Below, piece after piece: positions 1 to 64,000 of a DNA stretch of 64,000 nucleotides; within the stretch, counting starts at the first letter, position 1; every line of letters starts with the position of its first letter. Where the stretch lies: positions 480,052-544,051 of the forward strand of contig CAVXSS010000002.1 in assembly GCA_963764515.1 (NCBI GenBank), in the 5' to 3' direction. Both the position numbers and the translations under genes were made by a program. The notes beneath the pieces are model-generated. The model was not told the DNA's origin. It ran no database searches and saw nothing but the letters and a program-made list of their open reading frames with translations. The stretch is from an uncultured Chloroflexia bacterium. Lineage in GTDB: Bacteria > Chloroflexota > Limnocylindria > Limnocylindrales > CSP1-4.

Positions 1-1055
1 TCGGTCGATTCGCAGATCGGTCCTTCGACCCGGGTCGGTTCCGTGGCGCCCGGTCGGGCTGACAGGACCCGGATCGGGTGTCGCGCGCCGTAGAGCGCCG
101 GTCGGATGAGCTCGGTCATGCCGGCGTCCAGGATGACCTGGCGGCCACCGCGGTCACGCACATGGAGCACCCGCGCCACGAGCCAGCCTGCCCGGGCGAC
201 CAAGGCTCGTCCTGGTTCGACCGCCAGGCGCGTCGGACGACGATCCGCGGGGATCGCATCGAGCATCGCGGGCAGCTCGCGAGCGAAGCGTTCCGGAGTC
301 GGGGACGGCTCGCCCAGCGGTCGCAGCGGAAAGCCGCCGCCGAGGTCGACGGTATCGAACGTCTCGATGGAGCCACGCCACAGGGCGGCCAGGGCGAGCG
401 CCTTGCGGACGGCCTCCCGCCAGGCATCGACTGCGCCCAACTGTGACCCGACGTGCAGGTGCACGCCCCGGGGCCGGAGGATGCCCTCGGGCCCGCCACC
501 GGCCTCGATGGCCTCGCCGATCTCCGACTCGGTCATCCCGAACTTCGAGCCGCCGACCCCGACCGCGAGGCCGGCCAGGGTCTCCGGCGTGACATCGGGG
601 TTCACCCGGTAGAGGACCTCGATCGGCGGCGCGCCCGCGCGGCGGGCGATCCGTGCCATGGCCGCGGCCTCATCGACGGATTCAAGCGCCACCCATGCGA
701 GCGGCGAACCGTCCCTCGCGGCTCGGACCGCGGCGCCGAGATCGGCCTGGGTCTTGCCGACCCCCTCGAGCGTGATGCGGTCGTTCGGTACGCCGGCGCG
801 GCGCGCCTGGGCCCATTCGCCGCGAGACACGACGTTCGCGCCGAACCCACGCGCGGCGACGGCCGCGATCACGGCTGGGACGTCGTTCGCCTTGACCGAG
901 TACTGCCGGACGATCGGGTCCGGGAAGGCCTCGCGGACGGCGTCGCACGCGGCATCGAGGGTGGCGAGGTCAGTGACGTAGGCAGGCGTCTCGAAACGGC
1001 GAGCGGCCGCCCGTAACGCGTCCGCGATGTCGGGCAGGCGATCGGGGTCGTTCAG
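1..1055 (-). CDS. lysA: Diaminopimelate decarboxylase (PLP-dependent Orn/DAP/Arg decarboxylase fold), N-terminal ~350 aa; C-terminus lies beyond the window start
   Basis: Minus-strand translation reads ...FETPAYVTDL...YSVKANDV...GVHLHVGSQL...VDLGGGFP...EPGRALVA...GPICESTD, which are hallmark LysA motifs. No clean in-frame ATG/GTG start was found near 1040-1055, so the start is uncertain. The gene is not in the ORF track as a single ORF because it runs off the window edge. Confidence 0.8.
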   Translation of the reverse strand, partial: MNDPDRLPDIADALRAAARRFETPAYVTDLATLDAACDAVREAFPDPIVRQYSVKANDVPAVIAAVAARGFGANVVSRGEWAQARRAGVPNDRITLEGVGKTQADLGAAVRAARDGSPLAWVALESVDEAAAMARIARRAGAPPIEVLYRVNPDVTPETLAGLAVGVGGSKFGMTESEIGEAIEAGGGPEGILRPRGVHLHVGSQLGAVDAWREAVRKALALAALWRGSIETFDTVDLGGGFPLRPLGEPSPTPERFARELPAMLDAIPADRRPTRLAVEPGRALVARAGWLVARVLHVRDRGGRQVILDAGMTELIRPALYGARHPIRVLSARPGATEPTRVEGPICEST

Positions 1056-1438
1056 TCGTGGACCACGAGCTCGACGATCGTCCCGACGACGCTGATCGCG
1101 ATCCCGCCGATCACCGCCGCGACGATGGTGTCTGACGTGAGGAGCTTCGGCGGGAAGTCCCCGACCGTGAACGTCACGTGCACGAGGTCGGCGACCCAGG
1201 CGATGAGCAGCAGCAGCGCGGCGTTGATGACGAGCCCGAACAACCCGAAGCTCACCATCGTGAGGGGCAGCGACAGGATCTTGATGACCGGCTTGATGAA
1301 CCCGTTCACGACGCCGGCGATGATCGCGAGCACGATGAGGCCAGGCAGGGCGTCGCCATAGTCGATCTGGGGCAGCAGGTACGCGACGACCGCGAAGGTG
1401 ATGGCCGTCGCGGCGGTCCCGACGATGAAGCTTCTCAT
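1052..1438 (-). CDS. Small 4-TM membrane protein, phage-holin-4_2 (YvlD-like) family
   Basis: The ORF 1052..1645 was trimmed to the internal ATG at 1438, which is preceded by a GGAGG RBS. The 129-aa product MRSFIVGTAATAITFAVVAYLL...LIAWVADLVHVTF has four predicted hydrophobic helices. The upstream 68 aa of the ORF are Arg/Pro-rich and read like frame noise. Confidence 0.65.
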   Translation of the reverse strand: MRSFIVGTAATAITFAVVAYLLPQIDYGDALPGLIVLAIIAGVVNGFIKPVIKILSLPLTMVSFGLFGLVINAALLLLIAWVADLVHVTFTVGDFPPKLLTSDTIVAAVIGGIAISVVGTIVELVVHD

Positions 1439-1556
1439 CCCACACCCTCCGACTGGTGGACGACCTCGCCGCCGACGACGGTGAGTGCGACCTTCGTGCC
1501 CATGATGGCCGATGGACCTGCGGCGAGGATATCGCGGTCGAGGGCGGCCGCGAGGC

Positions 1557-2180
1557 TCATACGGTCGCGCCCGGCGATCCTTTCGTGTCAGCGAGACCGG
1601 CCACGAGCCGGGCTTTGACCTCGGGCCACTCGGGCGCGATGACACTGAAATAGGCGGAATCGCGGAGCGAGCCGTCGGGCACGATCATGTGCTGGCGGAA
1701 GATGCCCTCGAAGGTCGCACCGATGCCGGCGAGGGCCGCTCGCGAGCGTTCGTTGCCGCTGTGGGTCTTGAACTCGACCCGGTTGGCGCCCAGCGTCTCG
1801 AACGCATGCGTGAGCTGGAGGAGCTTGGCCTCCCGGTTGGCGCCGGTCCGCTGGAACGATGTCGCGACCCACGTCCAGCCGATCTCGAGACGCTTGTGCT
1901 CGGGCACGATGGACATGTACCGGCTGCTGCCGATCGCGCGACCCGTGGCGCGGTCGATCGTTGCGAACGGGCGTTCCGTGCCGGCCTCGGCGTTGGCGAG
2001 GGCCGTCGCCAGCCAGCGACGAAGTCCGGCCTCGTCCTGGGGGCCCATGATGGTCCAGCGCCACAGCCCGGGATCGAAGGCGACCCGGGCAAGATCGTCG
2101 AGGTGCCGCTCCTCGAGCGGCTCGAGCCTGACGCGCACGCCCTCGAGCACCACCGGCTGGACCCACGGCTGTGACGGCAT
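1557..2180 (-). CDS. GNAT family N-acetyltransferase (RimJ/RimL-like)
   Basis: The product reads ...VRLEPLEERHLDDL...IGWTWVATSFQRTGANREAKLLQLTHAFETLGANRVEFKTHSGNERSRAAL..., a typical GNAT core. The start was trimmed to the internal ATG (MPSQPWV). Confidence 0.7.
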   Translation of the reverse strand: MPSQPWVQPVVLEGVRVRLEPLEERHLDDLARVAFDPGLWRWTIMGPQDEAGLRRWLATALANAEAGTERPFATIDRATGRAIGSSRYMSIVPEHKRLEIGWTWVATSFQRTGANREAKLLQLTHAFETLGANRVEFKTHSGNERSRAALAGIGATFEGIFRQHMIVPDGSLRDSAYFSVIAPEWPEVKARLVAGLADTKGSPGATV

Positions 2181-2248
2181 GACCGGATGGTAGCCGGGCC
2201 GCGGGCTCGCCCGCCCGTCGTTCCGCCTCGCCATGTACGCTTCGAGCG

Positions 2249-2680
2249 ATGAACCGAGGTCTCACATCCGACCAGCTCGATGGGCTCCTCGAAGAGCCGC
2301 ATCTGGCCACCCTTGCGACGTTCCGCAAGGATGGGAGCGTCCTCCAGTCGCCGATCTGGTACATCTGGGAGGACGGCGGCTTCACGATCGGCGTCGCATC
2401 CGGTGACGGCAAGCTCAAGCATCTCGCGCGCGACCCGCGGGTCACCATCGTGGTCGCCGAGGACGCCCTGCCCTATCGCGGCTTCGAGGTCCGAGGGACG
2501 GCCCAGCTGACGGACCGTCCGTACGCCCCGACGATCCGTCGCATCGCCCGCAGGTACGTCGGCGCGCAGGGCGAGTCCTTCTATGCCGACGACGACGGCG
2601 GCGTCGTCGTCCGGATCGAACCGGGCGACGCTCGCGGCTGGGACTTCCGCGACGACCTCACGGCCATGGGGGTCTGGTAG
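2249..2680 (+). CDS. PPOX-class (pyridoxamine 5'-phosphate oxidase-like) F420/FMN-binding split-barrel protein
   Basis: The 143-aa product contains LATLATFRKDGSVLQSPIWYIWEDGGFTIGV...VTIVVAEDALPYRGFEVRGTAQL, a PPOX-class F420-dependent enzyme pattern. Confidence 0.7.
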   Translation: MNRGLTSDQLDGLLEEPHLATLATFRKDGSVLQSPIWYIWEDGGFTIGVASGDGKLKHLARDPRVTIVVAEDALPYRGFEVRGTAQLTDRPYAPTIRRIARRYVGAQGESFYADDDGGVVVRIEPGDARGWDFRDDLTAMGVW

Positions 2681-2683
2681 GGG

Positions 2684-4435
2684 ATGGCTGCGTTCGACGA
2701 CGTCTTCCGCCCGTTCCTCGACGAGCTGTTCGGCTTCTATCCGGTGCTCGCCACCGCCATCGGCGACCACCGCTTCGACGGCGCCTGGACCGATATGACC
2801 GAGGCCGGCCGCACCGAACGGCTCGCGGCGATGGACCGCTGGCAGGCCGCCTTCGAGGGCCTGACCGAGCTCACCGCGGACGAGCGCATCGACCGCGACC
2901 TGATCCTCGGCGAGATCGACGCCATCCGGTTCAGCGAAGCCGAGCTTCGCGAGGACGCCTGGAACCCGCTCGACTGGGTGTACGTGATGGGCGAGGGCCT
3001 GTTCACGCTGATCGCCCGCGAGTTCGCGCCGCTGGGCGATCGACTGGCGTCGGCGGCGAGCCGCCTCGAGCACCTGCCGGAGCTCCTCGAGGATGCCAGG
3101 ATCGCCCTCAAGGGCGTGGACGGCCGGCCCGTCGGTCGCTTCCAGACGGAGACCGCGATCAGGCAACTACCGGGGATCGGGGCGCTCATCGACGACACGC
3201 TCGCGGAGGCGGAGACGCACGCGGACGACCCGGCCGTGGCCGCGGTGTCACCCCGTCTTCGCGCAGCCGCCGAGACCGCGAAGACGGCCGTTGACGACTT
3301 CGATGCCCACCTGCGGGAGGTGGTCCTGCCCGCGAGCGAGGGCGAAGCGCGCCTCGGGCCCGACCTGTTCGCCCGGAAGATGCGTCACACGATGCGATCC
3401 GCCGACCTGACACCGGAGCGGATCCTGGCCGAGGCCGAGCGCGAGTACACCGCGGTCCGGGCGGAGATGGTCCGTCTCGCACACGACCTCTGGCCGACCT
3501 GGGTCTCCGACCGCCCACGGCCCGATGACGAGGGTGGGCTCGTCCGGGGCGTCCTCGACGCGATCGCCGCCGACCACCCGGCCGCCGAGGAGCTACTGGA
3601 CTGGTGCCGGGAGGAGACCTGTCGGATCGAGCTGTTCTGCGCCGAGCGGGACTTGATCGCGATGGCCGACGAACCGCTCGACATCCGCTGGACGCCGGTC
3701 TTCCTGCGCGCGTTCGGCGGCGCCATGCTGTCGTCGCCCGGTCCGCTGGACAAGGGCCAGAAAGCGTTCTTCGCGATCACGCCGATGCCCGACGACTGGA
3801 CCCCGGAGCAGCGCGAGTCCTATCTCCGCGAGGACAACGCGCGGATGCTCCGCCTGCTCTGCATCCACGAAGCCGTGCCGGGCCACTTCCTCCAGGGGGT
3901 CTACGCGAACCGCAGTCCGTCGCTCGCGCGTGCCATCTTCGCGAGCGGACTGTTCGCCGAGGGCTGGGCCGTCTATGTGACCCAGGTGATGATGGACGTG
4001 GGCTACGGCGCCGACGATCCGGCGCTCCTGCTGACCCACTGGAAGTTCTACCTGCGCGCGATCACGAACGCGATCATCGATGCGCGCATCCAGGCCGGCG
4101 ACATGGGTGCCGAGGGCGCGGTCCGGCTCATGGTCGATGGCGGCTTCCAGGAGGAGGCGGAGGCGCGCAACAAGTACGACCGGGCGCGGTTGTCGTCGAC
4201 CCAGCTCTCGACGTACTTCGCGGGCTCGCTCGAGATGTGGGACATCGAGCGGGAGGTCCGTCGACGGGCGGCGGTCGCCGCGGGCGACCCGCGCGGTGCC
4301 GACGCCGTGCCGGACCCGCGGGTGGTCGGCGGCTTCGGCGACACGCCGGGCTTCGACTATCGCCGGCATCTCGAATTGGTCGTCGGCCACGGCACGCCGC
4401 CGACGTCGCTCCTTCGACGCATCCTCCTGGGCTGA
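2684..4435 (+). CDS. DUF885 family protein (putative metallopeptidase-like)
   Basis: The 583-aa product carries the DUF885 signature HEAVPGHFLQ, followed by conserved WKFYLRAITNAIIDARIQ. Confidence 0.75.
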   Translation: MAAFDDVFRPFLDELFGFYPVLATAIGDHRFDGAWTDMTEAGRTERLAAMDRWQAAFEGLTELTADERIDRDLILGEIDAIRFSEAELREDAWNPLDWVYVMGEGLFTLIAREFAPLGDRLASAASRLEHLPELLEDARIALKGVDGRPVGRFQTETAIRQLPGIGALIDDTLAEAETHADDPAVAAVSPRLRAAAETAKTAVDDFDAHLREVVLPASEGEARLGPDLFARKMRHTMRSADLTPERILAEAEREYTAVRAEMVRLAHDLWPTWVSDRPRPDDEGGLVRGVLDAIAADHPAAEELLDWCREETCRIELFCAERDLIAMADEPLDIRWTPVFLRAFGGAMLSSPGPLDKGQKAFFAITPMPDDWTPEQRESYLREDNARMLRLLCIHEAVPGHFLQGVYANRSPSLARAIFASGLFAEGWAVYVTQVMMDVGYGADDPALLLTHWKFYLRAITNAIIDARIQAGDMGAEGAVRLMVDGGFQEEAEARNKYDRARLSSTQLSTYFAGSLEMWDIEREVRRRAAVAAGDPRGADAVPDPRVVGGFGDTPGFDYRRHLELVVGHGTPPTSLLRRILLG

Positions 4436-4513
4436 CCGCCGGGGGCGATCGCGAAGACCGCGTCCGAGAAGAAGACGATCCGCTCGAGCGAGAACGGCCG
4501 GGCGCCTCGTCGC

Positions 4514-7500
4514 TCACGAGCGCCGCCGCTTGGACCCGGGCGTGGCCTTCGGCGCACCCTTGATCCGGGTCGTCGACGCCGCCCCGCGCTTGCCCGTCTT
4601 CGGGCCGGCCGCCGTCCGTGACGCACCGTGCGGCCCGGCCAGGGATGCGGTCAGCTCGTCGAGCCGATACCCGGTTGCCTCGGCCGCGGCCATCAGACGC
4701 GCGGTCGCGTCCGGGCCTGCCGGCGCCTTGCGGCCACCGGGCGATGCCTCGATGGCATCGAGACGCCGCGCCCAGGCGAGCTGAGCCGCGTACCGGTCCC
4801 GATCGAGCCAGGCGACCCCTTCCCACGTGTTGACGCCGATCGCGGTCCTGACCACGTCGCTCGCCAGCCAACGCTCGAGCAGTCGACCGGCCGCGGCCCG
4901 GGCCGGCCCGTGAAATCCCGAGGGTCGGGGCAGCGTCAGCAGCACGCGGACCTGGTCGGCCACGGTCCAGGCGTCACCCTCATCGAGGCCGGCCTCTCGA
5001 AGGCCCGCCGCCAGGGCGCCCGGCAGGCGAAGTTCGTCATACCAGGCGCAGCTGGTCGCGCCGACGTCGGCACCCGGAGCCAGCTCCCCGGTCCGCGACA
5101 GCGCCAGCCACCCAAGCAATGCCGCCCGTTCCACGTGCGAGGTGGGGATGTCGGGGGCGGCCATGGCGGTCTCGACGCGGCCCCGCACGGCCGCGGCCAC
5201 GGCTGCAGGGTCGCCGGGCACCCCGGTCGATTCGGCGACCGCGGCCAGGAAGACCGCGAACCGGCGCTCCAGCTCGTCGAGCTGGGCCGGCTTCGCGACT
5301 CCGCCGAGGACGGCGCTCACCAGCCCCTCGGCGAAGACCGCCCGCAACGGCGCGTGGACCGGTTCCAGCTGCATCTCCCGCAGCGCGTCCTCGAGGGACG
5401 GCACGGGCCGCTCGCCCAGCCGCGCGGCCAGGCGCGCCCACTGGCCGGCCGTCCCGTCCCGGATCTCGCGGAACTCCCAGTAGACGTGGCCGCCATACGC
5501 ATCGAGCGACACGTACAGTCCGCGCTCCCAGAGCTCGCGCGTCGAGCGCAGCGACTCCAGCCCGGTCCGGGCGTCCCTGAACGCCACGAAGACCTCCGGG
5601 TCATTCGGAAGACCCAGGCCCTCGGCGAGTGTTCGCCGGACCTTCCGTTTCGATCCTCCTGGCGAGCGGCGGGCGAACGTCGTCGACTCACGGATCCAGC
5701 CGCTCGTCGAGCCGTATCGGTCGTGGTAGACGACGAGCGAGCGCTCGGGCCCGGAGCCGTTCGAATAGGCGAAGACGTCCTCGTCGACGCCCCCGGATGC
5801 GGTGATCAGGTCGTAGAGCAGGAAGTCGTGTGCCTCGGCGAACCAGGCGCGCCGGTGCAGCAGCGGGAAGATCTCGCGCTCGTGGCGTGCCAGCAACTGT
5901 GGATCGGGCTGCTCGTCGAGCGTCGCGCGCCGGAATTCCATGCCGTACTTCTCGCTGAACCCCTGGACCTGGCCATGGCCGAGCATCGGCAAGCCGGGCA
6001 GCGTCGCGAGGACCATCGCCACGCCGAAGTACTTGTCGCCCTTGCCGAACTGCTCGAGCGCGGTCTTCTCATCGGGGTTGCTCATGAAGTTGACGTATCG
6101 CTTGAGGATCTCAGGATCGAATTCGAGGGTCTCCTTGATGACCCGCCGATAGCCCGCACCGTCCTCATCGCGGAGCATGTGCATGAAGGCACTGTTGTAG
6201 ACGCGGTGCATGCCGAGGGTCCGCACGAAGTAGCCCTCGAGCAGCCAGAACGCCTCGGCCAGCAGGAGCGTGTCGGGGGCCTCGGCCGCGACCCGGTCGA
6301 CGACCTCGCGCCAGAACTCGACCGGCATGCGCCTGTCGAACTCGCGCTTGGGCATCGCGCGCTCCGCGCGTGACGGGATCCCGCCCGGCTGTCCCGGCAG
6401 CGGCCACCAGAGGCGCTCGATGTGCTTCTTGGCCAGGACCATGGCCGCGTCGAAGCGGATGATCGGGAACCGCCTCGCGACGGCGACGATCGTCTCGATG
6501 ACGTGCTCGCGGACGGCGGGATCGAGGAAGTCCAGCTGCGCGGTGTCGTTCCAGGGGAAGCTCGTCCCGTCGTTGCCGTGGTAGACGTACCGCGTGTCGC
6601 CGGTCCGCCGGTCGAATTGCTTGAATACGACCGCCGCGTCACTGTCGTCCCAGTAATGGTCCTCGAGCACGATGCCGACCCGCTCGTCAGAGGAGAGGTC
6701 GGCCCCATTGAAGGTGTAGGCCGGAAACGGCGGTTGGTCGAGCGAGAGGAACCACTCGGGGTGCTCGATGACCCAGCTCGAATCGATGCCCATGTGGTTG
6801 GGCACCATGTCGCTCGCCAGGCGGATGCCCCGCGCCCAGGCCCGGTCGCGCAGGATCGCGTACGCCTCCTCTCCCCCGATGTCGTCGGCGATCCGGTAAT
6901 CGTCGAGCGAGTAGGCCGAGGCGACCGCGTCGACGTTGCCACGCATCCGCTTGATCCGCTCGGACGCCTCGGAGCGCTCCCACAGCCCGATGAGCCAGAG
7001 GCCGGTGACGCCCCATCGGGCGAGCGTGTCGAGCTCCTCATCGGGGATGGCGTCCAGCGTCCGGATGCTGCGGCGGTACGTCCGTGACAGCTGGTCCAGC
7101 CAGACGTAGGTGCTCTTGGCCATCAGGACGACACGCGGCATCCACGCCGAGTCGGACGAGAACGCCTCGGGTTCGTCGGGGCTGCCGAGCTTGGGTGCCT
7201 CGGCCCGACCCGGGTCGCCGCCGCCGAAGCGCAGGTGGAGGGCTCGCTCCTCCTCGGCGATGACGCCGAGGGCAAGGTCCATCCGGGCGATGAGCGCCGC
7301 GAGCGCGTCGCCCAGGATGCCGGCCCAGTGCTCGCGGATGTAGCGCAGCTGACCGGTCAGGGAGGTGGGGGAGTGGCGGGCCGGCGCACGCAGGAACTCG
7401 AGGAGCGACTGGCCGTCGGGTCCGATGCGGGGGCCGTCGGCGAACGCCACCTCCAGGGTGGCGATGGCATCGCGATACCGGGTCAGCCGCTCCAGTGGCC

Positions 7501-7945
7501 GATCGTCCACCAGCTCGCGCAACGGCCCGATGGCCGGGTTCTCGTTGGCGACGCGGATGAGGACGAGCTCCTCGAGCCGGGCTTGCCTCGGTTCCGGGCG
7601 AGCCGTCCGACCCGGGAACTCGGCGGCGAACCGATCGAGCAGGATCCTGGCGTCTCGCCGGCCAAGACGCTCCTCCAGCGCGCCCAGGGCAAGGTCGATG
7701 GCGTCCCGTCGCGCCTGCCGGTGGTGCGCGATGACCAGGTGTCCGATCTCGTGGACCAGCCCCATCGCCCCGATCTCACCGGCCGAGACCGCCGGTGCGC
7801 CGTCGTCGCGGAGCTCGTTCATGCGGTTCGCGAGGCGGCGGACGGCCATCAGGTCCGTCGTCACGAGGTCACCGGTCGACCCGATCAGGCTCCGGTCGAT
7901 GCCGTAGCGCTCGCGGGCGGCCCGCTGGACGTGGAACTCACGCAT
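4514..7945 (-). CDS. Large alpha-amylase-family (GH13-like) alpha-glucan-active enzyme, 1143 aa, with long N- and C-terminal extensions
   Basis: The central region reads GIRLASDMVPNHMGIDSSWVIEHPEWF (the DxVxNH region of the GH13/TreY-like catalytic barrel) and RFDAAMV. The flanking ~270 aa (N-terminal) and ~450 aa (C-terminal) carry no motif I recognise. The gene sits inside the glycogen cluster. Confidence 0.7.
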   Translation of the reverse strand: MREFHVQRAARERYGIDRSLIGSTGDLVTTDLMAVRRLANRMNELRDDGAPAVSAGEIGAMGLVHEIGHLVIAHHRQARRDAIDLALGALEERLGRRDARILLDRFAAEFPGRTARPEPRQARLEELVLIRVANENPAIGPLRELVDDRPLERLTRYRDAIATLEVAFADGPRIGPDGQSLLEFLRAPARHSPTSLTGQLRYIREHWAGILGDALAALIARMDLALGVIAEEERALHLRFGGGDPGRAEAPKLGSPDEPEAFSSDSAWMPRVVLMAKSTYVWLDQLSRTYRRSIRTLDAIPDEELDTLARWGVTGLWLIGLWERSEASERIKRMRGNVDAVASAYSLDDYRIADDIGGEEAYAILRDRAWARGIRLASDMVPNHMGIDSSWVIEHPEWFLSLDQPPFPAYTFNGADLSSDERVGIVLEDHYWDDSDAAVVFKQFDRRTGDTRYVYHGNDGTSFPWNDTAQLDFLDPAVREHVIETIVAVARRFPIIRFDAAMVLAKKHIERLWWPLPGQPGGIPSRAERAMPKREFDRRMPVEFWREVVDRVAAEAPDTLLLAEAFWLLEGYFVRTLGMHRVYNSAFMHMLRDEDGAGYRRVIKETLEFDPEILKRYVNFMSNPDEKTALEQFGKGDKYFGVAMVLATLPGLPMLGHGQVQGFSEKYGMEFRRATLDEQPDPQLLARHEREIFPLLHRRAWFAEAHDFLLYDLITASGGVDEDVFAYSNGSGPERSLVVYHDRYGSTSGWIRESTTFARRSPGGSKRKVRRTLAEGLGLPNDPEVFVAFRDARTGLESLRSTRELWERGLYVSLDAYGGHVYWEFREIRDGTAGQWARLAARLGERPVPSLEDALREMQLEPVHAPLRAVFAEGLVSAVLGGVAKPAQLDELERRFAVFLAAVAESTGVPGDPAAVAAAVRGRVETAMAAPDIPTSHVERAALLGWLALSRTGELAPGADVGATSCAWYDELRLPGALAAGLREAGLDEGDAWTVADQVRVLLTLPRPSGFHGPARAAAGRLLERWLASDVVRTAIGVNTWEGVAWLDRDRYAAQLAWARRLDAIEASPGGRKAPAGPDATARLMAAAEATGYRLDELTASLAGPHGASRTAAGPKTGKRGAASTTRIKGAPKATPGSKRRRS

Positions 7946-8002
7946 CGCTCAAAGCATCGCACGGTGGCCGTGGCCGACGTGCAGCCCGCGCGGGCGGGGA
8001 GG

Positions 8003-9022
8003 TCAGACCAGGGTGGCCTCGGCCGGGCGGGTCGCGGCGACGTGCTCGATGGCCCGCCGCAGCAGCTCGAGGCCCGACGGGTCGAACTCGTAGCTCCATC
8101 GGCGGAGCCGCTCCGGGCGGCTGAAGCGCTGGTCGAGGCCGGCAGCGAGCGCCTCCCGAGAGACGAGGATGATATCGGCCGTGCGATCGATCACGGCCAG
8201 CTCCTCCTCCCCGTCGATGAGTGCGGACACGATCTCAACGCCCTGGGTCCCCGACAACGCGAGCGTCTCGAGGATGTTGTCCTTGCCGCGGGTCGACGCG
8301 CACACGAGCCCGACGCGGGAGCCCTGTGGCAGGCCGGCGATCTCGTGGACCATCTCGAGGTACCCGGGGCCGACGAGCATGGCCACGACCGGGACCCGCC
8401 CCGCGACGAGCGCCTGGGCCTCGTCGGCGTGGAATGTCGTGGTGGCGACGAGGTCGTAGTGGAACCGCTCGAGTCGGTCCGGCAGGTCGTCGAGCAGGGC
8501 GCCATCCGCTTCGATCATGCCCGGGAAGGCATCCACGAGGCGCTCTGCGTCGTAGCCGGCATCCGCGTTCGTGCACTCGGTGAAGAGGACGTGCACGAGG
8601 GGTCCGGGGCGCTTTCGTTCCGTCGCAGCGGCGAAGGTCGCGGCTGCGAGTTCGTCGGAGGTGAAGCCCGCGTGGGCGGCCCGCCGGAGCATCTCGGACA
8701 CGATGCCGGCGAGGGCCTCGGTGCCACGGCGTTGCGGTGGACGGTCGGAGACGTGAGTGCCGGCACCGTGACGGCTAGTGACGTAGGCCGCATCCGACAA
8801 ACGTCGATAGACGGCGCGGATCGTGTTCGGGTTCACTCGCAGTGCCGCTCCGAGTTCCCGGACGGGCGGCAGACGAGAACCTGGCAAAAGCCGACCGGAG
8901 TCGATCTGGTAGGCCAGCTGCCAGTAGATCTGGGTCGAGATGGGCACGTCCGAATCGCGCTCGACATCGAGCGCGCCGCGGGCAGTCGCGATCGGTCCGG
9001 GGACGTCCTCGTCACTTGACAT
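8003..9022 (-). CDS. GntR-family transcriptional regulator with C-terminal sugar/effector-binding domain
   Basis: The N-terminal wHTH reads ISTQIYWQLAYQIDSGRLLPGSRLPPVRELGAALRVNPNTIRAVYRRL. The rest of the 339-aa product is a ~230-aa C-terminal domain. Confidence 0.8.
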   Translation of the reverse strand: MSSDEDVPGPIATARGALDVERDSDVPISTQIYWQLAYQIDSGRLLPGSRLPPVRELGAALRVNPNTIRAVYRRLSDAAYVTSRHGAGTHVSDRPPQRRGTEALAGIVSEMLRRAAHAGFTSDELAAATFAAATERKRPGPLVHVLFTECTNADAGYDAERLVDAFPGMIEADGALLDDLPDRLERFHYDLVATTTFHADEAQALVAGRVPVVAMLVGPGYLEMVHEIAGLPQGSRVGLVCASTRGKDNILETLALSGTQGVEIVSALIDGEEELAVIDRTADIILVSREALAAGLDQRFSRPERLRRWSYEFDPSGLELLRRAIEHVAATRPAEATLV

Positions 9023-9086
9023 AGCGTGCTAGTCCAAATAACCTTGACTTTGGCCTAATCAACTATAGCAACCAAGGTGCATTCAC

Positions 9087-9221
9087 ATGGCAGCTCTGAT
9101 CGTTGTAGCCGTCGTCACGGTGTTGTCCGGTCTTGCGATGTTCGCTTCGCGTCTGGGCGTGGACAGTCGCGACGACTTCTCCGAGGCGTATCGCGTCGTG
9201 GGTCCCATCGGCCTTCACTGA
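9087..9221 (+). CDS. Possible 44-aa small membrane peptide, MAALIVVAVVTVLSGLAMFASRLGVDSRDDFSEAYRVVGPIGLH
   Basis: An ATG-initiated ORF lies in an AT-richer intergenic stretch. A TTGACT -35-like hexamer (~9044) and TATAGC (~9064) sit upstream. The product has one hydrophobic helix. It is too short to appear in the ORF track. Confidence 0.25.
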   Translation: MAALIVVAVVTVLSGLAMFASRLGVDSRDDFSEAYRVVGPIGLH

Positions 9222-9395
9222 CCGACATCCGACCAAAACCAGGGCGTCCCCCTTCCGACGCTCCCTTCACTCGTCAGCCCGTTGGCGCGCAGGCCGCGGG
9301 CTGACGGATTCTCAGGACCAACGGGATGGCCACTCCGATCCCGACTAGCGTGGCCCCACCGATGCCGTCCACGCCAGCAAGACCGTGCGCGACCG

Positions 9396-10736
9396 TCAGG
9401 CGACCGCCCGAGGCGACACGGCCCGCAGGTCGTCGGCGAGCCGGTCCGCCAGGCGGGTCCCCGACAGTCCGTCGATGAGCCGGGCGGCGTGGGTCGCGGC
9501 CCGGATGACGAGGGCCGTCTCGAGGCGATCGGGGGACTCCCAGAACCAGCCGCAGCTGGCGAACATCGCCAGTCGCCAGCGCTGGGCGGCCATCATGGTG
9601 AGGAAGCGCCGGGTGTCCTCGCCATCCGTCCCGCCGCCGAGCCATCCCTCGGCGAAGGTCGCCTCGCTCATCGCACGGACGACGACATCGACGTAGGCGT
9701 CGCGTGCCGCCCACGGATCGGGCGATCCGGGCAACGCCCGGGCGATCGCCTCGGTCCCGGTGTCGATGGCCTCGGCAAGGCGGTCGAACGCGGTGCGCAG
9801 GGTCTCCTTCCACGCCCCGTCCGGGACGCAGTCACAGGCCTCGCGCCAGCGGGCGACGCCGTGATGGCAGCTCCACGAGGTGCGATCGACCACCGTCGCG
9901 AGCTCGAACGGTCGGCCACCGTCCGGCTGGACCACCTCGGCAAGGGTCGCCACGTCGTAGCCGAGATCGGCCTCTCCAACGAGACGCGCCAGGAACAGGT
10001 CCCGGAACGGCTTGTGGTGGCCGTACAGCTCGCCGTCGGTGGCGATGAGGGCGAACGGTGGCGCGCCACCGTCGATGTCGGCCGAGGCCAGCCGCGGCCC
10101 GATCCGGTCGCGGGCGAACCGGTCGGCGTCCCGGGTGGCGTCGGGCTCGAACGAGACCGACGTCGAGAGTCCGGCATCGTAGGCGGCGATGACGATCGAG
10201 CGCCCATCGCCGAGCTCGACCCGGTACGGCCGGCGTGAGTCCAGATCGGGCGCCGCCAGCTGCCACGGCGCGAGGATCGTGTGGGTGAACCCTGCGTCGG
10301 CGAGCAGCCGAAGGGTCTCGAGGTCGACCGCGGTCTCCGGCAGCCAGGCCCCCGTCGGTCTCCGCCCGAACCGGAGCTCGAAGTCACGCCGGCCCCAGCG
10401 CATCTCGGTGCGCCGGTCCGCGGAGGTCGCGAGCGGCAGGATCGTGTGATGGAAGGGCTGGGCGAGCCCGTGCACACCCGCGTCGCCCGTGACGAAGCCC
10501 CGGTATGCGGCCCGGTCGCCGTTCTCCATCCAGCCGGCGAGCGTCGGCCCGAGGTCCCACGACATGCGCCCGAGGTTGCCGAGCTCGGCGTTGGGCCGAT
10601 AGCAGTCATCGGCGATGCGGCTGTTCCAGTCGTGGGCCGGAGCGGCTGACGGCTCGGGTGGGACCAGCCCGGTCGCGGGATCGATCCGGGACGGCTGATA
10701 GAAGTGGCCGTGGACGACGAGGCGGGGACGGCTCAT
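9396..10736 (-). CDS. GH57-family alpha-glucan enzyme (branching-enzyme/alpha-amylase-like), ~446 aa
   Basis: The ORF 9396..11324 was trimmed to the ATG at 10736, giving a product that starts MSRPRLVVHGHFYQPSR... (GH57 N-terminal HxHxxQP-type motif) and continues ...ATDGELYGHH. The start overlaps the stop of the upstream GH57 gene as ATGA. Confidence 0.7.
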   Translation of the reverse strand: MSRPRLVVHGHFYQPSRIDPATGLVPPEPSAAPAHDWNSRIADDCYRPNAELGNLGRMSWDLGPTLAGWMENGDRAAYRGFVTGDAGVHGLAQPFHHTILPLATSADRRTEMRWGRRDFELRFGRRPTGAWLPETAVDLETLRLLADAGFTHTILAPWQLAAPDLDSRRPYRVELGDGRSIVIAAYDAGLSTSVSFEPDATRDADRFARDRIGPRLASADIDGGAPPFALIATDGELYGHHKPFRDLFLARLVGEADLGYDVATLAEVVQPDGGRPFELATVVDRTSWSCHHGVARWREACDCVPDGAWKETLRTAFDRLAEAIDTGTEAIARALPGSPDPWAARDAYVDVVVRAMSEATFAEGWLGGGTDGEDTRRFLTMMAAQRWRLAMFASCGWFWESPDRLETALVIRAATHAARLIDGLSGTRLADRLADDLRAVSPRAVA

Positions 10737-12886
10737 GCCTCGAGCGCCCGGTCCCGGTCCGCGCTCACGGCGTTCGCGACGTCGACCGACCAGCCGGAAC
10801 CTGGCGCGAGCGCGATCGGCCACGACAGCAACAGCCCGCTGCCCTGGTAGACGCGCTCGAACCCCTGCTCGGAGTTGGAGATGGTCTCGACCGGGGCCCA
10901 CCACGCCTCGGCCGGGATGGAGACGGTGGTGGCGATCGCGATCCCGATGTCGTCGTTGCCCTGGGCGAACCGCTCCACCTTCTGCGCACGGCCACGCGAA
11001 TCGTGCGACGTGCGCGCGCCACCGATCTCCCACCATGCCGCCGGGTTGCCGCCGCCGCCCAGCATCGTCGTCGTCCACTCGACGCCGAGGCGGGCGTCGA
11101 TCCGTGCCGTCCCCGCGTTGTCCAGCTCGATCGTCAATCCGAGGGTCGGGCGTCGCCGGTCGCCGCCGACGCGCAATCGCTTGGTCACCCGGACCGTGGC
11201 GGCGGTATCCGCGGTGGCGACCCGCGCCTCGCGGCGCACGACGAGGCAGCCGGGGGTCAGGTCCTCGATGTCGTAGGCGCCATCGAGCGCATCGCCGAGC
11301 TCGCGGACGGTGGCGTTCGCCCACCCGTCGGGCGTCGCATCCTGGGGCAGGAAGCGGACGAGGCCACTCCGCCGCTCGTGGGTGTCGTAGAACAACCGCG
11401 CGGCGAGTCCTGGCTCCTTTACCCGCACGACGTCGTGGATGGATGCCGGGGCGCCGTCGGCGTCGTCACCGGACGCCGTGGTGGTTCGGGCGTCGTGTCG
11501 GCGGAGCAGCTCGTGGTACGCCTCGGGCCGGCGACGCAGAACGGCCGTCACCGCGTGGCGGACCGGCCGGATGTCCCAGGCGCCGATCCCGGCGCCGCCG
11601 TCGAGGTCGACGGTGACGACCTGTCCCGCTGTCGCGAGCCGGACATCGTCGAGTCCGTCCATGTCCAGGTCGAACGACTCCGTCGATTCCAGACGACCAA
11701 CGGCGGCGTCGGCCAGGTCCTCGGCGGCGATGAGGTGCTCGCAGGTCGCGAGGCGCATGTGGTTGATATAGATCCCGCCGAACAACCCGTGCCAGTAACA
11801 GTCATTCGACTGGCCCTGGAAGAGGTGGTCGAGCGCGCGATCACGGGCTGGTCCGGGTGCCATCGCCTCGACCTTCTCCGACGTTCGGAGCATCTGCTTG
11901 TGCAGGTCGTTGATCTCGCGGTACTTGACCTGGAAGTTGCGCCAGAACGCGCCACGCAGCCAGCGGGCCTCGGGCCGCTTCTCCGCCGTGGCTCGGTGCA
12001 GCACGTCGGCGAAGACCAGGCTCTCGTCCGCCGGCAGCGCCCATTCGCCCATCTCGGCGTACGAGCCGGTCGGGAAGTAGACGCGGCCGATGGGTGGGTG
12101 GTCGGCGAGCCACGCCGAGGGCGTCACGGTCGATAGCCAGTCCGCGTTCGCCTCGAGAGCCTCGAAGAAGCGTTCGACCCAGCGGCCCTCACCCCAGCAG
12201 TGCTTCCATGTCATCGGCCACGCCCCGAACTTCTCGCCGTCGTCGCCCATCATCCCGACCCGCGAGCCGTCCTCGGTCGCGTGATCGCGGAGGTACTCGA
12301 CGACCTCCTCGACGTCTCGGAACGGGATCCGGTATCGGAGCCCCTGCTCGGTCCCGAAGACGCGCAGGAGCCGGCCCTGGTCCTCCGTCGTGTACGGCCC
12401 CCAGAGGTCCTCCTCGGGGATGGCGGCGGCGCGGAAATGCGCGTCGTCGAGGATCGTCCAGGCGTAGCCGCCGGCCTCCAGCGACGTGGGCAGGTCCGGC
12501 TCCCAGACCCGCTCCGCGAGCCAGGCGCCGGTCGGCCGGCGGCCGAAGAGCCGGTCGAGCTCATCGCTCATGCGACGCAGCTGGCCGATCCGGTCCCGTT
12601 CCGGCAGCGACGCGAGCACCGGTTCGTAGAAGCCGCCGCCGAGGATCTCCACCTGGCCGCGCGCGACGAGCGAGCGCAGCCGATCGACGAACTCGGGACG
12701 CTCCGCCTGCAACCAGCCAAGCAGCGGGCCCGAGTAGTGGAGCGCCATCCGGACGCCCGGGTGGCGCTCGAGGGCCTCGAGCATGGGCAGGTAGGCCAGG
12801 CCGTAGACCTCGGCGAAGACCCACCCGAAGTTGCCGACCGGCTGGTGGTTATGGATCGCCAGAGACAGGCCGATGCGCGGCGCCAC
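10733..12886 (-). CDS. GH57-family glycoside hydrolase / 4-alpha-glucanotransferase-like, 717 aa
   Basis: The product reads MAPRIGLSLAIHNHQPVGNF...HYSGPLLGWL...WLAERVWEPDL...GMMGDDGEKFGAWP. These match the conserved GH57 regions (HNHQP, GEKFG). Confidence 0.8.
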   Translation of the reverse strand: MAPRIGLSLAIHNHQPVGNFGWVFAEVYGLAYLPMLEALERHPGVRMALHYSGPLLGWLQAERPEFVDRLRSLVARGQVEILGGGFYEPVLASLPERDRIGQLRRMSDELDRLFGRRPTGAWLAERVWEPDLPTSLEAGGYAWTILDDAHFRAAAIPEEDLWGPYTTEDQGRLLRVFGTEQGLRYRIPFRDVEEVVEYLRDHATEDGSRVGMMGDDGEKFGAWPMTWKHCWGEGRWVERFFEALEANADWLSTVTPSAWLADHPPIGRVYFPTGSYAEMGEWALPADESLVFADVLHRATAEKRPEARWLRGAFWRNFQVKYREINDLHKQMLRTSEKVEAMAPGPARDRALDHLFQGQSNDCYWHGLFGGIYINHMRLATCEHLIAAEDLADAAVGRLESTESFDLDMDGLDDVRLATAGQVVTVDLDGGAGIGAWDIRPVRHAVTAVLRRRPEAYHELLRRHDARTTTASGDDADGAPASIHDVVRVKEPGLAARLFYDTHERRSGLVRFLPQDATPDGWANATVRELGDALDGAYDIEDLTPGCLVVRREARVATADTAATVRVTKRLRVGGDRRRPTLGLTIELDNAGTARIDARLGVEWTTTMLGGGGNPAAWWEIGGARTSHDSRGRAQKVERFAQGNDDIGIAIATTVSIPAEAWWAPVETISNSEQGFERVYQGSGLLLSWPIALAPGSGWSVDVANAVSADRDRALEA

Positions 12887-12893
12887 GGGGCGG

Positions 12894-15074
12894 TCAGCCG
12901 GCCTCCGTCACGACCGGGGTCAGGACCGGCTCGGGCACGACGACACCGGCCGCCGGCAGGTACAGCTGCTCGGTGTACTCGTGGAGCATGCGGGTGGTCG
13001 AGAATCGCCATAGGGCCGTGGCCATCGCGCGACGCACGACCCCGAGCCAGCCCGTCGGCACGCCGGATTCGTCTCGCTCGTAGTAGGTGGGCACGATCTC
13101 CTCTTCCAGGATCCGATAGAGGTCCTGTGCGTCCGACCAGTCCTGGGCGGTCTCGTCGGGGTTCGTCTCGCGGCCGCCGATCGCCCAGCCGTTGTCGCCC
13201 TCGTAGCCTTCGTCCCACCAGCCGTCGAGCACGCTGACGTTGGGCACGCCGTTCTGGGCGGCCTTCATCCCCGATGTCCCCGATGCCTCGAGGGGTCGGC
13301 GCGGGTTGTTGAGCCAGACGTCGGCGCCCTGGACGAGGAAGCGGGCCTCCCGGATGTCGTAGTCCTCCAGGACGAAGACCCGCCCGCGCAGCCCGGGCGA
13401 TCGCGAGAGCTGGAAGATCTCCTGGATGACCTTCTGTCCAGGACGGTCGGCCGGATGTGCCTTGCCGGCGAACACGATCTGGATCGGTCGTTTGTCGTCG
13501 CGCAGCATCCGCTCGACCCGGTCGAGCTGGGTGAGCAGGAGCCCGGCCCGCTTGTACGTCGCGAACCGACGGGCGAAGCCGACCGTGAGGATCGCGGGGT
13601 CGAGGGCGCTCTCCAGCTCGGCCAGGGTGGACGGGGCTTCGCCGTGGCGGGCGAACTGGCTGCGGAGCCGGCCCTGCGCGAAATTCGCCAGCTCGCGTTT
13701 CTGGCGCAGGTGCGCGTCCCACAGCTCCTTCGCCGGGATGCGCTCCATCCGTTCCCAGAACCGGCCCTGCCGGGTGCTCGCGTCGAGGTCGTCGAGGTCC
13801 GCATCGAGATATCGCGCGAGCAGGTCGGCGATCGGCGCCCCGATCCAGGATGGGCCGTGCACCCCGTTGGTGATGCCCAGGATGTCGTGGTCGGTGATCC
13901 CGTGCCAGGTCTGGTTGGCGGTGTGGGCGTGGAGCTGGCTGACGGCGTTGGCGCCGTTGGTGAGGCGCAGCGAGAACGCGGTCATGTCGAACTGGCCGTG
14001 GTCGCCGTCCATCCCGACGCCGAGCTCCAGCACGCGCTCGATCGGGACACCTCCGCGGTCGAGCAGCGGACCGGCGACGCGTCGAACGAGGTCGGCGTCG
14101 AACCGTTCGTTGCCCGCCGAGACGGGCGTGTGGATCGTGAAGACGCTGTTGCGCCGGACCGTCGCCCAGGCGTCGTCGAGCGTGGCTCCGGTCGCCACCT
14201 GCTCGCGGGCGCGCTCGGCGAGCAGGAACGCCGAGTGGCCCTCGTTGAGATGCCAGACGGCGGGGCCGAGACCGAGCGCCCGGATCGCGCGCACGCCGCC
14301 GACCCCGAGGACCAGTTCCTGGTGGAGTCGCATCTCGCGCCCACGCACGTACAGGATGTGGGTGATCGGGCGGTCCTGATCTGGGTTCTCCGGCAGGTCC
14401 GTGTCGAGCAGCAGGACCGGCACGCGGCCGACCTGGGCGAGCCAGACCCCCACGACCAGGTCACGGTCCGGCAGCTCGACGGTGACCGTCATGGGAAGCC
14501 CGTTCTCATCCTGGACACGGCTCAGCGGCAGCCGCGCCATGTCGTAGTCGGGGTACTCGTGCTCCTGATGGCCGTCGGCATCGATCGACTGGCGGAAGTA
14601 GCCCTTGCGGTAGAGCAGCCCGACGCCCAGCGCCGGGAGGGCCATGTCGCTCGCGGCCTTCATGTGATCGCCGGCCAGGACGCCCAGGCCGCCCGAGTAG
14701 ATGCCGAGCGACTCATGGAGGCCGTACTCAGCGCAGAAGTACGCGATCGGGCCCGTGAGCTTGCCGCCGTACTTGCGCCGGAACCAGTGGTCGGAACCAT
14801 TCGCCATGTACTGGTCGAACTCGCCCAGGACGTCGTGGTACTCGGTCAGGAACTTCGCGTCGTCGAGGAGGCGAGACCAGTCGGCGGAGCCGCTGATGAC
14901 CAGGATCGGGTTCCGATACCGGTTCCAGGCCGTCCGGTCGATGAGGCTCCACAGGCCGCGGGTGCGGGGATGCCAGGCCCAGTAGAGATTGTAGGCGAGG
15001 CGTCGAAGCCCCTCCAGCCTCGGCGGGAGCGGGAACGACGCTGCCGGGATGGACGGGACGCGCACGGGGTCCAT
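12894..15074 (-). CDS. glgP: Alpha-glucan (glycogen/maltodextrin) phosphorylase, GT35
   Basis: The ORF 12894..15626 was trimmed to the ATG at 15074 (MDPVRVPS...). The product is a GT35 alpha-glucan phosphorylase: ...GGLGVLAGDHMKAASDMALP...EGHSAFL...ASGTSGMKAAQNGV... Confidence 0.85.
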   Translation of the reverse strand: MDPVRVPSIPAASFPLPPRLEGLRRLAYNLYWAWHPRTRGLWSLIDRTAWNRYRNPILVISGSADWSRLLDDAKFLTEYHDVLGEFDQYMANGSDHWFRRKYGGKLTGPIAYFCAEYGLHESLGIYSGGLGVLAGDHMKAASDMALPALGVGLLYRKGYFRQSIDADGHQEHEYPDYDMARLPLSRVQDENGLPMTVTVELPDRDLVVGVWLAQVGRVPVLLLDTDLPENPDQDRPITHILYVRGREMRLHQELVLGVGGVRAIRALGLGPAVWHLNEGHSAFLLAERAREQVATGATLDDAWATVRRNSVFTIHTPVSAGNERFDADLVRRVAGPLLDRGGVPIERVLELGVGMDGDHGQFDMTAFSLRLTNGANAVSQLHAHTANQTWHGITDHDILGITNGVHGPSWIGAPIADLLARYLDADLDDLDASTRQGRFWERMERIPAKELWDAHLRQKRELANFAQGRLRSQFARHGEAPSTLAELESALDPAILTVGFARRFATYKRAGLLLTQLDRVERMLRDDKRPIQIVFAGKAHPADRPGQKVIQEIFQLSRSPGLRGRVFVLEDYDIREARFLVQGADVWLNNPRRPLEASGTSGMKAAQNGVPNVSVLDGWWDEGYEGDNGWAIGGRETNPDETAQDWSDAQDLYRILEEEIVPTYYERDESGVPTGWLGVVRRAMATALWRFSTTRMLHEYTEQLYLPAAGVVVPEPVLTPVVTEAG

Positions 15075-15167
15075 GTGCGGGGATGATACCCGGTCACTCG
15101 GGGAATGGACCGGTCTACGGTGGGTTCCCGGTGCGCGGGTGCGCAGCGTGGTCGTCCCGCGGCTAGG
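15075..15167. promoter_or_regulatory. Divergent intergenic region between glgP (minus) and glgA (plus); presumed bidirectional promoter/regulatory region
   Basis: A 93-bp gap lies between the start codons of two divergently oriented glycogen genes. I did not identify a specific operator. Confidence 0.3.
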
Positions 15168-16664
15168 ATGCCCGTCATGCCGTTGCGAGTGGCGTTCCTC
15201 GCCGCCGAGTGCGAGCCCTGGGCCAAGACCGGCGGCCTGGCCGATGTCGTCGACGCGCTCGCCCGGGCCCTCGGGCGACTGCCGGCCGGCGCGGTCGCGA
15301 CCCCGGTCGACGTGTTCCTGCCGCGGTACCGGAGCGTGCCGGCGCCCGACCCGGACGCGATCGAGCGTCGGACCGTCCTCCACGTCCCCGACCCTTGGGC
15401 CCCGACCGGCACGAGCGTCGTGACGCTCGTCGACGTCGCGGCCGACGGGTATCGCCTGCGCCTGGTCGACCACCCGCCCGCGTTCGACCGCGACGGGTTC
15501 TACGGCGACGGGGCCGGAGACTACGCCGACAACCCGTGGCGGTTCGGGCTGTTCTGCCGCGCGGCGCTCGAGGCGATGCGGACCGACGCGACGCCGGTCG
15601 ACCTCCTGCACCTGCACGATTGGCACACTGGGCCCGCCGCCATCTTCCGGGACGCGCGATACGAGGATGACCCGATCGTCGGGCGGTCATCGATCCTGAT
15701 GACCGTGCACAACCTGGCCTATCACGGCTGGGTTCCGCTCGACGGCCTCCGGCAACTCGGCCTGCGGCCGGGCGATGGGGTCGTGGCCCGCGAGGCGGAC
15801 GGACTGGACCTTCTCGCGACAGGCATCGAGCGGGCAGAGCTCGCCAACACGGTCTCGCCGACGTTCGCGAGCGAGGCGCTCACACCGGCCTTCGGGATGG
15901 GCCTCGATCCGCTGCTGCGCTCGAAGGGGGACCGGTTCTCCGGCATCCTCAATGGCCTCGACACCACCTTGTGGGATCCCGCGACCGACCGCGACATCGC
16001 GGCGCCGTACTCGCGAACGGATCGGTCCGGAAAGGTCGCCTGCCGCGCCGACCTGTTCGAGCGGCTCGGGTTCGACCCGGCCGACCCGGGGACCGTGTTC
16101 GGGGCGATCGGTCGCCTCGACCCGCAGAAGGGTTTCGATCTCGTGGCGGGCGCCGCCCCGGCATTGCTCGCGCGGGGCGCCCGGTTCGTCGTGCAGGGCA
16201 GTGGCAACGCGGAACTCGCCGAACCGTTCCGCCGACTCGCCGCGGCCAGGCCGGACCGGGTCGCGCTCGTCGAGCGCTTCGACCGCGTCATGGCGCGCCG
16301 GACCTATGCGGGCGTCGACGCGTTCCTGATGCCATCGCGGTTCGAGCCATGCGGCCAGGGCCAGATGATCGCACTGCGCTACGGGACACCGCCGGTCGTC
16401 CACCGGACCGGCGGGCTCGCCGACACCGTCGTCGACGCGACGCTGCACCCCGGCATGGGGACCGGGTTCGTGTTCGACGAGGCGACGCCCGAAGCCCTGG
16501 CGACGGCGTGCGAGCGGACGATGACGATGCACGCCGCCGGTGGAGCGCCGTGGCAGGCCCTGCTTGATCGCGGCATGGCCGTCGATTTCGACTGGGTCAC
16601 GGGCTCCGCGCCGCACTACGTCGAGGCCTACCGCCGCGCCGTGGCGCTCCGGGCCGGGGCCTGA
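15168..16664 (+). CDS. glgA: Glycogen synthase (ADP-glucose-type, GT5)
   Basis: The product reads MPVMPLRVAFLAAECEPWAKTGGLADVV... (KTGGL motif) and ...MPSRFEPCGQGQMIALRYGTPPVVHRTGGLADTV. The start was trimmed from the ORF at 15105 to the ATG at 15168. Confidence 0.85.
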   Translation: MPVMPLRVAFLAAECEPWAKTGGLADVVDALARALGRLPAGAVATPVDVFLPRYRSVPAPDPDAIERRTVLHVPDPWAPTGTSVVTLVDVAADGYRLRLVDHPPAFDRDGFYGDGAGDYADNPWRFGLFCRAALEAMRTDATPVDLLHLHDWHTGPAAIFRDARYEDDPIVGRSSILMTVHNLAYHGWVPLDGLRQLGLRPGDGVVAREADGLDLLATGIERAELANTVSPTFASEALTPAFGMGLDPLLRSKGDRFSGILNGLDTTLWDPATDRDIAAPYSRTDRSGKVACRADLFERLGFDPADPGTVFGAIGRLDPQKGFDLVAGAAPALLARGARFVVQGSGNAELAEPFRRLAAARPDRVALVERFDRVMARRTYAGVDAFLMPSRFEPCGQGQMIALRYGTPPVVHRTGGLADTVVDATLHPGMGTGFVFDEATPEALATACERTMTMHAAGGAPWQALLDRGMAVDFDWVTGSAPHYVEAYRRAVALRAGA

Positions 16665-17479
16665 CCCAGCGCCTGCCCGAGTGCGTCGATCAACTCGTCG
16701 GGGTGCGTCGCCTGCGGCGAATGCGGCGCACCGACGAGGGTGAGGACGTGGTCCGCACCGAACCGCGCGGCGAACGTCGCGGCCACCTTGTCCGGCAGTC
16801 GGCCACCCGCCGCGGGGTCGCCGCGAACCACCCAGACGTCGAGGCCCGCCGCCACCGGCTCGGACAGCGCGGCCAGCCCCGCATCCCAGTCGCCGTTCTC
16901 GAAGAGGATCCGGCGGACCGCTTCGAGATCGGTGTCGACCGCGGCCCGGGCGGCCGCGTCGAGGTCGCCCACGGCCCAGTCCGGGTGCTCCCCGGCCGCC
17001 GCGGCGCGGGCCGCCTCGAAGGTTGGCCGGACGATCGGGCCGGCCGCCGTGGCCGCTGCGGCCTCCGCCTCGATCTCTCCGAGCGTGATGACCGGCGGGT
17101 CGAGCAGGACCAGCCGGGACGGTCGGAGCCCGGCGGCAGGCATGGCGCAGGCGACCATGGCTCCCCAGCTGTGCGCGACCACCCGGAGGTCCTCGCTCCC
17201 CAGACCCGCCACACGGACGAACTCGACCAGGTCCGCGGCCGTCTCACGAAACCGGGCTCGACCGGTCCAATGTCCGGTCCGGCCGTGACCCGGCATGTCC
17301 ACCGCCACCACCCGACGACCCGTTGCCGCCAGCGCCGGACCGACTCGCCACCAGCCGGCGGCCGATGCGATCACCCCATGGACGAGCAACAGTGGCGGGC
17401 CCGCCGGGTCGCCCCAGGTCAGCGCCGAGAACGGGATGCCCGCCGCGACCACGCCCAGACGGCTGTCGGCATCGTCCAT
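16628..17479 (-). CDS. Alpha/beta-fold hydrolase
   Basis: The product reads LLLVHGVIASAAGWWRVGPALAATGRRVVAVDMPGHGRTG...VVAHSWGAMVA, with the GxSxG nucleophile elbow. Its 3' end overlaps glgA convergently by ~37 nt. Confidence 0.7.
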   Translation of the reverse strand: MDDADSRLGVVAAGIPFSALTWGDPAGPPLLLVHGVIASAAGWWRVGPALAATGRRVVAVDMPGHGRTGHWTGRARFRETAADLVEFVRVAGLGSEDLRVVAHSWGAMVACAMPAAGLRPSRLVLLDPPVITLGEIEAEAAAATAAGPIVRPTFEAARAAAAGEHPDWAVGDLDAAARAAVDTDLEAVRRILFENGDWDAGLAALSEPVAAGLDVWVVRGDPAAGGRLPDKVAATFAARFGADHVLTLVGAPHSPQATHPDELIDALGQALGQAPARSATARR

Positions 17480-17545
17480 CGAGCGGCGACGCTACCACAG
17501 CGATGGCCGGTAGAATCCGGCCGTCCCAGTCGTCCGGAGGGTCCC

Positions 17546-17935
17546 ATGGCCAACCAGTTCGTGGTCCAGCTGAAGAACGAGCCCGGCGCGATGGCCAACC
17601 TGGCCGAAGCGCTCGCCGCGCGCGGCGTCGACCTGCGCGCGATCGGTGGCGGGAGCATCGGCGATTCCGGGCACGTCATCATGACCACGGCGGACGATCC
17701 GGCCACCAAGGCCGTGCTCGACGAAGGCGGCTACACCTACATCGAGGGCGAATCGATCCTGACCGAGGTCGACGACCGCCCTGGCGGCATGGCCAGGCTC
17801 TCGCGGGCGCTCGCCGACGCGGGCGTGAACATCCTGGGCCACCTGTTCCTGGGTCGGTGGGGCGATCGAGCGATGTTCGCGTTCGTCGTCGACAAGCCCG
17901 ACGTCGCTCGCCCGATCCTCGAGCGCAAAGGCTGA
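17546..17935 (+). CDS. Tandem ACT-domain small regulatory protein
   Basis: The ORF 16703..17935 was trimmed to the ATG at 17546, which is preceded by GGAGG. The 129-aa product MANQFVVQLKNEPGAMANLAEALAARGVDLRAIGG...LTEVDDRPGGMARLSRALADAGVNILG shows two ACT-like beta-alpha-beta-beta-alpha-beta units. Confidence 0.65.
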   Translation: MANQFVVQLKNEPGAMANLAEALAARGVDLRAIGGGSIGDSGHVIMTTADDPATKAVLDEGGYTYIEGESILTEVDDRPGGMARLSRALADAGVNILGHLFLGRWGDRAMFAFVVDKPDVARPILERKG

Positions 17936-18342
17936 CGCTCCCCCGGCCCCGCTATTCCGGCATTCGATCCTCTGGCGGTCGTTCGTCGGCACGGTTCCTG
18001 ACAGTCGCGCGAGTCGGCGGCCAGATGGCAGGATCCGCCGCCGAATGATGCGGATGCGACCGGTTCGAATGCCGCGCGGCCGCGCGTGGTTGACCGACGA
18101 CCGCCTGAGGCACATCTGGCGGAAAACGGGCCGCGGAGGGACGGCGACGCGGCACGAAACCGCCCCAGGACCATCGGCCCGGCTACCCACCGGCCCCACA
18201 TCGAGTATGCTGCGCACCTTCGTGCTCGATGGGCGCTCCGGTCGGCGCCCCGGTCTCACACCGTCCGATCCCGATCCACCAACGCCCTGACCGGGCCCCG
18301 CAAGCGTGCGGGAGGGCCCAGTTCGTCAGGAGCGTTCACTCC

Positions 18343-20007
18343 ATGTCCTTCGATGGTCTCGGGCTGTCGCCCGAGCTCCTCGGTACGGTCGCCAAAGAGG
18401 GCTACACCGTCCCGACCCCCGTCCAGGCCGAATCCATCCCGCTGGTCCTCGCCGGCCGTGACGTGATGGCCGGCGCCCAGACGGGCACCGGCAAGACGGC
18501 CGCATTCGTGCTGCCCATGATCCAGCGCCTTCACGCCAGCCGGCGCGACGGCCAGCGTGGCGTCCGTGCCCTGATCCTGGCGCCGACCCGCGAGCTCGCC
18601 CTCCAGATCGCGGAGAGCGTCCGCACCTATGGCGCCGCTCGACCGATCCGCTCGGCCGCCATCTACGGCGGCGTCGGCTTCGATCCCCAGGTCCGCGCGC
18701 TGCACGGCGGCGCGGAGATCGTGATCGCGACCCCCGGGCGCCTGCTCGACCATGTCGGGCAGCGAACGATCGACCTGTCGCGCGTCGAGATCCTCGTCCT
18801 CGACGAGGCTGACCGGATGCTCGACATGGGCTTCATCCGTGACATCCGCAAGATCCTGGCGATCCTGCCGGCCCAGCGTCAGAACCTCCTGTTCTCGGCG
18901 ACCTTCAGCGATGAGATCCGGCGCCTGGCCGGCGGCCTGCTGCACGATCCCGCGACGGTCCAGGTCACGCCCCGCAACGCCCCGTCGGAGCTGGTCAGCC
19001 AGGTGGTCCATCCGGTCGATCGCGAGCGCAAGCGCGAGTTGCTCAGCCACCTCGTGAAGAGCGGCGTCATCTACCAGGCCCTGGTGTTCACTCGGACCAA
19101 GCACGGCGCGAACCGCCTCGCCACGCAGCTCGAGCACGACGGCATCCCGGCGACCGCCATCCACGGCAACAAGAGCCAGCCGCAGCGCGTGCGCGCCCTG
19201 GCCGACTTCAAGGCGAACAAGTACGCGATCCTCGTCGCGACCGAGGTCGCCGCACGCGGCCTCGATATCGACTCGCTGCCGCACGTCGTCAATTACGAGC
19301 TGCCGATGGTCGCGGAGGACTACGTGCACCGGATCGGCCGCACCGGTCGAGCCGGCGTCGACGGCCAGGCCGTGTCGCTGGTCTGCGTCGATGAGATGAA
19401 GCTGCTCTACGACATCGAACGGGTCCTTGGGCGGTCGATCCCCTCAGAGGTCATCACGGGCTTCGAGCCCGATCCGCGGATCCGCCCCGAACCGATCCTG
19501 CGGGGCGGCCTCGGTGGCGCGCGACCGGGCATCGGGCCCCGCCAGCGACCGGCTGGCGCGCCACGCCACGCCGCAGCGCCCAGGTACGCCGCGGCGCCGC
19601 ACCATGACGCGGTCGGACGCGCGGGTATCGCTGCCCGGCCACACATCGGTGCCCGATCGCTCGGACAGGCGCAAGGCGGCCGTCCGGCCGGGGCGCCCAT
19701 GGGCAACCGTAGTGGTCGCCCCGTCGGGGCGCCGGTCGCGAACCGTGGCGGCGGTCATGCGCCGGGCCGGCGAGGCGATCATGGTCGTCCGGGGGGTGGC
19801 CGCCCGTCGCAGCCCGGACAGTGGCTCGGCCAGCGGCCGAACCAGGGTGGCCGCCCGGCCCAGGGCTGGCCCGCCAACCAGGGCCAGCGCCCGGACCAGG
19901 GCAAGCGCCCGGCCCAGGGCCAGCGCCCGAACGGACGTCCCGATGGCGCCCCCTCCGCGCTGCCCGGTGAGCGATTCGCACGCAGCGGCGCCCGACCGAA
20001 CGACTGA
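18343..20007 (+). CDS. DEAD-box ATP-dependent RNA helicase (RhlE-like) with ~190-aa Gly/Arg/Pro/Gln-rich C-terminal tail
   Basis: The product reads [11 protein letters not shown]...PTRELA...[14 protein letters not shown]...SAT...[10 protein letters not shown], with F at -17 and GYTVPTPVQ (Q motif) upstream of motif I. The start was trimmed to MSFDGLGL. The tail [23 protein letters not shown] is low-complexity. Confidence 0.85.
19840..19960 (+). repeat. Short in-frame tandem DNA repeats (units like cagggccagcgcccgga) encoding the Q/G/R/P-rich helicase tail
   Basis: The DNA at 19840-19960 is visibly periodic, and the translated tail is correspondingly repetitive. Confidence 0.4.
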
Positions 20008-20033
20008 GCGAGGGGCGCCCCCGCGCCCAGCCG

Positions 20034-22091
20034 CTACTGCAGGAGCGAGAACGCGAGCAGGGCCGCGGCCGTGAAGTCGATGGCCGGCTCGACGGTCTGC
20101 CAGGACCGGACGTCGTCCACGAACTGGCTGCCCCGGGCGTCGAACGCCGCATAGACATCGCCGCCACCGGCGGGGCACGTCTTGCCTTCCTCGAAGAACT
20201 CGCCCAGGCCGTCGGCGAACAGGTCGGCGCTGTTCGGTCCGTTGACCACGGCCCCGCGCAGGAGCGGCGGCGTGCCATCGAGGCTGCCGGAGAGATTGGC
20301 GACGACGTGTTGCGGGCACTGGGCGAAGGCGCTGCCGACCCCGATCATCAGCGACACGCCCCACGGGTTGGCGCCGAGCGCCCAATCGCGCTGCCCCGTG
20401 GCAAACGATGCGTAGGTGGTGTCGCCGGTCAGGGCGCCGTACAGCTGCGCGGTCGAGATCAACCCGAACGTGTGCGGCGCCGCGTCGAAATCGTCGTAGA
20501 TGGCACCGGCCCCGAAGGGATCCTTGCTTGACCGCGCGGCGCCACGCTCCAACTGTGCCCGAAGGTCGGCGATGAGCGGTGCCTCATCGAGCGCGAGCCC
20601 GCTCGTTCCAGGTGCCGCGCGCATCGCCCGGACGACGTCGGTGTGGGCGAGGGCACTCGTGTCGTACAGGTTGAAGGTGTCGTCGCCGGCCTCGTCGGCG
20701 AGGTACGCCTTCGCCCAGGTCGCGCCAGCGCGGAGCCATTGCGCGGCCCGGACGTCGCCGAGCGCCTGTCCGGCGAGGGCCAGCTCGGCGGCTCCCCATT
20801 CCATGTCGTCCCGCCACGACGACTCGGGATAGAAGGCGTGTGGCAACGCGGTGACGACATCGGCCTCCTTCACCTTCGTGGTCTTGGCCTTGGCGAAGAT
20901 CCCGGCCGCGGTCTCGAGCTCCGCGCGAGCGCGCGCGGGATCGCTCCGGGCGTCGACTTGCGCGGCGAGTGCCAGGGCCGCGGCCATCCGCCCCGCCAGG
21001 TTCGGCGGGATGGCTGTTCCCGGATCGCCCGCTCGGAACGCAGGGCGATGGCTCAGGTAGCGGTCGGCCTTGTCGGCGAGGGCGTCATCGGTCTCCGGCA
21101 GACGCCACAGGTCGTGGTCGCCGTTGAACGTCCCATCCGTGTTCCCCGACCCGATGCCGACCTGGATGTAGAGGATCCCGCGATCGGCGTCCCAGGCGCG
21201 CTCGAGCCAAGCCTCGCCGAACCGGGCCTCGTCGCGGAGTGATCCGGGCGCGTCCGACCCAAGCTCGCGCATGGCCGCGTACATCAGGCCGACGCTGTAG
21301 GCGGTCGTGTGGGTGAACTTTATGAAGTCGCCCGCATCGAACCAGCCCCCGGCGAGATCGACCGGGCCGCCGATCCGTTTGAGCGACTTGCCGACGATCG
21401 CGTCGCTGTCGGGGTCCTCGTATGTCGGCCACGCATAGACATCGAGGGCACGGTCATCGAGGTGCGACGGCTGTCGATGCAGGTCGCCCGCGATGACGTC
21501 GGGGCCGTCCCGTTGCGCCTGGAAGAAGGCCACGGCATCGGCCACGCGCGGCCCGAAGAGCTTGGCGCTCGACGCCACCTGGAACGGCGGGGAGGTGACC
21601 TGGACCGGACCGCCCACCGCGACGCGATATGTCCCCGGATCGCGCAGAGCGCTCACATCCAGCCGATGGACGGCCGGGTAGGCCTCGTTCCAGTCGCCGT
21701 CGTCGGGTCCGACCGTGCCGGTCAGCGCGACCGAGCCCGCATCGTCGATGACCGTGAAGGGAGTGCCCGCCGCGGAGGCCGAGGCCAGCAGGTACGCGAC
21801 CTTGGGCTCGTCGGGGACGTAGCCGAGCTGGTCGACGCGGACGACGCCCTTGATCGTCGGGACGACGCTCGGCAGCGTCGGGCTTGGGGAAGGGGTCGCA
21901 CTGGGCACGGGTGTCGGGGTCGACGTCGCTGCGGCTGCGCCACGTGGCGACGCGGTGGCGCCGGACGCCGGGCGGAACGCCGTCATCGACGCCACGAGCG
22001 CGATCGCGACCACGGCGACGACAACGACGATGGCGATCGCTCGAGTCCGCGACGCACGGTCCATCGACACCAACCTATCATCGGGCCTCAT
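20034..22091 (-). CDS. Secreted/membrane-anchored GH9 endoglucanase (cellulase) with N-terminal Ig-like (CelD_N-type) domain
   Basis: The product contains the GH9 catalytic motif GGWFDAGDFIKF. An N-terminal hydrophobic anchor (AIAIVVVVAVVAIALVAS) is followed by a Thr/Pro/Ser linker. The alternative start is Met10 at 22064. Confidence 0.8.
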   Translation of the reverse strand: MRPDDRLVSMDRASRTRAIAIVVVVAVVAIALVASMTAFRPASGATASPRGAAAATSTPTPVPSATPSPSPTLPSVVPTIKGVVRVDQLGYVPDEPKVAYLLASASAAGTPFTVIDDAGSVALTGTVGPDDGDWNEAYPAVHRLDVSALRDPGTYRVAVGGPVQVTSPPFQVASSAKLFGPRVADAVAFFQAQRDGPDVIAGDLHRQPSHLDDRALDVYAWPTYEDPDSDAIVGKSLKRIGGPVDLAGGWFDAGDFIKFTHTTAYSVGLMYAAMRELGSDAPGSLRDEARFGEAWLERAWDADRGILYIQVGIGSGNTDGTFNGDHDLWRLPETDDALADKADRYLSHRPAFRAGDPGTAIPPNLAGRMAAALALAAQVDARSDPARARAELETAAGIFAKAKTTKVKEADVVTALPHAFYPESSWRDDMEWGAAELALAGQALGDVRAAQWLRAGATWAKAYLADEAGDDTFNLYDTSALAHTDVVRAMRAAPGTSGLALDEAPLIADLRAQLERGAARSSKDPFGAGAIYDDFDAAPHTFGLISTAQLYGALTGDTTYASFATGQRDWALGANPWGVSLMIGVGSAFAQCPQHVVANLSGSLDGTPPLLRGAVVNGPNSADLFADGLGEFFEEGKTCPAGGGDVYAAFDARGSQFVDDVRSWQTVEPAIDFTAAALLAFSLLQ

Positions 22092-23361
22092 GGTGAGTCT
22101 CGGTCTCCGCGCGGACGACCCGGTGGATCAGCGGATCCGCCGGCACCGCACCGCGGATGCGACCGTGACCGTTCTCCGTGACGACGGCCAGCCGCTGGAC
22201 CGCACGGAGGTCGTCGTCGCGCAGCGGCGTCACGCCTTCCGCTTCGGTTGCACCGGCTTCGAGTTGATCGCCCTGGCCAATGACGAGGTGTCCGATGCGG
22301 ACCAGCCACTGGCGGAACGCCTCGCCGCGGCGTGGCTGGAGGTCTTCGATCTTGCGACGCTGCCGTTCTACTGGGGCCGGTTCGAGCCACAGCGCGGACA
22401 TCCGGACACCAAACGGATCCTGACCGCCGCCCGCTGGCTCGTGGACCGCGGTTGCGTCGTCAAGGGCCATCCGCTGTGTTGGCACACCGTCACGGCCGAC
22501 TGGTTGCTGGAGCTCTCGACGGCCGACGCGATCGCCGCCCAGCTCGCGCGCATCGAGCGCGAAGTGACCGACTTCGCCGGCGTCGTCGACATGTGGGACG
22601 TGCTCAACGAAGTCGTGATCATGCCGGTCTTCGACAAGTACGACAACGGCGTCACCCGGATGTGCCAGGAGCTCGGGCAGGTCGGGATCGTTCGGACGAT
22701 GGTCGAAGCGGCTCGCGCCGCCAACCCGGTCGCGACGCTGCTGCTCAACGACTTCGACGTCTCGCCCGCCTACGAGCACCTCATCGAAGACTGCCTCGAG
22801 GCCGGCATCGGGATCGACGTGCTCGGCATCCAGTCCCACATGCACCAGGGCTACTGGGGCGAAGCGAAGACCCTCGACGTGCTCGAGCGCTTCGCGCGCT
22901 TCGGGCTGCCGATCCATTTCACGGAGAACACCCTTGTCTCCGGGCACCTCATGCCGCCCGAGATCGTGGACCTGAACGACTACCAGGTCGCCGAATGGCC
23001 GAGCACGCCCGACGGCGAAGCGCGCCAGGCGGACGAGGTCGTCCGTCACTACCGGACCCTGCTGTCGCATCCGGCCGTCGCCGCGATCAGCTGGTGGGGG
23101 ATCGACGACGGTGGCTGGCTCAACGCGCCGACCGGGCTGGTCCGGCAGGATGGATCGGCGAAACCCGCCTACCACGCGCTCCGTGGTCTCATCAAGGGCG
23201 ACTGGTGGCTCGCTCCGACGACGATGACCACCGACGACGCGGGGAGGCTCACCGTCAGTGGCTTCCTCGGTGACTACGACGTGACCTGGTCCGGCCGGAC
23301 GGCCGCGTTCGGCCTCGATCGACCCGGCCCCACGACGGTCGAGACGCGCCTCGGGGCGTGA
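22090..23361 (+). CDS. Clan GH-A glycoside hydrolase, GH10-like (xylanase-like), cytoplasmic (no signal peptide)
   Basis: The ORF 21850..23361 was trimmed to the ATG at 22090. The product reads KGHPLCWH, then WDVLNEV (acid/base Glu in NE), then IHFTENT (nucleophile Glu), and WWGIDDGGW. The family assignment is tentative. Confidence 0.6.
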   Translation: MVSLGLRADDPVDQRIRRHRTADATVTVLRDDGQPLDRTEVVVAQRRHAFRFGCTGFELIALANDEVSDADQPLAERLAAAWLEVFDLATLPFYWGRFEPQRGHPDTKRILTAARWLVDRGCVVKGHPLCWHTVTADWLLELSTADAIAAQLARIEREVTDFAGVVDMWDVLNEVVIMPVFDKYDNGVTRMCQELGQVGIVRTMVEAARAANPVATLLLNDFDVSPAYEHLIEDCLEAGIGIDVLGIQSHMHQGYWGEAKTLDVLERFARFGLPIHFTENTLVSGHLMPPEIVDLNDYQVAEWPSTPDGEARQADEVVRHYRTLLSHPAVAAISWWGIDDGGWLNAPTGLVRQDGSAKPAYHALRGLIKGDWWLAPTTMTTDDAGRLTVSGFLGDYDVTWSGRTAAFGLDRPGPTTVETRLGA

Positions 23362-23449
23362 GGATCGAACGCCAGGACGTGACCCGGTCGTGACCGTCCG
23401 TCCGCTATGGTGGGACGGCGTCGTGCAAGGCGCCATCGAGGAGGCGGCC

Positions 23450-24169
23450 ATGGAGGACCTCAAGGACAACGTCGTGGCGATCACCGGTGCGAGCGCCGGG
23501 ATCGGGCGTGCCACCGCGCGCGAACTCGCCCGGGCCGGGGCCCGCGTGGTGCTGGGGGCGCGCAGACGCGAGCGCCTCGAGGCAATCGAAGCGGAGTTCC
23601 CCGGCCAGGTCGCCGCCGTCGAGATGGACGTCCGCAAGCCAGACGACAGCCACCGCCTGGTCCGCGAGGCAGTGGAGCGCTTCGGACGCCTCGACAGCCT
23701 CGTCGCGAATGCCGGGATCGGCATGTACGGCGGGATCCTCGACCACACCGACGGCGAGCTCACCACGATGTTCGACACGAACGTCGCCGGGACCGTCTGG
23801 CCGATCCGGGCCGCCCTGCCCGAGATGCTCAAGGCCGGCCGCGGCGACATCGTCATCGTCGCGTCGGTCGCGGGTTTCCGCGGCGGAGCCGATGAGGCGG
23901 TCTATGCGGCCACGAAGTTCGCCCAGGTGGGCCTGGCCGGCGCGCTCGATCGCGAGCTGCGCGACAAGGGGATCCGCATCACGACCATCGGGCCGGCCGG
24001 GACCTCCACGGAGTTCGCCATCGGCGCCGGCCGAACCGAGGACATGCCCGAGCTCAAGACGTACCTCAAGCCCGAGGACATCGCCTTCGCGATTCGGACG
24101 GTGCTCGAGCAACCGCGCCGGCTCCGCACGCAGTACTGGACGATCTGGAGCATGGCCCAGGGCAGCTGA
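23450..24169 (+). CDS. Short-chain dehydrogenase/reductase (SDR) family oxidoreductase
   Basis: The product reads VVAITGASAGIGRATARELARAGARVVLGAR (TGxxxGxG), then NAGIG, then YAATKFAQVGLAGAL (YxxxK). The ATG at 23450 is preceded by GAGGAGG. Confidence 0.8.
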   Translation: MEDLKDNVVAITGASAGIGRATARELARAGARVVLGARRRERLEAIEAEFPGQVAAVEMDVRKPDDSHRLVREAVERFGRLDSLVANAGIGMYGGILDHTDGELTTMFDTNVAGTVWPIRAALPEMLKAGRGDIVIVASVAGFRGGADEAVYAATKFAQVGLAGALDRELRDKGIRITTIGPAGTSTEFAIGAGRTEDMPELKTYLKPEDIAFAIRTVLEQPRRLRTQYWTIWSMAQGS

Positions 24170-24170
24170 C

Positions 24171-25427
24171 TCAGCCGGCCGCGACCGGCTCCCGCGCCGG
24201 GATCATGATCGCGGCGAGGGCCGCACCGACCAGGCACGCCACGACCCCGACCCAGATGCTGGCGGCAAGCGACGCCGTCACGAGCACCCCGGCGATCGCC
24301 GCCCCGACGGGGAAGCCCGCGAAGTTGAAGGCCATCGAGACGGCGAACGCCCGTCCCATCCAGGCCGGGTCGGTCCGCCGTTGTCGGACCGTGAACAGCG
24401 CGATGTCGATCGAGCCGTTGAGAAGGCCGAACGCGAACATCATCACGCTCAGCAGCAGGAGCCCGGCCTCCGGCGCGATCGGGCCGAATGCTCCCGCGGC
24501 CGGCAGCAGGAGCGCGATCGTCGGCGCGGTCAGGGCCATCGGGATGACCAGCATCCGCCATTCCAGACCGCGGGTGTCGAGGCGCCCGAACAGCAACGCC
24601 GAGATCATCCCGGATACGCCGGAGACGGCGAATACGATCCCGACGATCTCCTCGCCGTAGCCCAGGACGCGCAGGACGACGACGGGGACCACGATCGTCA
24701 TCATCCCCCAGCCGAGGTTGAGGACGGACAGCGACAAGCCGAGGCCGCGCAGCGTCCGGTTCGCCCACGTGTAGCGAACGCCGGCCCACGCATCGGCGAA
24801 GAGCCGGCCTGTCGAGGTCGACTCGGTCTCCGGTTCCTGGACGCCGATCAAGGCGAGCGCGGCGAGGCCGAACGGGAGTGCGATGACGATGATCGCCGCC
24901 GGCGCGCCCAGGATCGCGACCAGGGTCGCCGCGAGCGGCGGACCGAGGATCGTCGCCACGACGTAGCCGTTCGAATCGATCGCGTTGACCCGCTCCCATA
25001 GCCGCGACGGGACGATGATCGGGAAGATCGTGCGCAGGCCGACGATGCTCAGGATGCTCGTGAGCGACGTGATGCCGACGATGAGCACCAGGAGCGGCGC
25101 AGGCAGGAGCCCTGCCAGGGCCAGGACGCCGATGAGCGCGAGGCTGACCAGCGCCACGACGTAGTCGAGGATCATGAGCCGGACCCGCCCGTGGCGGTCG
25201 AGCAGGGCGCCGGCGATCGGCGCGATCAGCAAGCCCGGGACGACGCTCACGAACGTCACGATCCCCGCGAGCGTCGGTGAGTCGTAGACGGCCAGCGCGA
25301 AGAGGACGAGGGCGACGCCGACCATCGCCTGTGCGACGCGCGCCAGCCCCATCGACGCGACGACGCGTCCGAGCTGCGGGACCTCGAAGAGCGCGCGGTA
25401 AGAGGGGTCGGGGGATCCACCGGGCAT
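24171..25427 (-). CDS. MFS transporter
   Basis: The 418-aa product has ~12 predicted TM helices and the MFS-like loop LLDRHGRVRLM. Its stop is 1 bp from the SDR gene stop, in convergent orientation. Confidence 0.75.
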   Translation of the reverse strand: MPGGSPDPSYRALFEVPQLGRVVASMGLARVAQAMVGVALVLFALAVYDSPTLAGIVTFVSVVPGLLIAPIAGALLDRHGRVRLMILDYVVALVSLALIGVLALAGLLPAPLLVLIVGITSLTSILSIVGLRTIFPIIVPSRLWERVNAIDSNGYVVATILGPPLAATLVAILGAPAAIIVIALPFGLAALALIGVQEPETESTSTGRLFADAWAGVRYTWANRTLRGLGLSLSVLNLGWGMMTIVVPVVVLRVLGYGEEIVGIVFAVSGVSGMISALLFGRLDTRGLEWRMLVIPMALTAPTIALLLPAAGAFGPIAPEAGLLLLSVMMFAFGLLNGSIDIALFTVRQRRTDPAWMGRAFAVSMAFNFAGFPVGAAIAGVLVTASLAASIWVGVVACLVGAALAAIMIPAREPVAAG

Positions 25428-25508
25428 CCGGTGATGCTATCTGAGCGTGCGTCGGCCCGCGTCCGAAGTCGACCGTGGCGGTGAGGTGACTCTCGCTCAG
25501 GGCGTGCG

Positions 25509-25542
25509 CTGAGACGGCGGACCGCGAGGCCCGCCGTCTCAG
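25509..25542 (-). terminator. GC-rich hairpin (12-bp stem CTGAGACGGCGG / CCGCCGTCTCAG, ~10-nt loop) downstream of the lactonase gene
   Basis: A perfect inverted repeat is seen in the sequence, lying 3' of the minus-strand gene that ends at 25578. There is no U-tract, as is common in high-GC actinobacteria. Confidence 0.35.
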
Positions 25543-25577
25543 GATGGTGGGGAACCGGGCCGTTGGGGCCCCGGGTC

Positions 25578-26735
25578 CTAGTCGACGACGATCCCGAATG
25601 GGGCCGCGCCACCCGGGATCGCGACGGGCGACGAAGGGAGCTCGGTCAGGTCGCCGCGGTGGACCGCGAACACGCTGACGGCCGCGGCCCCCGGATCGAC
25701 CACGTAGAGGAAGCGTCCGGCGGGGTCGAGGCGAGCGTCGAACGGCTTGAGGCCGGTCGGGCCCTGGAACGGCGTGCTGCCAAGCAGGGTGAGGCTTCCG
25801 CCGTGGGAGATCCGATATCGCGAGATCGAGCTGCTGCCCGTGTTGATCGCGAAGAGGTACTTGCCGTCATGGCTGATCTCGACCCAGCAGGGGGCCGTCT
25901 GGTTGTCGGCGAATGGCGAGGCGCCGATCGGCGTCAGCGTCGCGTCGCGTCCGACGTGGTAGGCGGAGACGCTACCCGCGAGCGCGCCATCGTGCGCGTT
26001 CGAGACGAACAGCTGGCGCGGGTTCGTCGGTCGGAAGGCGCTCCCGAATGGCCCGATGCGCTGCGCGGCGAACGGCGACGCGGGGGCCGCGCTGAGGCGA
26101 CCGTCGTGTCGCACCTTGAAGCTGTCGATGAACGACGGGCCGGCGTTCGGTCCGACGCGAGTCCCGATGAGGGTCCGCCCGTCACCGCTGAACAGGACCT
26201 GGCCCGGGAGGGCGTCGTCGGGAAGTGGGATCGTGGAGTGGCTGACGTGCTTGAGGTGTCCGTTGCGATCGATCCGGAACCCGGTGTAGTTGCTGCCACC
26301 GGCTCCGGCGTTGGCGACGTACACGAGATCGCGGTGGACCGCGATGCTCAACGGGGTGACGCCGCGCGAGCCTTCCGTCTCGACGAGCCGGAGCGCCCCA
26401 TCCTTCTTGATCTTCAGCACGGACACGGTGTCGCTGGCGGGATCGACAGCCAGCACGAACCGGCCGTCATCGGAGAACTGGATCGCGCCGGCCGAACCGA
26501 TCGGCGAGCCGGTGCCGGCGCCGCCGGTCGGGAACGGCGAGCCGGCGAGTGGCGTGAGCGTGCCGTCCCGATGGCGATCGAAGCCCGCGACGGTGTTGAC
26601 GGTGGCCGAATTGTTGTTGACGTAGACGTGGCCGACGACCCGGCCCGGTGACGCAGCCGCGGCGGCGCCCGCCGATCCGGCGAGGACGGCGAACAGGCTG
26701 CCGCTGAGCGCCAGGCGGCGCAAGACTCGATGCAT
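25578..26735 (-). CDS. Secreted 7-bladed beta-propeller lactonase (6-phosphogluconolactonase / 3-carboxymuconate-cyclase-like)
   Basis: The ORF 25578..27422 was trimmed to the ATG at 26735, which has an AGGAGA RBS. The product MHRVLRRLALSGSLFAVLAGSAGAAAA carries a signal peptide. Repeated ...YVAN/...FVSN/...FAIN/...YVVD blade motifs follow. Confidence 0.7.
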   Translation of the reverse strand: MHRVLRRLALSGSLFAVLAGSAGAAAAASPGRVVGHVYVNNNSATVNTVAGFDRHRDGTLTPLAGSPFPTGGAGTGSPIGSAGAIQFSDDGRFVLAVDPASDTVSVLKIKKDGALRLVETEGSRGVTPLSIAVHRDLVYVANAGAGGSNYTGFRIDRNGHLKHVSHSTIPLPDDALPGQVLFSGDGRTLIGTRVGPNAGPSFIDSFKVRHDGRLSAAPASPFAAQRIGPFGSAFRPTNPRQLFVSNAHDGALAGSVSAYHVGRDATLTPIGASPFADNQTAPCWVEISHDGKYLFAINTGSSSISRYRISHGGSLTLLGSTPFQGPTGLKPFDARLDPAGRFLYVVDPGAAAVSVFAVHRGDLTELPSSPVAIPGGAAPFGIVVD

Positions 26736-26996
26736 GGCGTGAGGTCTCCTGGATCTGGGGATGCGTGAATCTAGGTGGCCACCCAGTGGGAGAACCTTGC
26801 CGTCGGAACGTGACACGGTCGTGACGTCCGTTCCCCGTGTCGCTCGGGCGCGATCTCCGCCGGCGGCGCGTCCGGTATCGTGGCGTCGCGACCGGTCGCG
26901 GGCCCCCGCCGATCGCGACCCGGCTGGCGTGGCGGCGGCTCCTGGATGGCCGCTCGGCCCGATCCGGTCCGCCGTCGTCGGGCAGGGAGGTCTCCG

Positions 26997-28583
26997 ATGT
27001 TCGTGCCACTTTCGGTCCTCGAGTTCCGCGACCGCGCCGCGACGTTCTTCGGCGACAAGATCGGCGTCATCGACGGCGACTCGCAGTTCACGTATCGAGC
27101 GTTCGCGATCCGCACCCATCGCCTGGCGAACGCGCTCCTCGAGCTGGGCGTGGCTCCCGGGGAGCGGGTGTCGTTCGTCACGTTCAACACGCACCACCTG
27201 CTCGAGGCGTACTACGGCGTGATCGAGGCCGGCGCCGTCCTCAACCCGATCAACATCCGGCTCGCGCCGCACGAGATCGCCTACATCCTCGATCACGCCG
27301 AGTCGAAGGTGGTCTTCTACCACCGTGACTTCGCGCCGCTCGTGGAGGAGATCCGTCCCCGGCTCACGACCCGACCGACCTTCGTCATCCTCGACGGTGA
27401 ACCGGGCGGGCTGGCCGATCACGAGTACGAGGCGCTCCTCGCGTCAGGCTCGTCGAACCCGCTCCAGCCCGAGATCGACGAGAACGGACTCGCCGAGCTC
27501 TTCTACACGAGCGGCACGACCGGACTGCCAAAGGGCGTGGCGATGACCCACCGTGAGCTGTACCTGCACAGCCTGGCGGCCCAGATCGGTCTCGGCTTCA
27601 CCGAGGACGACGTCGTGCTCCACGTCGTCCCGCTCTTCCACGTCAACGGCTGGGGGACACCGCACTTCCTGACCATGATCGGTGGGCGCCACGTGATGCT
27701 CCGACGGTTCGATCCGACCGCGCTGATGGAGCTCGTCGGTCGCCATCGCGTCACGCGCCTCCTCGCGGTCCCGACGATCTTCAACGCCCTGCTCCACAGT
27801 CGCGAGCGGTCCCGCTTCGACCTGTCGAGCCTCCGCCAGGTGATCATCGGGGGATCGCCCGCATCGCCAGAGCTGGTGCGCGCCCTCGAATCGGAGCTCG
27901 GGACGCAGGCGATCGTCGGGTACGGCCTGACCGAGACATCGCCGATCATCACGCTCGCCCAGCCGAGACAGGTCCTCACCGACCGCGAGCCGGCCGGGCG
28001 CCGACAGGAACGGCAGTCGATGACCGGCTGGGCTCTCCCCGGCGTCCGGATCCGGGTCGTCGACCCCCAGGGGATCGACGTTCGGCCCGATGGCGAACAG
28101 ATCGGCGAGATCGTGGTCCGCGGCAACACCGTCATGGACGGCTACTACCGGGACCCAGAAGCGACGGAGGCGACGATCCGGGACGGGTGGCTGTACACCG
28201 GCGACATGGCGACCATCGACGAGGCCGGCTACATCCTCATCAAGGACCGCTCCAAGGACATCATCATCAGCGCGGGGGAGAACATCGCGTCGGTCGAGAT
28301 CGAGGTCGCGCTTGGCGCGCACCCGGCGGTCCTCGAGAGTGCGGTCACCGCCGCTCCCGACGACAAGCGAGGCGAGGTCCCGGTCGCCTTCGTCGTCCTC
28401 AAGCCGGAGATGACCGTCACTGCGAAGGAGCTTCGAGCGTTCTGTCGGGAACGCCTGGCCGCGCACAAGGTCCCGCGGGCGATCCACTTCCGCGACGCCC
28501 TGCCGAAGGGCGGCACAGGCAAGATCCTCAAGGCGGAGCTGCGGGAGCCGCTCTGGGTCGGGCTCGACGCGCGGGTCCACTGA
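26997..28583 (+). CDS. AMP-dependent acyl-CoA synthetase/ligase (fatty-acid--CoA ligase family)
   Basis: The product reads YTSGTTGLPKGV (AMP-binding motif I), then GYGLTE, then YTGD...DRSKDIIISAGENI, then PKGGTGKILK. The start was trimmed to the ATG at 26997, which follows GGGAGG. Confidence 0.85.
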   Translation: MFVPLSVLEFRDRAATFFGDKIGVIDGDSQFTYRAFAIRTHRLANALLELGVAPGERVSFVTFNTHHLLEAYYGVIEAGAVLNPINIRLAPHEIAYILDHAESKVVFYHRDFAPLVEEIRPRLTTRPTFVILDGEPGGLADHEYEALLASGSSNPLQPEIDENGLAELFYTSGTTGLPKGVAMTHRELYLHSLAAQIGLGFTEDDVVLHVVPLFHVNGWGTPHFLTMIGGRHVMLRRFDPTALMELVGRHRVTRLLAVPTIFNALLHSRERSRFDLSSLRQVIIGGSPASPELVRALESELGTQAIVGYGLTETSPIITLAQPRQVLTDREPAGRRQERQSMTGWALPGVRIRVVDPQGIDVRPDGEQIGEIVVRGNTVMDGYYRDPEATEATIRDGWLYTGDMATIDEAGYILIKDRSKDIIISAGENIASVEIEVALGAHPAVLESAVTAAPDDKRGEVPVAFVVLKPEMTVTAKELRAFCRERLAAHKVPRAIHFRDALPKGGTGKILKAELREPLWVGLDARVH

Positions 28584-28610
28584 GCCTGTCGACGCCTGTG
28601 GCTCGAGGAT

Positions 28611-29492
28611 TCACCGCGTGCGGGTCTTGGCCACTGGCGCGTCCACGCCTCGACGCAGCTCCTTGTAGGCTTCATCGTCCATCCCGAAGTAGTTCTCGGG
28701 CTGCGGGAAGATCCCCTCACGGACCTCGCGCACGTACGCGCTGAGTCCTTCGCCGATGACCTTGCCGGCATCCACATAGAGCTTTGCCATGCGGGGCTTG
28801 AAGCGCGGATACAGGCCGAACATGTCGTGATAGATCAGCAGCTGCCCGTGCGCCCGGGGCCCGGAACCAAGACTGATGATGAACGACGACCGCGCCCGAC
28901 CCGTGATCATCTCGCAGACCCGGTCGGGCACCATCTCCAGAAGTACCGCGAAGGCACCGGCGTCCTCGAGCGCGCGCGCGTCGTCAACGATCTTTCTGGC
29001 CTGCTCGGCACCCTTCCCCTGGACCCGAAACCCGCCGAGTGCGCTGACGCTCTGCGGGGTGAGGCCAAGGTGCCCCATCACCGGGATCCCGGAGCGAACG
29101 ATCCCGGTTACCTGCGGGAGCATCTCCACGCCCCCTTCGAGCTTGACGCAATCGCAGCCGGCCTCGGCCATGAAACGCCCGGCATTGCGGATCGCCGTCT
29201 CGACGCTGGGCTGGAAGCTCATGTACGGCATGTCCCCGACCAGCCACGCGCTCGGCGTGCCACGGCGGACCGCCGCCGTGTGCCGGATCATGTCATCCAT
29301 GGTCACGGGCAAGGTGCCCTCGTAGCCCAGCATCGTCATGCCGAGGCTATCGCCGACCAACACGATGTCGATGCCGGCCTGCTCCTGCAGACAAGCCGTC
29401 GAGTAGTCGTAGCAGGTCAGCATCGTGATGGGCTCGCCGGCGGCCACCTTGGCGAACAGGGACGGCAGCGCGACCTTCTTGCGCTCGGTCAT
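28611..29492 (-). CDS. panB: 3-methyl-2-oxobutanoate hydroxymethyltransferase (ketopantoate hydroxymethyltransferase)
   Basis: The product reads ITMLTCYDYSTA...VLVGDSLGMTMLGY...VGDMPYMSF...CDCVKLEGG...VMGHLGLTPQS, the canonical PanB pattern. The start was trimmed to the ATG at 29492, which has an AGGAG RBS. Confidence 0.85.
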   Translation of the reverse strand: MTERKKVALPSLFAKVAAGEPITMLTCYDYSTACLQEQAGIDIVLVGDSLGMTMLGYEGTLPVTMDDMIRHTAAVRRGTPSAWLVGDMPYMSFQPSVETAIRNAGRFMAEAGCDCVKLEGGVEMLPQVTGIVRSGIPVMGHLGLTPQSVSALGGFRVQGKGAEQARKIVDDARALEDAGAFAVLLEMVPDRVCEMITGRARSSFIISLGSGPRAHGQLLIYHDMFGLYPRFKPRMAKLYVDAGKVIGEGLSAYVREVREGIFPQPENYFGMDDEAYKELRRGVDAPVAKTRTR

Positions 29493-29589
29493 GTCTCGGC
29501 TCCTTGGCCTGGCCCTGAGAAGCCCGTGGCCGCCGCGATCCTGCGCGGCGGCCACGGATCGAGGACGAGTGGACGACTTCGCCTCGAGG

Positions 29590-31071
29590 CTACTTCCGGC
29601 CCGCGGCCAGGTCGTAGTCGAGATAGATCACGTGCGTTCGGGTGTACTCGAGCACACCGTGCTTGCCGTCGGCGCCGCCGATGCCGGACTTCCGCACGCC
29701 TGCGTGGAAGCCCTGCATGTTCTCCATGTTCTCGCGGTTGACGTAGGTCTCTCCGAACCTGAGCTCATTGCAGGCCCGCATAGCGACACTCATGTCCTTC
29801 GTGAAGATCGAGGACGCGAGGCCGTAGATGGAGTCGTTCGCCCAGGCGATCGCCTCATCGAGATCGTGGAACTTCACGACGGGCATCACCGGTCCGAACG
29901 TCTCCTCCCGGACGATCGCCATGTCCTGGCGACAGTCGGCGATGACGGTCGCCGGGTAGTAGTTACCCTCCGGCCGATCCTCGGCACGCTTGCCGCCGAC
30001 GACGACCTTGCCTCCATCAGCGATCGCTCGTTCGACCCGACCGCTGACGGCCTCGAGCTGCCGAGCACTGACGAGCGGACCAAGGTCGCGACCCTCCTCG
30101 AGGAGGGCGTCCCCATAGGTCGCCTCACCCATGGCCTTGGCGAGCCGATCGGTGAACTCGTCCGCGACACGATCGGAGACGTAGGACCGGTCGGCCGCGC
30201 CGCAGACCTGCCCGGTATTGAGGAGCCGGGAAGCCTTGATGGACCTGGCCGCGAGCTCGAGATCGGCGTCGGGCATGATGATGGCCGGCGCACTGCCGCC
30301 GAGCTCAAGGCTCACCTTCGTGATGTTCTGGGCGGCCAGCTCCATGACACGAGTGCCGGTCCGGATGCTGCCCGTGACCGTGACCATCCCGATGAGCGGG
30401 TTCGAGGCCAGCTCCTCGCCGACGACCGGTCCGTAGCCGCAGACGATGTTGACGACTCCCGCCGGCACCTCCGCGGCGGCGAAGATCTTCGCCAGCTCGA
30501 GCGTGCTGTTGGGGGTGATCTCGCTCGGCTTGACAACGATGGTGCAGCCAGTCAGGAGAGCCGGCGCCACCTTCCGCGCGAGGACGTAGAGGGGAAAGTT
30601 CCAGGGCACGATCCCGCCGATGACTCCGATGGGCTGCCGCAGCAGCAGCTCCATCTCGCCCGGCCGGTCGCTCGGGATGACCTCGCCCTCGATCCGGCGG
30701 GCCCATTCGGCCGTGTAGTCGAAGTAGTTGGCCGTCCCCTCGACCTCGCCGCGGGACTGGTCGAGGGGCTTGCCCTGCTCCTCGGACAGGACGCGGGCGA
30801 GATGCTCGGCGTCGTTCCGAATGCCCGAAGCGATCCGGTGCAGGTAGCCGGCTCGCTCGATCGCCGGGACCTTCTCCCAGGTCCGCTGGGCCTTCTCCGC
30901 GAGCTCGATCGCCTCGCGGGCATCCTCGGCGGACGAGTCCGGCACTTCGGACACGACCTGCCCGGTCGCCGGATTCTCGACGGTCAGCATCTTGTGCCCT
31001 TGCGGGTCCACGAGCCGCCCATTGACGTAGTTCTGGTAGCGGCGAGTTGCGACGGATGCGACAGCCATCAT
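29590..31071 (-). CDS. NAD(P)+-dependent aldehyde dehydrogenase (lactaldehyde/glycolaldehyde dehydrogenase-like)
   Basis: The 493-aa product reads GVIGGIVPWNFP, VLARKVAPALLTGCTIVVKPSE, LELGGSAP, FLNTGQVCGAAD (catalytic Cys) and EETFGPV. Confidence 0.9.
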   Translation of the reverse strand: MMAVASVATRRYQNYVNGRLVDPQGHKMLTVENPATGQVVSEVPDSSAEDAREAIELAEKAQRTWEKVPAIERAGYLHRIASGIRNDAEHLARVLSEEQGKPLDQSRGEVEGTANYFDYTAEWARRIEGEVIPSDRPGEMELLLRQPIGVIGGIVPWNFPLYVLARKVAPALLTGCTIVVKPSEITPNSTLELAKIFAAAEVPAGVVNIVCGYGPVVGEELASNPLIGMVTVTGSIRTGTRVMELAAQNITKVSLELGGSAPAIIMPDADLELAARSIKASRLLNTGQVCGAADRSYVSDRVADEFTDRLAKAMGEATYGDALLEEGRDLGPLVSARQLEAVSGRVERAIADGGKVVVGGKRAEDRPEGNYYPATVIADCRQDMAIVREETFGPVMPVVKFHDLDEAIAWANDSIYGLASSIFTKDMSVAMRACNELRFGETYVNRENMENMQGFHAGVRKSGIGGADGKHGVLEYTRTHVIYLDYDLAAGRK

Positions 31072-31188
31072 GATCCTCCAACTTATCGGCCGCGCCCCTG
31101 GGCGCGGAGAGCCGTGGCCGGCGGACCCGACCCGATCAGTCCCCGATCGGACCGGTGTCCGCCACGACCACCACAGGAGAACGACTCC

Positions 31189-32325
31189 CTAGCCGAGGAC
31201 GAGCGCCGAAAGGCTCAGGTCCGCGTGAGTCGGGATGCCCGCGACCGAGCAGCCCTGTTCGCCGAATGCCAGGTAGCCGATGAATGGCAGGCGGCCGACG
31301 GTGTGCTCGAGCTCCGCGGGGATCTCCGCGATCCGATCGCCCAGGGCGATGGCACGGCCACCGCAATGGGCGAGCAGGACGGCCTTCGGCTGGTCGACGC
31401 CGAGGGCCGCCTTGTGAACGACGTTGCCCGCCTCGGCGATCAGCCCGTTCACGGATGCCTCGGCGAGTTCCAGGATCATGCCCGGGGCCATGGCGGCCCC
31501 GAAGTCCATCGAGCCGTCCGGGTTGCTGTTGACGGGGTGCGCGGAATAGGTGATCCCGTCCTTGTGGAAGAGCAGCGGGTGCTGGACGCTGAACGACACG
31601 AGGGCGCCGCCGCCGATCTCCGCTTCGGGCTTTCCGACCCATTCACAGTACACGTCCATCGCACGGCGGCCGTCGAGCTCGAAGAGCGTCCGCCCCGTGG
31701 CCTTGGTGACGGTGGCCTTCGTGCCCGTCAGTCGGTAGCCGTTCGTGAACGCATAGCCGATCGCGCCGCCGAGGGCCGCGATCGCGAAGTGTCCCTTGTA
31801 TGAGTGGCCGTTCGCGAACTGCTCGAACTTGCCCGCAGGGGAGTGGTCCGATGCCGAGCCGCCGACGACCGGGACGCCAGGAGCCGCCATCGCGACCCCC
31901 TGGAGAAGCTCCTCTTCCGGCCCCATGAACGCCAGGGTGAGCAGGGCGCTCGCGGGCCCGCCGAGCTGCTTCAGGGCGTCTTCGGTGGCCTTCTTGCCGG
32001 CCGCGCAGGGATCGTCGCCGACCTCGACGACACCCACCCCGGCCGAACGGTCGGCGATCAGCATCAGGCTTGCCGCGCCGCCCTCGCTGGTGACCCAGCC
32101 GGCGTCCCGGAAGACGCCCGTGGACGACGAGCCGCCCCACAGGGGAATGCCGCCGAGGAGCTCCGACACGCCGGCCACAAGGCTCCCGGTGTCGTACTGG
32201 GTCGTCGCGAACAGGATGGCCAGCGTCGGCTTGCCCTCGAGCCCGGCCTTCGCCTGCTCGACCAGTTCTGCGGCTGCCGCCTTCGGATCGGTGGACGTCG
32301 TGCTGCCAGTGCCAATCGAACTCAT
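31189..32325 (-). CDS. FIST-domain (FIST_N + FIST_C) putative small-molecule sensor protein, stand-alone
   Basis: The ORF 31189..32481 was trimmed to the ATG at 32325, which has an AGGAGG RBS. The 378-aa product has the glycine-rich FIST patterns LAILFATTQYD...GGSSSTG...VVGGSASD...GYLAFGEQG. Confidence 0.65.
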   Translation of the reverse strand: MSSIGTGSTTSTDPKAAAAELVEQAKAGLEGKPTLAILFATTQYDTGSLVAGVSELLGGIPLWGGSSSTGVFRDAGWVTSEGGAASLMLIADRSAGVGVVEVGDDPCAAGKKATEDALKQLGGPASALLTLAFMGPEEELLQGVAMAAPGVPVVGGSASDHSPAGKFEQFANGHSYKGHFAIAALGGAIGYAFTNGYRLTGTKATVTKATGRTLFELDGRRAMDVYCEWVGKPEAEIGGGALVSFSVQHPLLFHKDGITYSAHPVNSNPDGSMDFGAAMAPGMILELAEASVNGLIAEAGNVVHKAALGVDQPKAVLLAHCGGRAIALGDRIAEIPAELEHTVGRLPFIGYLAFGEQGCSVAGIPTHADLSLSALVLG

Positions 32326-32461
32326 GAGACTGCCTCCTTGATGCCTTCGAGAACCTGCGGCGACGTCGCCCTCGAGCGGGGACGGCGTCCCGCTCGCGAC
32401 ACGTGGGGATCGGGCGTCGAGCCACCTCCTGGGTAGGCGATCCTTCGACCGGTCATCCCGT

Positions 32462-32478
32462 GGTTCATCAGATGAACC
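32462..32478. promoter_or_regulatory. Perfect 17-bp palindrome GGTTCATCAGATGAACC in the divergent FIST/ALDH - IclR intergenic region; candidate operator
   Basis: The palindrome is seen in the sequence. A second, related imperfect palindrome CAGTTCATCAACTG lies at ~32664-32677. Both share the GTTCATCA half-site. Confidence 0.3.
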
Positions 32479-32749
32479 CACGATGTAGCTGATGACACTA
32501 CTGTGCGATCCTTCGCACGGAACGCGTACGCCGATCCGGTACCCAAATTGGAGCCAAATGGCCCTTGCATTTCGTGGCGCACATGATCTGTCGACAATCG
32601 GGTTCGGCCGCCAAACTGTCGCGCTGGAGGGGGCTTGACCCTGCGACGAACCGGCTGCATAGTCAGTTCATCAACTGCAACGTCAGTTCGACTAATGAAA
32701 TGCCGATGGACGCCTGGTCCGCTCGTTCGCTCGGAGGGAGCACATCGCA

Positions 32750-33556
32750 TTGACCACGCGAACGCTCAATCGCGGCCTGAGCATCCTCGAGACACTCGCC
32801 GCGGCCGACGAGCTCGGGCTTGGCTCTTCCGCCATCGCCGCGGCGGTGACTCTCGACAAGGCGACGGTCACCCGTCTCCTCGGCACGCTCATGGAAACGG
32901 GCTATGCGACGCAGGATCCTGAGAGCCGCAGATACAGGCTCACCGGGAAGATCATGCGGCTGGCCCACGGAGTCGCTCGCAGTCTCGATCTCCAGCGCGT
33001 CGCCCGCCCGCACCTCAAGGCATTGCGCGACCGCCTCGGCGAGACCGTCCACCTCGGGGTCATGGAGGACCTTGCCGTCTACTACGTCGACAAGCTCGAG
33101 GCCGACAACAGCATCCAGCTCGTCACCGCGGTCGGGCGCACCATGCCCCTGCACTCGACCGCCCTGGGCAAGGCGTTGCTCGCGGCCATGCCGGAAGACG
33201 AGCGCGAAGCGAAGTACCGACGGATGGATTTCGCGCCTCGAACGGAGCGGACGATCTGCAACCAGGCTGAATTCAGGGACGAGATCCGCCGGACGCAGGT
33301 CCGCGCATACGCCATCGATGACCGCGAGAACGAGCCACATGGTGCGTGCGTTGCCGCGGCCATCATCGCGGCCGGCGGTCGTCCCGTCGGCGCCTTGAGC
33401 GTCTCGGGTCCCCACTTCCGTTTCCGCGATCACCTGGACGAATTCGGCGAACAGGTCCGGGCAACCGCCGCTCAGATCGGCTGGGAGCTCGGCTCCGATG
33501 CGGTCCGAGTCGACACCGAGCCGTCCGTGCAGCAGTCCGGCCGGCTTCCCGGATGA
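32750..33556 (+). CDS. IclR-family transcriptional regulator
   Basis: The product has an N-terminal HTH (LNRGLSILETLAAADELGLGSSAIAAAVTLDKATVTRLL) and a C-terminal effector domain (...HSTALGKALLA...GACVAAAIIAAGGRPVGALSVSGP). It starts at a TTG that follows GGAGGG. Confidence 0.8.
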   Translation: MTTRTLNRGLSILETLAAADELGLGSSAIAAAVTLDKATVTRLLGTLMETGYATQDPESRRYRLTGKIMRLAHGVARSLDLQRVARPHLKALRDRLGETVHLGVMEDLAVYYVDKLEADNSIQLVTAVGRTMPLHSTALGKALLAAMPEDEREAKYRRMDFAPRTERTICNQAEFRDEIRRTQVRAYAIDDRENEPHGACVAAAIIAAGGRPVGALSVSGPHFRFRDHLDEFGEQVRATAAQIGWELGSDAVRVDTEPSVQQSGRLPG

Positions 33557-34446
33557 GCGAGCGCGGCGCCTTCGACGGCGTGTTCGCCCCCATCTGCACC
33601 CCATTCGCCCGAAACGAGGACGTCGACTACCCGGCTCTCCGCCACAACCTCGCGCGCTATGCGACGAGTGGGATCCGCGGCTACCTCGCACTGGGTTCGA
33701 ACGGCGAGAATCGCAGCCTGACCGAGCGAGAACGCCTGAGGGTGCTCGGCGAGGTCGTCCGAGCCAAGGGCCGGAGTCAGGTCGTGATGGCGGGCGCCGC
33801 CTACGACGCCGAGCGCGACAGCGAGCGCTTCCTGACGGCCGCGGCCGCCACCGGCGCCGACTTCGGGCTCGTGCTGTCCCCCGGCTACTTCCGGAAGCAG
33901 ATGAACGATGAGGTCCTGTACGGGTACTTCTCGAGGCTGGCCGACACGGCCCTCATCCCACTGCTCCTGTACAACGCCCCCGGCTTCTGCGGGATCACTC
34001 TGAGCGCCTCGCTCGTCGGTCGCCTGGCCGACCACCCCAACATCGTCGGCATGAAGGACAGCGCGTCGAGCGGTATCGAGCAGTACCTGCCGCTGCAGAC
34101 CCCGTCCTTCCACGTCCTGGCCGGCTCGGCCAACTTCCTCTTCCCCGCGATGATGGGCGGCTCCGCGGGGGGAACGGTCTCCCTGGCGAACGCCTTTCCT
34201 GACGTCGCGCTCAAACTCTTCGAGTACGGTCGGGCGCGGGACCAGGCCCACGGCGTCCCATGCCAGGAGTGGGTCACCCGCATCAACCACGCCATCTCCG
34301 GCGCGCACGGGGTGCCCGGGGTGAAGGCGGCCATGAACCTCGCGGGGTTCCGTGGAGGCGTTCCACGCCGCCCGCTCCTTCCGCTCGAGCCCGCTCAGGT
34401 CGCCGCGCTTCGGGACTTCCTGGTCGCCGAAGGCCTGCTCGAGTGA
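33553..34446 (+). CDS. DapA-family class I aldolase (dihydrodipicolinate-synthase / 2-keto-3-deoxy-sugar-acid aldolase-like)
   Basis: The ORF 33346..34446 was trimmed to the ATG at 33553, which overlaps the IclR stop as ATGA. The product reads PICTPF...GYLALGSNGE...LLYNAPGF...VGMKDSA (Schiff-base Lys region). Confidence 0.8.
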   Translation: MSERGAFDGVFAPICTPFARNEDVDYPALRHNLARYATSGIRGYLALGSNGENRSLTERERLRVLGEVVRAKGRSQVVMAGAAYDAERDSERFLTAAAATGADFGLVLSPGYFRKQMNDEVLYGYFSRLADTALIPLLLYNAPGFCGITLSASLVGRLADHPNIVGMKDSASSGIEQYLPLQTPSFHVLAGSANFLFPAMMGGSAGGTVSLANAFPDVALKLFEYGRARDQAHGVPCQEWVTRINHAISGAHGVPGVKAAMNLAGFRGGVPRRPLLPLEPAQVAALRDFLVAEGLLE

Positions 34447-35897
34447 CGCGCGACATCCTGGCCATCGACGTCGGCACGAGCGCCCTGAAGCTCGGCGTGT
34501 TCAGCCCAGAGCTCGAGAAGCGATCGGAGGCTCGTCGCGCCTACGACCCGCACGTCTACGACCAGGGCAAGGCCGACATCGCGCCGGACCTCTGGTGGGG
34601 CGCGTTGCGGGAGTGCTGTGCCGAGGTCCGCGAGAGCCTCGCCGGCGTCGGCGTCATCTCGCTGTCCGTTACGACCCCGGCACTGACGCCGATGACCGCC
34701 GACGGGACGCCCCTGGCCCCAGCGGTCCTGTTCTTCGACGGGCGATCGCACGAGCAGTCGGCGAGGATCCGCCGGATCGTGGGCGAGGATCGCTTCCTGG
34801 CCGAGGCCTGCAACCTGCCGGTATCGGGCGGGTCGTCGCTATCGAGCATCCTCTGGTTCCGGGATGCGCGCCCGGATGTGTGGACGCGGACCGAGCAATT
34901 CGGGCACTGCAACACGTACCTCATCAAGCGGATGACCGGCGAATGGGCCATCGATCCTTCGACCACGTCGATCACCGGGCTCTACGACACGGCGAGCAAC
35001 GATCTGACCTGGAACGAGGAGATCCTGCGCCTGGCCGGCATCCCCGAGGACCGGTTGCCGCCGCTCATGCAGAGCTATGACGTGGTGGGCACGGTCCTGC
35101 CCGCGATCGCCGAGGAGCTGGGTGTCCCGGTCGACGCCGTGGTGCTCTGCGGAGGGAACGATGCCGTGCTCGCGGCGTTTTCGAGCGGGTTCTTCGAATC
35201 GGGCGACATCAACATCGTCAGCGGCACCTGTGACATCGCCACCGTGTGCACGGACCGACCGGTCGCGTCGCGCGAGTTCAATGTCCGGTGCCACGTGATC
35301 CCCGGTCGCTGGCTCACGTTCTTCGTCCTGAACGCGGGTGGAGAAGGCATCGACTGGTTCCACCGCGTCTACTGCCCGGAGCTCGACGACGAGCAGTTCT
35401 TCGGGGAGTACGTGCCGGGCGTCCTCGAGGCGTTCTTCGCCGATCCAGCCGCGGATGCACGCGAGTCGGAGCTCCCGGTCTACGCACCGTTCCTCGCCGG
35501 AAGCCGGTACGCGACCGAGCGGGTCATGGGGAGCTTCGGCGGCATGACCCTCGAGACGACGCGGGACGACCTGCTTCTGAGCCTCATCCGCGGCAACATG
35601 CAGTACCTGGGCGGGCACCTTCGCGAGGTGGCAGGGCTGGTCCACCTCAGCCGCACGGTCGGTATCTCGGGGGGTGGAGCGAGTATCCGCGGGATGATGG
35701 AGGCCCGTCGCCGGTGGACGGGTCCCTTCGAGTACATCTTCCAGGATCAGTCGTCGTTGCTGGGCGCGGCGATGCTCGGCCAGATCCACCTGACGGGGAA
35801 GGTCTTCGGTCAGACCGTGCGCGGCGCTAGCCGAGATCGCGCCGGATCACCGGTCGCCGTCGAAGGCGAGGTCGTCCCCAGGTCAGTCAGGCGGTAG
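34443..35897 (+). CDS. FGGY-family carbohydrate kinase (xylulokinase/ribulokinase-like)
   Basis: The product begins ILAIDVGTSALKLGVF (FGGY N-terminal phosphate-1 motif) and continues ...GGNDAVLAAFSSG...VGISGGGA. The GTG start overlaps the aldolase stop as GTGA. Confidence 0.8.
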   Translation: MTRDILAIDVGTSALKLGVFSPELEKRSEARRAYDPHVYDQGKADIAPDLWWGALRECCAEVRESLAGVGVISLSVTTPALTPMTADGTPLAPAVLFFDGRSHEQSARIRRIVGEDRFLAEACNLPVSGGSSLSSILWFRDARPDVWTRTEQFGHCNTYLIKRMTGEWAIDPSTTSITGLYDTASNDLTWNEEILRLAGIPEDRLPPLMQSYDVVGTVLPAIAEELGVPVDAVVLCGGNDAVLAAFSSGFFESGDINIVSGTCDIATVCTDRPVASREFNVRCHVIPGRWLTFFVLNAGGEGIDWFHRVYCPELDDEQFFGEYVPGVLEAFFADPAADARESELPVYAPFLAGSRYATERVMGSFGGMTLETTRDDLLLSLIRGNMQYLGGHLREVAGLVHLSRTVGISGGGASIRGMMEARRRWTGPFEYIFQDQSSLLGAAMLGQIHLTGKVFGQTVRGASRDRAGSPVAVEGEVVPRSVRR

Positions 35898-36126
35898 TCC
35901 TTGGTCTGCGTCGCGTTGGCACTCATCCTGCCGGTCGCCGCGACCCGCGAGACGTAGCCCCGCGCGAGCGTGAGGGCAACCGCGCGAGGCTCGTTCGACG
36001 TACCAACCTGGTGAGCGACCATGCCTCGGAGCGACGATCGCGACAGATCTAACCAGCCGGTGGGTTTCCTGGGCAGCGACGCCCGAAAACACCGCCCGAC
36101 AACAACGTCAGGAGGATGGGTCCACG

Positions 36127-36504
36127 ATGACACGGCTGATCGTGCAAACGGACGGCGCGCCCAAGAACCAGGCCTATGCGCAGGCGACCAGGGCCGGGGG
36201 ACTGGTCTTCGTGTCGGGGCAGGGTCCCTTCGATCCGACCTCCGGGGCCATCGTCGGCGCGACGATCCGGGAACAGACGCGCCAGTGCCTGGCGAATATC
36301 CAGGCCATCCTGGAAGCTGCCGGCAGCTCGATGGACCGGATCGTCAGCATGACCTTCATCCTGGCTGACTCGGCCGACTTCGCGGGCATGAACGAGGAGT
36401 GGCGGCGCTGGTTCCCGACCGATCCCCCTGCCCGGCAGGGGGCGAAACTCCCGTTGGACGTGCCGGGCCTGCGCCTGTCGGTCGCGGCGATCGCCGAAGC
36501 CTGA
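36127..36504 (+). CDS. RidA/YjgF-family reactive-intermediate deaminase
   Basis: The 125-aa product reads ...APKNQAYAQATRAGGLVFVSGQGPFDP...QTRQCLANIQAILEAAGSSMDRIVSMTFIL..., and the ATG follows AGGAGG. Confidence 0.8.
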   Translation: MTRLIVQTDGAPKNQAYAQATRAGGLVFVSGQGPFDPTSGAIVGATIREQTRQCLANIQAILEAAGSSMDRIVSMTFILADSADFAGMNEEWRRWFPTDPPARQGAKLPLDVPGLRLSVAAIAEA

Positions 36505-36548
36505 CCGGCCGCAGTCGGACGTTGAGGACGACTGAAGTTCAAGCGAGC

Positions 36549-36657
36549 CGTTTCGGCTACACGGGTGGCGTGGAGGCGGACCGTCGATGTCGACCCCTGG
36601 CGGATGCCCTTGGGTTCGAATCGACCTGGCTCTTCGACCATTTCCGGACGGTCCCGG
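36549..36657 (+). pseudogene. Remnant (~36 aa) of a luciferase-like (LLM-class, F420/flavin-dependent) oxidoreductase N-terminus
   Basis: The frame reads ...SRFGYTGGVEADRRCRPLADALGFESTWLFDHF.... It resembles the N-terminal region of LLM oxidoreductases but is not continued downstream, so it is a likely gene fragment. Confidence 0.2.
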
Positions 36658-36751
36658 ACCGAAGGACGAGATCACCTGAGAGGCGGTGATGATCTCGTCA
36701 TCACCGACGGACCGCCGATGAGACCGCCTCTTGACGTCGCTGGTACCTTCA

Positions 36752-36779
36752 TGTAACCGGTCTCATGTAACCGGTTTCA
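36752..36779. promoter_or_regulatory. Two abutting 14-bp LacI/cre-type operators, TGTAACCGGTCTCA and TGTAACCGGTTTCA, immediately upstream of the LacI gene
   Basis: Both sites match the LacI-family consensus TGWAANCGNTNWCA and lie 14-41 bp upstream of the LacI GTG start. A TTGACG -35-like hexamer sits at ~36731. Confidence 0.5.
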
Positions 36780-36792
36780 CTACGAGGGTGCC

Positions 36793-37827
36793 GTGGCAAG
36801 GAAGGCTGTCACGATCCGCGACGTCGCGCGGCATGCCGGGGTCAGCGTCGCGACGGCGTCCCGCGCCCTGAACGGGAAGGACGTCGTCAACCCACAGACG
36901 AGGGACCGGATCCTGTCGGTGATGGAGGAGCTTGGCTTCGCGCCGAGCCCGGCGGCGCGACGCCTGAGCCTCGGCCGAACGCTGACAATCGGGGTCGTCG
37001 TCTCGTTCCTCACCAGGCCCCAGGCTGCCGAGAGGCTCCGGGGTGTCGACGCGGTTCTGACCGACAGCGAGTTCGACCTCGTCATCTACAACGTCGAAAC
37101 GGTCCGCAAGCGGGATCAGTACCTCGGCAACCTGGCGCAGTCGCAGCGCACCGACGGGCTGCTCGTGATGTCGCTCCCTCCCCCGGACGTGGCCATCCCC
37201 GCATTGAGCCGGGGTCTCGTGCCGGTCGTGTTCATCGACGTCCACACGCCCTCGATCGCCGCCATGCCGCGCGTGATCGGAGACGATGCGGGCGGCGGTG
37301 CGCTCGCCGCGAGGCACCTTCTTGACCTCGGGCATAGCGCGATCGGCTTCATCGGGGACGCGATCGCTGACCCGTTCGGCTTCACTTCGAGTCGCGACCG
37401 CGAGGATGGCCTGACGCGTGAGCTGGCGAAGGCCGGCATCTCGATTCCCGACGCCTGGATCGGGCACGGAGCCCACGGTCGATACGAGGCGCGCGACCTG
37501 GCCCACCGCATGCTGGGAGGCAGTCGACGACCGACCGCCATCTTCACGGCGAGTGACACGCAGGCCCTCGGTGTCATCGCGGCGGCTCGCGAGATCGGAC
37601 TCCACGTGCCCGACGACCTGTCGGTGATCGGCTACGACGACATCGAGGCCGCCGACTACGTCGGCCTGACGACCGTCCGCCAGCAACTGCTCGAGTCGGG
37701 GCGTCGCGGCGCCGAGGTCCTGCTGTCCGAGATCGACAGCAGGTCCGAGGAGCCGACGGTCGTCCCGCTGGCACCCGAGCTGGTGGTCCGTGCGACCACG
37801 GCACCTCCGAAGGAGGGCCGTGGATGA
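36793..37827 (+). CDS. LacI-family transcriptional regulator
   Basis: The product has an N-terminal HTH (VTIRDVARHAGVSVATASRALNG) and a periplasmic-binding-protein-like sugar-binding core. It has a GTG start. Confidence 0.85.
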   Translation: MARKAVTIRDVARHAGVSVATASRALNGKDVVNPQTRDRILSVMEELGFAPSPAARRLSLGRTLTIGVVVSFLTRPQAAERLRGVDAVLTDSEFDLVIYNVETVRKRDQYLGNLAQSQRTDGLLVMSLPPPDVAIPALSRGLVPVVFIDVHTPSIAAMPRVIGDDAGGGALAARHLLDLGHSAIGFIGDAIADPFGFTSSRDREDGLTRELAKAGISIPDAWIGHGAHGRYEARDLAHRMLGGSRRPTAIFTASDTQALGVIAAAREIGLHVPDDLSVIGYDDIEAADYVGLTTVRQQLLESGRRGAEVLLSEIDSRSEEPTVVPLAPELVVRATTAPPKEGRG

Positions 37828-37880
37828 GGACGCCAGCGGAGCCTGGAACCCGCTAGGGACAGCAACGAGGAGGAGCGTTC

Positions 37881-39311
37881 ATGGCAAGCGTCCGATTCCA
37901 GCACGCCTGGTCAACATCGCCGGCGGTGCGCTTCGCGGCCATCGCCTTCGCGGCCATCCTGGCCGCGGCCTGCGCGGCACCGGGAGCCGTCTCGTCACCG
38001 ACGTCGGCAGCGACCGCCACGCCGGCGAGTCCCGCAGAACCGAGCTCGGCGGCGCCGTCCACCAGCGCTGCTGCCGCAGGGCCGACCTGCGGCACGGATC
38101 CGGTCGAGATGAATGCCGTCTTCGAGACGGGTTTCCCGACCGTGCCTGCGCTCGCGGATGAGTTCACGAAGCAGTTCCCGAATGTCACGTTCAAGGTCAG
38201 CCAGGACCAGTTCTCGAACCTGATGACCTCGACGCCGCGTCTCTTGTCGAGCGACACACCGCCGGACCTGATCCGGTTGCCGACGTTGATCTCGCTCGTC
38301 AAGGATGACCTGCTCAAGAACCTCGATGACTACGCGACAGCGTTCGGCTGGGACAAGTGGCCCGCGGCCCAGCTCGTGCAGAATTGGGTCGGCACTGACG
38401 GCACCCGCGGCTCCGGGTCTCTCTACGCGATGGGCCTCAACAACAGCCTGACGGGTGTCTTCTACAACAAGAAACTCGCCACGCAGATCGGGATGACCGA
38501 GCCACCCACGACGGTCGCTGATTTCGAGGCCCTGCTGGCCAAGGCCAAGTCGGACGGACTCCTGCCGATCATGGTCTGGAATTCGGCCAAGAGTGGCGGC
38601 GGACTCGCGTTCCCGCTTCAGCAACTGATGGCGGCGTACGGGCCGACCGAACCGATCAACGAGTGGATCTTCCAGAAGAAGGGTGCATCGATCGACACGC
38701 CGAGTAACCTCACCGCAGCCCAGCACCTCGAGCAGTGGATCAAGGGCGGCTACTTCCCAAAGGACGCAAACGCGATCGAGTACACGGACGCGAATGCCCG
38801 CTTCGGCAAGGGCGAGGGCGTGTTCATGTTCAACGGCGACTGGCAGAACGGTGGCTACAACACGGACCAGCCCGGGAACGTCGGCTTCTTCGTGTTCCCT
38901 CCCGCGGAAGCGGGCGGCTCCCTGGCCGCCATGTCGGCTCCGCTCACGTTCGGCATCGCGAAGACCGCCAAGCATGCCGACTGCGCGGCATTCTTCTTCA
39001 ACTGGGTCGCCACGAACGACAAGGCACGTGACATCAACGTGAAGGGGTTCGGCTCGAACCCCGGCGGTCCCGCGGATCTGGCGATCCCGCCGGTCGAAAC
39101 CGGATCGGTCACCAACGAGACGCTCGCTGCGGGCGCCGAGGTCGCCAAGGCCAACGGGGCGATGGACTTCATCGCCAACGCGACCGGGGCGATCTTCGCC
39201 CAGGGCTGGACGCCAGAGCTCCAGAAGATGGTTGGTGGCAAGCAGGACGCAGCCGGCCTGCTCAAGGCCGTGCAGGCAGAGTATGAGAAGGAGCTCGCGG
39301 CGGGCTCCTGA
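37881..39311 (+). CDS. ABC transporter extracellular solute-binding lipoprotein (family 1, sugar)
   Basis: The signal peptide carries the lipobox ILAAAC. A Ser/Pro/Ala-rich linker is followed by a ~420-aa binding-protein fold (...DLIRLPT...MVWNSAK...). Confidence 0.8.
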   Translation: MASVRFQHAWSTSPAVRFAAIAFAAILAAACAAPGAVSSPTSAATATPASPAEPSSAAPSTSAAAAGPTCGTDPVEMNAVFETGFPTVPALADEFTKQFPNVTFKVSQDQFSNLMTSTPRLLSSDTPPDLIRLPTLISLVKDDLLKNLDDYATAFGWDKWPAAQLVQNWVGTDGTRGSGSLYAMGLNNSLTGVFYNKKLATQIGMTEPPTTVADFEALLAKAKSDGLLPIMVWNSAKSGGGLAFPLQQLMAAYGPTEPINEWIFQKKGASIDTPSNLTAAQHLEQWIKGGYFPKDANAIEYTDANARFGKGEGVFMFNGDWQNGGYNTDQPGNVGFFVFPPAEAGGSLAAMSAPLTFGIAKTAKHADCAAFFFNWVATNDKARDINVKGFGSNPGGPADLAIPPVETGSVTNETLAAGAEVAKANGAMDFIANATGAIFAQGWTPELQKMVGGKQDAAGLLKAVQAEYEKELAAGS

Positions 39312-39341
39312 GTCTCGCCAGGGGACGATCATGAGCGACAC

Positions 39342-40274
39342 GTGACACCGGGCGATCGGACCCTCGCGCTTCAGACGCCCCGGCGGATCTCCCTGCTCAG
39401 GCGGATCCGCCGGGACGCGCTCGTCGGGTGGCTGTTCGTGCTTCCGGCCCTGTCCATGTACGCGCTGTTCGTGCTTCAGCCGCTGGTCCTGACGGTCCAG
39501 TACTCGTTCTATCGCTGGGATGGGATCGGTCCCGCGACATGGATCGGGCTGTCGAACTACGCGACGGTCCTGAACGATCCCGACATGCGGGAGACGATCC
39601 TCAACGCCTTCCGCCTGGTGGTGTTCTTCAGCTTCATCCCGGTGACTCTCGGACTCATCGTCGCGAGCGTCATCCACCGGGTGGCGACCGGGCGACTCGG
39701 TGCGGCCGCCCGGACGGTCCTGTTCCTGCCGCAGGTGATGCCGCTGGTCGCGGCCGGCATCATCTGGGGTTGGCTGTTGGCCTTGTCTGGCCTTGTCAAT
39801 CAGTTCCTCAAAGAGATCGGCCTGAGCGACGTCACCCGCGCCTGGCTGGGCGACTTCGATACCGCCCTGCCGGCGGTCGGCCTGATCGGGATCTGGGTCC
39901 TCCTCGGGTTCTGCATCGTCCTGCTGCTGACCGGTATGACGAAGGTCGACGCCGCGCTCTATGAATCGGCACGGATCGACGGCGCGAGCTGGTTCCGGGA
40001 GCTCAAATCGATCACGATCCCGAGTCTTCGGTATGAGATCGGCGTCTGCCTCACCGTCACGATCATCGCCGCCCTCGCGGCGTTCGACATCGTCTATGTC
40101 TCCACGGCGGGTGGGCCCGGCAAGGCGACCACGGTGCCCGGCATCCAGATCTACTACACGGCTTTCCTCGAGCGCCAGGTCGGCCTCGCCTCAGCGCTCG
40201 CCGTCGCGCTGACCGTCCTCGTCCTGGTGGTCATCCTCCCGATCCAGCGTCTCACGCGGGGAAGCGACCGATGA
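39342..40274 (+). CDS. ABC transporter permease (MalF/CUT1-type)
   Basis: The product has six TM segments and the EAA-loop-like motif YESARIDGASWFRELKSITIPSL. Confidence 0.8.
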   Translation: MTPGDRTLALQTPRRISLLRRIRRDALVGWLFVLPALSMYALFVLQPLVLTVQYSFYRWDGIGPATWIGLSNYATVLNDPDMRETILNAFRLVVFFSFIPVTLGLIVASVIHRVATGRLGAAARTVLFLPQVMPLVAAGIIWGWLLALSGLVNQFLKEIGLSDVTRAWLGDFDTALPAVGLIGIWVLLGFCIVLLLTGMTKVDAALYESARIDGASWFRELKSITIPSLRYEIGVCLTVTIIAALAAFDIVYVSTAGGPGKATTVPGIQIYYTAFLERQVGLASALAVALTVLVLVVILPIQRLTRGSDR

Positions 40275-41095
40275 GGATCGCCCGAAGCGAGCTCTACGCG
40301 GGTCGGGCGCTGCTGCTGGCCCTGATGGCGATCACGATCCTGCCATTCCTGAGTGTGTTCACGACCGCGCTCCATCCGTCGGGGACGCTGCCGAACGGGC
40401 TCGAATGGCCGGCGGATCCGCAATGGGGGAACTTCGTCGAGGCGTTCAAGGTCGCGAACATGACCGCGCTCCTCGCGTCGAGCGTGTTCATCGTGCTCGC
40501 GGTGGTGCCGGTGTCCCTGGTCATCTCGACCATGGCCGGGTTCGCGATCGGTCTCCTCCACATCCCGGGCTCGCGTCTCCTGCTCCTGCTGTTCGTGTTC
40601 GGGCTGACGCTGCCGTTCGAGGGAATCATCACCCCGCTCTACTACCTTGCCCGCTCGATGGGCATCCTCAACACCCGCCTGGCGATCGTGCTGCCGCTGA
40701 TAGGCCTGTTCATGCCGTTCGCGGTGTTCTGGATGCGTGCCCATTTCGCGAACATGCCCGGTGAGCTCTCGGAGGCGGCCAGGGTCGATGGGGCAGGAAC
40801 GTGGGACCTGTTCTGGCGGATCCACGTCCCGCTGGCGCGCGCGCCGATCGTTTCGCTCGGGATCCTGATGGCGATCTGGGCCTGGAACCAGTTCCTGCTC
40901 GCGCTGGTCCTCGTGGAAGATCCGACCCAGCGGACCATGGCTGGCGCTCTCGGCGCCTTCCAGGGCCACTACGCGACCGATGTCCCGCTCCTGTGCGCCG
41001 GCACGATCCTGATCCTCCTGCCCACGGTCGTGCTCTTCATCCTCTTCTCACGGCACATCATCTCGGCGCTGCTGCAGGGGTCGGTGAAGGGATGA
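40271..41095 (+). CDS. ABC transporter permease (MalG/CUT1-type)
   Basis: The product has six TM segments and the EAA loop SEAARVDGAGTWDLFWRIHVPLAR. Its start overlaps the upstream permease stop as ATGA. Confidence 0.8.
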   Translation: MRIARSELYAGRALLLALMAITILPFLSVFTTALHPSGTLPNGLEWPADPQWGNFVEAFKVANMTALLASSVFIVLAVVPVSLVISTMAGFAIGLLHIPGSRLLLLLFVFGLTLPFEGIITPLYYLARSMGILNTRLAIVLPLIGLFMPFAVFWMRAHFANMPGELSEAARVDGAGTWDLFWRIHVPLARAPIVSLGILMAIWAWNQFLLALVLVEDPTQRTMAGALGAFQGHYATDVPLLCAGTILILLPTVVLFILFSRHIISALLQGSVKG

Positions 41096-41291
41096 CGACG
41101 CACGTCCCCGAGTCCGGCACGCCGAGTGCGGCAGGAGCCGGCGGTCAGCTCGGGTTCGCTGATCGCGATAACCGCGTCGGGTTCGCGTACCTTGGCAACC
41201 ATATGGGCGACTACTCCGAAGCTCGAGCCCGGGACCTGACGGCGGCCCTCCACTCCGCGATCGGCGCCTGACCGGCTGACAGGACGACGCG

Positions 41292-42758
41292 ATGCGCACC
41301 GTGGAGCCCCGACCCCAACTCCTCACGTACCCGGATTCACTGGGCGGCGATCTTCGCGCGCTCGGCGATCTGCTCGAGGGACCGTTGAGCGGCCTGTTCC
41401 ATGGGGTCCACGTCCTGCCGCCGTTCCCCTCATCGGGCGATCGCGGGTTCGCGCCGCTCACCTACGACCGCATCGACCCGCGCTTCGGGACCTGGGAGGA
41501 CGTCGAGCGGATCGCCGAACGCCACGACGTGCTGCTCGACTTGATGATCAACCACATCTCCCGCGAGAGTCGTGAGTTCCAGGACTTCCTTCGCCGGGGA
41601 CGCGCGTCCGCCTATGCCGATCTGTTCATCACGCTCGACAAGGTCTGGCCGGACGGCCCGCCCGTGGATGCCGACGTCGCTCGCATCTTCCTGCGCAAGC
41701 CGGAGTCGCCGTTCTCGACCGTGACGATCGAGGAATCCGGGAGTCAGGAGCGCGTCTGGACGTCGTTCGGGACGGCCGACTGGTCCGAGCAGATCGACCT
41801 CGACGTCACGTCGACCGCGACGCGCTCGCTGATCACAGGTTGGTTGCGGCAGTTCGCCGAGCGCGGGGTCCGGATCGTGCGGCTCGACGCCGTGGGCTAC
41901 GTGATCAAGAAACCCGGGACCAGCTGCTTCATGGTGGAGCCCGAGATCTACGAGTTCCTCCAATGGCTGACCGATGTGGCCGACGCGTTCGGGCTCTTCA
42001 TCCTTCCCGAAGTCCACGACGGTCACGCTACCCATCAGCGCCTGTCGGACCACGGATTCTGGACGTACGACTTCGTCATGCCCGGGCTTCTGCTCAACGC
42101 CTTCGAAACAGGTCACACGCGGCGGCTCGCGGAGCATCTGGCACGGTCGCCGGATCGCCAGTTCACGAACCTCGATTGCCACGACGGCATCCCGGTCCGT
42201 CCGGACCTCGACGGGATCCTGACCCCCGACGAGATGACCGGCCTTGCGGGGCGGGTCCAGGCGCTGGGCGGGAACGTGAACCGCATCCTGTCCGGTGCCC
42301 ACGCCGATGGTGGCGACGTCCATCAGCTCAACTGCACCTACTACTCGGCGCTCGGCGGCGACGACGATCGCTACGTCGCTGCTCGTGCCATCCAGCTCTT
42401 CGCGAAGGGCGTTCCCCAGATCTATTACGTCGGCCTTCTGGCTGGCGAGAACGACCACGACGCGGTCGAGCGAACCGGCGAGGGCCGCGCGATCAATCGC
42501 CATGACTTCACTGGGGACCAGATCCGATCGGCCCTCGATCGGCCCGTGGTCACGCGAGTCGTCGACCTGGTGCGGCTCAGGAATACGCACCCCGTGTTCG
42601 AGGGTGAGGTCTGCGTCGAAACCGACGACGACCGCTCGATCCGACTCCGTTGGCAGAATGGAAAGGACGCGATGACGCTCGACGTCGACTTCGCGGATGG
42701 CGGCGCCGCGGTGACGAGCGGTGGCCGGCGAAACCCGATCGCGGCGTGGTCCCCCTGA
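41292..42758 (+). CDS. GH13 subfamily 18 glycoside phosphorylase (sucrose-phosphorylase-like)
   Basis: The N-terminus QLLTYPDSLGGDLRALGDLLEGPLSGLFHGVHVLPPFPS matches the sucrose-phosphorylase family. Later motifs are RLDAVGYV (catalytic Asp) and LDCHDGIPV. Confidence 0.8.
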   Translation: MRTVEPRPQLLTYPDSLGGDLRALGDLLEGPLSGLFHGVHVLPPFPSSGDRGFAPLTYDRIDPRFGTWEDVERIAERHDVLLDLMINHISRESREFQDFLRRGRASAYADLFITLDKVWPDGPPVDADVARIFLRKPESPFSTVTIEESGSQERVWTSFGTADWSEQIDLDVTSTATRSLITGWLRQFAERGVRIVRLDAVGYVIKKPGTSCFMVEPEIYEFLQWLTDVADAFGLFILPEVHDGHATHQRLSDHGFWTYDFVMPGLLLNAFETGHTRRLAEHLARSPDRQFTNLDCHDGIPVRPDLDGILTPDEMTGLAGRVQALGGNVNRILSGAHADGGDVHQLNCTYYSALGGDDDRYVAARAIQLFAKGVPQIYYVGLLAGENDHDAVERTGEGRAINRHDFTGDQIRSALDRPVVTRVVDLVRLRNTHPVFEGEVCVETDDDRSIRLRWQNGKDAMTLDVDFADGGAAVTSGGRRNPIAAWSP

Positions 42759-42799
42759 CCTCCCCGAGGGTGGCTCGGCCTACAGGTGATGATCGCGGC

Positions 42800-43612
42800 A
42801 TGCCACCCGAACCGATTCGCCCGACGGAGTTCGGCGAGATCGCCCAGTTGCTCGGCTCATCCGTCCGGACGGCCGAGCCCGTCGCATGGGGGGATGCGGG
42901 CGCCACCCAGCGTCTATCCCTTGCCGACGGCCGCCGTCTTGCCGTTCGACGATTCGCCGGCGCTGGGGCCGTCGGTCGCGCCGAGCGAATCAGCCTGCTC
43001 ATGACCCGGCTGGCCCAAGCCGGCTTGCCGGTCCCATCGCCCATGGTCGTCGAGATACCTGGCGGTCCATGCGTGCTCACTCCCTGGATCGAGGGCGACA
43101 CCGGAGCGAGCTGGCTTGGTGATCCCGACCGGGCACGCCACCTCGCCGACCGGATGGGTCGGCTCGCGAGCCGGCTACGAGCGGTGGACCTGGGTGGCGA
43201 TGGTTTCGATGAGTACGGAGCAGCGAACCCGTCGGCCGCGGATACGTCGGAACAGCACGAGTTCGTCCATGGCGATTTCGCCCCTATCAACGTCGTCATG
43301 GGCGCAGACGGCGAGATCCGCGGGCTGCTCGACTTCGAACACGCAGGCATCGGGCCTGCTCAGCTCGATATCGCCTGGTGGGGCTGGGTCGTCCGCCATC
43401 ACCATCCCGAAGCGTGGACCGCCGCCTGGCCGACGTTCCTCGCCGCCGCGGGTCTCGAGCCCGGCCACATCGAGGCGCGCCTCCACGAGCTCGTCTTGCA
43501 GACGCTGGCGGACCGAGCCGCGGCCTGCGACGATGCAGGCGAACGACGGCGCTGGCAGCATCGGCTTGTGACTGCCCGGGCGTGGAGGGTGAGTGACGGT
43601 CAGGCCACGTAG
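42800..43612 (+). CDS. Small aminoglycoside-phosphotransferase (APH)-fold kinase, ~270 aa
   Basis: The ORF 42650..43612 was trimmed to the ATG at 42800. The product carries the APH/eukaryotic-like-kinase catalytic motifs HGDFAPINV and LLDFEHAGIG. Confidence 0.6.
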   Translation: MPPEPIRPTEFGEIAQLLGSSVRTAEPVAWGDAGATQRLSLADGRRLAVRRFAGAGAVGRAERISLLMTRLAQAGLPVPSPMVVEIPGGPCVLTPWIEGDTGASWLGDPDRARHLADRMGRLASRLRAVDLGGDGFDEYGAANPSAADTSEQHEFVHGDFAPINVVMGADGEIRGLLDFEHAGIGPAQLDIAWWGWVVRHHHPEAWTAAWPTFLAAAGLEPGHIEARLHELVLQTLADRAAACDDAGERRRWQHRLVTARAWRVSDGQAT

Positions 43613-44886
43613 GCGATGGTCTGCGGTCCTTGTGGCAGGACGCAGATCCGGGCGTCCGGGTCGTCACGCAGCACGCGCTCGACGGCCTCGCCCACGTCCG
43701 GGATCGGCTCGAGGTGAGCGGCACGGACCTCTGCGTCGGTCAGGCCGTCGCATCGCAGCAGGACGTCCGCTTTCGTCTGGACTCGAGCCTGGATCTGGAC
43801 CTGCCATTGATCGGGGATCGTGACCGGCGAGGCGGCGATGCGCTCGAGCAGGTCGGCCGGGGAATGCCCTTCATGCAGGAGCTGCCCGTATGAGCCGTGG
43901 TCCGGAAGCCCGTCCCGGCACTCGGCGGCGCACACGATGGTGCCGCCGGGTTTGACGATCTCGGCGGCCGCCGACATCCCCTTGACCGCCTGGTAGAGGT
44001 TCTGGTCGAGCGGATAGCCACTGTTGGTCGTGATCACGATGTCGAACGGGGCTGGCACGGCACGCATCGCCTCTTGCCTCGCCGCGACGCAGGCGGCCGC
44101 ATGCATCGTCAGCGTCTCGCCGGCGAAGGCCCGGGTGATCCGCTGCCGGTCGTCGAGCAGCACGTCGAGCGAGAAGTCGACACGCGTTGCCGCGGCGATG
44201 GCCCGGACGCTGTCGTGGACGGGATTCCCCTCGATGACACCCCAGGTTGCCCTCGGGTCGCCGATCCGCCGGGCGTTGTGCAGCGTGAGGGTCGTATCGA
44301 GGCCGGCCAGGCCCGGCGCGACCATCTTTGGCCCGCCGCTGAACCCGGCGAAGAAATGTGGTTCGACGAACCCCGTCGTGATCCGCAGATCCGCCTCCAC
44401 CCACTCGCGCGCGAGCAGGACAGGCACGTCGTCAACCATGCCGAGATCGACCAGGCTTGCCCGCTCTCGTGCGTCGTGATCGATGACCCGCCACGTCTCG
44501 AGCACGTCATCGCCGAGCATCTCGCGACGCTCCTGTGCCGTGGATGCCCGATGGGTCCCGGTCGCGATCAGCACCACGACGTCGTCAGGCCGGATCACGC
44601 CGTCGAGGACTTCCATGATCGCCTCCAGCATCACCTGCCGGGGCTGCGGCCTGGTCACGTCACACACGGAGATCGCCACGCGTTGGCCGGGTCGTGCGAT
44701 GTCGCGCAATCGCGGTCCGGCGACCGTGCGCTCCATCGCAGCACGGAGGGCAGCATGCGCGTCCGGCGCCGCCTCACGTGGTCGCGGCGTGATCACGGTC
44801 GTGGCCCCCACCGGCAACTGGACTGACATCCCGGACGACCCATACGCCAGTCGGACGTCGATCCTGTCCCCGCTCACTGCCACCAC
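43600..44886 (-). CDS. LarA-family (nickel-pincer-cofactor-dependent lactate-racemase-like) alpha-hydroxy-acid racemase/epimerase
   Basis: The 428-aa product reads ...VVLIATGTHR...FVEPHFFAGFSGGPKMV...ITTNSGYPLDQNLYQAVKGM..., which are LarA_N/LarA-like patterns. Confidence 0.7.
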   Translation of the reverse strand: MVAVSGDRIDVRLAYGSSGMSVQLPVGATTVITPRPREAAPDAHAALRAAMERTVAGPRLRDIARPGQRVAISVCDVTRPQPRQVMLEAIMEVLDGVIRPDDVVVLIATGTHRASTAQERREMLGDDVLETWRVIDHDARERASLVDLGMVDDVPVLLAREWVEADLRITTGFVEPHFFAGFSGGPKMVAPGLAGLDTTLTLHNARRIGDPRATWGVIEGNPVHDSVRAIAAATRVDFSLDVLLDDRQRITRAFAGETLTMHAAACVAARQEAMRAVPAPFDIVITTNSGYPLDQNLYQAVKGMSAAAEIVKPGGTIVCAAECRDGLPDHGSYGQLLHEGHSPADLLERIAASPVTIPDQWQVQIQARVQTKADVLLRCDGLTDAEVRAAHLEPIPDVGEAVERVLRDDPDARICVLPQGPQTIAYVA

Positions 44887-45450
44887 TCAGCTGCCAGCCA
44901 CGCGGCACTGGTTGACCAGTCGCCCGACGCCGTGGATATCGACGACGACCTCGTCACCGTCGCGCAAGAAGCGGGGCGGCTCGCGGAAGACCCCGACCCC
45001 GATGAGGGCGTCCTGCATGACCTCGCCGTTGACCAGGCAGCGGATCCTAAGGATCGTGGGATCCGGCAACTCGTCAGGCGTCACGATCCACGGTCCGAGC
45101 GGGCAGAACGTATCCAGGCTCTTTCCGCGCACCCACTGGCCATCGCCGAACTGCAAGTCACGGGCGGAGACGTCATTGAGACAGGTATACCCGAGAACGC
45201 GGTCGAACGCGCGCGAGGGCGGGACGCCGCGCGCGGTCCGGCCGATCACCACGGCGAGCTCGGCCTCGTAGTCGACTTGCGCCGTGTCGGCCGCTCGCCA
45301 AACGATGTCGGCCCGATCGCCGACCAGGCTGCTCGGGAACTTGGCGAAGATGATCGGCGCGGCCGGCGCGGTCGTGCCCTCCTCGGCAGCGTGCTCGTGG
45401 TACATCTCGCAGATGACGCAGTCAGAGCGGTCCGAGGTCATGGGAGGCAC
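44887..45450 (-). CDS. Fumarylacetoacetate-hydrolase (FAH) family protein, 187 aa
   Basis: The product reads ...IIFAKFPSSLVG...VDYEAELAVVIGR...GYTCLNDVSARDLQ...WVRGKSLDTFCPLGPWIV.... Its stop abuts the LarA start, suggesting an operon. Confidence 0.7.
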   Translation of the reverse strand: MPPMTSDRSDCVICEMYHEHAAEEGTTAPAAPIIFAKFPSSLVGDRADIVWRAADTAQVDYEAELAVVIGRTARGVPPSRAFDRVLGYTCLNDVSARDLQFGDGQWVRGKSLDTFCPLGPWIVTPDELPDPTILRIRCLVNGEVMQDALIGVGVFREPPRFLRDGDEVVVDIHGVGRLVNQCRVAGS

Positions 45451-45594
45451 TGCTGAGCGTCTCTACGGCATCCGCGACGCCGGCCTGAGCAGGCGAGGTC
45501 GAGCCTGAGGAGCGGGTCCGCGCTCCGGCTTGGCGCACGACGGTGCGGCACGCTTCGCGAGCGCTCGGACGCGTGCTGCGCTGGACGCCCGGTG

Positions 45595-46707
45595 CTACGG
45601 AACCGCCGCTGTGGCCAGCCGGGCCGGCCGGCCGGTGAACGCGCCGTACTCTTCCACGGCCTTCGCGAGACCCTCGTGAACCGGGCCGGGCAAACGGGCG
45701 AATGGGGCCGCCTCGATGACGATCTCGCGGGCGCGAAGGGTCCGTTTCCAGGTGCCCACGACCTCGCCGTCGACCACGATCGTGGGCTTGAACATCCCGT
45801 TGCCGCCCGGGACGATCGCCTCGCTGTGCTCGCGTGCCAGGGCGGCCGTTCGATCCCCGTAGCCGAGCAGGTACTCGTCGAAGCCCGGCAGGAGGTGGAC
45901 ACGGGCGATCGGCGCGGCCCCGTCAAGGGTCTCCGGCCCAAGGTGGTACGTCACGCCATCGAGCTCGAGGGTCGCAAGCGTCGCTCCGCAGATCCCGATG
46001 CCGCGTCGCGCGTCCCCGACGGTCAAGCCCGACCACCGGGCGAGGTCGGCAGCGGTGGCCGGTCCGTGGCTTCGGAAGTAGCGCAGTGCGAGTTCGCCGA
46101 GCGCCTCGTCACCAGCGAGCCGCCGCGGCTGTGGCACCCAGTCGTCGAGCAGCGCGAACGTCTGCTGCCTGCCAACGGTTGCTCCGAGGACGAGCGTGCC
46201 GCTCTGAGCGAGCGACCAGAGGAGGTGATAGCCGCGCTGGCCGAGGGTGCTGACGCCGCCCGCACCGAAGGTGGCGAGAAGCGCGTCTCGCGTCAGGACC
46301 CGACGGCTGGACAAGGCTGACCGGGCGATCTCGCGGGCCTTCTCGACGTCTGCCTCCGTGATCCCGAGAGCGGCCCGGCGTCCGGCGGCCGACGCGGTCG
46401 CCCGGGGTGCCGTGAGCGCCAGCAGCCACCCGAGGTCCTCGCTCGCCACGAGGTGGAGCGTGCCGCGCAGGGGCCAGGAGCGCACGATCTCACCGGCGTC
46501 ACAGGCCGTCTCGACCGCAACCTCGGTCGCGCCGGTCTGGCGGATGCCGACCGACCACTTGACGCCCGGGAAGTCCTGGGCCTGAAAGGCCAGCATCCAG
46601 CGGACGACGTCCAACGGCCTCGAGAGCTCACCTCTGCCGATGTGCTGGGCGACCATCCGGAGCGCCGTCAGACGCTGGCGGCTCGGCGTAAAGGCGGATC
46701 CGGACAT
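45595..46707 (-). CDS. Winged-helix DNA-binding domain protein of the AlkZ/YcaQ-like (DUF1006) family
   Basis: The 370-aa product reads MLAFQAQDF...WPLRGTLHLV...FRSHGPATAADLARWSGL.... The family assignment rests on the overall pattern and is moderate. Confidence 0.55.
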   Translation of the reverse strand: MSGSAFTPSRQRLTALRMVAQHIGRGELSRPLDVVRWMLAFQAQDFPGVKWSVGIRQTGATEVAVETACDAGEIVRSWPLRGTLHLVASEDLGWLLALTAPRATASAAGRRAALGITEADVEKAREIARSALSSRRVLTRDALLATFGAGGVSTLGQRGYHLLWSLAQSGTLVLGATVGRQQTFALLDDWVPQPRRLAGDEALGELALRYFRSHGPATAADLARWSGLTVGDARRGIGICGATLATLELDGVTYHLGPETLDGAAPIARVHLLPGFDEYLLGYGDRTAALAREHSEAIVPGGNGMFKPTIVVDGEVVGTWKRTLRAREIVIEAAPFARLPGPVHEGLAKAVEEYGAFTGRPARLATAAVP

Positions 46708-46825
46708 GCGCGAAGTATCGGTCGGAGCCGAGAACCTGCATCCGAGCGGTCGCTCGAACGGCGCCGCCGCCTGTAGTCGCGCGTTCCGTGAACGATCGGA
46801 CTGGCCTCGCAGAAGAAGTGCGTCG

Positions 46826-46910
46826 GTGGCTTCCTTTCCGTCGGTGCTTCGCCAGGTCGTCGAAGGACGCCTGATAGACTTCGCGCCGCGGGCGGGAGTA
46901 GCTCAGTTGG
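46826..46910. repeat. Left copy of an ~85-bp imperfect direct repeat (43-bp perfect core cgcctgatagacttcgcgccgcgggcgggagtagctcagttgg at 46868-46910)
   Basis: The sequence matches 58579-58666, with 5 mismatches in the 20 nt before the core and gapped similarity further upstream (shared gtcggtgg). The shared stretch also produces the spurious common peptide QLSYSRPRREVYQA in two track ORFs. Confidence 0.7.
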
Positions 46911-46964
46911 CCGTCCCGAGCCGGAAACCGTCTTGTGCACGCACCGCCGAATGGCTCGACGTCG

Positions 46965-49900
46965 TCAGTCGAGCGAGGACGTGATCCCAAGCGTCGCTGT
47001 CTTGTGCTGTGACGGCCGCCCACCTGAGTTTCTGACGAACATCTTGATCGAGACGTTGTTGGCTTTGGCGACGCTATCGATCTCGGGCAAGGCGACGGCA
47101 TCGCTTGCATACGCGCTGGCCGCGTTGCAGGAGAGCGGCGACCCGGGACTGCCGTGGGTGGCGAGCAGCGTGGCGCCGTCGTACACCTCGAAGTAATAAC
47201 AAGTCGTGTCGCCAACCGTTGCCGAGCGATACGTGTGGCGGAAGGTCGCGCCGGTGACGACGGAGCCCGCCGGAACGTATGCGGGGAACGTCAGCTTCAG
47301 GTATCGACTGCTATCGAACGATGTCGACCAGCTGGACGTCGAGGTGTATGCGCCATCGCTGACGATGATGACGAACGACTGTACGGCGCTCGTGTCGACC
47401 CCGCCGTTCGCGGTGCCGCCGTCGTCGTGGATCCGGACGCTGACCGTGGCGATACCCGCAGCGCCGGCCGCAGGGGCGTAGGCAAGCGTGCCGGTCGCGC
47501 CGACCGCAGGCTGCGAGCTGAACAGCGGGTTGTTGTCGTTGGTGACGAGGAAGTCGACGACCTGGCCTGCCTCGTCCACCGGACCCGTCGTGATGGCCGT
47601 CGCCCAGCCGCCGACGCTCTGCGCAGCGGCCTCCTGGCGGACGGTCTGGTCGGCGCCCTTGGTGAAGCTCGGCACGTCGTTGACGGCCGTGACGGTGATG
47701 GTCGCGGTCACCGTGTTCGAGTCGAAGGTGCCGTCGTTGGCCTTGTATGTGAAGGTGACGGCTCCGTTCGCGTTGGCGACCGGGGCGTAGCTGAAGGACC
47801 CGTTGGCATTCAGCACCAGGGCGCCCGTGGCGACGTTCGAGACGAGGATCGCACTGAGCGGGTCAGTGTCGGGGTCGGTGTCGTTGAATAGCACGCCGTT
47901 GTAGGGCGTCCCGGTGATCGGCACAACTAGCGTCGTATCTTCCCTGGTCGTGTAGCTGTCCGCGACGGCCGTCGGGGCGCTGGCGATGAGAACCGCGCCG
48001 GATACCGTCGGGGTGCTGCTGTTGCCGACGTTGTCGATGACGACGAGCTGCCAGCGGTAGCAGTTGCCGTTGACCAGGCCGATATGGTTCCGTGGGCTGC
48101 TGCCGGTGTCCGGCGCGCCGTCATTCGCGTAGGACACGCTGGCGCATGTCCCGGGAGTGACCACGCCTCCCTTCTGCCGCTGGAGCGATCGCGAGGCCAC
48201 GCCGGACCCGGTCTCGGTCTCAGACCAGGTGACAGTGACGCTGGTCGCGGACTGGGTGGTCAGGCCCGCGACGGGGATCGAAAAGGTCATCGACGGCGCA
48301 ATGGCGTCCGCGGTGAGGGTGACGGTCCGGGTAGCGCCCGCGGTCAGCACGTTGTTGTAGGGCGTCACGGTGATGTTGGTCGTGGCCGAGGAGGCGGTCC
48401 AGGTGGCGTTCCTGGCCGCCGGGTTGCCGGCGACATCGCCGGAAGCGTAGGTCCATCCCGTTCCAGCGGAGAGCGCACCGTAGTTGTGCTTGTTGATGCC
48501 CGAGGCCGGGTCCGTCGAGCTCGAGGAGAGACTGATGGTGCCCGTGGCGCCGCCCTTGAACCAGATCGCGCTGTTGGGACTCGACTGGTAGACGTTGGTG
48601 CCGGAGCCGGTCACGTTCGGCTGGCTGGGCGCGGTGGTGTCGATCAGTACGGCACCGGACGTGGATCCGGCCGCGTTGCCCGCGAAGTCGGCGAGCGTCT
48701 GGACCCAGCGATAGCAGGTGCCGGTGACGAGCGGACTCTGGGCGACCGAGGAGACGGCCGTGCTGGGAGCGCCGTCGGTGCTCCATGCGGTGGCGGCACA
48801 GGATCCCGGAGAGGACTGGCTGCCCTTCCAACGCTGGAGCGAGCGGCCGCCAGTTGTGGCGACACCGATCCCGCTGCCGTCGCTCTCGGTCCAGGCGATC
48901 GTGTAGCTCGTGGCCGCCTGGAGGGTCGTGGTGCCCTCGTTAGGAGTGGTGAAGTCCGCTGTCGGGGCGGTCGTGTCGAAGGAGACGTTGTCGAAGGTGG
49001 AGGTGTTGAGGGTGCCTGCGACATGCGAGGTGACGACGAGGCCCACGTTGATGGTGCTGCCCATGGTGATGGTCTGCGTCGCGCCCACCGCGGTCCACGT
49101 CACACCATCTGGCGAGCGCTCGGCAAGGAATGTGCTGCCGATCCTGGTCATGCGCACCCAATAGGGCGCGCTGATGCCGCCCAAAACGGTTCCCGTGGCT
49201 GAGGCACCAGTCGTCGCTCGGTAGATCGACTCGGCTCCGGCGGTTCCTTCGATGTCGGCCAACGCCATGGCACTGGTTGCGCCGGTCGTGTCACGGAACA
49301 TGACCCCGCCCTTGGCGGACACCGCCGTGTTCTGGACCGCGAGGACCTTAGCCGTCAGCTGGCCATCGCCGGTCATCGTGCGGTACACGAATTGGAATGC
49401 GTCCGTGGTGCCCCAGATGTCCGCGCCGCCACCTTTCACCGTGTACGTGCCACCGGAGAAGGTCGTGGATCCGACGATGCCGGTGGTGCCGACGTCCCCG
49501 TTGGTCGTGAAGATCCCGAGGGCGTAGACAGTGATGGCGATGGAGTCGGTGTCGGTCAGGTTACCGCCGGAGCCCGTGTTGCCGAGGTCCTTGGTGACGA
49601 CCTGGAGCGTGGCGGCGCCGCTGAAGGTCGAGGTCGGGATAAAGCTGGTCCCGGCCAGGGCAGCATTGATGTTGCCGATCGTCCCGCGGAAGGTCATCGT
49701 CGCGTCGGCGGTGCCGTCTCCGGCGCCCGTGCCGTTGGCGTCGCTGAAGGCGAAGCTCAGGCCGCCGGTGCCCGACAGGCTGACGGTGCCGTTGGTGCCG
49801 GTGAGCTGCACCTGGACCGTCGCTGCAGCGGCGTCGCTGTCGCTGATCGAGATGGGGTTGCCGTTGGCGCTGGAGAAGACCAGGGTCACGCCCTTCGAGG

Positions 49901-52900
49901 TGTCGGCCACCGCGGGCAGGCTGTTGAGCGGCGCGTCGTTCACGGCGTTGACGCTGATCGTGACCGTGACCACGTTGGAGTCGCGGAGGCCGTCATTGGC
50001 CTTGTAACTGAACGAGTCGGTGCCGTTGAAATCCCTGCCGGGCAGGTACGTGAACGAACCGTCGGCGCTGAAGTTGAGGTAGCCGTTGGCCACATCGGAA
50101 ACGAGCAGTGCCGTCAACGGGTCGGACTCCGGGTCCGTGTCGTTGGCGAGCACGCCAGTGCCGACGGCCACAGTCAGCAGCGCGTCTTCGTTGACCGAGT
50201 AGCCGTTGGCGACGGCCGTCGGGGCGACATCGGCGACGACCGTGATCGCGACGTTGTCCGTGTCGCTCAGCGATCCACCGGGGCCGGTGTTGCCCTGGTC
50301 GTTGGTAACGATCTGGAGATTGGCCGAGCCGACATAACCGGCCGTCGGGGTGTAGGTCATGCCCGCCAGCGCGGCGTTGATGTTGGCGAGCGTGCCGGTG
50401 AAGGTCATGGTGCTGTCGGCAGAGCCGGTCCCAACAGTGAACGCCAGCCCGGTCGTGCCGGAAAGGGTCAGGGTTCCGTTCGTGACGGTTAGCTGCTCCT
50501 GCACGCTTGCTGCCCCAGCGTCCACGTCGGAGACGGAGACAAGATTGCCGTTGGCCGTGGAGAAGACGAGGGAGTTATGCGTAGCCTGCGCACCCGGCAC
50601 GCCATTGATGGGAGCGTCGTTGACGGCCGTCACGGTGATGCCGCGCGTGGCGGTGTTGCTGTTCGATGAGCCGTCGTTGGCGACGAACGTGACGGTCCGG
50701 GCGAGCGTGCTGGGTGCATCGCTGGTGTTGGTGTAGGTGATCGACCGGAGGGCCGTCTGGTAGAAGGCCTTGGTCGCACCGCCGGTCAGGGCGAGGACAC
50801 CCGTACCGGCGGTCCAGGTGCCGGTGATGCCGTTCTGGTCGACGAAAGCGAGGGAGTCCTGGGGGTTGGCGTAATTGGTCGTCATCGTGATCGTCGCGGA
50901 GACGAGATTGGCCGAGTCGGCGTCGGTGACGGTGATGCCCGGGTCGAGCAGCACCGCGCCACCGTTCTCCGTGTAGGCCAGTGCGGCGACGGTGGTGGTG
51001 ACCACGGGTGCGGCAGTCGCGGGGTCGGCAATCGTCCAATCTGCGGCGGCAAAGACCGTGATCCCTGTCTGCTGAATCCAGTTGGCCGTCGCATCGCGGG
51101 TGGTGCTCGCCTTGGTGGGGTCCTGCTCGGCCCAGGTACCAGCCAGCTTCCAGAGGCCGACGACGCTCTCCGTGTTGCCGTTGAGCTCCGCGTCCAGGTA
51201 GTGGAGGCGGACCGTGGCCGTGAGCGCGCCGCCGCCGGTCGGCGTGAAGGTGTAGGTCCGGGTGACGGCCCCGGTCTTGGCGGCCGGTGCGGCCTTGACC
51301 AACTTGACCTTGAAGGCGGTCGGCGCGGTGCCGGAGTTGATGGTGATCTGGTTGTGCGGGTTGCCGAAGCAACGCATCGTCCCGGTGCCGATCGTCGTGC
51401 GGCTGACTCCGCCGGTGGCCGACAGGATCGAGGTCACGTCCGTCGTTCCGCTGCACGTCGCCGCAGAGCCGAGCGTCAAGACGTTGGCATTGCCGGCACC
51501 GGAGCCCGTCGAGAGGTCGCCGCTGTCGAGCGACAGCACGCCGTTGACCGTGGCATTTCCGGCCAGCGTCGCGCCGCTCCCGTTGTTCATCCTGAGGTGG
51601 CCATAGGTCACCGCGCTGACGGTTTGAGCCGCGCTCCCGGCGTACTCCACGGTCAGGTTGGTCAGTGTGGTGTTCGTGATCGTGTACTGGTTGCTGAAGC
51701 CGGCGGTGGCCGCCGTCCGCGTGACCTTGACCGTGCCGCTGCCGGTCAGCGTCCCCGAGCCGCTCATCACCGATGCGGCGGCAGGCGTGAACGTGCCACT
51801 GGCGCCGACGGTGAACGTTCCGTTGGCGGCGAAGTTGCCGGTGGCGGAAACGGCCGCTGAGGTGGCGATGGTGAGGCCCTGGAACGTGAGCGTCCCGGCG
51901 TTCGAGATCGATGAACCGTTGTTCATCGTGACGGTGCCGGCGGTTGCTGCCAGGACGGCCGAGGCGTTGACCGTCAGGGCGGTGGCCACGCCGAAGGTCG
52001 CGTTCGAGCTCACGTTGCTGCCGCTGATGACGAGGTTGCCGTAGACCTGGCTGCTGGCGAGCGCCGCCACGGCGGTCGTGGTGCCCGCATACTCGATCGT
52101 GCTGGTCGCGGCGACCGAATGCGTCGCGTAGCCCGCCGGGAACGTCCGCGTGCCGCCGATCTTGAGCGTCGCACCCGCGGCCACGGTGAGCGTTCCGGCG
52201 GGCACCGTTCCTGCAGCCAGCGCGGCCACTTCGACGCCGGTCAGACCGCGGTTGTAGATGCGGAAGTCGTCGACGCGTCCGTCGAAGTACGTATCGGCGG
52301 CGTACTGGGATCGGCCGATCCAGTTGTTGGCCGTGTTGCCCAGGCTCGACGGACCGAGCGTCATGCCGGTGTTCTGGCCCACCTGCGAGCCGTTCACGTA
52401 GAGCGTGCCCGTGTTGCCCGACTTGGTCACCGCCACGTGGACCCATTGGGCGATCGGCAACGCAGCTGTGCCATTGATGACCTGCTCGGTCCCGGCGCCG
52501 CCGGTGGTGATGGCAAAGCGGACGACGTTCGTGCTGCCGTTCTGCGCCGTCAGGAACATGTACGCGGTCGTGCCCGTGCCGTAATCGAAGATCCGCCGCC
52601 AAAGGCCAGTCGTGTCGCGCCGCACCCAGGTCGCGAAGGTGAAGTTGCTGAGCGTGCTGACGATGCCGGTCGGCATGGTGACGTGTTGGTTCGAGCCGTC
52701 GAGGTTGACGGCTTGTCCGATCTGACCGGTGGTGAACGTCGGGGTATTGACCAGCGTGCCATCGAGCCCGGCGCCGCCGCTGTCGGTAGCGTCGTTCTCG
52801 AACTCGTACCACGCGAAGAGTCCGGCCGCGCCGTTGTCGGCTTTGAACGTGCTGAGATCGAAGGTGCCGCCATCGATCCTCAGGTCGCCGATGACGCTCA

Positions 52901-53141
52901 CATCGGCGCCCAGTGTCAGCGTGCCGCTGGACTTGTTGACGACGAGGTCGTTGACCACCGCGGGAAGGCCGTTTCCGGTCGCCTGGGTGCCCGACCCGTT
53001 GTACGTATAGTTCGCGCCCGTCGAGTACGTGCGCGCGCCGGTGACCTGGACGTTCCCGCTCGCGCCGGAGCTGGTGATGCCGTTCGTAGACGTGATGCCG
53101 AGCGTCGCGCCGCTCGACAGGGTGAACGACCCGCGCCCCGG
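46965..53141 (-). CDS. C-terminal ~2058-aa segment (frame C) of a giant secreted subtilase-adhesin
   Basis: This is the ORF 46965..52958 extended upstream in-frame to the TGA at 53142-53144. It contains two LamG/concanavalin-like jelly rolls, repeated Ig-like modules, VNDAP Big_9/cadherin-like repeats and a distinct C-terminal domain. The LamG units read ...WVHVAVTKSGNTGTLYVNGSQ...FDGRVDDFRIYNRGLTGVEV... and ...WVRMTRIGSTFLAERSPDGVTW.... The Ig-like modules read ...GTCYRWVQTLADFAGN... and ...GNCYRWQLVVIDNVGN.... The repeats read ...TDPESDPLTALLV...TVTAVNDAP.... Confidence 0.75.
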   Translation of the reverse strand, partial: PGRGSFTLSSGATLGITSTNGITSSGASGNVQVTGARTYSTGANYTYNGSGTQATGNGLPAVVNDLVVNKSSGTLTLGADVSVIGDLRIDGGTFDLSTFKADNGAAGLFAWYEFENDATDSGGAGLDGTLVNTPTFTTGQIGQAVNLDGSNQHVTMPTGIVSTLSNFTFATWVRRDTTGLWRRIFDYGTGTTAYMFLTAQNGSTNVVRFAITTGGAGTEQVINGTAALPIAQWVHVAVTKSGNTGTLYVNGSQVGQNTGMTLGPSSLGNTANNWIGRSQYAADTYFDGRVDDFRIYNRGLTGVEVAALAAGTVPAGTLTVAAGATLKIGGTRTFPAGYATHSVAATSTIEYAGTTTAVAALASSQVYGNLVISGSNVSSNATFGVATALTVNASAVLAATAGTVTMNNGSSISNAGTLTFQGLTIATSAAVSATGNFAANGTFTVGASGTFTPAAASVMSGSGTLTGSGTVKVTRTAATAGFSNQYTITNTTLTNLTVEYAGSAAQTVSAVTYGHLRMNNGSGATLAGNATVNGVLSLDSGDLSTGSGAGNANVLTLGSAATCSGTTDVTSILSATGGVSRTTIGTGTMRCFGNPHNQITINSGTAPTAFKVKLVKAAPAAKTGAVTRTYTFTPTGGGALTATVRLHYLDAELNGNTESVVGLWKLAGTWAEQDPTKASTTRDATANWIQQTGITVFAAADWTIADPATAAPVVTTTVAALAYTENGGAVLLDPGITVTDADSANLVSATITMTTNYANPQDSLAFVDQNGITGTWTAGTGVLALTGGATKAFYQTALRSITYTNTSDAPSTLARTVTFVANDGSSNSNTATRGITVTAVNDAPINGVPGAQATHNSLVFSTANGNLVSVSDVDAGAASVQEQLTVTNGTLTLSGTTGLAFTVGTGSADSTMTFTGTLANINAALAGMTYTPTAGYVGSANLQIVTNDQGNTGPGGSLSDTDNVAITVVADVAPTAVANGYSVNEDALLTVAVGTGVLANDTDPESDPLTALLVSDVANGYLNFSADGSFTYLPGRDFNGTDSFSYKANDGLRDSNVVTVTISVNAVNDAPLNSLPAVADTSKGVTLVFSSANGNPISISDSDAAAATVQVQLTGTNGTVSLSGTGGLSFAFSDANGTGAGDGTADATMTFRGTIGNINAALAGTSFIPTSTFSGAATLQVVTKDLGNTGSGGNLTDTDSIAITVYALGIFTTNGDVGTTGIVGSTTFSGGTYTVKGGGADIWGTTDAFQFVYRTMTGDGQLTAKVLAVQNTAVSAKGGVMFRDTTGATSAMALADIEGTAGAESIYRATTGASATGTVLGGISAPYWVRMTRIGSTFLAERSPDGVTWTAVGATQTITMGSTINVGLVVTSHVAGTLNTSTFDNVSFDTTAPTADFTTPNEGTTTLQAATSYTIAWTESDGSGIGVATTGGRSLQRWKGSQSSPGSCAATAWSTDGAPSTAVSSVAQSPLVTGTCYRWVQTLADFAGNAAGSTSGAVLIDTTAPSQPNVTGSGTNVYQSSPNSAIWFKGGATGTISLSSSSTDPASGINKHNYGALSAGTGWTYASGDVAGNPAARNATWTASSATTNITVTPYNNVLTAGATRTVTLTADAIAPSMTFSIPVAGLTTQSATSVTVTWSETETGSGVASRSLQRQKGGVVTPGTCASVSYANDGAPDTGSSPRNHIGLVNGNCYRWQLVVIDNVGNSSTPTVSGAVLIASAPTAVADSYTTREDTTLVVPITGTPYNGVLFNDTDPDTDPLSAILVSNVATGALVLNANGSFSYAPVANANGAVTFTYKANDGTFDSNTVTATITVTAVNDVPSFTKGADQTVRQEAAAQSVGGWATAITTGPVDEAGQVVDFLVTNDNNPLFSSQPAVGATGTLAYAPAAGAAGIATVSVRIHDDGGTANGGVDTSAVQSFVIIVSDGAYTSTSSWSTSFDSSRYLKLTFPAYVPAGSVVTGATFRHTYRSATVGDTTCYYFEVYDGATLLATHGSPGSPLSCNAASAYASDAVALPEIDSVAKANNVSIKMFVRNSGGRPSQHKTATLGITSSLD

Positions 53142-53251
53142 TCAAGGTCGTCGTCGTGCCGGCCATCTGGAGCGTCGCGCCGCTGTCGACGATGAAGGCG
53201 ACGTCGTTCGAGACGGTCCCGCCTGACGCGTACGTCTGCACACCCGACCCG

Positions 53252-55780
53252 TTAAAGGTGACGCTGCTCGTGGTGCTCGTGCCGGTCTCGGTCAGCGTTC
53301 CGCCTGAATGGGTGAAGTCGCCGGCGACGTTGAGCGTCACGCTCGCCGCCGATTCGATCGCTGAAGTCGAACGACCCGCTCGAGAGCGAGAAGTTGCCGC
53401 TGACGGACATCGCACGAACGCCGGTGCCGATCGTCCCGCGCAGCGTGCCACCCGTCTGGGAGTAGTCGCCGCCCACGGCCAGGTCACCCGCGGCGTTGTT
53501 GCCCAGTGCGAGCGCGCCGGTGGTGCCGGTACTGGTGACGGTCATGTTCCCGTTCACCGTCCGGAGGTAGCCGCCGAGGCTGAAGGTCGTGGTCTGGTTC
53601 GGGGTGTTCCAGACGAAATCCCAGAACGACTGATTATAGCCGATGTCCGAGGCGCCGCCGCCTGGCGGCGAGGTGTAGCCGACGATCTCGATGGTCGAAC
53701 CCGCGCTCCATGTGGCGGTCGGGATGACGCCGTCCGCCGTCGTCCACGCGTGCTGGTACCGGCCGCCGCTGTTGACGACGATCGTGGCGCCGGTGTTGAT
53801 GGTCACCGTCCCGGCGCTACGGAACGTGCCGGTCACCGACAGGTCGGTACCCGCCCCCGCGTTCAGCGTCAGCGTGATGCCGCTGTTGAGGTCGAGCTCG
53901 CCGCCCGCATCGACGACGACCTCGTCCGCCGTCACGTTGGCAGCGACGGTCACGATGTGGGCGTTACGGATCGTGATCGTGCTGGCCGCATTGGTCGGCG
54001 CGAGGGTCGCGGTGCTCCACGTGACACAGCCGCCGGCGATCGGAGCGCTCTGCCAGGTGCCTGTCGTGGCCCAGTTGCCGCTGGCACGGGAGCGGAAGCA
54101 GTCGGTCGACGTGGAGGCCGCCACGTAGGGACCCACGAAGGGGCCACCGTCGGCGGCTCCGGTGTTGCCGGCCGGGGTGACCGGCTCCGTGGCGGCGTCC
54201 TGCGCCGCGCGAGCGAGGTCGAGGCGGCCGTTGCCGGTCTGGGCCCGCGTGCCGACGGCTGCCGCCGAGCGCGCCAGGCGGCCCACGATGACGGCGTTGC
54301 TGGCGGTGGTGTCGAGGGCCCAGAGGAGGGCCGCGGCACCGGCCACCTCGGCGGCGGCGGCGCTGGTGCCCGAGACGCTGGTGTACTCGTCGTCGGTGAG
54401 CGGGTCCGCGTCGGCGTTCGCGGCGGTGGTCAGGATGTCAACGCCGGGTGCCGCCAGGAAGGTCTGCGGTCCGTGGTTGCTGTCGGCCGCGAGGAGGTCC
54501 GCCTCGTCGGTGGAGGCAACGCCCATCACACCGCGATCGCCGGCGGGGTACGTCGGCGTTGTGACGCCGTCGTTGCCCGTCGCCGCGACGATGACCGCCC
54601 CGCCGTCCCAGGCGTAGTCGATCGCCGCCTGGAGCGCGGCCGAGTAGCCGGGGGCGGAGAACGCGAGGAGGATGACGTCCGCGCCATTGTCCGACGCGTA
54701 GAGGATGCCGCGGATGATGTCGCTGTCCTGGCCCGTTCCGTCCGCGGCGAGAACCGCGACCGGCATGACCCTGACGCCTGCCGAGCCGATGCCGGCGATG
54801 CCCTCGCCATTGTCGGTCGCCGCGGCCACGATGCCGGCCATCCACGTCCCGTGGCCGTTCGGGTCGGTCAGCGGGTCCGTGCCGACAAAGGATGCGCCTG
54901 GGATGGTCCGGCCGAGGAGATCCGGATGCGAGGCGTCGACTCCGGTATCGAGAACCGCGACCAGGGCCTCGCCGTCGGTCGGAACGCGGACCGATGGCCA
55001 GCCGATCCTTGGCAGCGACCACTGGTCCGCGTAGCGAGGGTCAGCCCCGACCGCCTCGACGGCGCGGGCGCGATCGAGCTCCACGTGCACCACGCCCGCG
55101 CGCGCGCGCAAGGCGGCCGCGCCGGCAGTAGCAGCTGCCGCCGGCAGCTCCACGACGGCGAGGCCGAGCGCGGGAACCGTCGAGACGATCATGGCGCCGC
55201 CTGTCGCCAGCGCGGCCGCCTGTTGTTGAGCCGACGTCCATCGATTGAAGGTCACGATGTAGCTCACGGGATTGGTCGTGACCGACGATGGCTCTGGCGG
55301 CGAGGATGCGCCCAGCGGAGAAGGCGCCTGCGTGAGGGGTGCGCCAGGAGCCGGGCCCGGTTCCGGCACGCCGCTCCCTTCGGGCAATGGCATCGGGCTC
55401 GGTTCCGGCGTGATGCTCGCTTCAGGCGGCGACTCTGGGTCAGGGGACGGCTCATCGGGAACGGCCGATGGGTCGACCTCCGGGGGTTCGGTCGGCGTGG
55501 GCTCGGCGGTCGGCGAGGGCTCGGCGGTCGGCGAGGGTTCGGCGGTCGGCGAAGGTTCGGCGGTCGGCGAAGACGACGGATTCGGGGCGACGGATGCGGC
55601 CATGTCGGACGGAACCGGGGTCGCAGGGTGGGCCGCGGTCACGGAGGCCGGCATCAGCACCGTCGCCACGTAGAGAGCGGCCAGCATGCCGGCTCGGATC
55701 CCGGCGGCGCGTGCAGCGCTGGACCGGAACCATCGGGTCCGGATCGACCGCTTCCGGATCATGGGATGTCGAGCCCCCAT
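53252..55780 (-). CDS. N-terminal segment (frame A) of the giant protein: Sec signal peptide, Pro/Ser/Glu-rich linker, S8 subtilisin-like protease domain, then beta-helix-like T/G/S-rich repeats
   Basis: The S8 catalytic triad is VAVLDTGVD (Asp), NGHGTWMAG (His) and SGTSAAAAEVAG (Ser). The last ~35 codons of this ORF (DRIGGERDAQRRRRL...) are post-frameshift noise. Confidence 0.8.
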   Translation of the reverse strand: MGARHPMIRKRSIRTRWFRSSAARAAGIRAGMLAALYVATVLMPASVTAAHPATPVPSDMAASVAPNPSSSPTAEPSPTAEPSPTAEPSPTAEPTPTEPPEVDPSAVPDEPSPDPESPPEASITPEPSPMPLPEGSGVPEPGPAPGAPLTQAPSPLGASSPPEPSSVTTNPVSYIVTFNRWTSAQQQAAALATGGAMIVSTVPALGLAVVELPAAAATAGAAALRARAGVVHVELDRARAVEAVGADPRYADQWSLPRIGWPSVRVPTDGEALVAVLDTGVDASHPDLLGRTIPGASFVGTDPLTDPNGHGTWMAGIVAAATDNGEGIAGIGSAGVRVMPVAVLAADGTGQDSDIIRGILYASDNGADVILLAFSAPGYSAALQAAIDYAWDGGAVIVAATGNDGVTTPTYPAGDRGVMGVASTDEADLLAADSNHGPQTFLAAPGVDILTTAANADADPLTDDEYTSVSGTSAAAAEVAGAAALLWALDTTASNAVIVGRLARSAAAVGTRAQTGNGRLDLARAAQDAATEPVTPAGNTGAADGGPFVGPYVAASTSTDCFRSRASGNWATTGTWQSAPIAGGCVTWSTATLAPTNAASTITIRNAHIVTVAANVTADEVVVDAGGELDLNSGITLTLNAGAGTDLSVTGTFRSAGTVTINTGATIVVNSGGRYQHAWTTADGVIPTATWSAGSTIEIVGYTSPPGGGASDIGYNQSFWDFVWNTPNQTTTFSLGGYLRTVNGNMTVTSTGTTGALALGNNAAGDLAVGGDYSQTGGTLRGTIGTGVRAMSVSGNFSLSSGSFDFSDRIGGERDAQRRRRLHPFRRNADRDRHEHHEQRHL

Positions 55781-56514
55781 GGGATGATCTCCGTTGTGGT
55801 GTCCGCGGCGTCGCGGAACATCACCGGATAGAGGGTGAAACCCTGGTAGGCGGTCGATCCGACGACGGTCGCCTGGTCGATGACCATCGCGGCGTTGCCG
55901 GACTCCTTGCCGAAGATGCGGACGCGCAGGTCGTTCGCGATCGAGGTCGTCGCCGCTGCCGGGATCGACGTCGAGAACGTCGTCGGGGTCGTTCCGGTGA
56001 CGCAGCCGACCGGGCTACCTGGACTGCCGTGCGTCCCGAGGACCGCGCCGGTCGAGATCCTCCGAACCTCGAAGTAGTAACACGCCTGGCCCGCCCCGCT
56101 GCTGGCAAGCCTGAGGTCGAACGTTGCGGCAGAGACGGCCACACCCGAGGCCAACGAATCGTTGAGGTCGAACTCGAGGTACCGGCCGGCCGCGAAGGTG
56201 CTCGACCAGGTCGACGTGGTCACGGTCAGGCCATCGCCCGAATAAGCGAACGAGTTGGAGCGGTCGACCTCGACGCCGGATGATGAATCGCCGACCTCGA
56301 ACGCGGGGGTGACGCGTTCGCCCGGGAACAACGCCTTTGACCCGAACAGGGCCACCCCCTCCGTTTGAGCCGTGAAGATGGCGAGGCTCAGTCCAACCAT
56401 GGCGAAAGCGATGGAGACAAGCGCGCCCACGGCCGCAAACACGATGACGGCACGGAAGCGGCGCCTCGGGGTGGCGATGCCGATCGCGTCTCGCCCTCCC
56501 GCTCGGGCGGTCAT
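55759..56514 (-). CDS. Exported TasA/camelysin-like small protein whose C-terminal ~135 aa is homologous to the C-terminal domain of the giant subtilase-adhesin
   Basis: The N-terminal TM/signal region is followed by LAIFTAQTEGVALFGS, resembling the TasA-type mature N-terminus. The C-terminal region ...GQACYYFEVRRISTGAVLGTHGSPGSPVGC... parallels ...TTCYYFEVYDGATLLATHGSPGSPLSC... at the giant protein C-terminus. It overlaps its neighbours by 4 and 22 bp. Confidence 0.6.
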   Translation of the reverse strand: MTARAGGRDAIGIATPRRRFRAVIVFAAVGALVSIAFAMVGLSLAIFTAQTEGVALFGSKALFPGERVTPAFEVGDSSSGVEVDRSNSFAYSGDGLTVTTSTWSSTFAAGRYLEFDLNDSLASGVAVSAATFDLRLASSGAGQACYYFEVRRISTGAVLGTHGSPGSPVGCVTGTTPTTFSTSIPAAATTSIANDLRVRIFGKESGNAAMVIDQATVVGSTAYQGFTLYPVMFRDAADTTTEIIPWGLDIP

Positions 56515-57062
56515 GGGACCCCTGCCTGCCGGGTAGCGCCGAATGACAGCGTCACGGTTGTAGTCGAGCCCTGGAGCCCGTTATCAGAATCCCACGGCAG
56601 GTCTGCCCGGAAGCACAGGATCTCGGCGGTTGCAGCGGGCAGCGGCCGGCCGTCGACTTCGTTGCCGAACGCCGCGTCATCGAGCGGGCCATCGAACAGG
56701 GTCATGCCGTCGAAGTCCGCGCAGGATGAGCCGATCGTCTTGATCGTGAGGAGCAGCGCCGCCGAGAGACGGTGTCCACCGACTGCCACGAGCCCACGGC
56801 GCATCGCGTACGTCACGGGTTCACGACCGGAGTTCGTCACGGTTATCGAGGCCGCGACCGAGTCTCCGGGAACCAAGTCGCGGGCCGACAGAGTCGCGTC
56901 TCGTGCGTCGGCACTGAGATCGATCGACGAGATCTCGAATCGGTCGGGGGCAGCCACGTCGGCGCGCGGCGGGCTGGATGTGACCGTCTTCCAGGTGAGC
57001 CACGCGCATGCGATCGATAGCACGACGATCAAGGTCACCGCAAGCCGCCGGCTTCGGGTCAT
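56511..57062 (-). CDS. Exported/membrane-anchored small protein (possible SipW-cognate substrate)
   Basis: The 183-aa product has an N-terminal TM segment (LAVTLIVVLSIACAWLTW) and is beta-rich and acidic. It sits between sipW and the TasA-like gene above, with 4-bp overlaps on both sides. Confidence 0.5.
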   Translation of the reverse strand: MTRSRRLAVTLIVVLSIACAWLTWKTVTSSPPRADVAAPDRFEISSIDLSADARDATLSARDLVPGDSVAASITVTNSGREPVTYAMRRGLVAVGGHRLSAALLLTIKTIGSSCADFDGMTLFDGPLDDAAFGNEVDGRPLPAATAEILCFRADLPWDSDNGLQGSTTTVTLSFGATRQAGVP

Positions 57063-57607
57063 GGCGCGATCGGCTCTCGGGCATCAGCCGGGATCGTGCG
57101 GGCGCGCGGCTCGAGCATTTCGAGGAGCACATGGAAGAGGAGGAGTGCGCCGAGGAGGCACAGCGCGGCGAGCACGCCGGGACCCTTTGACAGGAAGTCC
57201 TGGGCGTAGCCGGCGTACGGCACGTACCGGTCCGCGGCCCCGACGATCGCCCGACCGGGAACGAGGCTGGCGTCTGGATCCTGGTTGGCGTCGCCCTTCG
57301 TTTCGAAAAAGCGGCCTTCCGGCAGATCGACCACGCGACTCACGCGGTGGGTCACGACGACCTCGTTGTCGGCGCGGATCGTGATGACGTCGCCGACGCC
57401 GACCGTCATGACGTCGGTCGGGGTGACGACGACCAGGGAGCCGATCGGGATCGCGGGCTCCATCGAGCCGCCGACGACGACGAACAGCTGGTGGCCGGTG
57501 AGCGGTGCGAAACGGGTGAACAGAGCGAAGCTGATGAGGAGGACGAAAAGCGATATCCCGATGAGACCGACGGCCCGACGCGCGAGACGGGACGAGCTCA
57601 GGATCAT
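57059..57607 (-). CDS. sipW: Signal peptidase I, archaeal/SipW-type
   Basis: The product has an N-terminal TM segment, then the VVVGGSMEPAIPIGSLVVV catalytic-Ser motif (GSMEP) typical of SipW-type SPases, then ...GDANQDPD.... It also has a C-terminal TM (VLAALCLLGALLLF). Confidence 0.8.
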   Translation of the reverse strand: MILSSSRLARRAVGLIGISLFVLLISFALFTRFAPLTGHQLFVVVGGSMEPAIPIGSLVVVTPTDVMTVGVGDVITIRADNEVVVTHRVSRVVDLPEGRFFETKGDANQDPDASLVPGRAIVGAADRYVPYAGYAQDFLSKGPGVLAALCLLGALLLFHVLLEMLEPRARTIPADAREPIAP

Positions 57608-57679
57608 CGAGATCGCGCTCCATTCATGCGAGAGCGGTCCGACCGTCGGTCGGACCGCTCGGTGCTGCCGGGCGACGGC

Positions 57680-58255
57680 CTAGTTGTTCTGGGTTTGCTC
57701 GGCGTTGAAGGTGAAGGTCGTGACCGCAGTCGCGCCCTGGAACGTTTCGTCGGTGGCAAGCGGGAGGGAGACCCGGATGCAGAGCACGTCGGTCGCGGCG
57801 GCAGCCACGGTCCGATCGCCGGTTCCGTCAGTCGGTGAAACGCTGCCGAACATGACGTTCGAGGCGCCGAGCACTTCCGACGCCTGGAGGACCGTGCCAT
57901 CAAAGTCGTCGCACTTGACGAGCGGAGTGGTGGCGTCCACGGTCCTGACCTCAACGGTCAGGGCTGCGTTGAGCACGCCGCCGTTCGGGCCAGCCACGCT
58001 CGTCGACGTGGTGTTCAGCGAGTAGCGGAGCTCATTGGTCCCGACGTTCTCGACGTCGACTGAGCCGGTGTTGGAGTCACCAGGCATCATGTTGGCATTC
58101 GTGAGCGAGAGGGCGTCGATCTTCGTCGCGTCGAGGATGATCGTCCCCGCAGTGAACGTCCCGTCGACGGTCTCGGTGTCCGTGAACACGGCTAGGGACG
58201 TCGCCCCGACACCGATGCTCGCGACTGTGAGGGCGGCCCCGAGAGTGAGAAGCAT
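57680..58255 (-). CDS. TasA/camelysin-family (peptidase M73-like) exported protein with SipW-cognate-type signal peptide
   Basis: The ORF 57680..58813 was trimmed to the ATG at 58255. The 191-aa product reads MLLTLGAALTVASIGVGATSLAVFTDTETVDGTFTAGTIILDA..., matching the TasA-family signal peptide plus AxF(T/N)D mature N-terminus, and is beta-rich. It is the first gene of the sipW operon. Confidence 0.75.
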   Translation of the reverse strand: MLLTLGAALTVASIGVGATSLAVFTDTETVDGTFTAGTIILDATKIDALSLTNANMMPGDSNTGSVDVENVGTNELRYSLNTTSTSVAGPNGGVLNAALTVEVRTVDATTPLVKCDDFDGTVLQASEVLGASNVMFGSVSPTDGTGDRTVAAAATDVLCIRVSLPLATDETFQGATAVTTFTFNAEQTQNN

Positions 58256-58578
58256 GCGTCTGCGCTTGGTGTCCAAGGTGGTTCTCGTTTCTCTACATGC
58301 GTTGCGGTGGGTCGCCGAGCGATCGCCATGTCGCCGGCTTCGCCGGGGTCCTTGGCTCGCGCGGTCGATGCCATTACAGGACACGAAGGTGGTACCCGTA
58401 AGTACCCGAATTCCGCGCGACGTCAAAACTATCGAGTGCCGGCTGGTGCCGCGGCGGTCCATCGAACGTGATGCGCCGTTCAGATGGGCGTTGTCCGCGC
58501 ACGAGGGCCTTCGCGTGTTGCGTGGATGCCTACAGGATCGGGCACCGCTCGAAGCGCCCGATGTAGTACTGATGGCTG

Positions 58579-58666
58579 TCGGTGGTCGAGTGGTTGGTGT
58601 CTCGTTCGCCAGATCACCGAAGAGCGCCTGATAGACTTCGCGCCGCGGGCGGGAGTAGCTCAGTTG
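58579..58666. repeat. Right copy of the ~85-bp imperfect direct repeat (perfect core 58624-58666)
   Basis: See the left copy at 46826-46910. The two copies lie ~11.75 kb apart and bracket exactly the tasA-sipW-giant-adhesin operon. Confidence 0.7.
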
Positions 58667-58695
58667 GCAGAGCGGCAGCCTTCCAAGTCTCCCGC
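58644..58695 (+). other. tRNA-like minihelix: acceptor-stem-like 7 bp (GCGGGAG/CTCCCGC) enclosing a canonical D-arm (TA-GCTC-AGTTGGCA-GAGC) and 15 further nt; no anticodon or T arm could be folded
   Basis: The element starts inside the right repeat core. The left repeat copy keeps GCGGGAGTAGCTCAGTTGG but loses D-stem closure. This suggests a tRNA-gene remnant or tRNA-like attachment-site relic rather than a functional tRNA. Confidence 0.3.
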
Positions 58696-58917
58696 TGTCG
58701 AGCGTTGTGCTCTGATCACAGGATCCCCGCACAAATCGGCCGATTGGGGCCCAGTTTGACGCTCGGGTGCGACAGCGTATAAGTCGGCCACAGCGGATAA
58801 CTTCCTGGGACAATTGAGCGCTGTCTCGGGCCCCTGGATCGATGCCTGACGAAGGGATCGCGCGGTCCTCTTCAATGCCCGGGCCAATGGGCCTCTGGGG
58901 GCGGGACGGGAACCCCG

Positions 58918-60054
58918 CTAGTTGACGGGCTGTGATGCGAGCGTCGTGAGGTCGATGGTCTCGTCGCCAGCCACGACCGCGGCATCATATCTGCGCTGGA
59001 GGTTCGTCACGAGTCGAACCACCGTGTTGCCGCAGACTCCGGTCGACAGGTAGACCCGCAGCCACTCCGGAGTTATGTCCATGCGGAATTGCTGTCCGAC
59101 GTGAAGGTCAACGACTTCCGCCTCTGCGAACTGGTCGTTCACCAAGCGGGGGACGGCCCAAAGCCGGAACGGATCGCGACACGAGAAGAGGCCTGTCAGG
59201 AATTGACCCATATCATCGATCCGGCGACCGAAGCTGATCTGCAGGACGTGCCCCTCGAAGCCAAAGCCGCTTTGCTCAGAGCCCTCCCAGCCAATCGAGA
59301 AGTGCCGCTCGATGTGCCGTACCGCCTGGGCGTATGCCTGAACGGCGCCGGCCATGAAGCCCAAGTGGAGTTCGAAGGCGGCGCCACGGGCGGCGAAGCG
59401 CCCTTGATAGTGGGCTGCTTCGTCGACCACTCCGAGATCCGGATCGCGCATCCGAAGGGCCACTCCGCTTAAGGCTGTCGACAGGCGATACCGGTCGTCA
59501 CCGATGAGCTGATCGAGCAACTCATCCGCCGAATCGCCCTCAAGCTGCACCCGAAGACGCCGCGCGCGAACTCCCTCCAAGGGCAAGAGTTCGTCGCCCC
59601 GGAACTCCGACTTGAACCATCGCGGCTCACCGGCACCCTGCAACCCACGAAGGAACTGCCAGGGGAACCAGCACCAGTCAATGCCCCGTGACGACCAGAC
59701 TGCTCGTCGCAGCTGACCCTGCACGATTCCCGCGGGAGCCGCTGTATGAATCAACCAAAATCGTGGATCAAGGACGTCAACGAAGAGCCCAACGGAGTCA
59801 TCCCACAGAAGAGCCAAAGCTGGATCGTCGGTCCGAGACATCGAGAGGCCAAGTCTTCTCCCGAGGGCTGCGACAGCATCAAGAGGGTTAGGCTCTTCGT
59901 GCCCGGAGTTCACCTCTAGGGCATAGCTCTTGACCTCGCCTGCACGCAGCTCAAACGGAAGGCGATCGGGTTCTCGGCGCTGACCCGACATTGCTGCTGT
60001 CAGAAGACCAGCGATACCCTCGCGGTCGATCGGCACGGATGGGACAGCCGTCAC
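58918..60054 (-). CDS. Hypothetical 378-aa protein, no family recognisable by eye; lower-GC gene
   Basis: The ORF is intact and has GC of roughly 58-60% against ~70% in the flanking DNA. It begins 3 nt after the stop of the upstream gene, so it is operonic. It contains an RHIERH (Rx4H) stretch and a Trp-rich segment WCWFPWQF, but no confident motif. Confidence 0.55.
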   Translation of the reverse strand: MTAVPSVPIDREGIAGLLTAAMSGQRREPDRLPFELRAGEVKSYALEVNSGHEEPNPLDAVAALGRRLGLSMSRTDDPALALLWDDSVGLFVDVLDPRFWLIHTAAPAGIVQGQLRRAVWSSRGIDWCWFPWQFLRGLQGAGEPRWFKSEFRGDELLPLEGVRARRLRVQLEGDSADELLDQLIGDDRYRLSTALSGVALRMRDPDLGVVDEAAHYQGRFAARGAAFELHLGFMAGAVQAYAQAVRHIERHFSIGWEGSEQSGFGFEGHVLQISFGRRIDDMGQFLTGLFSCRDPFRLWAVPRLVNDQFAEAEVVDLHVGQQFRMDITPEWLRVYLSTGVCGNTVVRLVTNLQRRYDAAVVAGDETIDLTTLASQPVN

Positions 60055-60057
60055 GTC

Positions 60058-60984
60058 TTAGCCCTCCCCGCGCTCGATCTCTTGCCCGAGATCTTCAAAC
60101 GACATCTGCCCAGCAGGGACCCTGGCCGCCCTCGGTCTTCCTCTCAAGGTGCGCTCGGCTTTGCGCCGCATGCTCTGCCATCCCTGAGTCTCGCCTCTCG
60201 GATCGAAGGCAGCAGGTGACCGGAGGATACGGAGGACGCTGCCTTGGATGTCGGCGCCGCCAGGTTCAACCGACAAGTACTCGGTGAGCTCGCCCTCCGA
60301 CATTCGCCGGACGATGGTCGTCGCCCGGTCGCGCATTCTTGATCGGGCCCGCTGACCGTAAACGCTTGAGTAGGGAATGGCGGCGGCCAGCAGGCTGTCG
60401 AAGGTGATGACCGTTTCTCCTCGCGCGGCGGCGGCGACTATAGCAGGAAGGAGAACCTCCCTGAGCTCCTCATCTGGGCTGTCAGCGTCCACTGGGATCA
60501 ACCGTGGTGGGGGACCGGCCGGGACGTTCACTTCGAACGGCGTCAGCACACTGCTACCCCTCGTCTCCAGCTTCACGCTCGAAGAGCCAATCACCAAGAG
60601 AGGAGCCTGAAAGCCAATAGCGCGAAGGCCGGTCACAACTCGCTCTTGCGACTCCTCGAGACAGGCATAGAGGGGCTGCACAATCGCTCCGGTGGGAGGA
60701 AACGGAAGGGTTACGTTTCGAGCGACGTTGTCCGCGGTCATGACCTCGTATCGTTGGGCTTGATCAGCCTCGACGTTGTTGCCGCTCTTGCACTCCGTCG
60801 GCAGAAGGATCTGTCGATCAGCGTTGAGTCCGAGCCCGTCGACAACCACGGACGTGCGTGAGGTGGAGATGGGAATCTCGAACCGCTGGATGCGGAAGCC
60901 TTGGTCACGAAGGGGAGCGGGCCAACCACCTTCGCCTGTCAGTAGGGCGATCCAGGCGTTGAGCGGGATCAGACGTGGTTCCAC
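60058..60984 (-). CDS. Hypothetical 308-aa protein with N-terminal PD-(D/E)xK nuclease-like motif (VVVDG...ILLPTECK); lower-GC gene
   Basis: It has a GTG start. The beta-strand-D then ExK arrangement, ~13 residues apart, mirrors the HsdR nuclease motif seen in this window (DVILFVNGLPLVLIELK). The C-terminal ~150 aa are unassigned. Confidence 0.5.
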   Translation of the reverse strand: MEPRLIPLNAWIALLTGEGGWPAPLRDQGFRIQRFEIPISTSRTSVVVDGLGLNADRQILLPTECKSGNNVEADQAQRYEVMTADNVARNVTLPFPPTGAIVQPLYACLEESQERVVTGLRAIGFQAPLLVIGSSSVKLETRGSSVLTPFEVNVPAGPPPRLIPVDADSPDEELREVLLPAIVAAAARGETVITFDSLLAAAIPYSSVYGQRARSRMRDRATTIVRRMSEGELTEYLSVEPGGADIQGSVLRILRSPAAFDPRGETQGWQSMRRKAERTLRGRPRAARVPAGQMSFEDLGQEIERGEG

Positions 60985-61075
60985 TCGTTGGGTCGCCTAA
61001 CGCCCAACGAGGGTAGTTGCGGACCGGCTTTCTAGAACATATGTGCTAATCATACTCCCGACCGTTCCTTCCGCA

Positions 61076-63990
61076 TCACTCGGGTGGCCGCTCCGCGACC
61101 GCCAAGAGATCGGTAGCGTGCTCAGCGGCTACCGGGTACTCGACGATCGGCGGTTCTGACGGCGGCTCCGTGCCCCACGCCGCCGACAAGACCTCCGCCT
61201 GCTCAAGGACGGTCTGCGTGGCCTTGGTCTGCTTGTCCGGCGGGTAGCCGTACTTGCGCAGGACGCGCTTGACGATTAGGCGGAGCTTGGCGCGGACGCT
61301 CTCCTTCTCGGCCCAATCGATCGTCGTGTTGCGTCGAACGGTTGAGACAAGCTCGCGGGCGATGGTCCGTAGAGTGTCGTCGCCGAGCACGGCGACCGCG
61401 CTGTCGTTCGTCTCTAGGGCGTCGTAGAAGGCGAGTTCGTCGTCGCTCAAGCCGAGCTTCCCGCCGCGCTCTTTGGCCTCGCGGATCTCGCGGGCGATCT
61501 CGATCAGCTCTTCGATGACCGCCGCCGTCTCGATCGCCCGGCTCTGGTACTTGCGGAGCGACCGCTCGAGCATCTCAGAGAACGCTCGCGACTCAACGAG
61601 GTTCCGGCGCGACCGGATCTTGATCTCGTCGGTGAGCAGCTTCCGCAGGAGTTCGACTGCCAGGTTCCTCTGAGGTAGGTCGCGGACCTCTGCCAGGAAC
61701 TCGTCGGACAGGATCGAGATGTCCGGCTTTGGGAGACCGGCCGCCGCGAAGACGTCGATGACCTCCTCACTGACGATCGCGCCGGCGACAATTTGGCGCA
61801 CGGCGTGCTCGATCTCGGCCGGCCCACGCTTGCCCTCCGCCGGGCCTTTGGGCAGCGCGGCACGGACGGCCTGGAAGAAGGCAACCTCATCCCGGAGCGC
61901 GAGCGCACCCTCGTGCGGGACGGCGAGAGCAAAGGCCCTCGACAGGGCGCTCACGCTGGCGAGCAAGCGCTCGCGACCATCCACCTGCGCCAGGACGTAC
62001 TCGAGTGCGGCCGGCAAGACCGACAACCGTTGGGTCGGGGTACCGGTGAAGAACTTCGAGCGGTCGAAGCCGTGGAACAAGCGCGGCCACGACCTCGTAC
62101 TTCTCGTGAAAGACGGCGACCGCCTCGGCCTGGTCGATGGCGGTGGTGCCCTTGCCGCCGCTTCGCGTGTAGTCGGCCATCGCGCGGCGGAGCTGATCGG
62201 CGACGCCGAGGTAATCGACCACCAGGCCGCCCGGCTTGTCCCGATAGACACGGTTGACGCGCGCTATCGCCTGCATCAGGCCATGGCCGCGCATCGGCTT
62301 GTCGAGGTACATCGTGTGCAGGCTCGGCGCATCGAAGCCGGTCAGCCACATGTCCCTCACGATGACGATCCGGAACGGATCCTCGGGATCGCGGAACCGG
62401 CGGGCGAGCACCTCGCGCCGAGCCTTGCTTCGGATGTGCGGCTGCCATGGGAGCGGATCGGATGCCGAGCCAGTCATCACGACCTTGAGCGCGCCCTCGA
62501 CATCGGTCTTGCCGGCCCACTGCGGTCGGATGCGGACAAGCTCGTCGTACAGGTCGACGGCTATTCGCCGGCTCATGGCGACGATCATCGCCTTTCCCTC
62601 GAGGGCATCGACACGCTGCTCGAAGTGCTCGACCAGGTCGGCGGCGACGAGCGACAGGCGCCTGTCGGTCCCGACTAGCGCCTCCAGCGCCGCCCATTTC
62701 GACTTGATCTTCTCCTTGGCGGCGGTCTCCTCGCCCTCGGTTACCTCATCGAACTCGGCGTCGATCCGCGGCTTCTGCTCCTCGGGCAGATCGAGCTTGG
62801 CCAGACGGCTCTCGTAGTAGATCGGGACAGTTGCCCCGTCGTCAACCGCGCGGCTGATGTCGTATACGTCGATGTAGTCGCCGAAGACGGCTGGTGTGCT
62901 GCGGTCGGCGAGCTCGATCGGCGTGCCGGTGAAGCCGATGAACGTCGCGTTCGGCAGCGCGTCGCGGATGTTCTTGGCGAAGCCATAGGACAGGTGCGCC
63001 GTACCGTCTCGGCGCTCAACTACGTGTGCACCGAAGTCGTATTGGCTGCGATGGGCCTCGTCGGCGATAACCACGACGTTGCGCCGATCGGTCAGTAGCG
63101 GGAAATGGTCGCCAATTTCGTCCGGCAGGAACTTCTGGATGGTCGTGAATACGACACCGCCGGCGGCGACCGCGAGGAGCCGCTTGAGATGGGCGCTCGA
63201 CTCGGCCTGGATCGGCTCCTGGCGAAGCAGCTCGGCGCACTGGGCGAAGGTCGACGAAGAGCTGGTCGTCGAGGTCGTTGCGGTCGGTGATGACGACGAT
63301 CGTCGGGTTCTCGAGCGCTGGCTCGAGCACCAGGCGTCCGGCGAAGTAGGCCATCGTCAGGCTCTTGCCCGAGCCCTGGGTGTGCCAGACGACGCCTGCT
63401 CGCTTGTCGCCGTCGGGTCGACTGGCCGTGATGGCCGCCTCGATCGCGTGGTTGACGGCGTGGAATTGGTGGTACCCGGCGAGCTTCTTTGACACGCCAG
63501 CCGGCTCGTCGGCGAAGACCAGGAAGTGACGGAGGTAGCCGATCAGGCGGTCGGGGGCGAGAAGGCCACGGATGAGGACCTCGAGCTCGGTGACGTTCGC
63601 GGGCGCGAGGTTCGCGCCGTCGATCGTCCGCCAGCGCATGAACCATTCGCGACCGGATGTCAGCGAGCCGAAGCGGGCCTCGACGCCGTTCGAGGCGACG
63701 AGCAATTCGTTGTACCCGAAGATCGTCGGGACCTTCGCCTTGTAGGTCTGGAGCTGGTTGAACGCCGACCAGATGTCGGCGCTCTCGGTTGTCGGGTCCT
63801 TGAGCTCGATCAAGACGAGCGGCAGTCCGTTGACGAAGAGGATGACGTCGGGCCGGCGGTTCTCGCCCGCCTCGACGATCGTGAACTGGTTGACCGCCAG
63901 GAAGTCGTTCGCGGCGGGCCGATCGAAGTCGAGGAGACGGATCCGCTCGCCCGCGATCCGCCCGTCGCCAGCGGCGTACTCGACCTCCAC
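61076..63990 (-). pseudogene. hsdR: Type I restriction enzyme R subunit (HsdR), N-terminus beyond the window end, disrupted by two single-base frameshifts
   Basis: Three consecutive track ORFs in different frames together give a colinear HsdR: a nuclease motif FVNGLPLVLIELK; helicase motif [16 protein letters not shown]; [14 protein letters not shown]; motifs III-VI ...IGFTGTP...; and the C-terminal helical domain. The frame switches at ~63245-63252 (LDDQLFVD|FAQCAELL) and ~62078-62086 (YEVVAA|[11 protein letters not shown]). Confidence 0.8.
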
Positions 63991-64000
63991 GCCGTCGACG

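Follow-up and report, generated by a model that had tools for sequence, protein, structure and literature searches.

A conserved TasA-type operon of soil Chloroflexota, coupled to a giant S8 protease-adhesin gene, that probably encodes an extracellular fibre system

The TasA-type operon is a known kind of system. In Bacillus subtilis, SipW has two substrates, TasA and TapA; TasA forms a donor-strand fibre, for which the N-terminus of TapA supplies the first donor strand (PMC9674648, PMC10151520). The Tat-fimbriae (tafi) of Haloarcula hispanica involve the peptidase TafD together with TafA, TafE, TafC, and TafF (PMC11821415), and in the archaeal bundling pili of Pyrobaculum (AbpA/AbpB), AbpB has been proposed to act as initiator and adhesin; the same work already records PF12389/TasA homologs in Chloroflexota (PMC9245690).

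The operon described here belongs to uncultured soil Chloroflexota (Limnocylindrales), and all of the organisms that carry it are uncultured MAGs. It lies in the window, the 64,000-nucleotide stretch of DNA that was analysed, where the genes run on the minus strand in the order P1 (TasA-like), a GC-rich hairpin, sipW, P3, P4, and the gene for a giant S8 protease-adhesin. The features are:

58605..58668, plus strand: 64-nt direct repeat of family D3, upstream copy (92% identity)
57680..58276, minus strand: P1, candidate TasA-family major subunit, 198 aa (PF12389, TIGR04088, AF2 model)
57632..57660, minus strand: GC-rich hairpin with a 13-bp stem and a 3-nt loop, in the 72-nt P1/sipW spacer (folding)
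57059..57607, minus strand: SipW-type (archaeal/ER-type) signal peptidase I, 182 aa (TIGR02228)
56511..57062, minus strand: P3, divergent TasA paralog, 183 aa (BLASTP, hhalign to P1)
55759..56514, minus strand: P4, accessory subunit, 251 aa
55780..56232, minus strand: jelly-roll 'A' domain of P4, residues ~95-245
46965..55762, minus strand: giant S8 protease-adhesin, secreted, with a length of about 2930 aa in its intact form (Pfam)
46968..47351, minus strand: 'B' domain with which the giant protein ends, ~130 residues (BLASTP to P4)
46848..46911, plus strand: downstream copy of the 64-nt direct repeat (repeat search)

The coordinates given in the initial annotation are correct for sipW, P3, P4, and the end of P1 at 57680, but the start that it assigned to P1, ATG 58255, most likely lies 21 nt downstream of the true one, TTG 58276, because ~198 aa is the length both of a 100%-identical protein in the database and of almost every homolog. 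Read from this TTG, P1 has 198 aa and an n-region of DTKRRR. The chain of ATGA overlaps proposed at the same time is present at three junctions (sipW/P3, P3/P4, and P4/giant) and thus does run into the giant gene, whose conserved start is ATG 55762 rather than ATG 55780; P1 and sipW, however, are set apart by the 72-nt spacer. The transcript structure of the operon is presumptive, with sipW-P3-P4-giant taken to be translationally coupled. P4 and the giant gene are neighbours in all loci, with an ATGA or GTGA overlap in 9 of 11 related ones. The synteny P1-hairpin-SipW-(P3)-P4-S8 giant is found in 11 MAG loci plus further metagenome contigs, and comparison across genomes shows the gene order, in which small exported proteins of a SipW/TasA-type operon are closely coupled to a giant S8 protease-adhesin, to be kept in more than 20 Limnocylindrales/Chloroflexota contigs.

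The arrangement, which the initial annotation had not seen described, does have precedents in B. subtilis, the haloarchaeal tafi, the Chloroflexota TasA homologs, and other contigs; on the last, which are unassigned, two or three small proteins, no fewer than two of them weakly TasA-like, are clustered with SipW and a P4-like protein. As in B. subtilis tapA-sipW-tasA, the genes of the putative substrates adjoin that of a dedicated ER-type signal peptidase, start and stop codons overlap inside the operon (PMC10151520, PMC9674648), the TasA-family major subunit has a predicted N-terminal donor strand, and the accessory N-terminus, like that of TapA, appears to copy this strand ahead of an unrelated beta-sandwich body. 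Unlike the B. subtilis operon, the one here places the major subunit gene first and the hairpin next, has an extra TasA paralog (P3) and a translationally coupled 2930-aa S8 protease-adhesin, and belongs to another phylum, with a SipW under the Bacillus SipW equivalog cut-off. The tafi, compared by description, likewise have a signal peptidase I of their own (TafD), a major subunit (TafA), a paralogous minor subunit (TafE), an initiator that joins an N-terminal donor strand to a lectin-type, laminin-G-like domain (TafC), and a donor-less terminator or anchor, the role proposed for TafF (PMC11821415); their subunits, however, carry Tat signals and resemble Ig/FimA proteins instead of TasA, and the taf cluster has no giant protease gene. 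AbpA/AbpB offer a TasA-homologous donor-strand filament and an accessory protein proposed as first-strand donor and adhesin (PMC9245690), but their genes have no adjoining dedicated signal peptidase and the accessory domains differ. Bacillus cereus sipW-tasA-calY (PMC4475387) pairs SipW with two TasA-family paralogs that may be compared with P1 and P3, although both of those paralogs have a canonical signal, unlike P3, and B. cereus is not known to have a TapA-like or P4-like gene or a coupled S8 protein.

P1 is shown by profile matches to be a TasA-family protein with a predicted SipW-cognate signal: it scores 32.4 bits against PF12389 (GA 22.5) and 26.2 bits against the SipW-cognate profile TIGR04088, whose cut-off is 19 bits. 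The top three Foldseek matches to its AF2 model are all TasA (5OF2/5OF1/8AUR, probability 1.0). Cleavage by SipW is predicted at SLA29|V30FTD, and the P1 family profile, FTDTETVDATF..., aligns to the mature TasA N-terminus, FNDIKSKDATF.... Outside the core, no part of P1 is better conserved than this presumptive donor-strand region, whose low confidence in the monomer model is expected, because such a strand needs a partner. P1 has two conserved cysteines, Cys 122 and 166. As first suggested, a TasA-type N-terminus is common to P1 (SLA|VFTDTETVDGTF) and P4 (SLA|IFTAQTEGVALF) and is conserved within both families. By hhalign the likeness exceeds what chance would give (E 3.6e-6, probability 87.5%); that it covers only about 55 columns counts against a fibre.

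The peptidase was confirmed by profile (TIGR02228, 95.8 bits; cut-off 51.85), although its 94.7 bits against the Bacillus SipW equivalog fall short of that model's cut-off of 190 bits. It has one N-terminal and one C-terminal hydrophobic segment, the latter noted previously along with GGSMEP (residues 46-51), which is also present. Alignment of Ser48 (GGSMEP), His87 (THRV), and Asp106 (KGDAN) with the equivalent human SEC11A motifs shows the predicted Ser/His/Asp set to be intact.

The three small exported proteins had been proposed as three distinct candidate SipW substrates. By the profile search suggested along with that proposal, P1 carries the SipW-cognate signal (TIGR04088), but no such match is found for P3 or P4, which argues against a fibre. 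Nor does P3 add a third protein type: it is a TasA paralog, with 31% identity to P1 over 154 aa (BLASTP, E 9e-17) and a family-level hhalign probability of 99.8% (E 2.6e-29), and it matches no Pfam or NCBIfam model above threshold. In P3 a variable linker comes after the hydrophobic N-terminus and takes the place of the donor-strand motif conserved in P1, and the N-terminus varies across the P3 family. P3 is dispensable, as it is missing in about half of the related loci (L001/L004, L007, L010-L013, L025-L028).

P4 begins with a long n-region and then a hydrophobic segment, with cleavage predicted at SLA45|I46FTAQ. Its residues 46-110 hardly vary and match the folded domain in conservation, but they are unfolded in the monomer model. 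The A domain that follows has a CBM/lectin-like jelly-roll fold, and comparison shows that P4 has in common with P1 the signal and first strands only, the jelly-roll being unrelated. While none of 31 close relatives of P4 matches TIGR04088, 6 of 80 members of the wider P4-like family do so at E <= 1, and L014 also gives a match; SipW::P4 fusion ORFs occur elsewhere in two lineages.

Taken together, the profile, structural, and donor-strand matches of P1, the TIGR02228 score and SEC11A-aligned motifs of SipW, the paralogy of P3 with its variable N-terminus, the N-terminal homology of P4 with its conserved but unfolded stretch, lectin-like fold, SipW fusions, and scattered TIGR04088 matches in its family, the synteny, the conserved P4/giant junction, the covariation of the hairpin, the link between the A and B domains, and the mechanistic precedents in TasA/TapA, AbpB, and the tafi argue that the operon probably specifies a TasA-type fibre system outside the cell, served by an ER/archaeal-type signal peptidase of its own, and the heteropolymeric fibre suggested at the outset, with accessory subunits, stands as the best reading. 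SipW would cut P1 after SLA29 and P4 after SLA45. The freed N-terminus of P1 (VFTDTETVDGTF...) would then serve as a donor strand that completes the beta-sandwich of the next P1, yielding a TasA-like filament with P1 as the shaft, P4 as initiator or anchor, and P3 as an optional minor subunit. Like Bacillus TapA or TafC, P4 may complement the first P1 with its P1-like N-terminal strand and so start the fibre, while its lectin-like A domain would attach the fibre end to a partner or to a glycan of the cell envelope or substrate. P3, an acceptor body with no conserved strand, could be a cap/terminator or an adapter.

The hairpin may set the proportions of these subunits, lifting P1 output over that of the translationally coupled sipW-P3-P4-giant and thereby giving a major-to-minor ratio. 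The 91-nt segment that contains it folds at -42 kcal/mol (z = -3.4). It occupies an equal position in all nine loci examined, although the sequences differ, and RNAalifold gives 13 pairs, 7 with compensatory double changes. The sipW ribosome-binding site lies 3' of the hairpin. Two results count against this expression scheme: the hairpin has no U-tract, and a search for a promoter-like site found none.

The giant protein consists of a Sec-type signal, SPTAEP repeats, a fervidolysin-like prodomain, and an S8 domain with the catalytic motifs VLDTGVD, HGTWMAG, and GTSAAAA, followed by LamG, Big_9, cadherin-like, and DUF1349-like modules and the C-terminal B domain. Subtilase cell-envelope proteinases such as lactococcal PrtP are multi-domain, surface-directed S8 proteases that have a prodomain and are targeted by a C-terminal module. 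The giant protein resembles them in its S8 protease, prodomain, and C-terminal module, but it has no LPXTG or S-layer anchor, ends in an unnamed B domain, carries LamG, Big_9, and cadherin-like adhesin modules, and is encoded within a TasA/SipW operon. The B domain is shown by BLASTP to be a paralog of the P4 A domain (34% identity between P4 111-206 and residues 1885-1979 of the giant ORF, E 7e-13). In L001/4, L002/5, L003, L009, L011, L012, and L016 it lies at the very C-terminal end of the giant ORF, and every complete locus has a giant protein that closes with it. Probably made together with P4 but exported by its own signal, the giant S8 protein would be steered by its B domain to the site of P4's A domain. 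The tip or anchor function that the initial annotation considered for it is conjectural.

A rival reading, in which A binds B directly and restores an A-B tandem known elsewhere as a single chain, is doubtful. The two domains are indeed paralogs, B sits invariably at the giant's C-terminus, the P4 and giant genes always adjoin with their conserved overlap, and in many lineages B directly follows A in one protein of about 370 aa, whose A-to-B linker (…PWxL…) marks the exact end point of P4. Domain fusion, however, is indirect evidence of binding, and tandem CBM-like modules usually bind ligand side by side rather than each other. A-B tandems also close unrelated exoproteins (a beta-helix/PKD protein in L021), which a generic anchoring or binding module fits better. 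If docking did take place, the P1 fibre would carry the 2930-aa protease-adhesin at its P4 end, as a displayed enzyme and adhesin. Against the fibre reading itself, P4-like A-B proteins also occur with no SipW or TasA nearby (L014, L021), so that the module is not fibre-specific.

It is improbable that no fibre is made at all, in which case SipW would export P1 and P3 as camelysin-like proteins, either soluble or associated with the wall, and the operon would serve mainly to secrete and process the giant S8 proteinase, with the small proteins as substrates, inhibitors, or wall spacers. PF12389 does take its name from camelysin, originally described as a protease, a stable TasA monomer also exists (PMC9674648), and the S8 protein is the operon's largest and most conserved investment. 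But P1 has no histidine whatsoever and thus no metal-binding site of the usual kind, its best-conserved region outside the core is the one that aligns with the TasA donor strand and is copied in P4, and the logic of a paralog plus an initiator fits known fibre systems.

Within the window, the coding sequence of the giant changes frame twice (segments 55762..~53353, ~53353..~53133, and ~53133..46965), which counts against a fibre; the breaks result from insertions of +4 (53353-53356) and +1 (53133) relative to contig L003, which is 99.66% identical and has the giant as an intact 2936-aa ORF. The two 64-nt repeat copies flank the entire operon. The upstream copy spans 44 nt of 5' flank and runs 20 nt into a tRNA-Gly(TCC) gene, which is broken at 58687 in the window and intact at the corresponding place in L003; the downstream copy has no tRNA-like match. 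That the giant is a pseudogene here, and the operon, between tRNA-derived repeats by a disrupted tRNA-Gly, a remnant rather than a working unit, is very improbable, even though both frameshifts fall in a cluster of ~30 substitutions (53085..53467), the tRNA-Gly is disrupted, and the adjoining hsdR is divided across three frames, because the four small genes are intact, with a single substitution relative to L003 (56160, in P4; the other change of that stretch, 55520, belongs to the giant gene), the whole operon is intact in L003, and the contigs appear from their naming to be long-read metagenome assemblies, in which indels and mixed-strain consensus patches are common, so that the frameshifts may be assembly errors.

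What is new in the Chloroflexota version of this known system is a previously unnamed accessory subunit, P4, whose domain type also closes the neighbouring giant protease-adhesin.

The operon lies on the minus strand, in a region whose G+C content is 67-72%, and is arranged as follows:

57680..58276, minus strand: P1, the TasA-like small protein, 198 aa
57608..57679, minus strand: spacer with hairpin, 72 nt
57059..57607, minus strand: sipW, 182 aa
56511..57062, minus strand: P3, a second small protein, 183 aa
55759..56514, minus strand: P4, an accessory small exported protein, 251 aa
46965..55762, minus strand: giant gene, about 2930 aa when intact

The coordinates and overlaps of the initial annotation hold up. 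P1 probably starts at TTG 58276, the ATG at 58255 sitting 21 nt too far in. The TTG start gives P1 an additional basic n-region (DTKRRR), and a length of about 198 aa is that of nearly all P1 homologs and of one 100%-identical database protein. An ATGA overlap is present at each of the sipW/P3, P3/P4 and P4/giant junctions. The giant start that is kept across loci is the ATGA at 55762 (MIRKRS...), and an ATGA/GTGA junction is seen in 9 of the 11 related loci. A hairpin 3' of P1 (57632..57660) is found in all nine loci examined, where its sequences differ; of its 13 pairs, 7 show compensatory double changes. This hairpin has no U-tract; next comes the ribosome-binding site of sipW. A terminator scan overlooked it because it lacks a T-run, and a sigma-70 promoter scan of 46500..59000 returned zero sites.

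The SipW motifs singled out in the initial annotation are confirmed by alignment. SipW matches TIGR02228, the archaeal/ER-type signal peptidase I model, at 95.8 bits (cut-off 51.85), and its S48 (GGSMEP), H87 (THRV) and D106 (KGDAN) align with GSMEP, VHRV and KGDNN of SEC11A (7P2P). The Ser/His/Asp catalytic set is complete, with His replacing the bacterial Lys. Because its score against the Bacillus SipW equivalog NF046067 (94.7 bits) falls below the cut-off of 190, the enzyme is, as judged from its sequence, SipW-like and not a Bacillus ortholog.

P1 matches PF12389 at 32.4 bits (gathering threshold 22.5) over residues 6-189 of its 191-aa version, and its homologs are already annotated as PF12389 or 'TasA family protein'. 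It also matches TIGR04088, the SipW-cognate signal peptide model, at 26.2 bits (cut-off 19; residues 7-39). The core of its AF2 model is well predicted (pLDDT 70-91), and the best three PDB matches to this model are the TasA structures 5OF2, 5OF1 and 8AUR (probability 1.0, E 4e-4 to 1.4e-3, TM about 0.42), which points to a TasA jelly-roll fold. In the family profile alignment, FTDTETVDATF... of P1 is matched to the mature TasA start FNDIKSKDATF...; the longer P1 segment FTDTETVDATFTSGTIiLD pairs with TasA FNDIKSKDATFASGTLDLS, from residue 2 of the mature chain. The P1 N-terminus is thus predicted to be a donor strand equivalent to TasA residues 28-47, and, since it aligns with the first residues of mature TasA, cleavage would be expected at SLA29|V30. 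P1 contains no histidine, which disfavours a camelysin-type metalloprotease, and that candidate function was rejected.

P3 matches no Pfam or NCBIfam family above threshold; against PF12389 it scores only 12.8 bits, below the gathering threshold of 22.5. Comparison with P1 gives 31% identity over 154 residues by BLASTP (E 9e-17), and the two families align by hhalign at 99.8% (E 2.6e-29). On these alignments P3 is clearly a P1 paralog and, by transitive homology, a divergent member of the TasA/camelysin family. The conserved cysteine pair of P1 is also present in P3. The N-terminus of P3 is hydrophobic, and behind it a variable linker takes the place of the conserved FTDTE strand; no AxFTD-type motif is conserved in its family alignment.

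The initial annotation had proposed three SipW-cognate substrates. By TIGR04088 this stands for P1 only: the model finds no match in P3 at E <= 1, and none at E <= 10 in P4 and 31 of its close relatives. In the wider P4-like family, 6 of 80 members match at E <= 1, the best at 4.5e-4. The N-terminal pattern that two of the small proteins were said to share is real, and is common to P1 and P4. The P4 N-terminus (an h-region, SLA45|I46FTAQ.E..A.F and then FPGERVTPAF) aligns with the signal, donor strand and PGD strand of P1 (hhalign 87.5%, E 3.6e-6). Residues 61-110 of P4 are unfolded in the monomer model (pLDDT < 50), yet their mean column identity of 0.84 equals that of the folded part.

The body of P4 is a different matter. 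P4 has zero family matches in Pfam and NCBIfam, and comparison with TapA found neither homology nor fold similarity. What it does resemble is the far end of its own operon: P4 residues 111-206, within its jelly-roll domain (hereafter A), are 34% identical (E 7e-13) to residues 1885-1979 at the C-terminal end of the last giant-gene ORF. This second domain (B) forms the extreme C-terminus of the giant ORF wherever that end is present among the related loci and contigs, here numbered L001-L033 (L001/4, L002/5, L003, L009, L011, L012 and L016). The A/B domain has no match in Pfam, NCBIfam or PDB sequences, and the profile of the wider P4-like family matches PDB sequences only through the unrelated DNRLRE/CBM96 tail of some members. 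At E <= 0.001 a search with the P4-family profile recovered 299 clusters (50% identity level), for the most part proteins of about 370 aa in which a signal, A and B follow one another in a single chain; some carry additional DNRLRE/CBM96 domains, and some large exoproteins end in A-B. The end of P4 coincides with the A-to-B linker (…PWxL…), which continues into B in the fused proteins.

In two lineages SipW and a P4-like protein form a single ORF (L016 8001..9272 / L017 1289..2560, and L033 449..2167); such fusions would process themselves, if SipW cuts P4. Downstream of the L016 fusion comes an S8 giant of 2154 aa with a B domain at its end. The A-B module works outside fibre operons too, since in L014, a contig from an Actinomycetota MAG, neither SipW nor a TasA-like gene lies within 10 kb of the A-B protein, whose TIGR04088 score of 15.3 bits is sub-threshold. 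This gene (9872..10999) sits between nnr (YjeF) and alanine racemase (alr), downstream of glmM and glmS. In L021 an A-B protein is found within a glycan-synthesis cluster, away from any SipW.

The giant protein begins with a Sec-type signal (…VTA|AHP), followed by SPTAEP repeats, a fervidolysin-like prodomain, the S8 domain, and LamG, Big_9, cadherin-like and DUF1349-like modules. The subtilase match (PF00082) scores 128.1 bits versus 21.8, and the Asp, His and Ser motifs are present (VLDTGVD, HGTWMAG and GTSAAAA). A link to type VII secretion mycosins was rejected: the TIGR03921 score of 150 bits is below the equivalog cut-off of 278.75. The SPTAEP units are encoded by a tandem 18-nt repeat (55489..55578, minus strand); L002 has a different, 42-nt proline-rich repeat at this position. 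The central 7.26 kb of the gene (48015..55267 versus L002 11110..18355) is 90.6% identical to L002, and the small genes and the giant 3' end, which encodes B, are only 75-78% identical. This mosaic pattern suggests that the protease/adhesin core was recently exchanged between lineages. In L009 (12651..17488), L013 (9091..14356) and L001 (12665..16898) the middle of the giant is a series of long tandem repeats (about 290-420 nt), whose units of the …LTKxGxGTLxLSGxNTYTG… type replace the LamG/cadherin modules of the window. These three giants keep the S8 head; the C-terminal B tail is present in L001 and L009, and in L013 none was detected where the giant ORF ends.

In the window the giant gene has two reading-frame changes. 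In L003, which is 99.66% identical over 12.9 kb, it is an intact single ORF of 2936 aa, relative to which the window carries 4 extra nt at 53353-53356 and 1 extra nt at 53133. These two insertions fall within a cluster of about 30 substitutions (53085..53467), and the remaining operon is almost identical to L003; a second cluster, of about 11 changes, lies at 51819..51912 within the otherwise near-identical 12.9 kb. A recombination tract could explain these clusters, as could a mixed-strain consensus or a polishing artefact, and the frameshifts may be real decay or assembly error. The related records are MAG contigs, whose names suggest long-read assembler output.

The gene order P1-hairpin-SipW-(P3)-P4-S8 giant is present in 11 MAG loci labelled Limnocylindrales, Chloroflexota or Chloroflexia, as well as in other metagenome contigs. 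P3 occurs in the window, L002, L006, L008, L009, L022-L024 and L032 and is absent from L001/4, L007, L010-L013 and L025-L028. Since it is thereby confined to one sub-clade, the core of the operon is P1, SipW, P4 and the giant. In the unassigned contigs L015, L018 and L019/20, SipW and an A-B protein are accompanied by two or three small proteins, of which at least two are weakly TasA-like, and the giant gene is absent. The homologies, motifs and synteny are observed directly; the operon is real, conserved and of the TasA/SipW fibre kind.

The surroundings of the operon differ from lineage to lineage, its neighbourhoods in L001, L002, L009, L012 and L013 being different from that in the window. 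A 64-nt direct repeat, 92% identical between its copies at 46848..46911 and 58605..58668, flanks the entire 11.7-kb operon. It combines 44 nt of 5' flank with the first 20 nt of a tRNA-Gly gene, and the pair is also present in L003. Repeat searches in the same five loci found only internal giant-gene repeats and none around the operon, so the bracket is specific to the window/L003 lineage. Past mobility may have left this bracket behind. The interval between the two copies contains no integrase gene. The tRNA-Gly(TCC) gene is intact in L003 (7791..7866). The window copy is broken at 58687, inside the anticodon loop; from 58688 on, similarity to L003 stops and the DNA is different and lower in G+C (62-66%). 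ARAGORN found zero tRNAs in the window, Rfam gave a sub-threshold tRNA match at 58649..58731 on the plus strand (22.6 versus 29 bits), and Rfam had no match at the downstream repeat copy. The junction looks like an island inserted in a tRNA gene, or an assembly join. Upstream of the operon, a type I restriction R subunit (61076..63990, minus strand) is distributed over three frames as overlapping ORFs (HSDR_N+SWI2_SNF2, SWI2_SNF2+T1R_D3 and T1RH-like_C), which implies two further frameshifts in the window. Between it and the broken tRNA are two adjoining minus-strand ORFs, 58918..60054 (378 aa) and 60058..60984 (308 aa), which have zero Pfam or PADLOC matches and may be unknown cargo of the island.

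Precedents for such a set of proteins come from characterised fibres. TasA polymerises by inserting an N-terminal strand into the next subunit; the TapA N-terminus resembles this strand and is thought to initiate the fibre, and the body of TapA, which is unrelated, is itself a complete beta-sandwich (PMC9674648, PMC10151520). For AbpB of archaea the same idea has been put forward, the initiator's distal domains serving as adhesins (PMC9245690). In the haloarchaeal tafi, a dedicated signal peptidase I accompanies a major subunit and a minor subunit paralogous to it, together with an initiator tipped by a lectin and a further protein put forward as terminator/anchor; the P1/P3/P4 system is likened to them here on the published description of tafi (PMC11821415).

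We favour, as somewhat better than an even prospect, a fibre model in which P4 is a TapA-like subunit. For cleavage, polymerisation, polarity and stoichiometry we infer the following scheme by analogy. SipW would free the N-termini of P1 and P4, P1 would form the shaft, and P4 would give the first strand, its A domain fixing that end of the fibre. P3, which keeps the acceptor body and is missing the conserved strand, could be an optional cap or adapter. The hairpin would favour P1 expression relative to the coupled downstream genes.

The relationship between A and B can be read in two ways. The conservative reading is that both are lectin-like modules, through which P4 and the protease-adhesin would reach one and the same glycan or envelope layer; in line with this are the fold matches and the A-B tails of unrelated exoproteins. 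The other is that the A domain of P4 binds the B domain of the giant, the enzyme thereby being carried on the fibre. Such binding would agree with the fusion proteins and with P4 and the giant being strictly adjacent; we nonetheless regard it as unlikely. Equally improbable in our estimate is its fuller form, in which P4 and the giant are two halves of a split A-B module and A, on the fibre initiator, captures the C-terminal B of the 2930-aa protein. Were this capture to occur, the TasA-like fibre would be a stalk displaying a giant protease/adhesin; arming a donor-strand fibre in this manner is not described for TasA, TapA, ABP or tafi systems.

The initial annotation's view that the arrangement had not been described went too far: systems of this kind are known, clusters of several subunits with their own peptidase occur, and TasA homologs in Chloroflexota have already been noted (PMC9245690). 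The P4/A-B family appears to be new, as does its link to the giant S8 protein; no literature was found on either. The literature searched also contained no link between Limnocylindria and TasA, and only two Bacillus studies for TIGR04088/TIGR04089 and SipW-dependent or SipW-cognate proteins.

TasA fibres are a leading model of biofilm matrix assembly and, to our knowledge, have been studied almost only in Bacillus; the present locus belongs to the Limnocylindrales, an abundant, uncultured soil lineage. Here a different protein, P4, seems to act as the initiator; it is a member of an unnamed family of about 300 sequence clusters. The P4 module is also found at the end of a giant surface protease and, in other lineages, in fusion with SipW or with a second copy. 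The general logic of the operon is as expected; what merits testing is the accessory family, together with the split A-B module. If the fibre model is false, this is merely another TasA/SipW operon. If it is true, it would provide a testable rule for accessory subunits in donor-strand fibres (the donor strand is copied and the body swapped), a candidate route for coupling large enzymes or adhesins to such fibres, and an annotation handle for many 'hypothetical' genes beside SipW in Chloroflexota and in unassigned contigs with similar clusters.

Follow-up and report, generated by a model that had tools for sequence, protein, structure and literature searches.

What is a tRNA-like sequence doing at the exact border between an 11.7-kb gene cassette and a low-GC module in the chromosome of an uncultured member of the Limnocylindria (Chloroflexota)? 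The question arises from a 64,000-nt stretch of DNA (the whole of which we call the window), for which an earlier note, made from the sequence alone, had described a minihelix with a 7-bp acceptor-like stem and a perfect D-arm but with neither anticodon arm nor T arm, and had offered two explanations: a degraded tRNA gene that had served as an attachment site, or a tRNA-like structure used as a recombination or RNA-processing signal. The first of these was essentially right, as a sister strain carries the intact gene and lacks the island. With a probability of about 0.9, nucleotides 58649-58687 are a displaced 5' fragment of the host tRNA-Gly(UCC) gene, lying at the left junction (attL) of a genomic island. 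Such a fragment is an ordinary integration scar, from the less common kind of event that leaves the 5' half of the gene behind.

The segment at 58649-58695 reads GCGGGAG TA GCTC AGTTGGCA GAGC G GCAGC CTTCCAA G T CTCCCGC. The bases of the 7-bp stem and of the D-arm are present as had been listed, the acceptor 5' strand GCGGGAG occupying 58649-58655 and being followed by TA (U8/A9 of the tRNA), and the full D-arm (GCTC-AGTTGGCA-GAGC) occupying 58658-58673. The companion claim, that the 15 nt downstream can form neither an anticodon arm nor a T arm, stands only in part: G26, the 5' strand of the anticodon stem (GCAGC, positions 27-31), the anticodon loop CTTCCAA (positions 32-38, at 58680-58686, with the anticodon TCC at 58682-58684) and G39 are all genuine tRNA sequence, and positions 40-76 are the sole part of the tRNA missing at this site. 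The fragment, on the plus strand, spans gene positions 1 (58649) to 39 (58687); it is an end fragment that reaches the terminus of the gene and forms the host side of attL.

When the first 38 nt were used as an exact query against one genome per species, more than 119 stretches were found, nearly all of them in class Limnocylindria of the Chloroflexota. At about 108 of the 120 loci, the 38-mer runs on as GCTGCATGTCGCG(A/G)GTTCGA.C...CGTCTCCCGCTCCA, which is a normal 76-nt tRNA-Gly(UCC); because of this continuation into an intact gene, the fragment can be identified as the exact 5' part of the tRNA-Gly(UCC) of the clade, severed just past the anticodon loop. At least 108 relatives match it at 38 of 38 nt, well above chance. 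A complete tRNA gene, which would have made this an ordinary tRNA locus, was not found: ARAGORN reports neither a tRNA nor a tmRNA anywhere in the 64-kb window, and Rfam at gathering score (RF00005 included) gives no match in the window. A permissive Rfam scan of 58400-58900 does return a tRNA at 58649-58731 with 22.6 bits (threshold 29, E = 0.027), a score reached only by inserting 9 nt into the anticodon loop and 22 nt into the T region; we rejected this match as a gene, since the insertions are threaded through island DNA. Compared with an ordinary bacterial tRNA-Gly(UCC), the locus is identical over positions 1-39 (39 of 39 nt) to the functional gene of the sister strain, but it lacks positions 40-76, scores 22.6 rather than 68.8 bits and is not called by ARAGORN. 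The displaced half is probably without function.

A comparison with an intact tRNA at the syntenic site, which had been suggested as a check, could be made with a sister strain (ENA ERZ25039539 contig_16962, loci L001 and L140) that carries the AlkZ-like protein of the window and is 99.6-99.75% identical to the window, i.e., not the same sequence. Locus L140 aligns with window positions 47054-58687 at 99.63% identity; its last matching base, 58687, is exactly the G of tRNA position 39. In order, L140 has the same cassette, the same upstream block, an intact tRNA-Gly(UCC) (called by ARAGORN; 68.8 bits in Rfam) and, after the tRNA end ...CTCCCGCTCCA, the sequence ACGTCCCCTGGAGTCCGCG-ATG of a glycoside hydrolase family 3 (GH3) gene (the flank carries ..CTCCCGCTCCAACGTCCCCTGGAGTCCGCGATG..). 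From 58688 on, the window departs from the sister strain, and a search for the GH3 right flank of L140 found it nowhere in the window. With the site intact and free of the island in one strain and occupied in the other, it follows that foreign DNA was inserted in the tRNA gene of the window's strain, between positions 39 and 40.

The foreign DNA is the left part of a strain-specific genomic island (58688-64000) that is absent from the sister strain and runs off the end of the window. Its GC content is 0.62-0.66, against 0.67-0.73 elsewhere in the window. The original placement of the tRNA-like sequence between the cassette and a low-GC module was correct. The island carries, on the minus strand and with gene content read from a near-identical copy (L121), an MJECL33-like gene (58918-60054), an MJECL32-like gene (60058-60984) and the HsdR subunit of a type I restriction system, the last in three frameshifted ORFs (61076-63990 and beyond). 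In L121, which is 99.7% identical to window positions 58694-64000, the gene order is HsdM, HsdS, HsdR (1,067 aa), an MJECL32-family protein (308 aa, identical to that of the window), an MJECL33-family protein, a short non-coding stretch and a Phage_integrase gene. The window and L121 each carry indels that the other lacks, and many of the frameshifts may be long-read assembly errors.

The non-coding end of the island, or P' arm (58688-58917, plus strand), is 97.8-99.7% identical to L121, where the arm abuts the integrase gene (about 165 nt from it). Within the arm lie CTCCCGC (58689-58695), which had been read as the acceptor 3' strand, an invariant palindrome GAGCGTTGTGCTC / GAGCGYTGTGCTC (58700-58712), the arm-type repeats ACAGCGTATAA (58772-58782) and ACAGCGGATAA (58790-58800), and GAGCGCTGTCTC, with an inverted partial copy of the arm repeat (58816-58827). 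The two copies of the arm-type motif ACAGCGNATAA at 58772-58782 and 58790-58800 are the only ones in the 64 kb, where 0.01 would be expected; L121 has two on the same arm and two, inverted, on the other arm between the junction and the start of the integrase. The P' arm is kept behind 14 other displaced tRNA-Gly halves.

No integrase gene lies in window positions 58688-64000, the window ending inside the island. The integrase of L121 is itself broken twice by frameshifts (the gene is on record on one contig only), and L121 joins the P and P' arms without exactly 59 nt: GAGCACAAACTCGA, tRNA 1-38 and GTCTCCC. We considered L121 as the intact attachment site of the island and rejected it, since this 59-nt core with the tRNA half is absent; L121 is either a deletion derivative or an assembly artefact. 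The island copy in L121, and perhaps that of the window as well, may be immobile. No flank shared between L121 and the sister chromosome was found.

Relatives supply the parts of the system that lie outside the window. The int-A integrases form a large, XerD-like family of about 316 aa, and a full-length homologue (P0005) matches Pfam Phage_integrase at 6e-25 and has N-terminal SAM-like domains too. In L025 and L062, a full-length integrase of this family lies 135-142 nt upstream of an intact tRNA-Gly(UCC), divergent from it; in L023 and L114, a frameshifted one plus a P arm lies directly upstream of an intact tRNA-Gly. The arm between integrase and tRNA-Gly bears the same repeats (TTATCCGCTGT / TTAGACGCTGT). 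In L142, the full-length integrase (P0005) is followed by the P arm, tRNA 1-38 and then GTCTCACTTTGCCGAGCGCTGTGCTCTGA..., which belongs to the arm family of the window from 58688 onward, and L030/L033/L128 and L136 have P-arm-type sequence, a tRNA half and a P' arm in the same order. Because P arm, tRNA 1-38 and P' arm follow one another in L142, L030/L128 and L136, the attachment site of the element itself contains the tRNA 5' half; the matching tRNA portion is found in these loci and is missing from L121. One metagenome-assembled genome holds both a displaced half with a window-type arm (L047) and an integrase with an intact tRNA (L062).

The break itself is recurrent. In species-representative genomes, the identical break (after CCAA-G) is seen in 10 further copies of the 38-mer, and at least three unrelated families of downstream arms follow the break; a junction scan of JGI metagenomes yielded 11 more junctions of the window's family, some of them on slightly different tRNA-Gly sequences. 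That several arm families share one breakpoint argues for site-specific recombination at or beside the anticodon loop, and the block of identity runs from the 5' end of the tRNA gene to that loop. Whenever a single contig holds both copies, the half precedes the intact gene, upstream of it and in the same orientation, at a distance of 3.1 kb (L015), 17.3 kb (L094/L024) or 60.6 kb (L080/L058), and L005/L082 and L142 also fit. About 25 other genomes or metagenome contigs carry a tRNA-Gly half broken at this base.

The model that we propose is as follows. An int-A tyrosine integrase (of the XerD-like family) would join the attachment site of the island to the tRNA gene by recombination at or beside the anticodon loop, with strand exchange probably taking place within the loop. 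Elements of this type bring their own copy of tRNA 1-38, placed between an integrase-proximal arm (P) and a distal arm (P'). After insertion, the left end would consist of host upstream sequence, the old 5' half, the P' arm and cargo, and the far end of integrase, P arm and the element-borne 5' half fused to the host 3' half. The island should then close, outside the window, with an intact tRNA-Gly gene behind the integrase and P arm, the predicted order being integrase, P arm (TTATCCGCTGT repeats, ..GAGCACAAACTCGA), GCGGGAG...CCTTCCAAGCTGCATG...CTCCCGCTCCA and ACGTCCCCTGGAGTCCGCGATG (GH3). The window's copy of the island presumably entered by way of its own integrase and not via homologous recombination.

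What, then, of the strand that appeared to close the acceptor stem? Because it lies beyond the breakpoint, CTCCCGC (58689-58695) is island DNA, but its presence is no isolated accident. The start of the arm reads GYCYCCCKYT in 15 distinct junctions of the window's family (a loosely conserved motif, GYCYCCCKY), and in 12 of the 15 a 7-mer at the same offset is able to pair with GCGGGAG at 6-7 positions. In addition, GTCTCCCGCT equals tRNA positions 64-73 in 10 of 10 bases, and in P arms GAGCGYTGTGCTC recurs as an inverted copy (GAGCACAA) immediately upstream of the element-borne half. We favor two explanations for this start: it may be an integrase core half-site (an inverted copy of GCGGSAG, also found at tRNA 24-30), or it may go back to a tRNA 3' end that an ancestral element had captured. 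We are less inclined to a third, selection for closure of an RNA. The conserved, acceptor-complementary start of the island arm is the sole mildly intriguing residue of this locus.

A bolder reading takes the sequence of the arm start (GYCYCCCKYT/GTCTCCCGCT) to be no accident: this family of elements would carry an acceptor stem, a D-arm and the anticodon 5' half as one deliberately closed mini-tRNA module. We regard this as improbable; if it were true, the closed module would make of the displaced half a foldable RNA that is RNase P-processable or quickly degraded, or else a structured recognition site for the integrase.

Less probable again is a tRNA-like minihelix with a function of its own, in which the 47-nt segment would be transcribed from the promoter of the tRNA, closed by the CTCCCGC of the island and serve as a signal for RNA processing or recombination. 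With an intact host upstream block, transcription into the arm is plausible, and the complementary block is a feature of the family (90% of stem cells are pairable at the same offset in an alignment, A2, of 13 related junctions). The 7-bp stem is also kept in the predicted minimum-energy structure of the 47-mer; that structure, however, loses the D-arm, and its energy (-19.5 kcal/mol) is only marginally better than that of shuffled controls (z = -2.24, with 5 of 200 shuffles equally good); longer stretches gave no significant result. The structural significance over shuffles that the earlier note had asked for is, in other words, there for the 47-mer, but it is marginal and belongs to a fold without the D-arm. 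In A2, the 5' strand never varies, so that covariation is not assessable; the commonest first pair is G-U, none of the pairs changes on both sides across the 13 sequences, and the changes that are seen break pairs in 9 cells (5 at C2, 3 at A6 and 1 at G4) with no compensating change. There is no match to an Rfam family, and the sister strain has an ordinary tRNA at the same site. Known tRNA-like structures and minihelices are acceptor-stem mimics used as RNA signals, and a GC-rich 7-bp stem with tRNA acceptor sequence can likewise be drawn here, but this one lacks a T-arm mimic, a 3' CCA context and covariation, and its 3' strand is mobile-element DNA joined on by recombination. With a closing strand that is island arm, an anticodon stem and loop that are present after all and a fold barely better than shuffles, the idea of a purpose-built minihelix finds no support.

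There is a comparably slim chance that an integrase did make the scar, but elsewhere, the island and both of its junctions having then been imported from a relative by homologous recombination through the flanks. In L121, the island copy nearest to this one, the integrase is frameshifted and the core is absent, the window's island differs from L121 by only 0.3%, and tandem arrays and integrase-less remnants are common at this site (L015, L033/L128, L142), all of which would suit an import, although many of the frameshifts may be long-read assembly errors. The remaining alternative, a tRNA pseudogene that decayed in place, losing positions 40-63 to an internal deletion and so fusing its 5' half with the acceptor 3' end, has on its side the 10 of 10 identity of 58687-58696 (GTCTCCCGCT) with tRNA positions 64-73 of the intact gene and the cloverleaf that the permissive Rfam scan threads through 58649-58731 at 22.6 bits, but it can be dismissed almost entirely, as GCT is not followed by the native 3' flank (CCAACGTCCCC...), which the window lacks, the DNA after the break is island 99.7% identical to L121, the same arm stands behind displaced halves at 14 other loci with its first bases varying, and the sister-strain comparison contradicts it outright, with more than 5 kb of island genes where that strain has GH3.

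The integration scar is not the only trace of tRNA-Gly in the window. A left repeat copy had been said to share the first 20 nt of the structure and then to diverge, and this was confirmed: the shared 19-20 nt lie at 46892-46911, within a 64-nt direct repeat (46848-46911 and 58605-58668) whose copies are 92% identical, with the last 44 nt exact, and 11,757 nt apart (0 matches in shuffles). The left copy, on the plus strand, is made up of a stump of a second integrase gene, int-U (46848-46891), and tRNA-Gly positions 1-20 (46892-46911), breaking off in the D-loop; the minus strand of the stump reads ..PRREVYQASFDDLA.. This copy lies next to the AlkZ-like gene (45595-46707, minus strand), is 97.6% identical to a block upstream of tRNA-Gly in L105, and is present in the sister strain too (L001). 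The right copy of the block, which we call U (58605-58648, minus strand), is likewise a decayed tyrosine-integrase stump, its minus-strand translation reading ..PRREVYQALFGDLA.., with weaker homology to the int-U N-terminus back to about 58548.

The 44-nt U recurs upstream of tRNA-Gly in at least 14 relatives, the DNA further upstream being unrelated. Its minus strand encodes ..PRREVYQA(S/L)F(D/G)DLA.., the N-terminus of the second tyrosine integrase, and L016 1203-2042 (MDKPADPATPFAEVYQAFLDDLALEG.. / MDKPADPATPFAEVYQAFLDDLALEGMKPSTIHRY...) matches Pfam Phage_integrase at 5e-14. About 13 relatives have stumps of int-U upstream of tRNA-Gly and divergent from it; one of them is L105, whose U is 97.6% identical to that of the window. 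Because U encodes the int-U N-terminus and such stumps also occur in relatives, U is what is left of an older integrase gene that had this mirrored layout too; we had considered U as a plain host tRNA promoter and rejected this, as it is the N-terminal stump of a decayed integrase gene. A consensus scan of U found no sigma-70-type promoter; TGATAGACT in U looks like an extended -10 element and may act as the tRNA promoter. In L086, an AlkZ-like gene 90% identical to that of the window lies beside an intact tRNA-Gly with an int-U stump and, since AlkZ there adjoins an intact tRNA-Gly, the AlkZ-tRNA neighborhood is ancestral.

Between the two repeat copies lies the cassette (46912-58604, minus strand), an 11.7-kb operon common to both strains for which Pfam matches identify a cadherin/Ig-like adhesin (46965-52958), an S8 subtilase (53252-55780), a SipW-like signal peptidase (57059-57607) and a camelysin/TasA-like protein (57680 to about 58276), together with a 251-aa and a 183-aa protein, all encoded on the minus strand. 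No integrase is found among the cassette genes. Homologous operons occur in L146 and L147 in other neighborhoods, with no tRNA piece beside them, and the cassette proteins have no match in the 120 tRNA-Gly loci. The other arm family (GCTCAATGCCAGG...), sought in the window to test whether the cassette is an int-U island, gave no match. That the left copy stops at tRNA position 20 may be due either to an older island scar having been trimmed by deletion or to one-sided illegitimate recombination. Whichever it was, the event predates the split of the two strains, and the restriction island is younger.

How does this locus compare with known systems? In Islander (PMC4383910), islands are bounded by a tRNA gene and by a displaced fragment, anticodon-centered ("A") sites are one class, and a 5' fragment is required to be upstream of the regenerated gene; the displaced piece is a 5' fragment in 159 of 3,919 islands and a 3' fragment in the other 3,760. 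The present locus resembles this 5'-displaced subclass in that an entire tRNA gene has been split and what it lost is brought along as a copy by the element, that the displaced end fragment is the island boundary (upstream of the regenerated gene and in the same orientation in relatives), and that, in related loci, an integrase gene adjoins the attachment site, both arms bear arm-type repeats and tandem arrays occur. It differs in its host, an uncultured member of the Limnocylindria (Chloroflexota), in that only the left junction lies in the window, and in that the nearest island copy (L121) is without the core. The int-U gene, for its part, recalls the SSV1/Mx8-type integrases that reach or cross the attachment site (PMC4383910): in L016-type loci its start is about 157 nt away from the tRNA, and its N-terminal stump abuts the tRNA 5' end in the window. 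Unlike in that type, no int-U frame was seen to cross the crossover site, the int-U copies here being stumps only.

Islands with a displaced 5' tRNA fragment have already been catalogued, and what is seen here is otherwise ordinary mobile-element biology in a little-studied phylum. We know of no earlier description of this integrase family or of its arm sequences. For annotators, tRNA halves of this kind are scars and not novel RNAs, and programs that find islands by seeking only 3' tRNA fragments would miss the islands that leave them. The fragment fixes, at 58687/58688, the exact left boundary of a strain-specific defense island, with a type I restriction system and an MJECL32/33-like pair, in an uncultured soil/freshwater member of the Chloroflexota. 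Beyond this one strain, tRNA-Gly(UCC) is a recurrent integration hot spot in the Limnocylindria clade, used by two integrase families that both have the rarer, 5'-half-displacing layout.

In the cassette (46912-58604), the S8 protease and the cadherin/Ig-like adhesin are encoded on the minus strand as separate ORFs of 842 and 1,997 aa (46965-55780); in the sister strain (L001, 933-9743) the two form a single unbroken ORF of 2,936 aa. The split in the window could be due either to a real disruption or to a long-read indel error. The S8 protease gene region also carries a tandem repeat of about five copies of an 18-nt unit, CGGTCGGCGAGGGCTCGG (55489-55578), which probably encodes a proline/glutamate-rich linker.

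Within the integrated island, HsdR, a subunit of the type I restriction enzyme, is broken into three overlapping ORFs (61076-63990, minus strand), with single-base indels in the region at about 62082 and 63255, whereas in L121, the closest copy of the island DNA, it is one gene of 1,067 aa (6706-9909). The MJECL33-like gene of L121, in turn, runs past its own stop into the att arms, and both assemblies seem to contain either indel errors or pseudogenes. In the window, the MJECL33-family (PF25924) and MJECL32-family (PF27326) genes (58918-60984, minus strand) directly adjoin the type I restriction-modification genes of the island, and are a candidate defense-associated pair; a search of a local copy of Pfam with the pair returned no match, and the family labels rest on precomputed annotations. 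At the L121 junction (12288), the integrase-side and distal arms are joined to each other, and the 59-nt core with the tRNA half is missing (compare L142, 9785-9900). The L121 integrase has two frameshifts; this copy of the island may be either an element that has lost its activity or the result of misassembly.

Junction units are arranged in tandem in L033 (at 4028 and 6473 as oriented), L128 and L030, in the order integrase-side arm, tRNA half and arm, followed after 2.4 kb by a second half and the same arm. The second half has two D-loop substitutions and is preceded by a promoter-like sequence. The tandem points to integration having occurred repeatedly, or to the entire junction unit having been duplicated. 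A similar remnant of 2.4-3 kb is found on two unrelated contigs (L015, 4194-7253; L142, 7384-9798) between a displaced half and an intact tRNA-Gly; it has no integrase, and its genes encode an ECF sigma factor and a beta-propeller/Kelch protein.

A block of about 157 nt (GTGTCCATGTCGAGGCTCCGAGTGCCTCGGCTGACCTG...CGTCAACCCC...CCTCGG) is conserved between tRNA-Gly and the start codon of int-U, the second tyrosine integrase, at L086 (1054-1210) and at L016, L075, L083, L017, L019, L039, L052, L082, L106 and L109. The 44-nt int-U stump in the window looks like this region with the block deleted. A second arm family (GCTCAATGCCAGGTCATGCCGGGTG...) occurs 3' of tRNA positions 1-41 in the displaced halves of L005, L042, L094 and L040, the island of L094 carrying a TIR/NTPase/WD40-like gene. 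Since the partners of this arm family are intact genes with int-U-type sequence upstream (L082, L024, L039), the int-U integrase family shares the mirrored layout.

Follow-up and report, generated by a model that had tools for sequence, protein, structure and literature searches.

A mobile nuclease and TBP-like protein pair as a candidate two-gene defense module shared by bacteria and archaeal plasmids

The window, i.e., the whole 64,000-nt stretch of DNA analyzed here, carries two adjacent genes, A and B, which on balance we interpret as a self-contained, mobile two-protein DNA-nuclease module that most likely acts in defense against, or exclusion of, invading DNA and has no methyltransferase or NTPase of its own. 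A is a predicted nuclease of the PD-(D/E)xK type, whereas B consists of TBP-like modules and has no recognizable enzyme fold. Because no known defense model matches either protein, the assignment to defense draws on genomic context and on the predicted nuclease. The first-pass annotation had already proposed a candidate defense-type module at this position, and this proposal is strengthened: neither protein falls into a housekeeping family, the two genes travel together, and their composition departs from that of the host. Defense activity itself is an inference.

Two adjacent genes of foreign composition

The ORF list bears out the initial reading of two intact, codirectional ORFs separated by 3 nt (Table 1). 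A encodes 308 amino acids and B encodes 378, and the start sites and sizes of both fit their family alignments. The composition of the pair is foreign to the host. GC content is 0.625 in A and 0.621 in B versus 0.693 ± 0.022 in the 37 host genes of the window (z = -3.1 and -3.25, respectively), and the GC3 of the pair is 0.69 versus 0.85 ± 0.06 (z = -2.7). The lower GC of this region, originally put at 58 to 60% against 70%, is therefore genuine, at about 3 standard deviations from host genes for both GC and GC3, but weaker than first claimed. The low-GC zone also touches a camelysin-like neighbor gene and, on a sister contig (L001), hsdS. No convincing terminal repeats flank the pair.

Table 1. 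Features of the A-B pair and its immediate surroundings (positions in the window)
Feature	Position	Strand	Remarks
Type I hsdR in three frames (63016..63990, 61887..63074, 61076..62251)	61076..63990	-	5' end beyond the window
Spacer between hsdR and A, 91 nt, with a ~12-bp hairpin (~61013..60982) ending at the GTG of A and the palindromes CATATG and TTCTAGAA	60985..61075	-
Gene A: predicted PD-(D/E)xK nuclease, winged helix and conserved C-terminal tail	60058..60984	-	Pfam PF27326 'MJECL32', 38 homologs
A, restriction-endonuclease-like (RecB/NucS-type) nuclease domain, residues ~1-157	60514..60984	-
A, predicted catalytic motif block E36...D49...E64-x-K66...Q75-x-x-x-Y79	60748..60879	-
A, winged-helix domain, residues ~171-255	60220..60474	-
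A, C-terminal tail Q293-M-S-F-E-D-L299	60088..60108	-	Follows a basic, low-confidence linker
Gene B: three TBP-like alpha/beta modules, 378 aa	58918..60054	-	Pfam PF25924 'MJECL33'
B, always-conserved block D93...R98-F-W100...H103	59746..59778	-	Kept in all clades, the catalytically dead one included
B, subsite part 1, D126-x-x-W129	59668..59679	-	D 240/241, W 239/241 in the family
B, always-conserved loop P295-F-R-L-W299	59158..59172	-	P 249/249; kept in the inactive clade
B, subsite part 2, D316-L-H318...C341-G-N343...R347...N351	59002..59109	-	H 247/249, C 244/247, N343 245/247
tRNA-Gly(UCC)-like 5' half at the island junction	58649..58693	+	Rfam tRNA 22.6 bits, gathering score 29

Two families known by locus tags

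Precomputed Pfam assignments place PF27326 on a homolog (P0001) 100% identical to A and PF25924 on all 109 homologs of B, including a protein 97% identical to it. Both families are uncharacterized and bear only locus-tag names, MJECL32 and MJECL33, after neighboring ORFs on plasmid pDSM2661_1 of Methanocaldococcus jannaschii; in the records, the products of the genes go by "hypothetical protein." The B profile matches the M. jannaschii protein with an E value of 2.6e-71 and the A profile matches its overlapping neighbor with an E value of 1e-6, and the motif sets of both proteins are conserved in this plasmid pair.

Searches of A and B against NCBIfam, PADLOC models and a Pfam set that did not include PF27326 and PF25924 gave no match at an E value of ≤1, and the two family profiles recovered nothing from PDB sequences at an E value of ≤10. 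The profiles thus place A and B in no housekeeping family, only in PF27326 and PF25924, and the lack of PADLOC matches agrees with the early impression that neither protein is a known Abi, Thoeris, CBASS or Gabija component. The verdict that B is unassignable holds for its function, which is uncharacterized, but not for its family, which already exists in Pfam, as does that of A. A literature search under either Pfam accession, the MJECL names or descriptive terms returned no description of the pair. In the resources searched, A-B is not described as a system; the pairing, its genomic contexts and the coupling of the two sites come from the present analysis.

Protein A is a predicted nuclease

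Judged by its motifs and its AF2 model (pLDDT 89.9), A carries an intact RecB/NucS-type PD-(D/E)xK site within an REase/NucS-like fold, followed by a winged-helix (WH) domain, and is predicted to be a nuclease. The motif set is invariant or nearly so (30 homologs; 17 nonredundant main-clade loci), and the D, (E/D)xK and QxxxY elements are also retained in the copies of M. jannaschii, Halobacterium and Lysinibacillus. The PD-(D/E)xK signature spotted in the upstream protein on first reading is thus confirmed by the conservation of D49 and E64-x-K66 and by the modeled fold. The C-terminal tail has the family consensus Q-L-[S/D]-[L/F]-x-[D/E]-L, with Q293 and L299 nearly invariant. This consensus is similar to QL[S/D]LF, a motif that binds the sliding clamp (bioRxiv 10.64898/2026.05.27.728225); the exact string QLSLF occurs in Lysinibacillus and QxxLF in some other members, and position 5 is acidic in most of the family, a departure from the clamp motif.

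Protein B combines TBP-like modules with a nearly invariant putative pocket

The model of B is confident. Structure comparison returned similarity only to TBP/CENP-L/KA1/RdgC/RnlA-NTD-like modules, with neither a close structural relative nor a recognizable enzyme fold. The putative pocket residues D126, W129, H318, C341 and N343 are ~99% conserved outside a Gemmatimonadota-type clade, and D126 and W129 are absent only from this clade and from one further locus (L035). The RHIERH stretch that had been taken for an Rx4H-like motif is not one the family maintains, since R246 and H251 vary among B homologs, and a HEPN-like reading of it was rejected for the same reason.

Obligate linkage and sporadic distribution

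A and B are obligately linked. They are adjacent and codirectional in 34 of the 35 loci fetched, with one outlier, and on three plasmids, and their junctions are 4-nt overlaps, the usual case, or gaps of up to ~30 nt. A precedes B in Actinomycetota, Myxococcota, Chloroflexota and Acidobacteriota, whereas B comes first in Gemmatimonadota, Bacillota and Archaea. The bacterial loci belong to six phyla, and two archaeal plasmids, one methanogen and one haloarchaeal, carry the pair as well; no third gene recurs alongside it across loci. Active pairs are sporadic: a scan of 185,579 species genomes with a conserved-stretch query derived from a 14-sequence alignment found 26 loci. The A partners on plasmids were recovered only by the family profile, and tblastn of A against plasmids gave 0 matches. 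A natural A-B fusion (P0157) on a lone 3.7-kb contig was dropped as Rosetta-stone evidence, because frame +1 at its junction encodes the usual tail of A plus a stop codon, which identifies the fusion as frameshift read-through.

A tblastn search of 50,697 phage records with three different B queries gave no match, and three pattern scans of IMG/VR found no relative. B matches phrog_22469, whose function is unknown.

Restriction operons, plasmids and islands as genomic context

In ~40% of the nonredundant loci, the pair adjoins defense genes, among them restriction genes of types I, III and IV; at other loci, it lies beside integrases or tRNA genes. N6_Mtase, Phage_integrase and ResIII/Helicase_C rank highest among the pooled neighbors. 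The carriers are plasmids, conjugative elements and tRNA/integrase islands, and A and B are often the final genes of restriction operons. Homologs are thus paired and frequently embedded in restriction, defense or mobile surroundings, as the defense proposal had anticipated.

The restriction contexts are diverse. An hsdM-S-R-A-B arrangement occurs in two lineages, that of the window and L009, whose A proteins are 40% identical. At L013, the order is hsdM-hsdS-A-B-...-hsdR, with the pair between hsdS and hsdR, whereas at L015 the pair follows a type III system (Res-Mod-A-B) and starts 10 nt after mod. Elsewhere, it has a DrmMI/IIG-like methyltransferase on one side and a DruE-like helicase on the other (L010) or adjoins McrBC (L003) or a GmrSD-like enzyme together with an SMC/LmuB-like ATPase (L016). 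On the M. jannaschii plasmid, it is found among genes for HsdR, PIN, EVE, an OLD-like endonuclease and VapBC. In over half of the loci, no recognizable defense gene lies within three genes, e.g., at Actinoplanes L004, several Solirubrobacterales loci and L028. Neither L004 nor L022 has a methyltransferase nearby; the latter is a tRNA-SeC/A/B/integrase mini-island with no other cargo.

An inactive clade reveals coupled sites

The Gemmatimonadota-type pairs, five in number and deeply diverged, are chromosomal and occupy a fixed syntenic position (tol-pal/.../rimI-tsaB-tsaE-uvrB-relA). They have lost D49 and K66 of A together with D126, W129, H318, C341 and N343 of B; N351 is partly lost, and D316, R347 and other conserved B residues are retained. 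The active site of A and the pocket of B are therefore kept or lost together, which indicates that the two sites are functionally coupled, the co-loss being essentially one evolutionary event. Because both sites vanish jointly while the pair persists, this natural experiment points to the residues of choice for mutagenesis.

Possible functions of the pair

In the defense reading that we favor, A and B would form a complex in which B serves as the nucleic-acid-binding sensing subunit. The B pocket would read a cue, for instance an infection signal, a base that is flipped or modified or some feature of foreign DNA, and cue reading would license A, anchored on DNA via its winged helix, to cut. 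By analogy with the clamp-binding motif, the Q-L-[S/D]-[L/F] tail of A might provide the putative nuclease with a NucS-like tether to the replication sliding clamp or, alternatively, dock onto B. A more far-reaching version of this scheme, which we put forward tentatively, regards B as a new sensor whose invariant Asp/Trp/His/Cys/Asn pocket would either read foreign or replicating DNA or itself be a second catalytic site, and which would license a clamp-tethered A. The outcome would be NTP- and methyltransferase-independent restriction that extends from methanogen and haloarchaeal plasmids into at least six bacterial phyla, with the Gemmatimonadota pairs being a domesticated, dead chromosomal complex in a new housekeeping role.

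The overlapping two-gene operon on plasmids, ICEs and mini-islands, the VapBC, HipA and MqsA modules near some loci and the TBP-like modules common to B and the RnlA toxin-antitoxin system would also suit an addiction module, in which A is a DNA-cutting toxin neutralized by B and the pair stabilizes its carrier plasmids or islands rather than counteracting phages. We consider this unlikely, because B is bigger and better conserved than A and displays a ~99% invariant polar, pocket- or enzyme-like residue set, unlike typical antitoxins, because the A/B order flips among lineages, and because the inactive clade retains both genes despite having lost the "toxin" site. A horizontally spread genome maintenance function not directed against invaders, with A as a NucS-like nuclease tethered to the replisome for repair or recombination and B as its DNA-binding partner, would account for the RecB/NucS-type motifs and fold of A, its clamp-motif-like tail with QLSLF in Lysinibacillus (PMC8228993; bioRxiv 10.64898/2026.05.27.728225) and the resemblance of B to RdgC/TBP-type DNA binders. 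The syntenic chromosomal clade even adjoins uvrB, but it is precisely the one devoid of catalytic residues, whereas active pairs are sporadic, compositionally foreign and situated in restriction or mobile contexts, which makes this function quite unlikely.

Dependence on neighboring restriction-modification (R-M) systems finds some backing in the position of the pair, which closes type I operons in two lineages, separates hsdS from hsdR in a third and lies just past a type III mod in a fourth. However, the partner systems differ in type (I, III, IV and IIG-like), restriction genes are missing from the surroundings of many pairs, such as those of the L022 island and Actinoplanes L004, and no third gene recurs, so we give little credence to accessory subunits, be it a back-up nuclease or an antirestriction sensor, that work only with neighboring Hsd, Res or Mod. 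A type I R-M subunit proper was rejected, as a constant association with hsdR, hsdM and hsdS is not seen and type I genes lie within ~8 kb in only ~5 of 24 nonredundant loci. TnsA has the domain order of A, i.e., a restriction fold followed by a winged helix, and the pair often has integrases, IS elements or tRNA genes beside it. It is nonetheless very improbable that A-B is a TnsA-like endonuclease with an accessory protein for the excision, transposition or replication of its carrier element; a Tn7 TnsA-like transposition endonuclease was rejected because A and B have no such Pfam match and no recurrent transposase neighbor.

Relation to known systems

The motif set and fold of A are of the RecB/NucS type, represented by NucS/EndoMS and other RecB-family PD-(D/E)xK nucleases. 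A differs from NucS in lacking the N-terminal mismatch-binding dimerization domain and in having its nuclease domain at the N terminus, followed by the winged helix; furthermore, NucS/EndoMS is a lineage-wide repair gene, whereas A is sporadic, mobile and always paired with B. Type IV restriction enzymes (Mrr, McrBC and GmrSD) likewise combine a restriction-endonuclease fold with a winged helix and need no cognate methyltransferase, as we propose for A-B. Their genes belong to immigration-control regions, and mrr adjoins hsdR in E. coli K-12; A-B is similarly found beside hsd, mcrBC and GmrSD-like genes. The separate TBP-like partner and the absence of an NTPase set A-B apart, and neither protein matches the Mrr_cat, McrB/McrC or GmrSD models of Pfam or PADLOC at an E value of ≤1.

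Hachiman also pairs a nuclease, HamA (DUF1837), with a second protein, but this is the helicase HamB, whereas B has neither a helicase fold nor ATPase motifs; HamA and HamB models of PADLOC do not match A-B. Druantia type II (DruM-DruF-DruG-DruE), prompted by the L010 neighborhood, was discarded, with no PADLOC match for A or B and a DruE-like neighbor at 1 of 24 loci. PrrC, encoded by the prr locus, is embedded in a type I R-M operon, as is the pair at L013, but it is unrelated to A-B, which also occurs with other systems or alone. The modules of B align with the N-terminal TBP-like domains of RnlA with Foldseek probabilities of 0.7 to 0.85. These RnlA domains bind substrate (PMC8266594), and fused TBP-like domains of prokaryotic Schlafens (pSlfn) have been interpreted as sensors (PMC13056530). 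In contrast to RnlA and pSlfn, B is a separate polypeptide devoid of HEPN and Schlafen domains, its effector being a predicted DNA nuclease.

If confirmed, A-B would be a compact two-gene immune module, common to archaea and bacteria and absent from the defense-system catalogue searched (PADLOC), with a sensor that has no characterized relative. A clamp-binding tail, if real, would connect a defense nuclease to the replisome; to our knowledge, clamp targeting is known for the repair enzyme NucS and is not established for defense nucleases. The scheme also offers a functional hypothesis for two Pfam families known by locus tags alone.

The hsdR gene, spacer and tRNA-like half next to the pair

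The type I hsdR beside the pair had been described as decayed by the first-pass annotation. It is indeed read as three ORFs, but the split amounts to two single-base insertions (~63255 and ~62082) relative to the 99.7%-identical contig L001, on which hsdR is intact (1067 aa). The pieces in the window match this HsdR protein with phmmer E values of 1e-162 to 1e-220, and Pfam recognizes HSDR_N, ResIII, T1R_D3 and T1RH_C on it. The frameshifts may be an assembly error, which calls for caution in annotating the gene as broken; as the gene may, on the other hand, truly be broken, the operon at this site might have lost part of its activity.

Because no terminator-like site was detected between them, hsdR and the pair are probably cotranscribed in the window; a promoter-like site was not detected in the spacer either. 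The hairpin and palindromes originally noted in this spacer are present. The hairpin was rejected as a regulatory element because its fold is unexceptional (z = -1.75, not significant) and the spacer is not conserved, A abutting or overlapping the upstream gene at other loci. As for the tRNA-like scar, ARAGORN predicts no tRNA at its position and the Rfam score is below the gathering score, but a 5' half is recognizable, and homology to L001 stops at 58694, exactly at this half.

Nuclease A and its obligate partner B

ORF analysis confirmed two intact minus-strand ORFs, A and B, with 3 nt between them. Scanning a single genome per species yielded 26 loci from Actinomycetota, Myxococcota, Chloroflexota, Acidobacteriota, and Gemmatimonadota; by family profiles, A adjoins B co-directionally in every locus except L035 (Myxococcaceae), typically with a 4-nt overlap or a gap of a few nucleotides. 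The order is A then B in most phyla and B then A in Gemmatimonadota. With tblastn, B was also located on plasmids of M. jannaschii (pDSM2661_1), Halobacterium hubeiense, Lysinibacillus irui, and other Bacillales, where the gene overlapping it downstream matches the A profile; thus, the order there is B then A. No recurrent third gene was found beside the pair in 24 loci. The pair is one unit, and B is the obligate, TBP-like partner of A. A homolog record resembling a natural A-B fusion (P0157) was discarded as a frameshift read-through. The B-like ORF of L035 has no A beside it, lacks the pocket residues, and carries a C-terminal extension of ~160 aa without a family match.

Neither protein matched local Pfam, NCBIfam, or PADLOC models; precomputed tables place A in PF27326 ("MJECL32") and B in PF25924 ("MJECL33"). 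These existing Pfam families bear locus-tag names only, their members are annotated as hypothetical, and the literature searched holds no mention of them; A and B are also absent from the 2023 PADLOC models. The first-pass annotation had taken A for a PD-(D/E)xK nuclease, a reading that alignment of 30 homologs bears out: E36, D49, K66, G68, Q75, and Y79 are invariant and E64 nearly so, and the E...D...ExK...QxxxY set of RecB type is conserved. The AF2 model of A (pLDDT 89.9) comprises two domains, with a winged helix at the C-terminal side. A is predicted to be an intact RecB/NucS-type PD-(D/E)xK nuclease with a winged helix. Behind a basic, low-confidence linker, its tail Q-L-[S/D]-[L/F]-x-[D/E]-L is conserved and followed by acidic residues; Lysinibacillus has QLSLF here, several actinobacterial members have QxxLF, and other members have QLDLW or QLDLL. 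At the sequence level, this tail resembles the bacterial sliding-clamp-binding motif, QL[S/D]LF or QφxLxL (bioRxiv 10.64898/2026.05.27.728225), and a C-terminal clamp-binding peptide serves to activate NucS, whose nuclease domain is RecB-like (PMC8228993). A clamp-binding role of the A tail is a lead, not a result.

B yielded a very confident AF2 model (pLDDT 93.6, pTM 0.92) of three beta-alpha-beta4-alpha modules, in which no enzyme fold is recognizable. Foldseek returned no global match; the matches, all with TM-scores of ≤0.25, were TBP, Iml3, and RnlA N-terminal domains. An Rx4H-like RHIERH stretch proposed earlier as a motif of B is not conserved in the family. An exhaustive profile search of 1.84 billion proteins (E ≤ 1e-3) gave 814 cluster representatives, and the B family is real but rare. 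B matches phrog_22469, of unknown function, at E 2e-35, and the M. jannaschii copy of B matches it at E 1e-47; no relatives were found in phage or IMG/VR records.

Positions of features in the window and in related loci
Feature	Location	Position	Strand	Remarks
A	window	60058..60984	-	intact ORF, 308 aa
B	window	58918..60054	-	intact ORF, 378 aa
A C-terminal tail	window	60088-60108	-	from C-termini of all A homologs compared
tRNA-Gly(UCC)-like half and adjoining CTCCCGC	window	58649-58700	+	half takes up the first 45 nt
Secreted/surface cluster	window	46965-58255		host side
LamG/Big_9/cadherin-like protein	window	within 46965-58255		1997 aa
S8 subtilase	window	53252-55780	-
18-nt tandem repeat	window	55489-55578		4-5 copies
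Two small proteins without known function	window	within 46965-58255
SipW-like signal peptidase	window	57059-57607
Camelysin/TasA-like protein	window	57680-58255
hsdS	L001	5417-6709		GC3 0.67
B-like ORF	L035	9383-11428
DruE-like helicase	L010	5486-11314		1942 aa
Second gene pair	L001	16297-17424 + 17412-18248		then 1291-aa TPR/PIN-TPR protein
Second gene pair	L015	15285-16364 + 14501-15301

Coupled conservation of the A and B sites

In B, D126, W129, H318, C341, and N343 are each conserved in 98-100% of 250 family members. Archaeal and Bacillota B proteins, only 23-28% identical to that of the window, retain all five, and their pairs also retain the D, (E/D)xK, and QxxxY of A. The B set is lost only in the outlier L035 and in a Gemmatimonadota-type clade (L032-L034, L036, and L037; B 36-39% identical between the subgroups compared), where the replacements differ by lineage and where A lacks D49 and K66 and, for the most part, E36 and Q75. 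B residues that persist in this clade are K42, E47, D93, R98, W100, H103, PFxW, D316, R347, and Q353. These dead pairs occupy a fixed housekeeping synteny (tol-pal, epimerase, B'-A', rimI-tsaB-tsaE, uvrB, relA), and the clade looks like a mobile nuclease module domesticated into a noncatalytic complex.

The sites of A and B are thus coupled in their conservation. Since five B residues disappear together with the nuclease residues while others are kept, B would have two functional surfaces: one, required whenever the pair exists, plausibly for binding A or DNA, and a putative pocket required only with an active nuclease. Strand topology puts H318, on a hairpin turn, and C341/N343, on the strand-to-helix loop, at one end of the sheet in the third module, a placement compatible with a single pocket.

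A foreign island at the window locus

GC content is 0.625 for A and 0.621 for B (37 host genes of the window, 0.693 ± 0.022), and GC3 of the pair is 0.69 (host genes, 0.85 ± 0.06). Both genes therefore lie ~3 sd below the host; the dip reported at first pass is real, but smaller than estimated. A type I hsdR precedes A across a 91-nt spacer, and a tRNA fragment lies downstream of B. The hairpin and palindromes ascribed to the spacer are present but neither statistically unusual nor conserved, and a search of it for promoter-like or terminator-like sites found none.

L001, a metagenomic contig, shares 99.7% identity with window positions 58694..64000 and is ordered hsdM-hsdS-hsdR (1067 aa, intact)-A-B-integrase. 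Five indels, each an extra base in the window (~63255, 62082, 58986, 58918, and 58770), separate the two. The first two account for the supposed decay of hsdR, which reads in three frames in the window: the frame breaks are there, but as two single-base insertions relative to an intact copy they may denote a pseudogene or an artifact. At the 3' end of B (58986), L001 is out of frame and the window agrees with the family. Because each assembly is thus in frame where the other is not, the indels are of uncertain reality in both.

Homology stops at 58694, where L001 runs into the integrase; exactly at this point, the window has the 5' half (45 nt) of a sequence resembling tRNA-Gly(UCC) (Rfam 22.6 bits, under threshold; no tRNA called there by ARAGORN). 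This border is the island junction. The half reaches through the anticodon loop and then meets CTCCCGC, which is complementary to the 5' acceptor strand of the half itself; the arrangement resembles an internally deleted tRNA gene. No intact tRNA occurs anywhere in the 64-kb window. The L001 island is compositionally mosaic, its hsdS being low in GC3 like A and B (hsdR, 0.87; hsdM, 0.83).

Past the junction lie ordinary secreted-protein genes; the "cassette" of the first-pass annotation is this host-side secreted/surface cluster, and its repeat encodes the Pro/Thr/Ala/Glu-rich linker (PTAEPS)n of the S8 subtilase.

Restriction and defense neighbors

In the window and L001, and again in L009 (A 40% identical, within a conjugative-type element), hsdM-hsdS-hsdR stands immediately upstream of the pair, which in L013 sits between hsdS and hsdR. 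Other loci carry type III Res and Mod, with A starting 10 nt past Mod (L015); a DrmMI/type IIG-like methyltransferase and a DruE-like helicase (L010); a GmrSD-like enzyme and an SMC/LmuB-like ATPase (L016); McrBC (L003); an HsdM-like gene (L029); an IS3 element, integrase, and hsdM (L006); and, on the M. jannaschii plasmid, HsdR, PIN, EVE, an OLD-like endonuclease, and VapBC. Restriction or defense genes lie within three genes of the pair in ~9 of 24 nonredundant loci; for restriction genes alone, chance expectation should be well below 1% per locus. The commonest neighbors are tyrosine integrases (5/24 loci), HsdM (4/24), and HsdR (3/24). Pooled neighbors (n = 129) are led by N6_Mtase (5), Phage_integrase (4), ResIII (3), and Helicase_C (3), the remainder being mixed housekeeping genes. 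Some pairs lie in tRNA-linked islands, one of which (tRNA-SeC, A, B, integrase) has no other cargo, and others occupy unremarkable chromosomal settings, as in Actinoplanes.

A putative mechanism and its alternatives

The pair is mobile, foreign in composition, and frequently flanked by restriction or defense genes. A and B might act in complex, with B binding nucleic acid and using its pocket to sense a cue; in RnlA, TBP-like domains bind the substrate (PMC8266594), and those fused to prokaryotic Schlafens are read as sensors (PMC13056530). Sensing by B would license A to cleave invading DNA with no need for a cognate methyltransferase or NTPase, and the A tail may dock on B or bring the enzyme to the sliding clamp. 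The outcome would be either type IV-like restriction of foreign DNA or abortive self-destruction.

The pair could instead be an addiction module, a repair enzyme, an accessory to the restriction systems beside which it often lies, or a mobility function. All four fit the whole pattern less well than a mobile two-protein nuclease module acting on invading DNA, to which we give slightly better than an even chance. The defense reading of the first-pass annotation is supported, after correction of three points: the Rx4H motif, how large the GC dip is, and the state of hsdR. As a nuclease-based defense-island module, the pair falls into a known class; what is new is its partner protein, B, and the coupled-site logic.

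Other island genes

The DruE-like (Druantia) helicase of L010 bears MrfA Zn-binding and C-terminal Peptidase_S24 domains, and the methyltransferase lies on the opposite side of the pair from it. A second unannotated, overlapping gene pair occurs near A-B in two unrelated loci, L001 and L015, and may be another uncharacterized island module.
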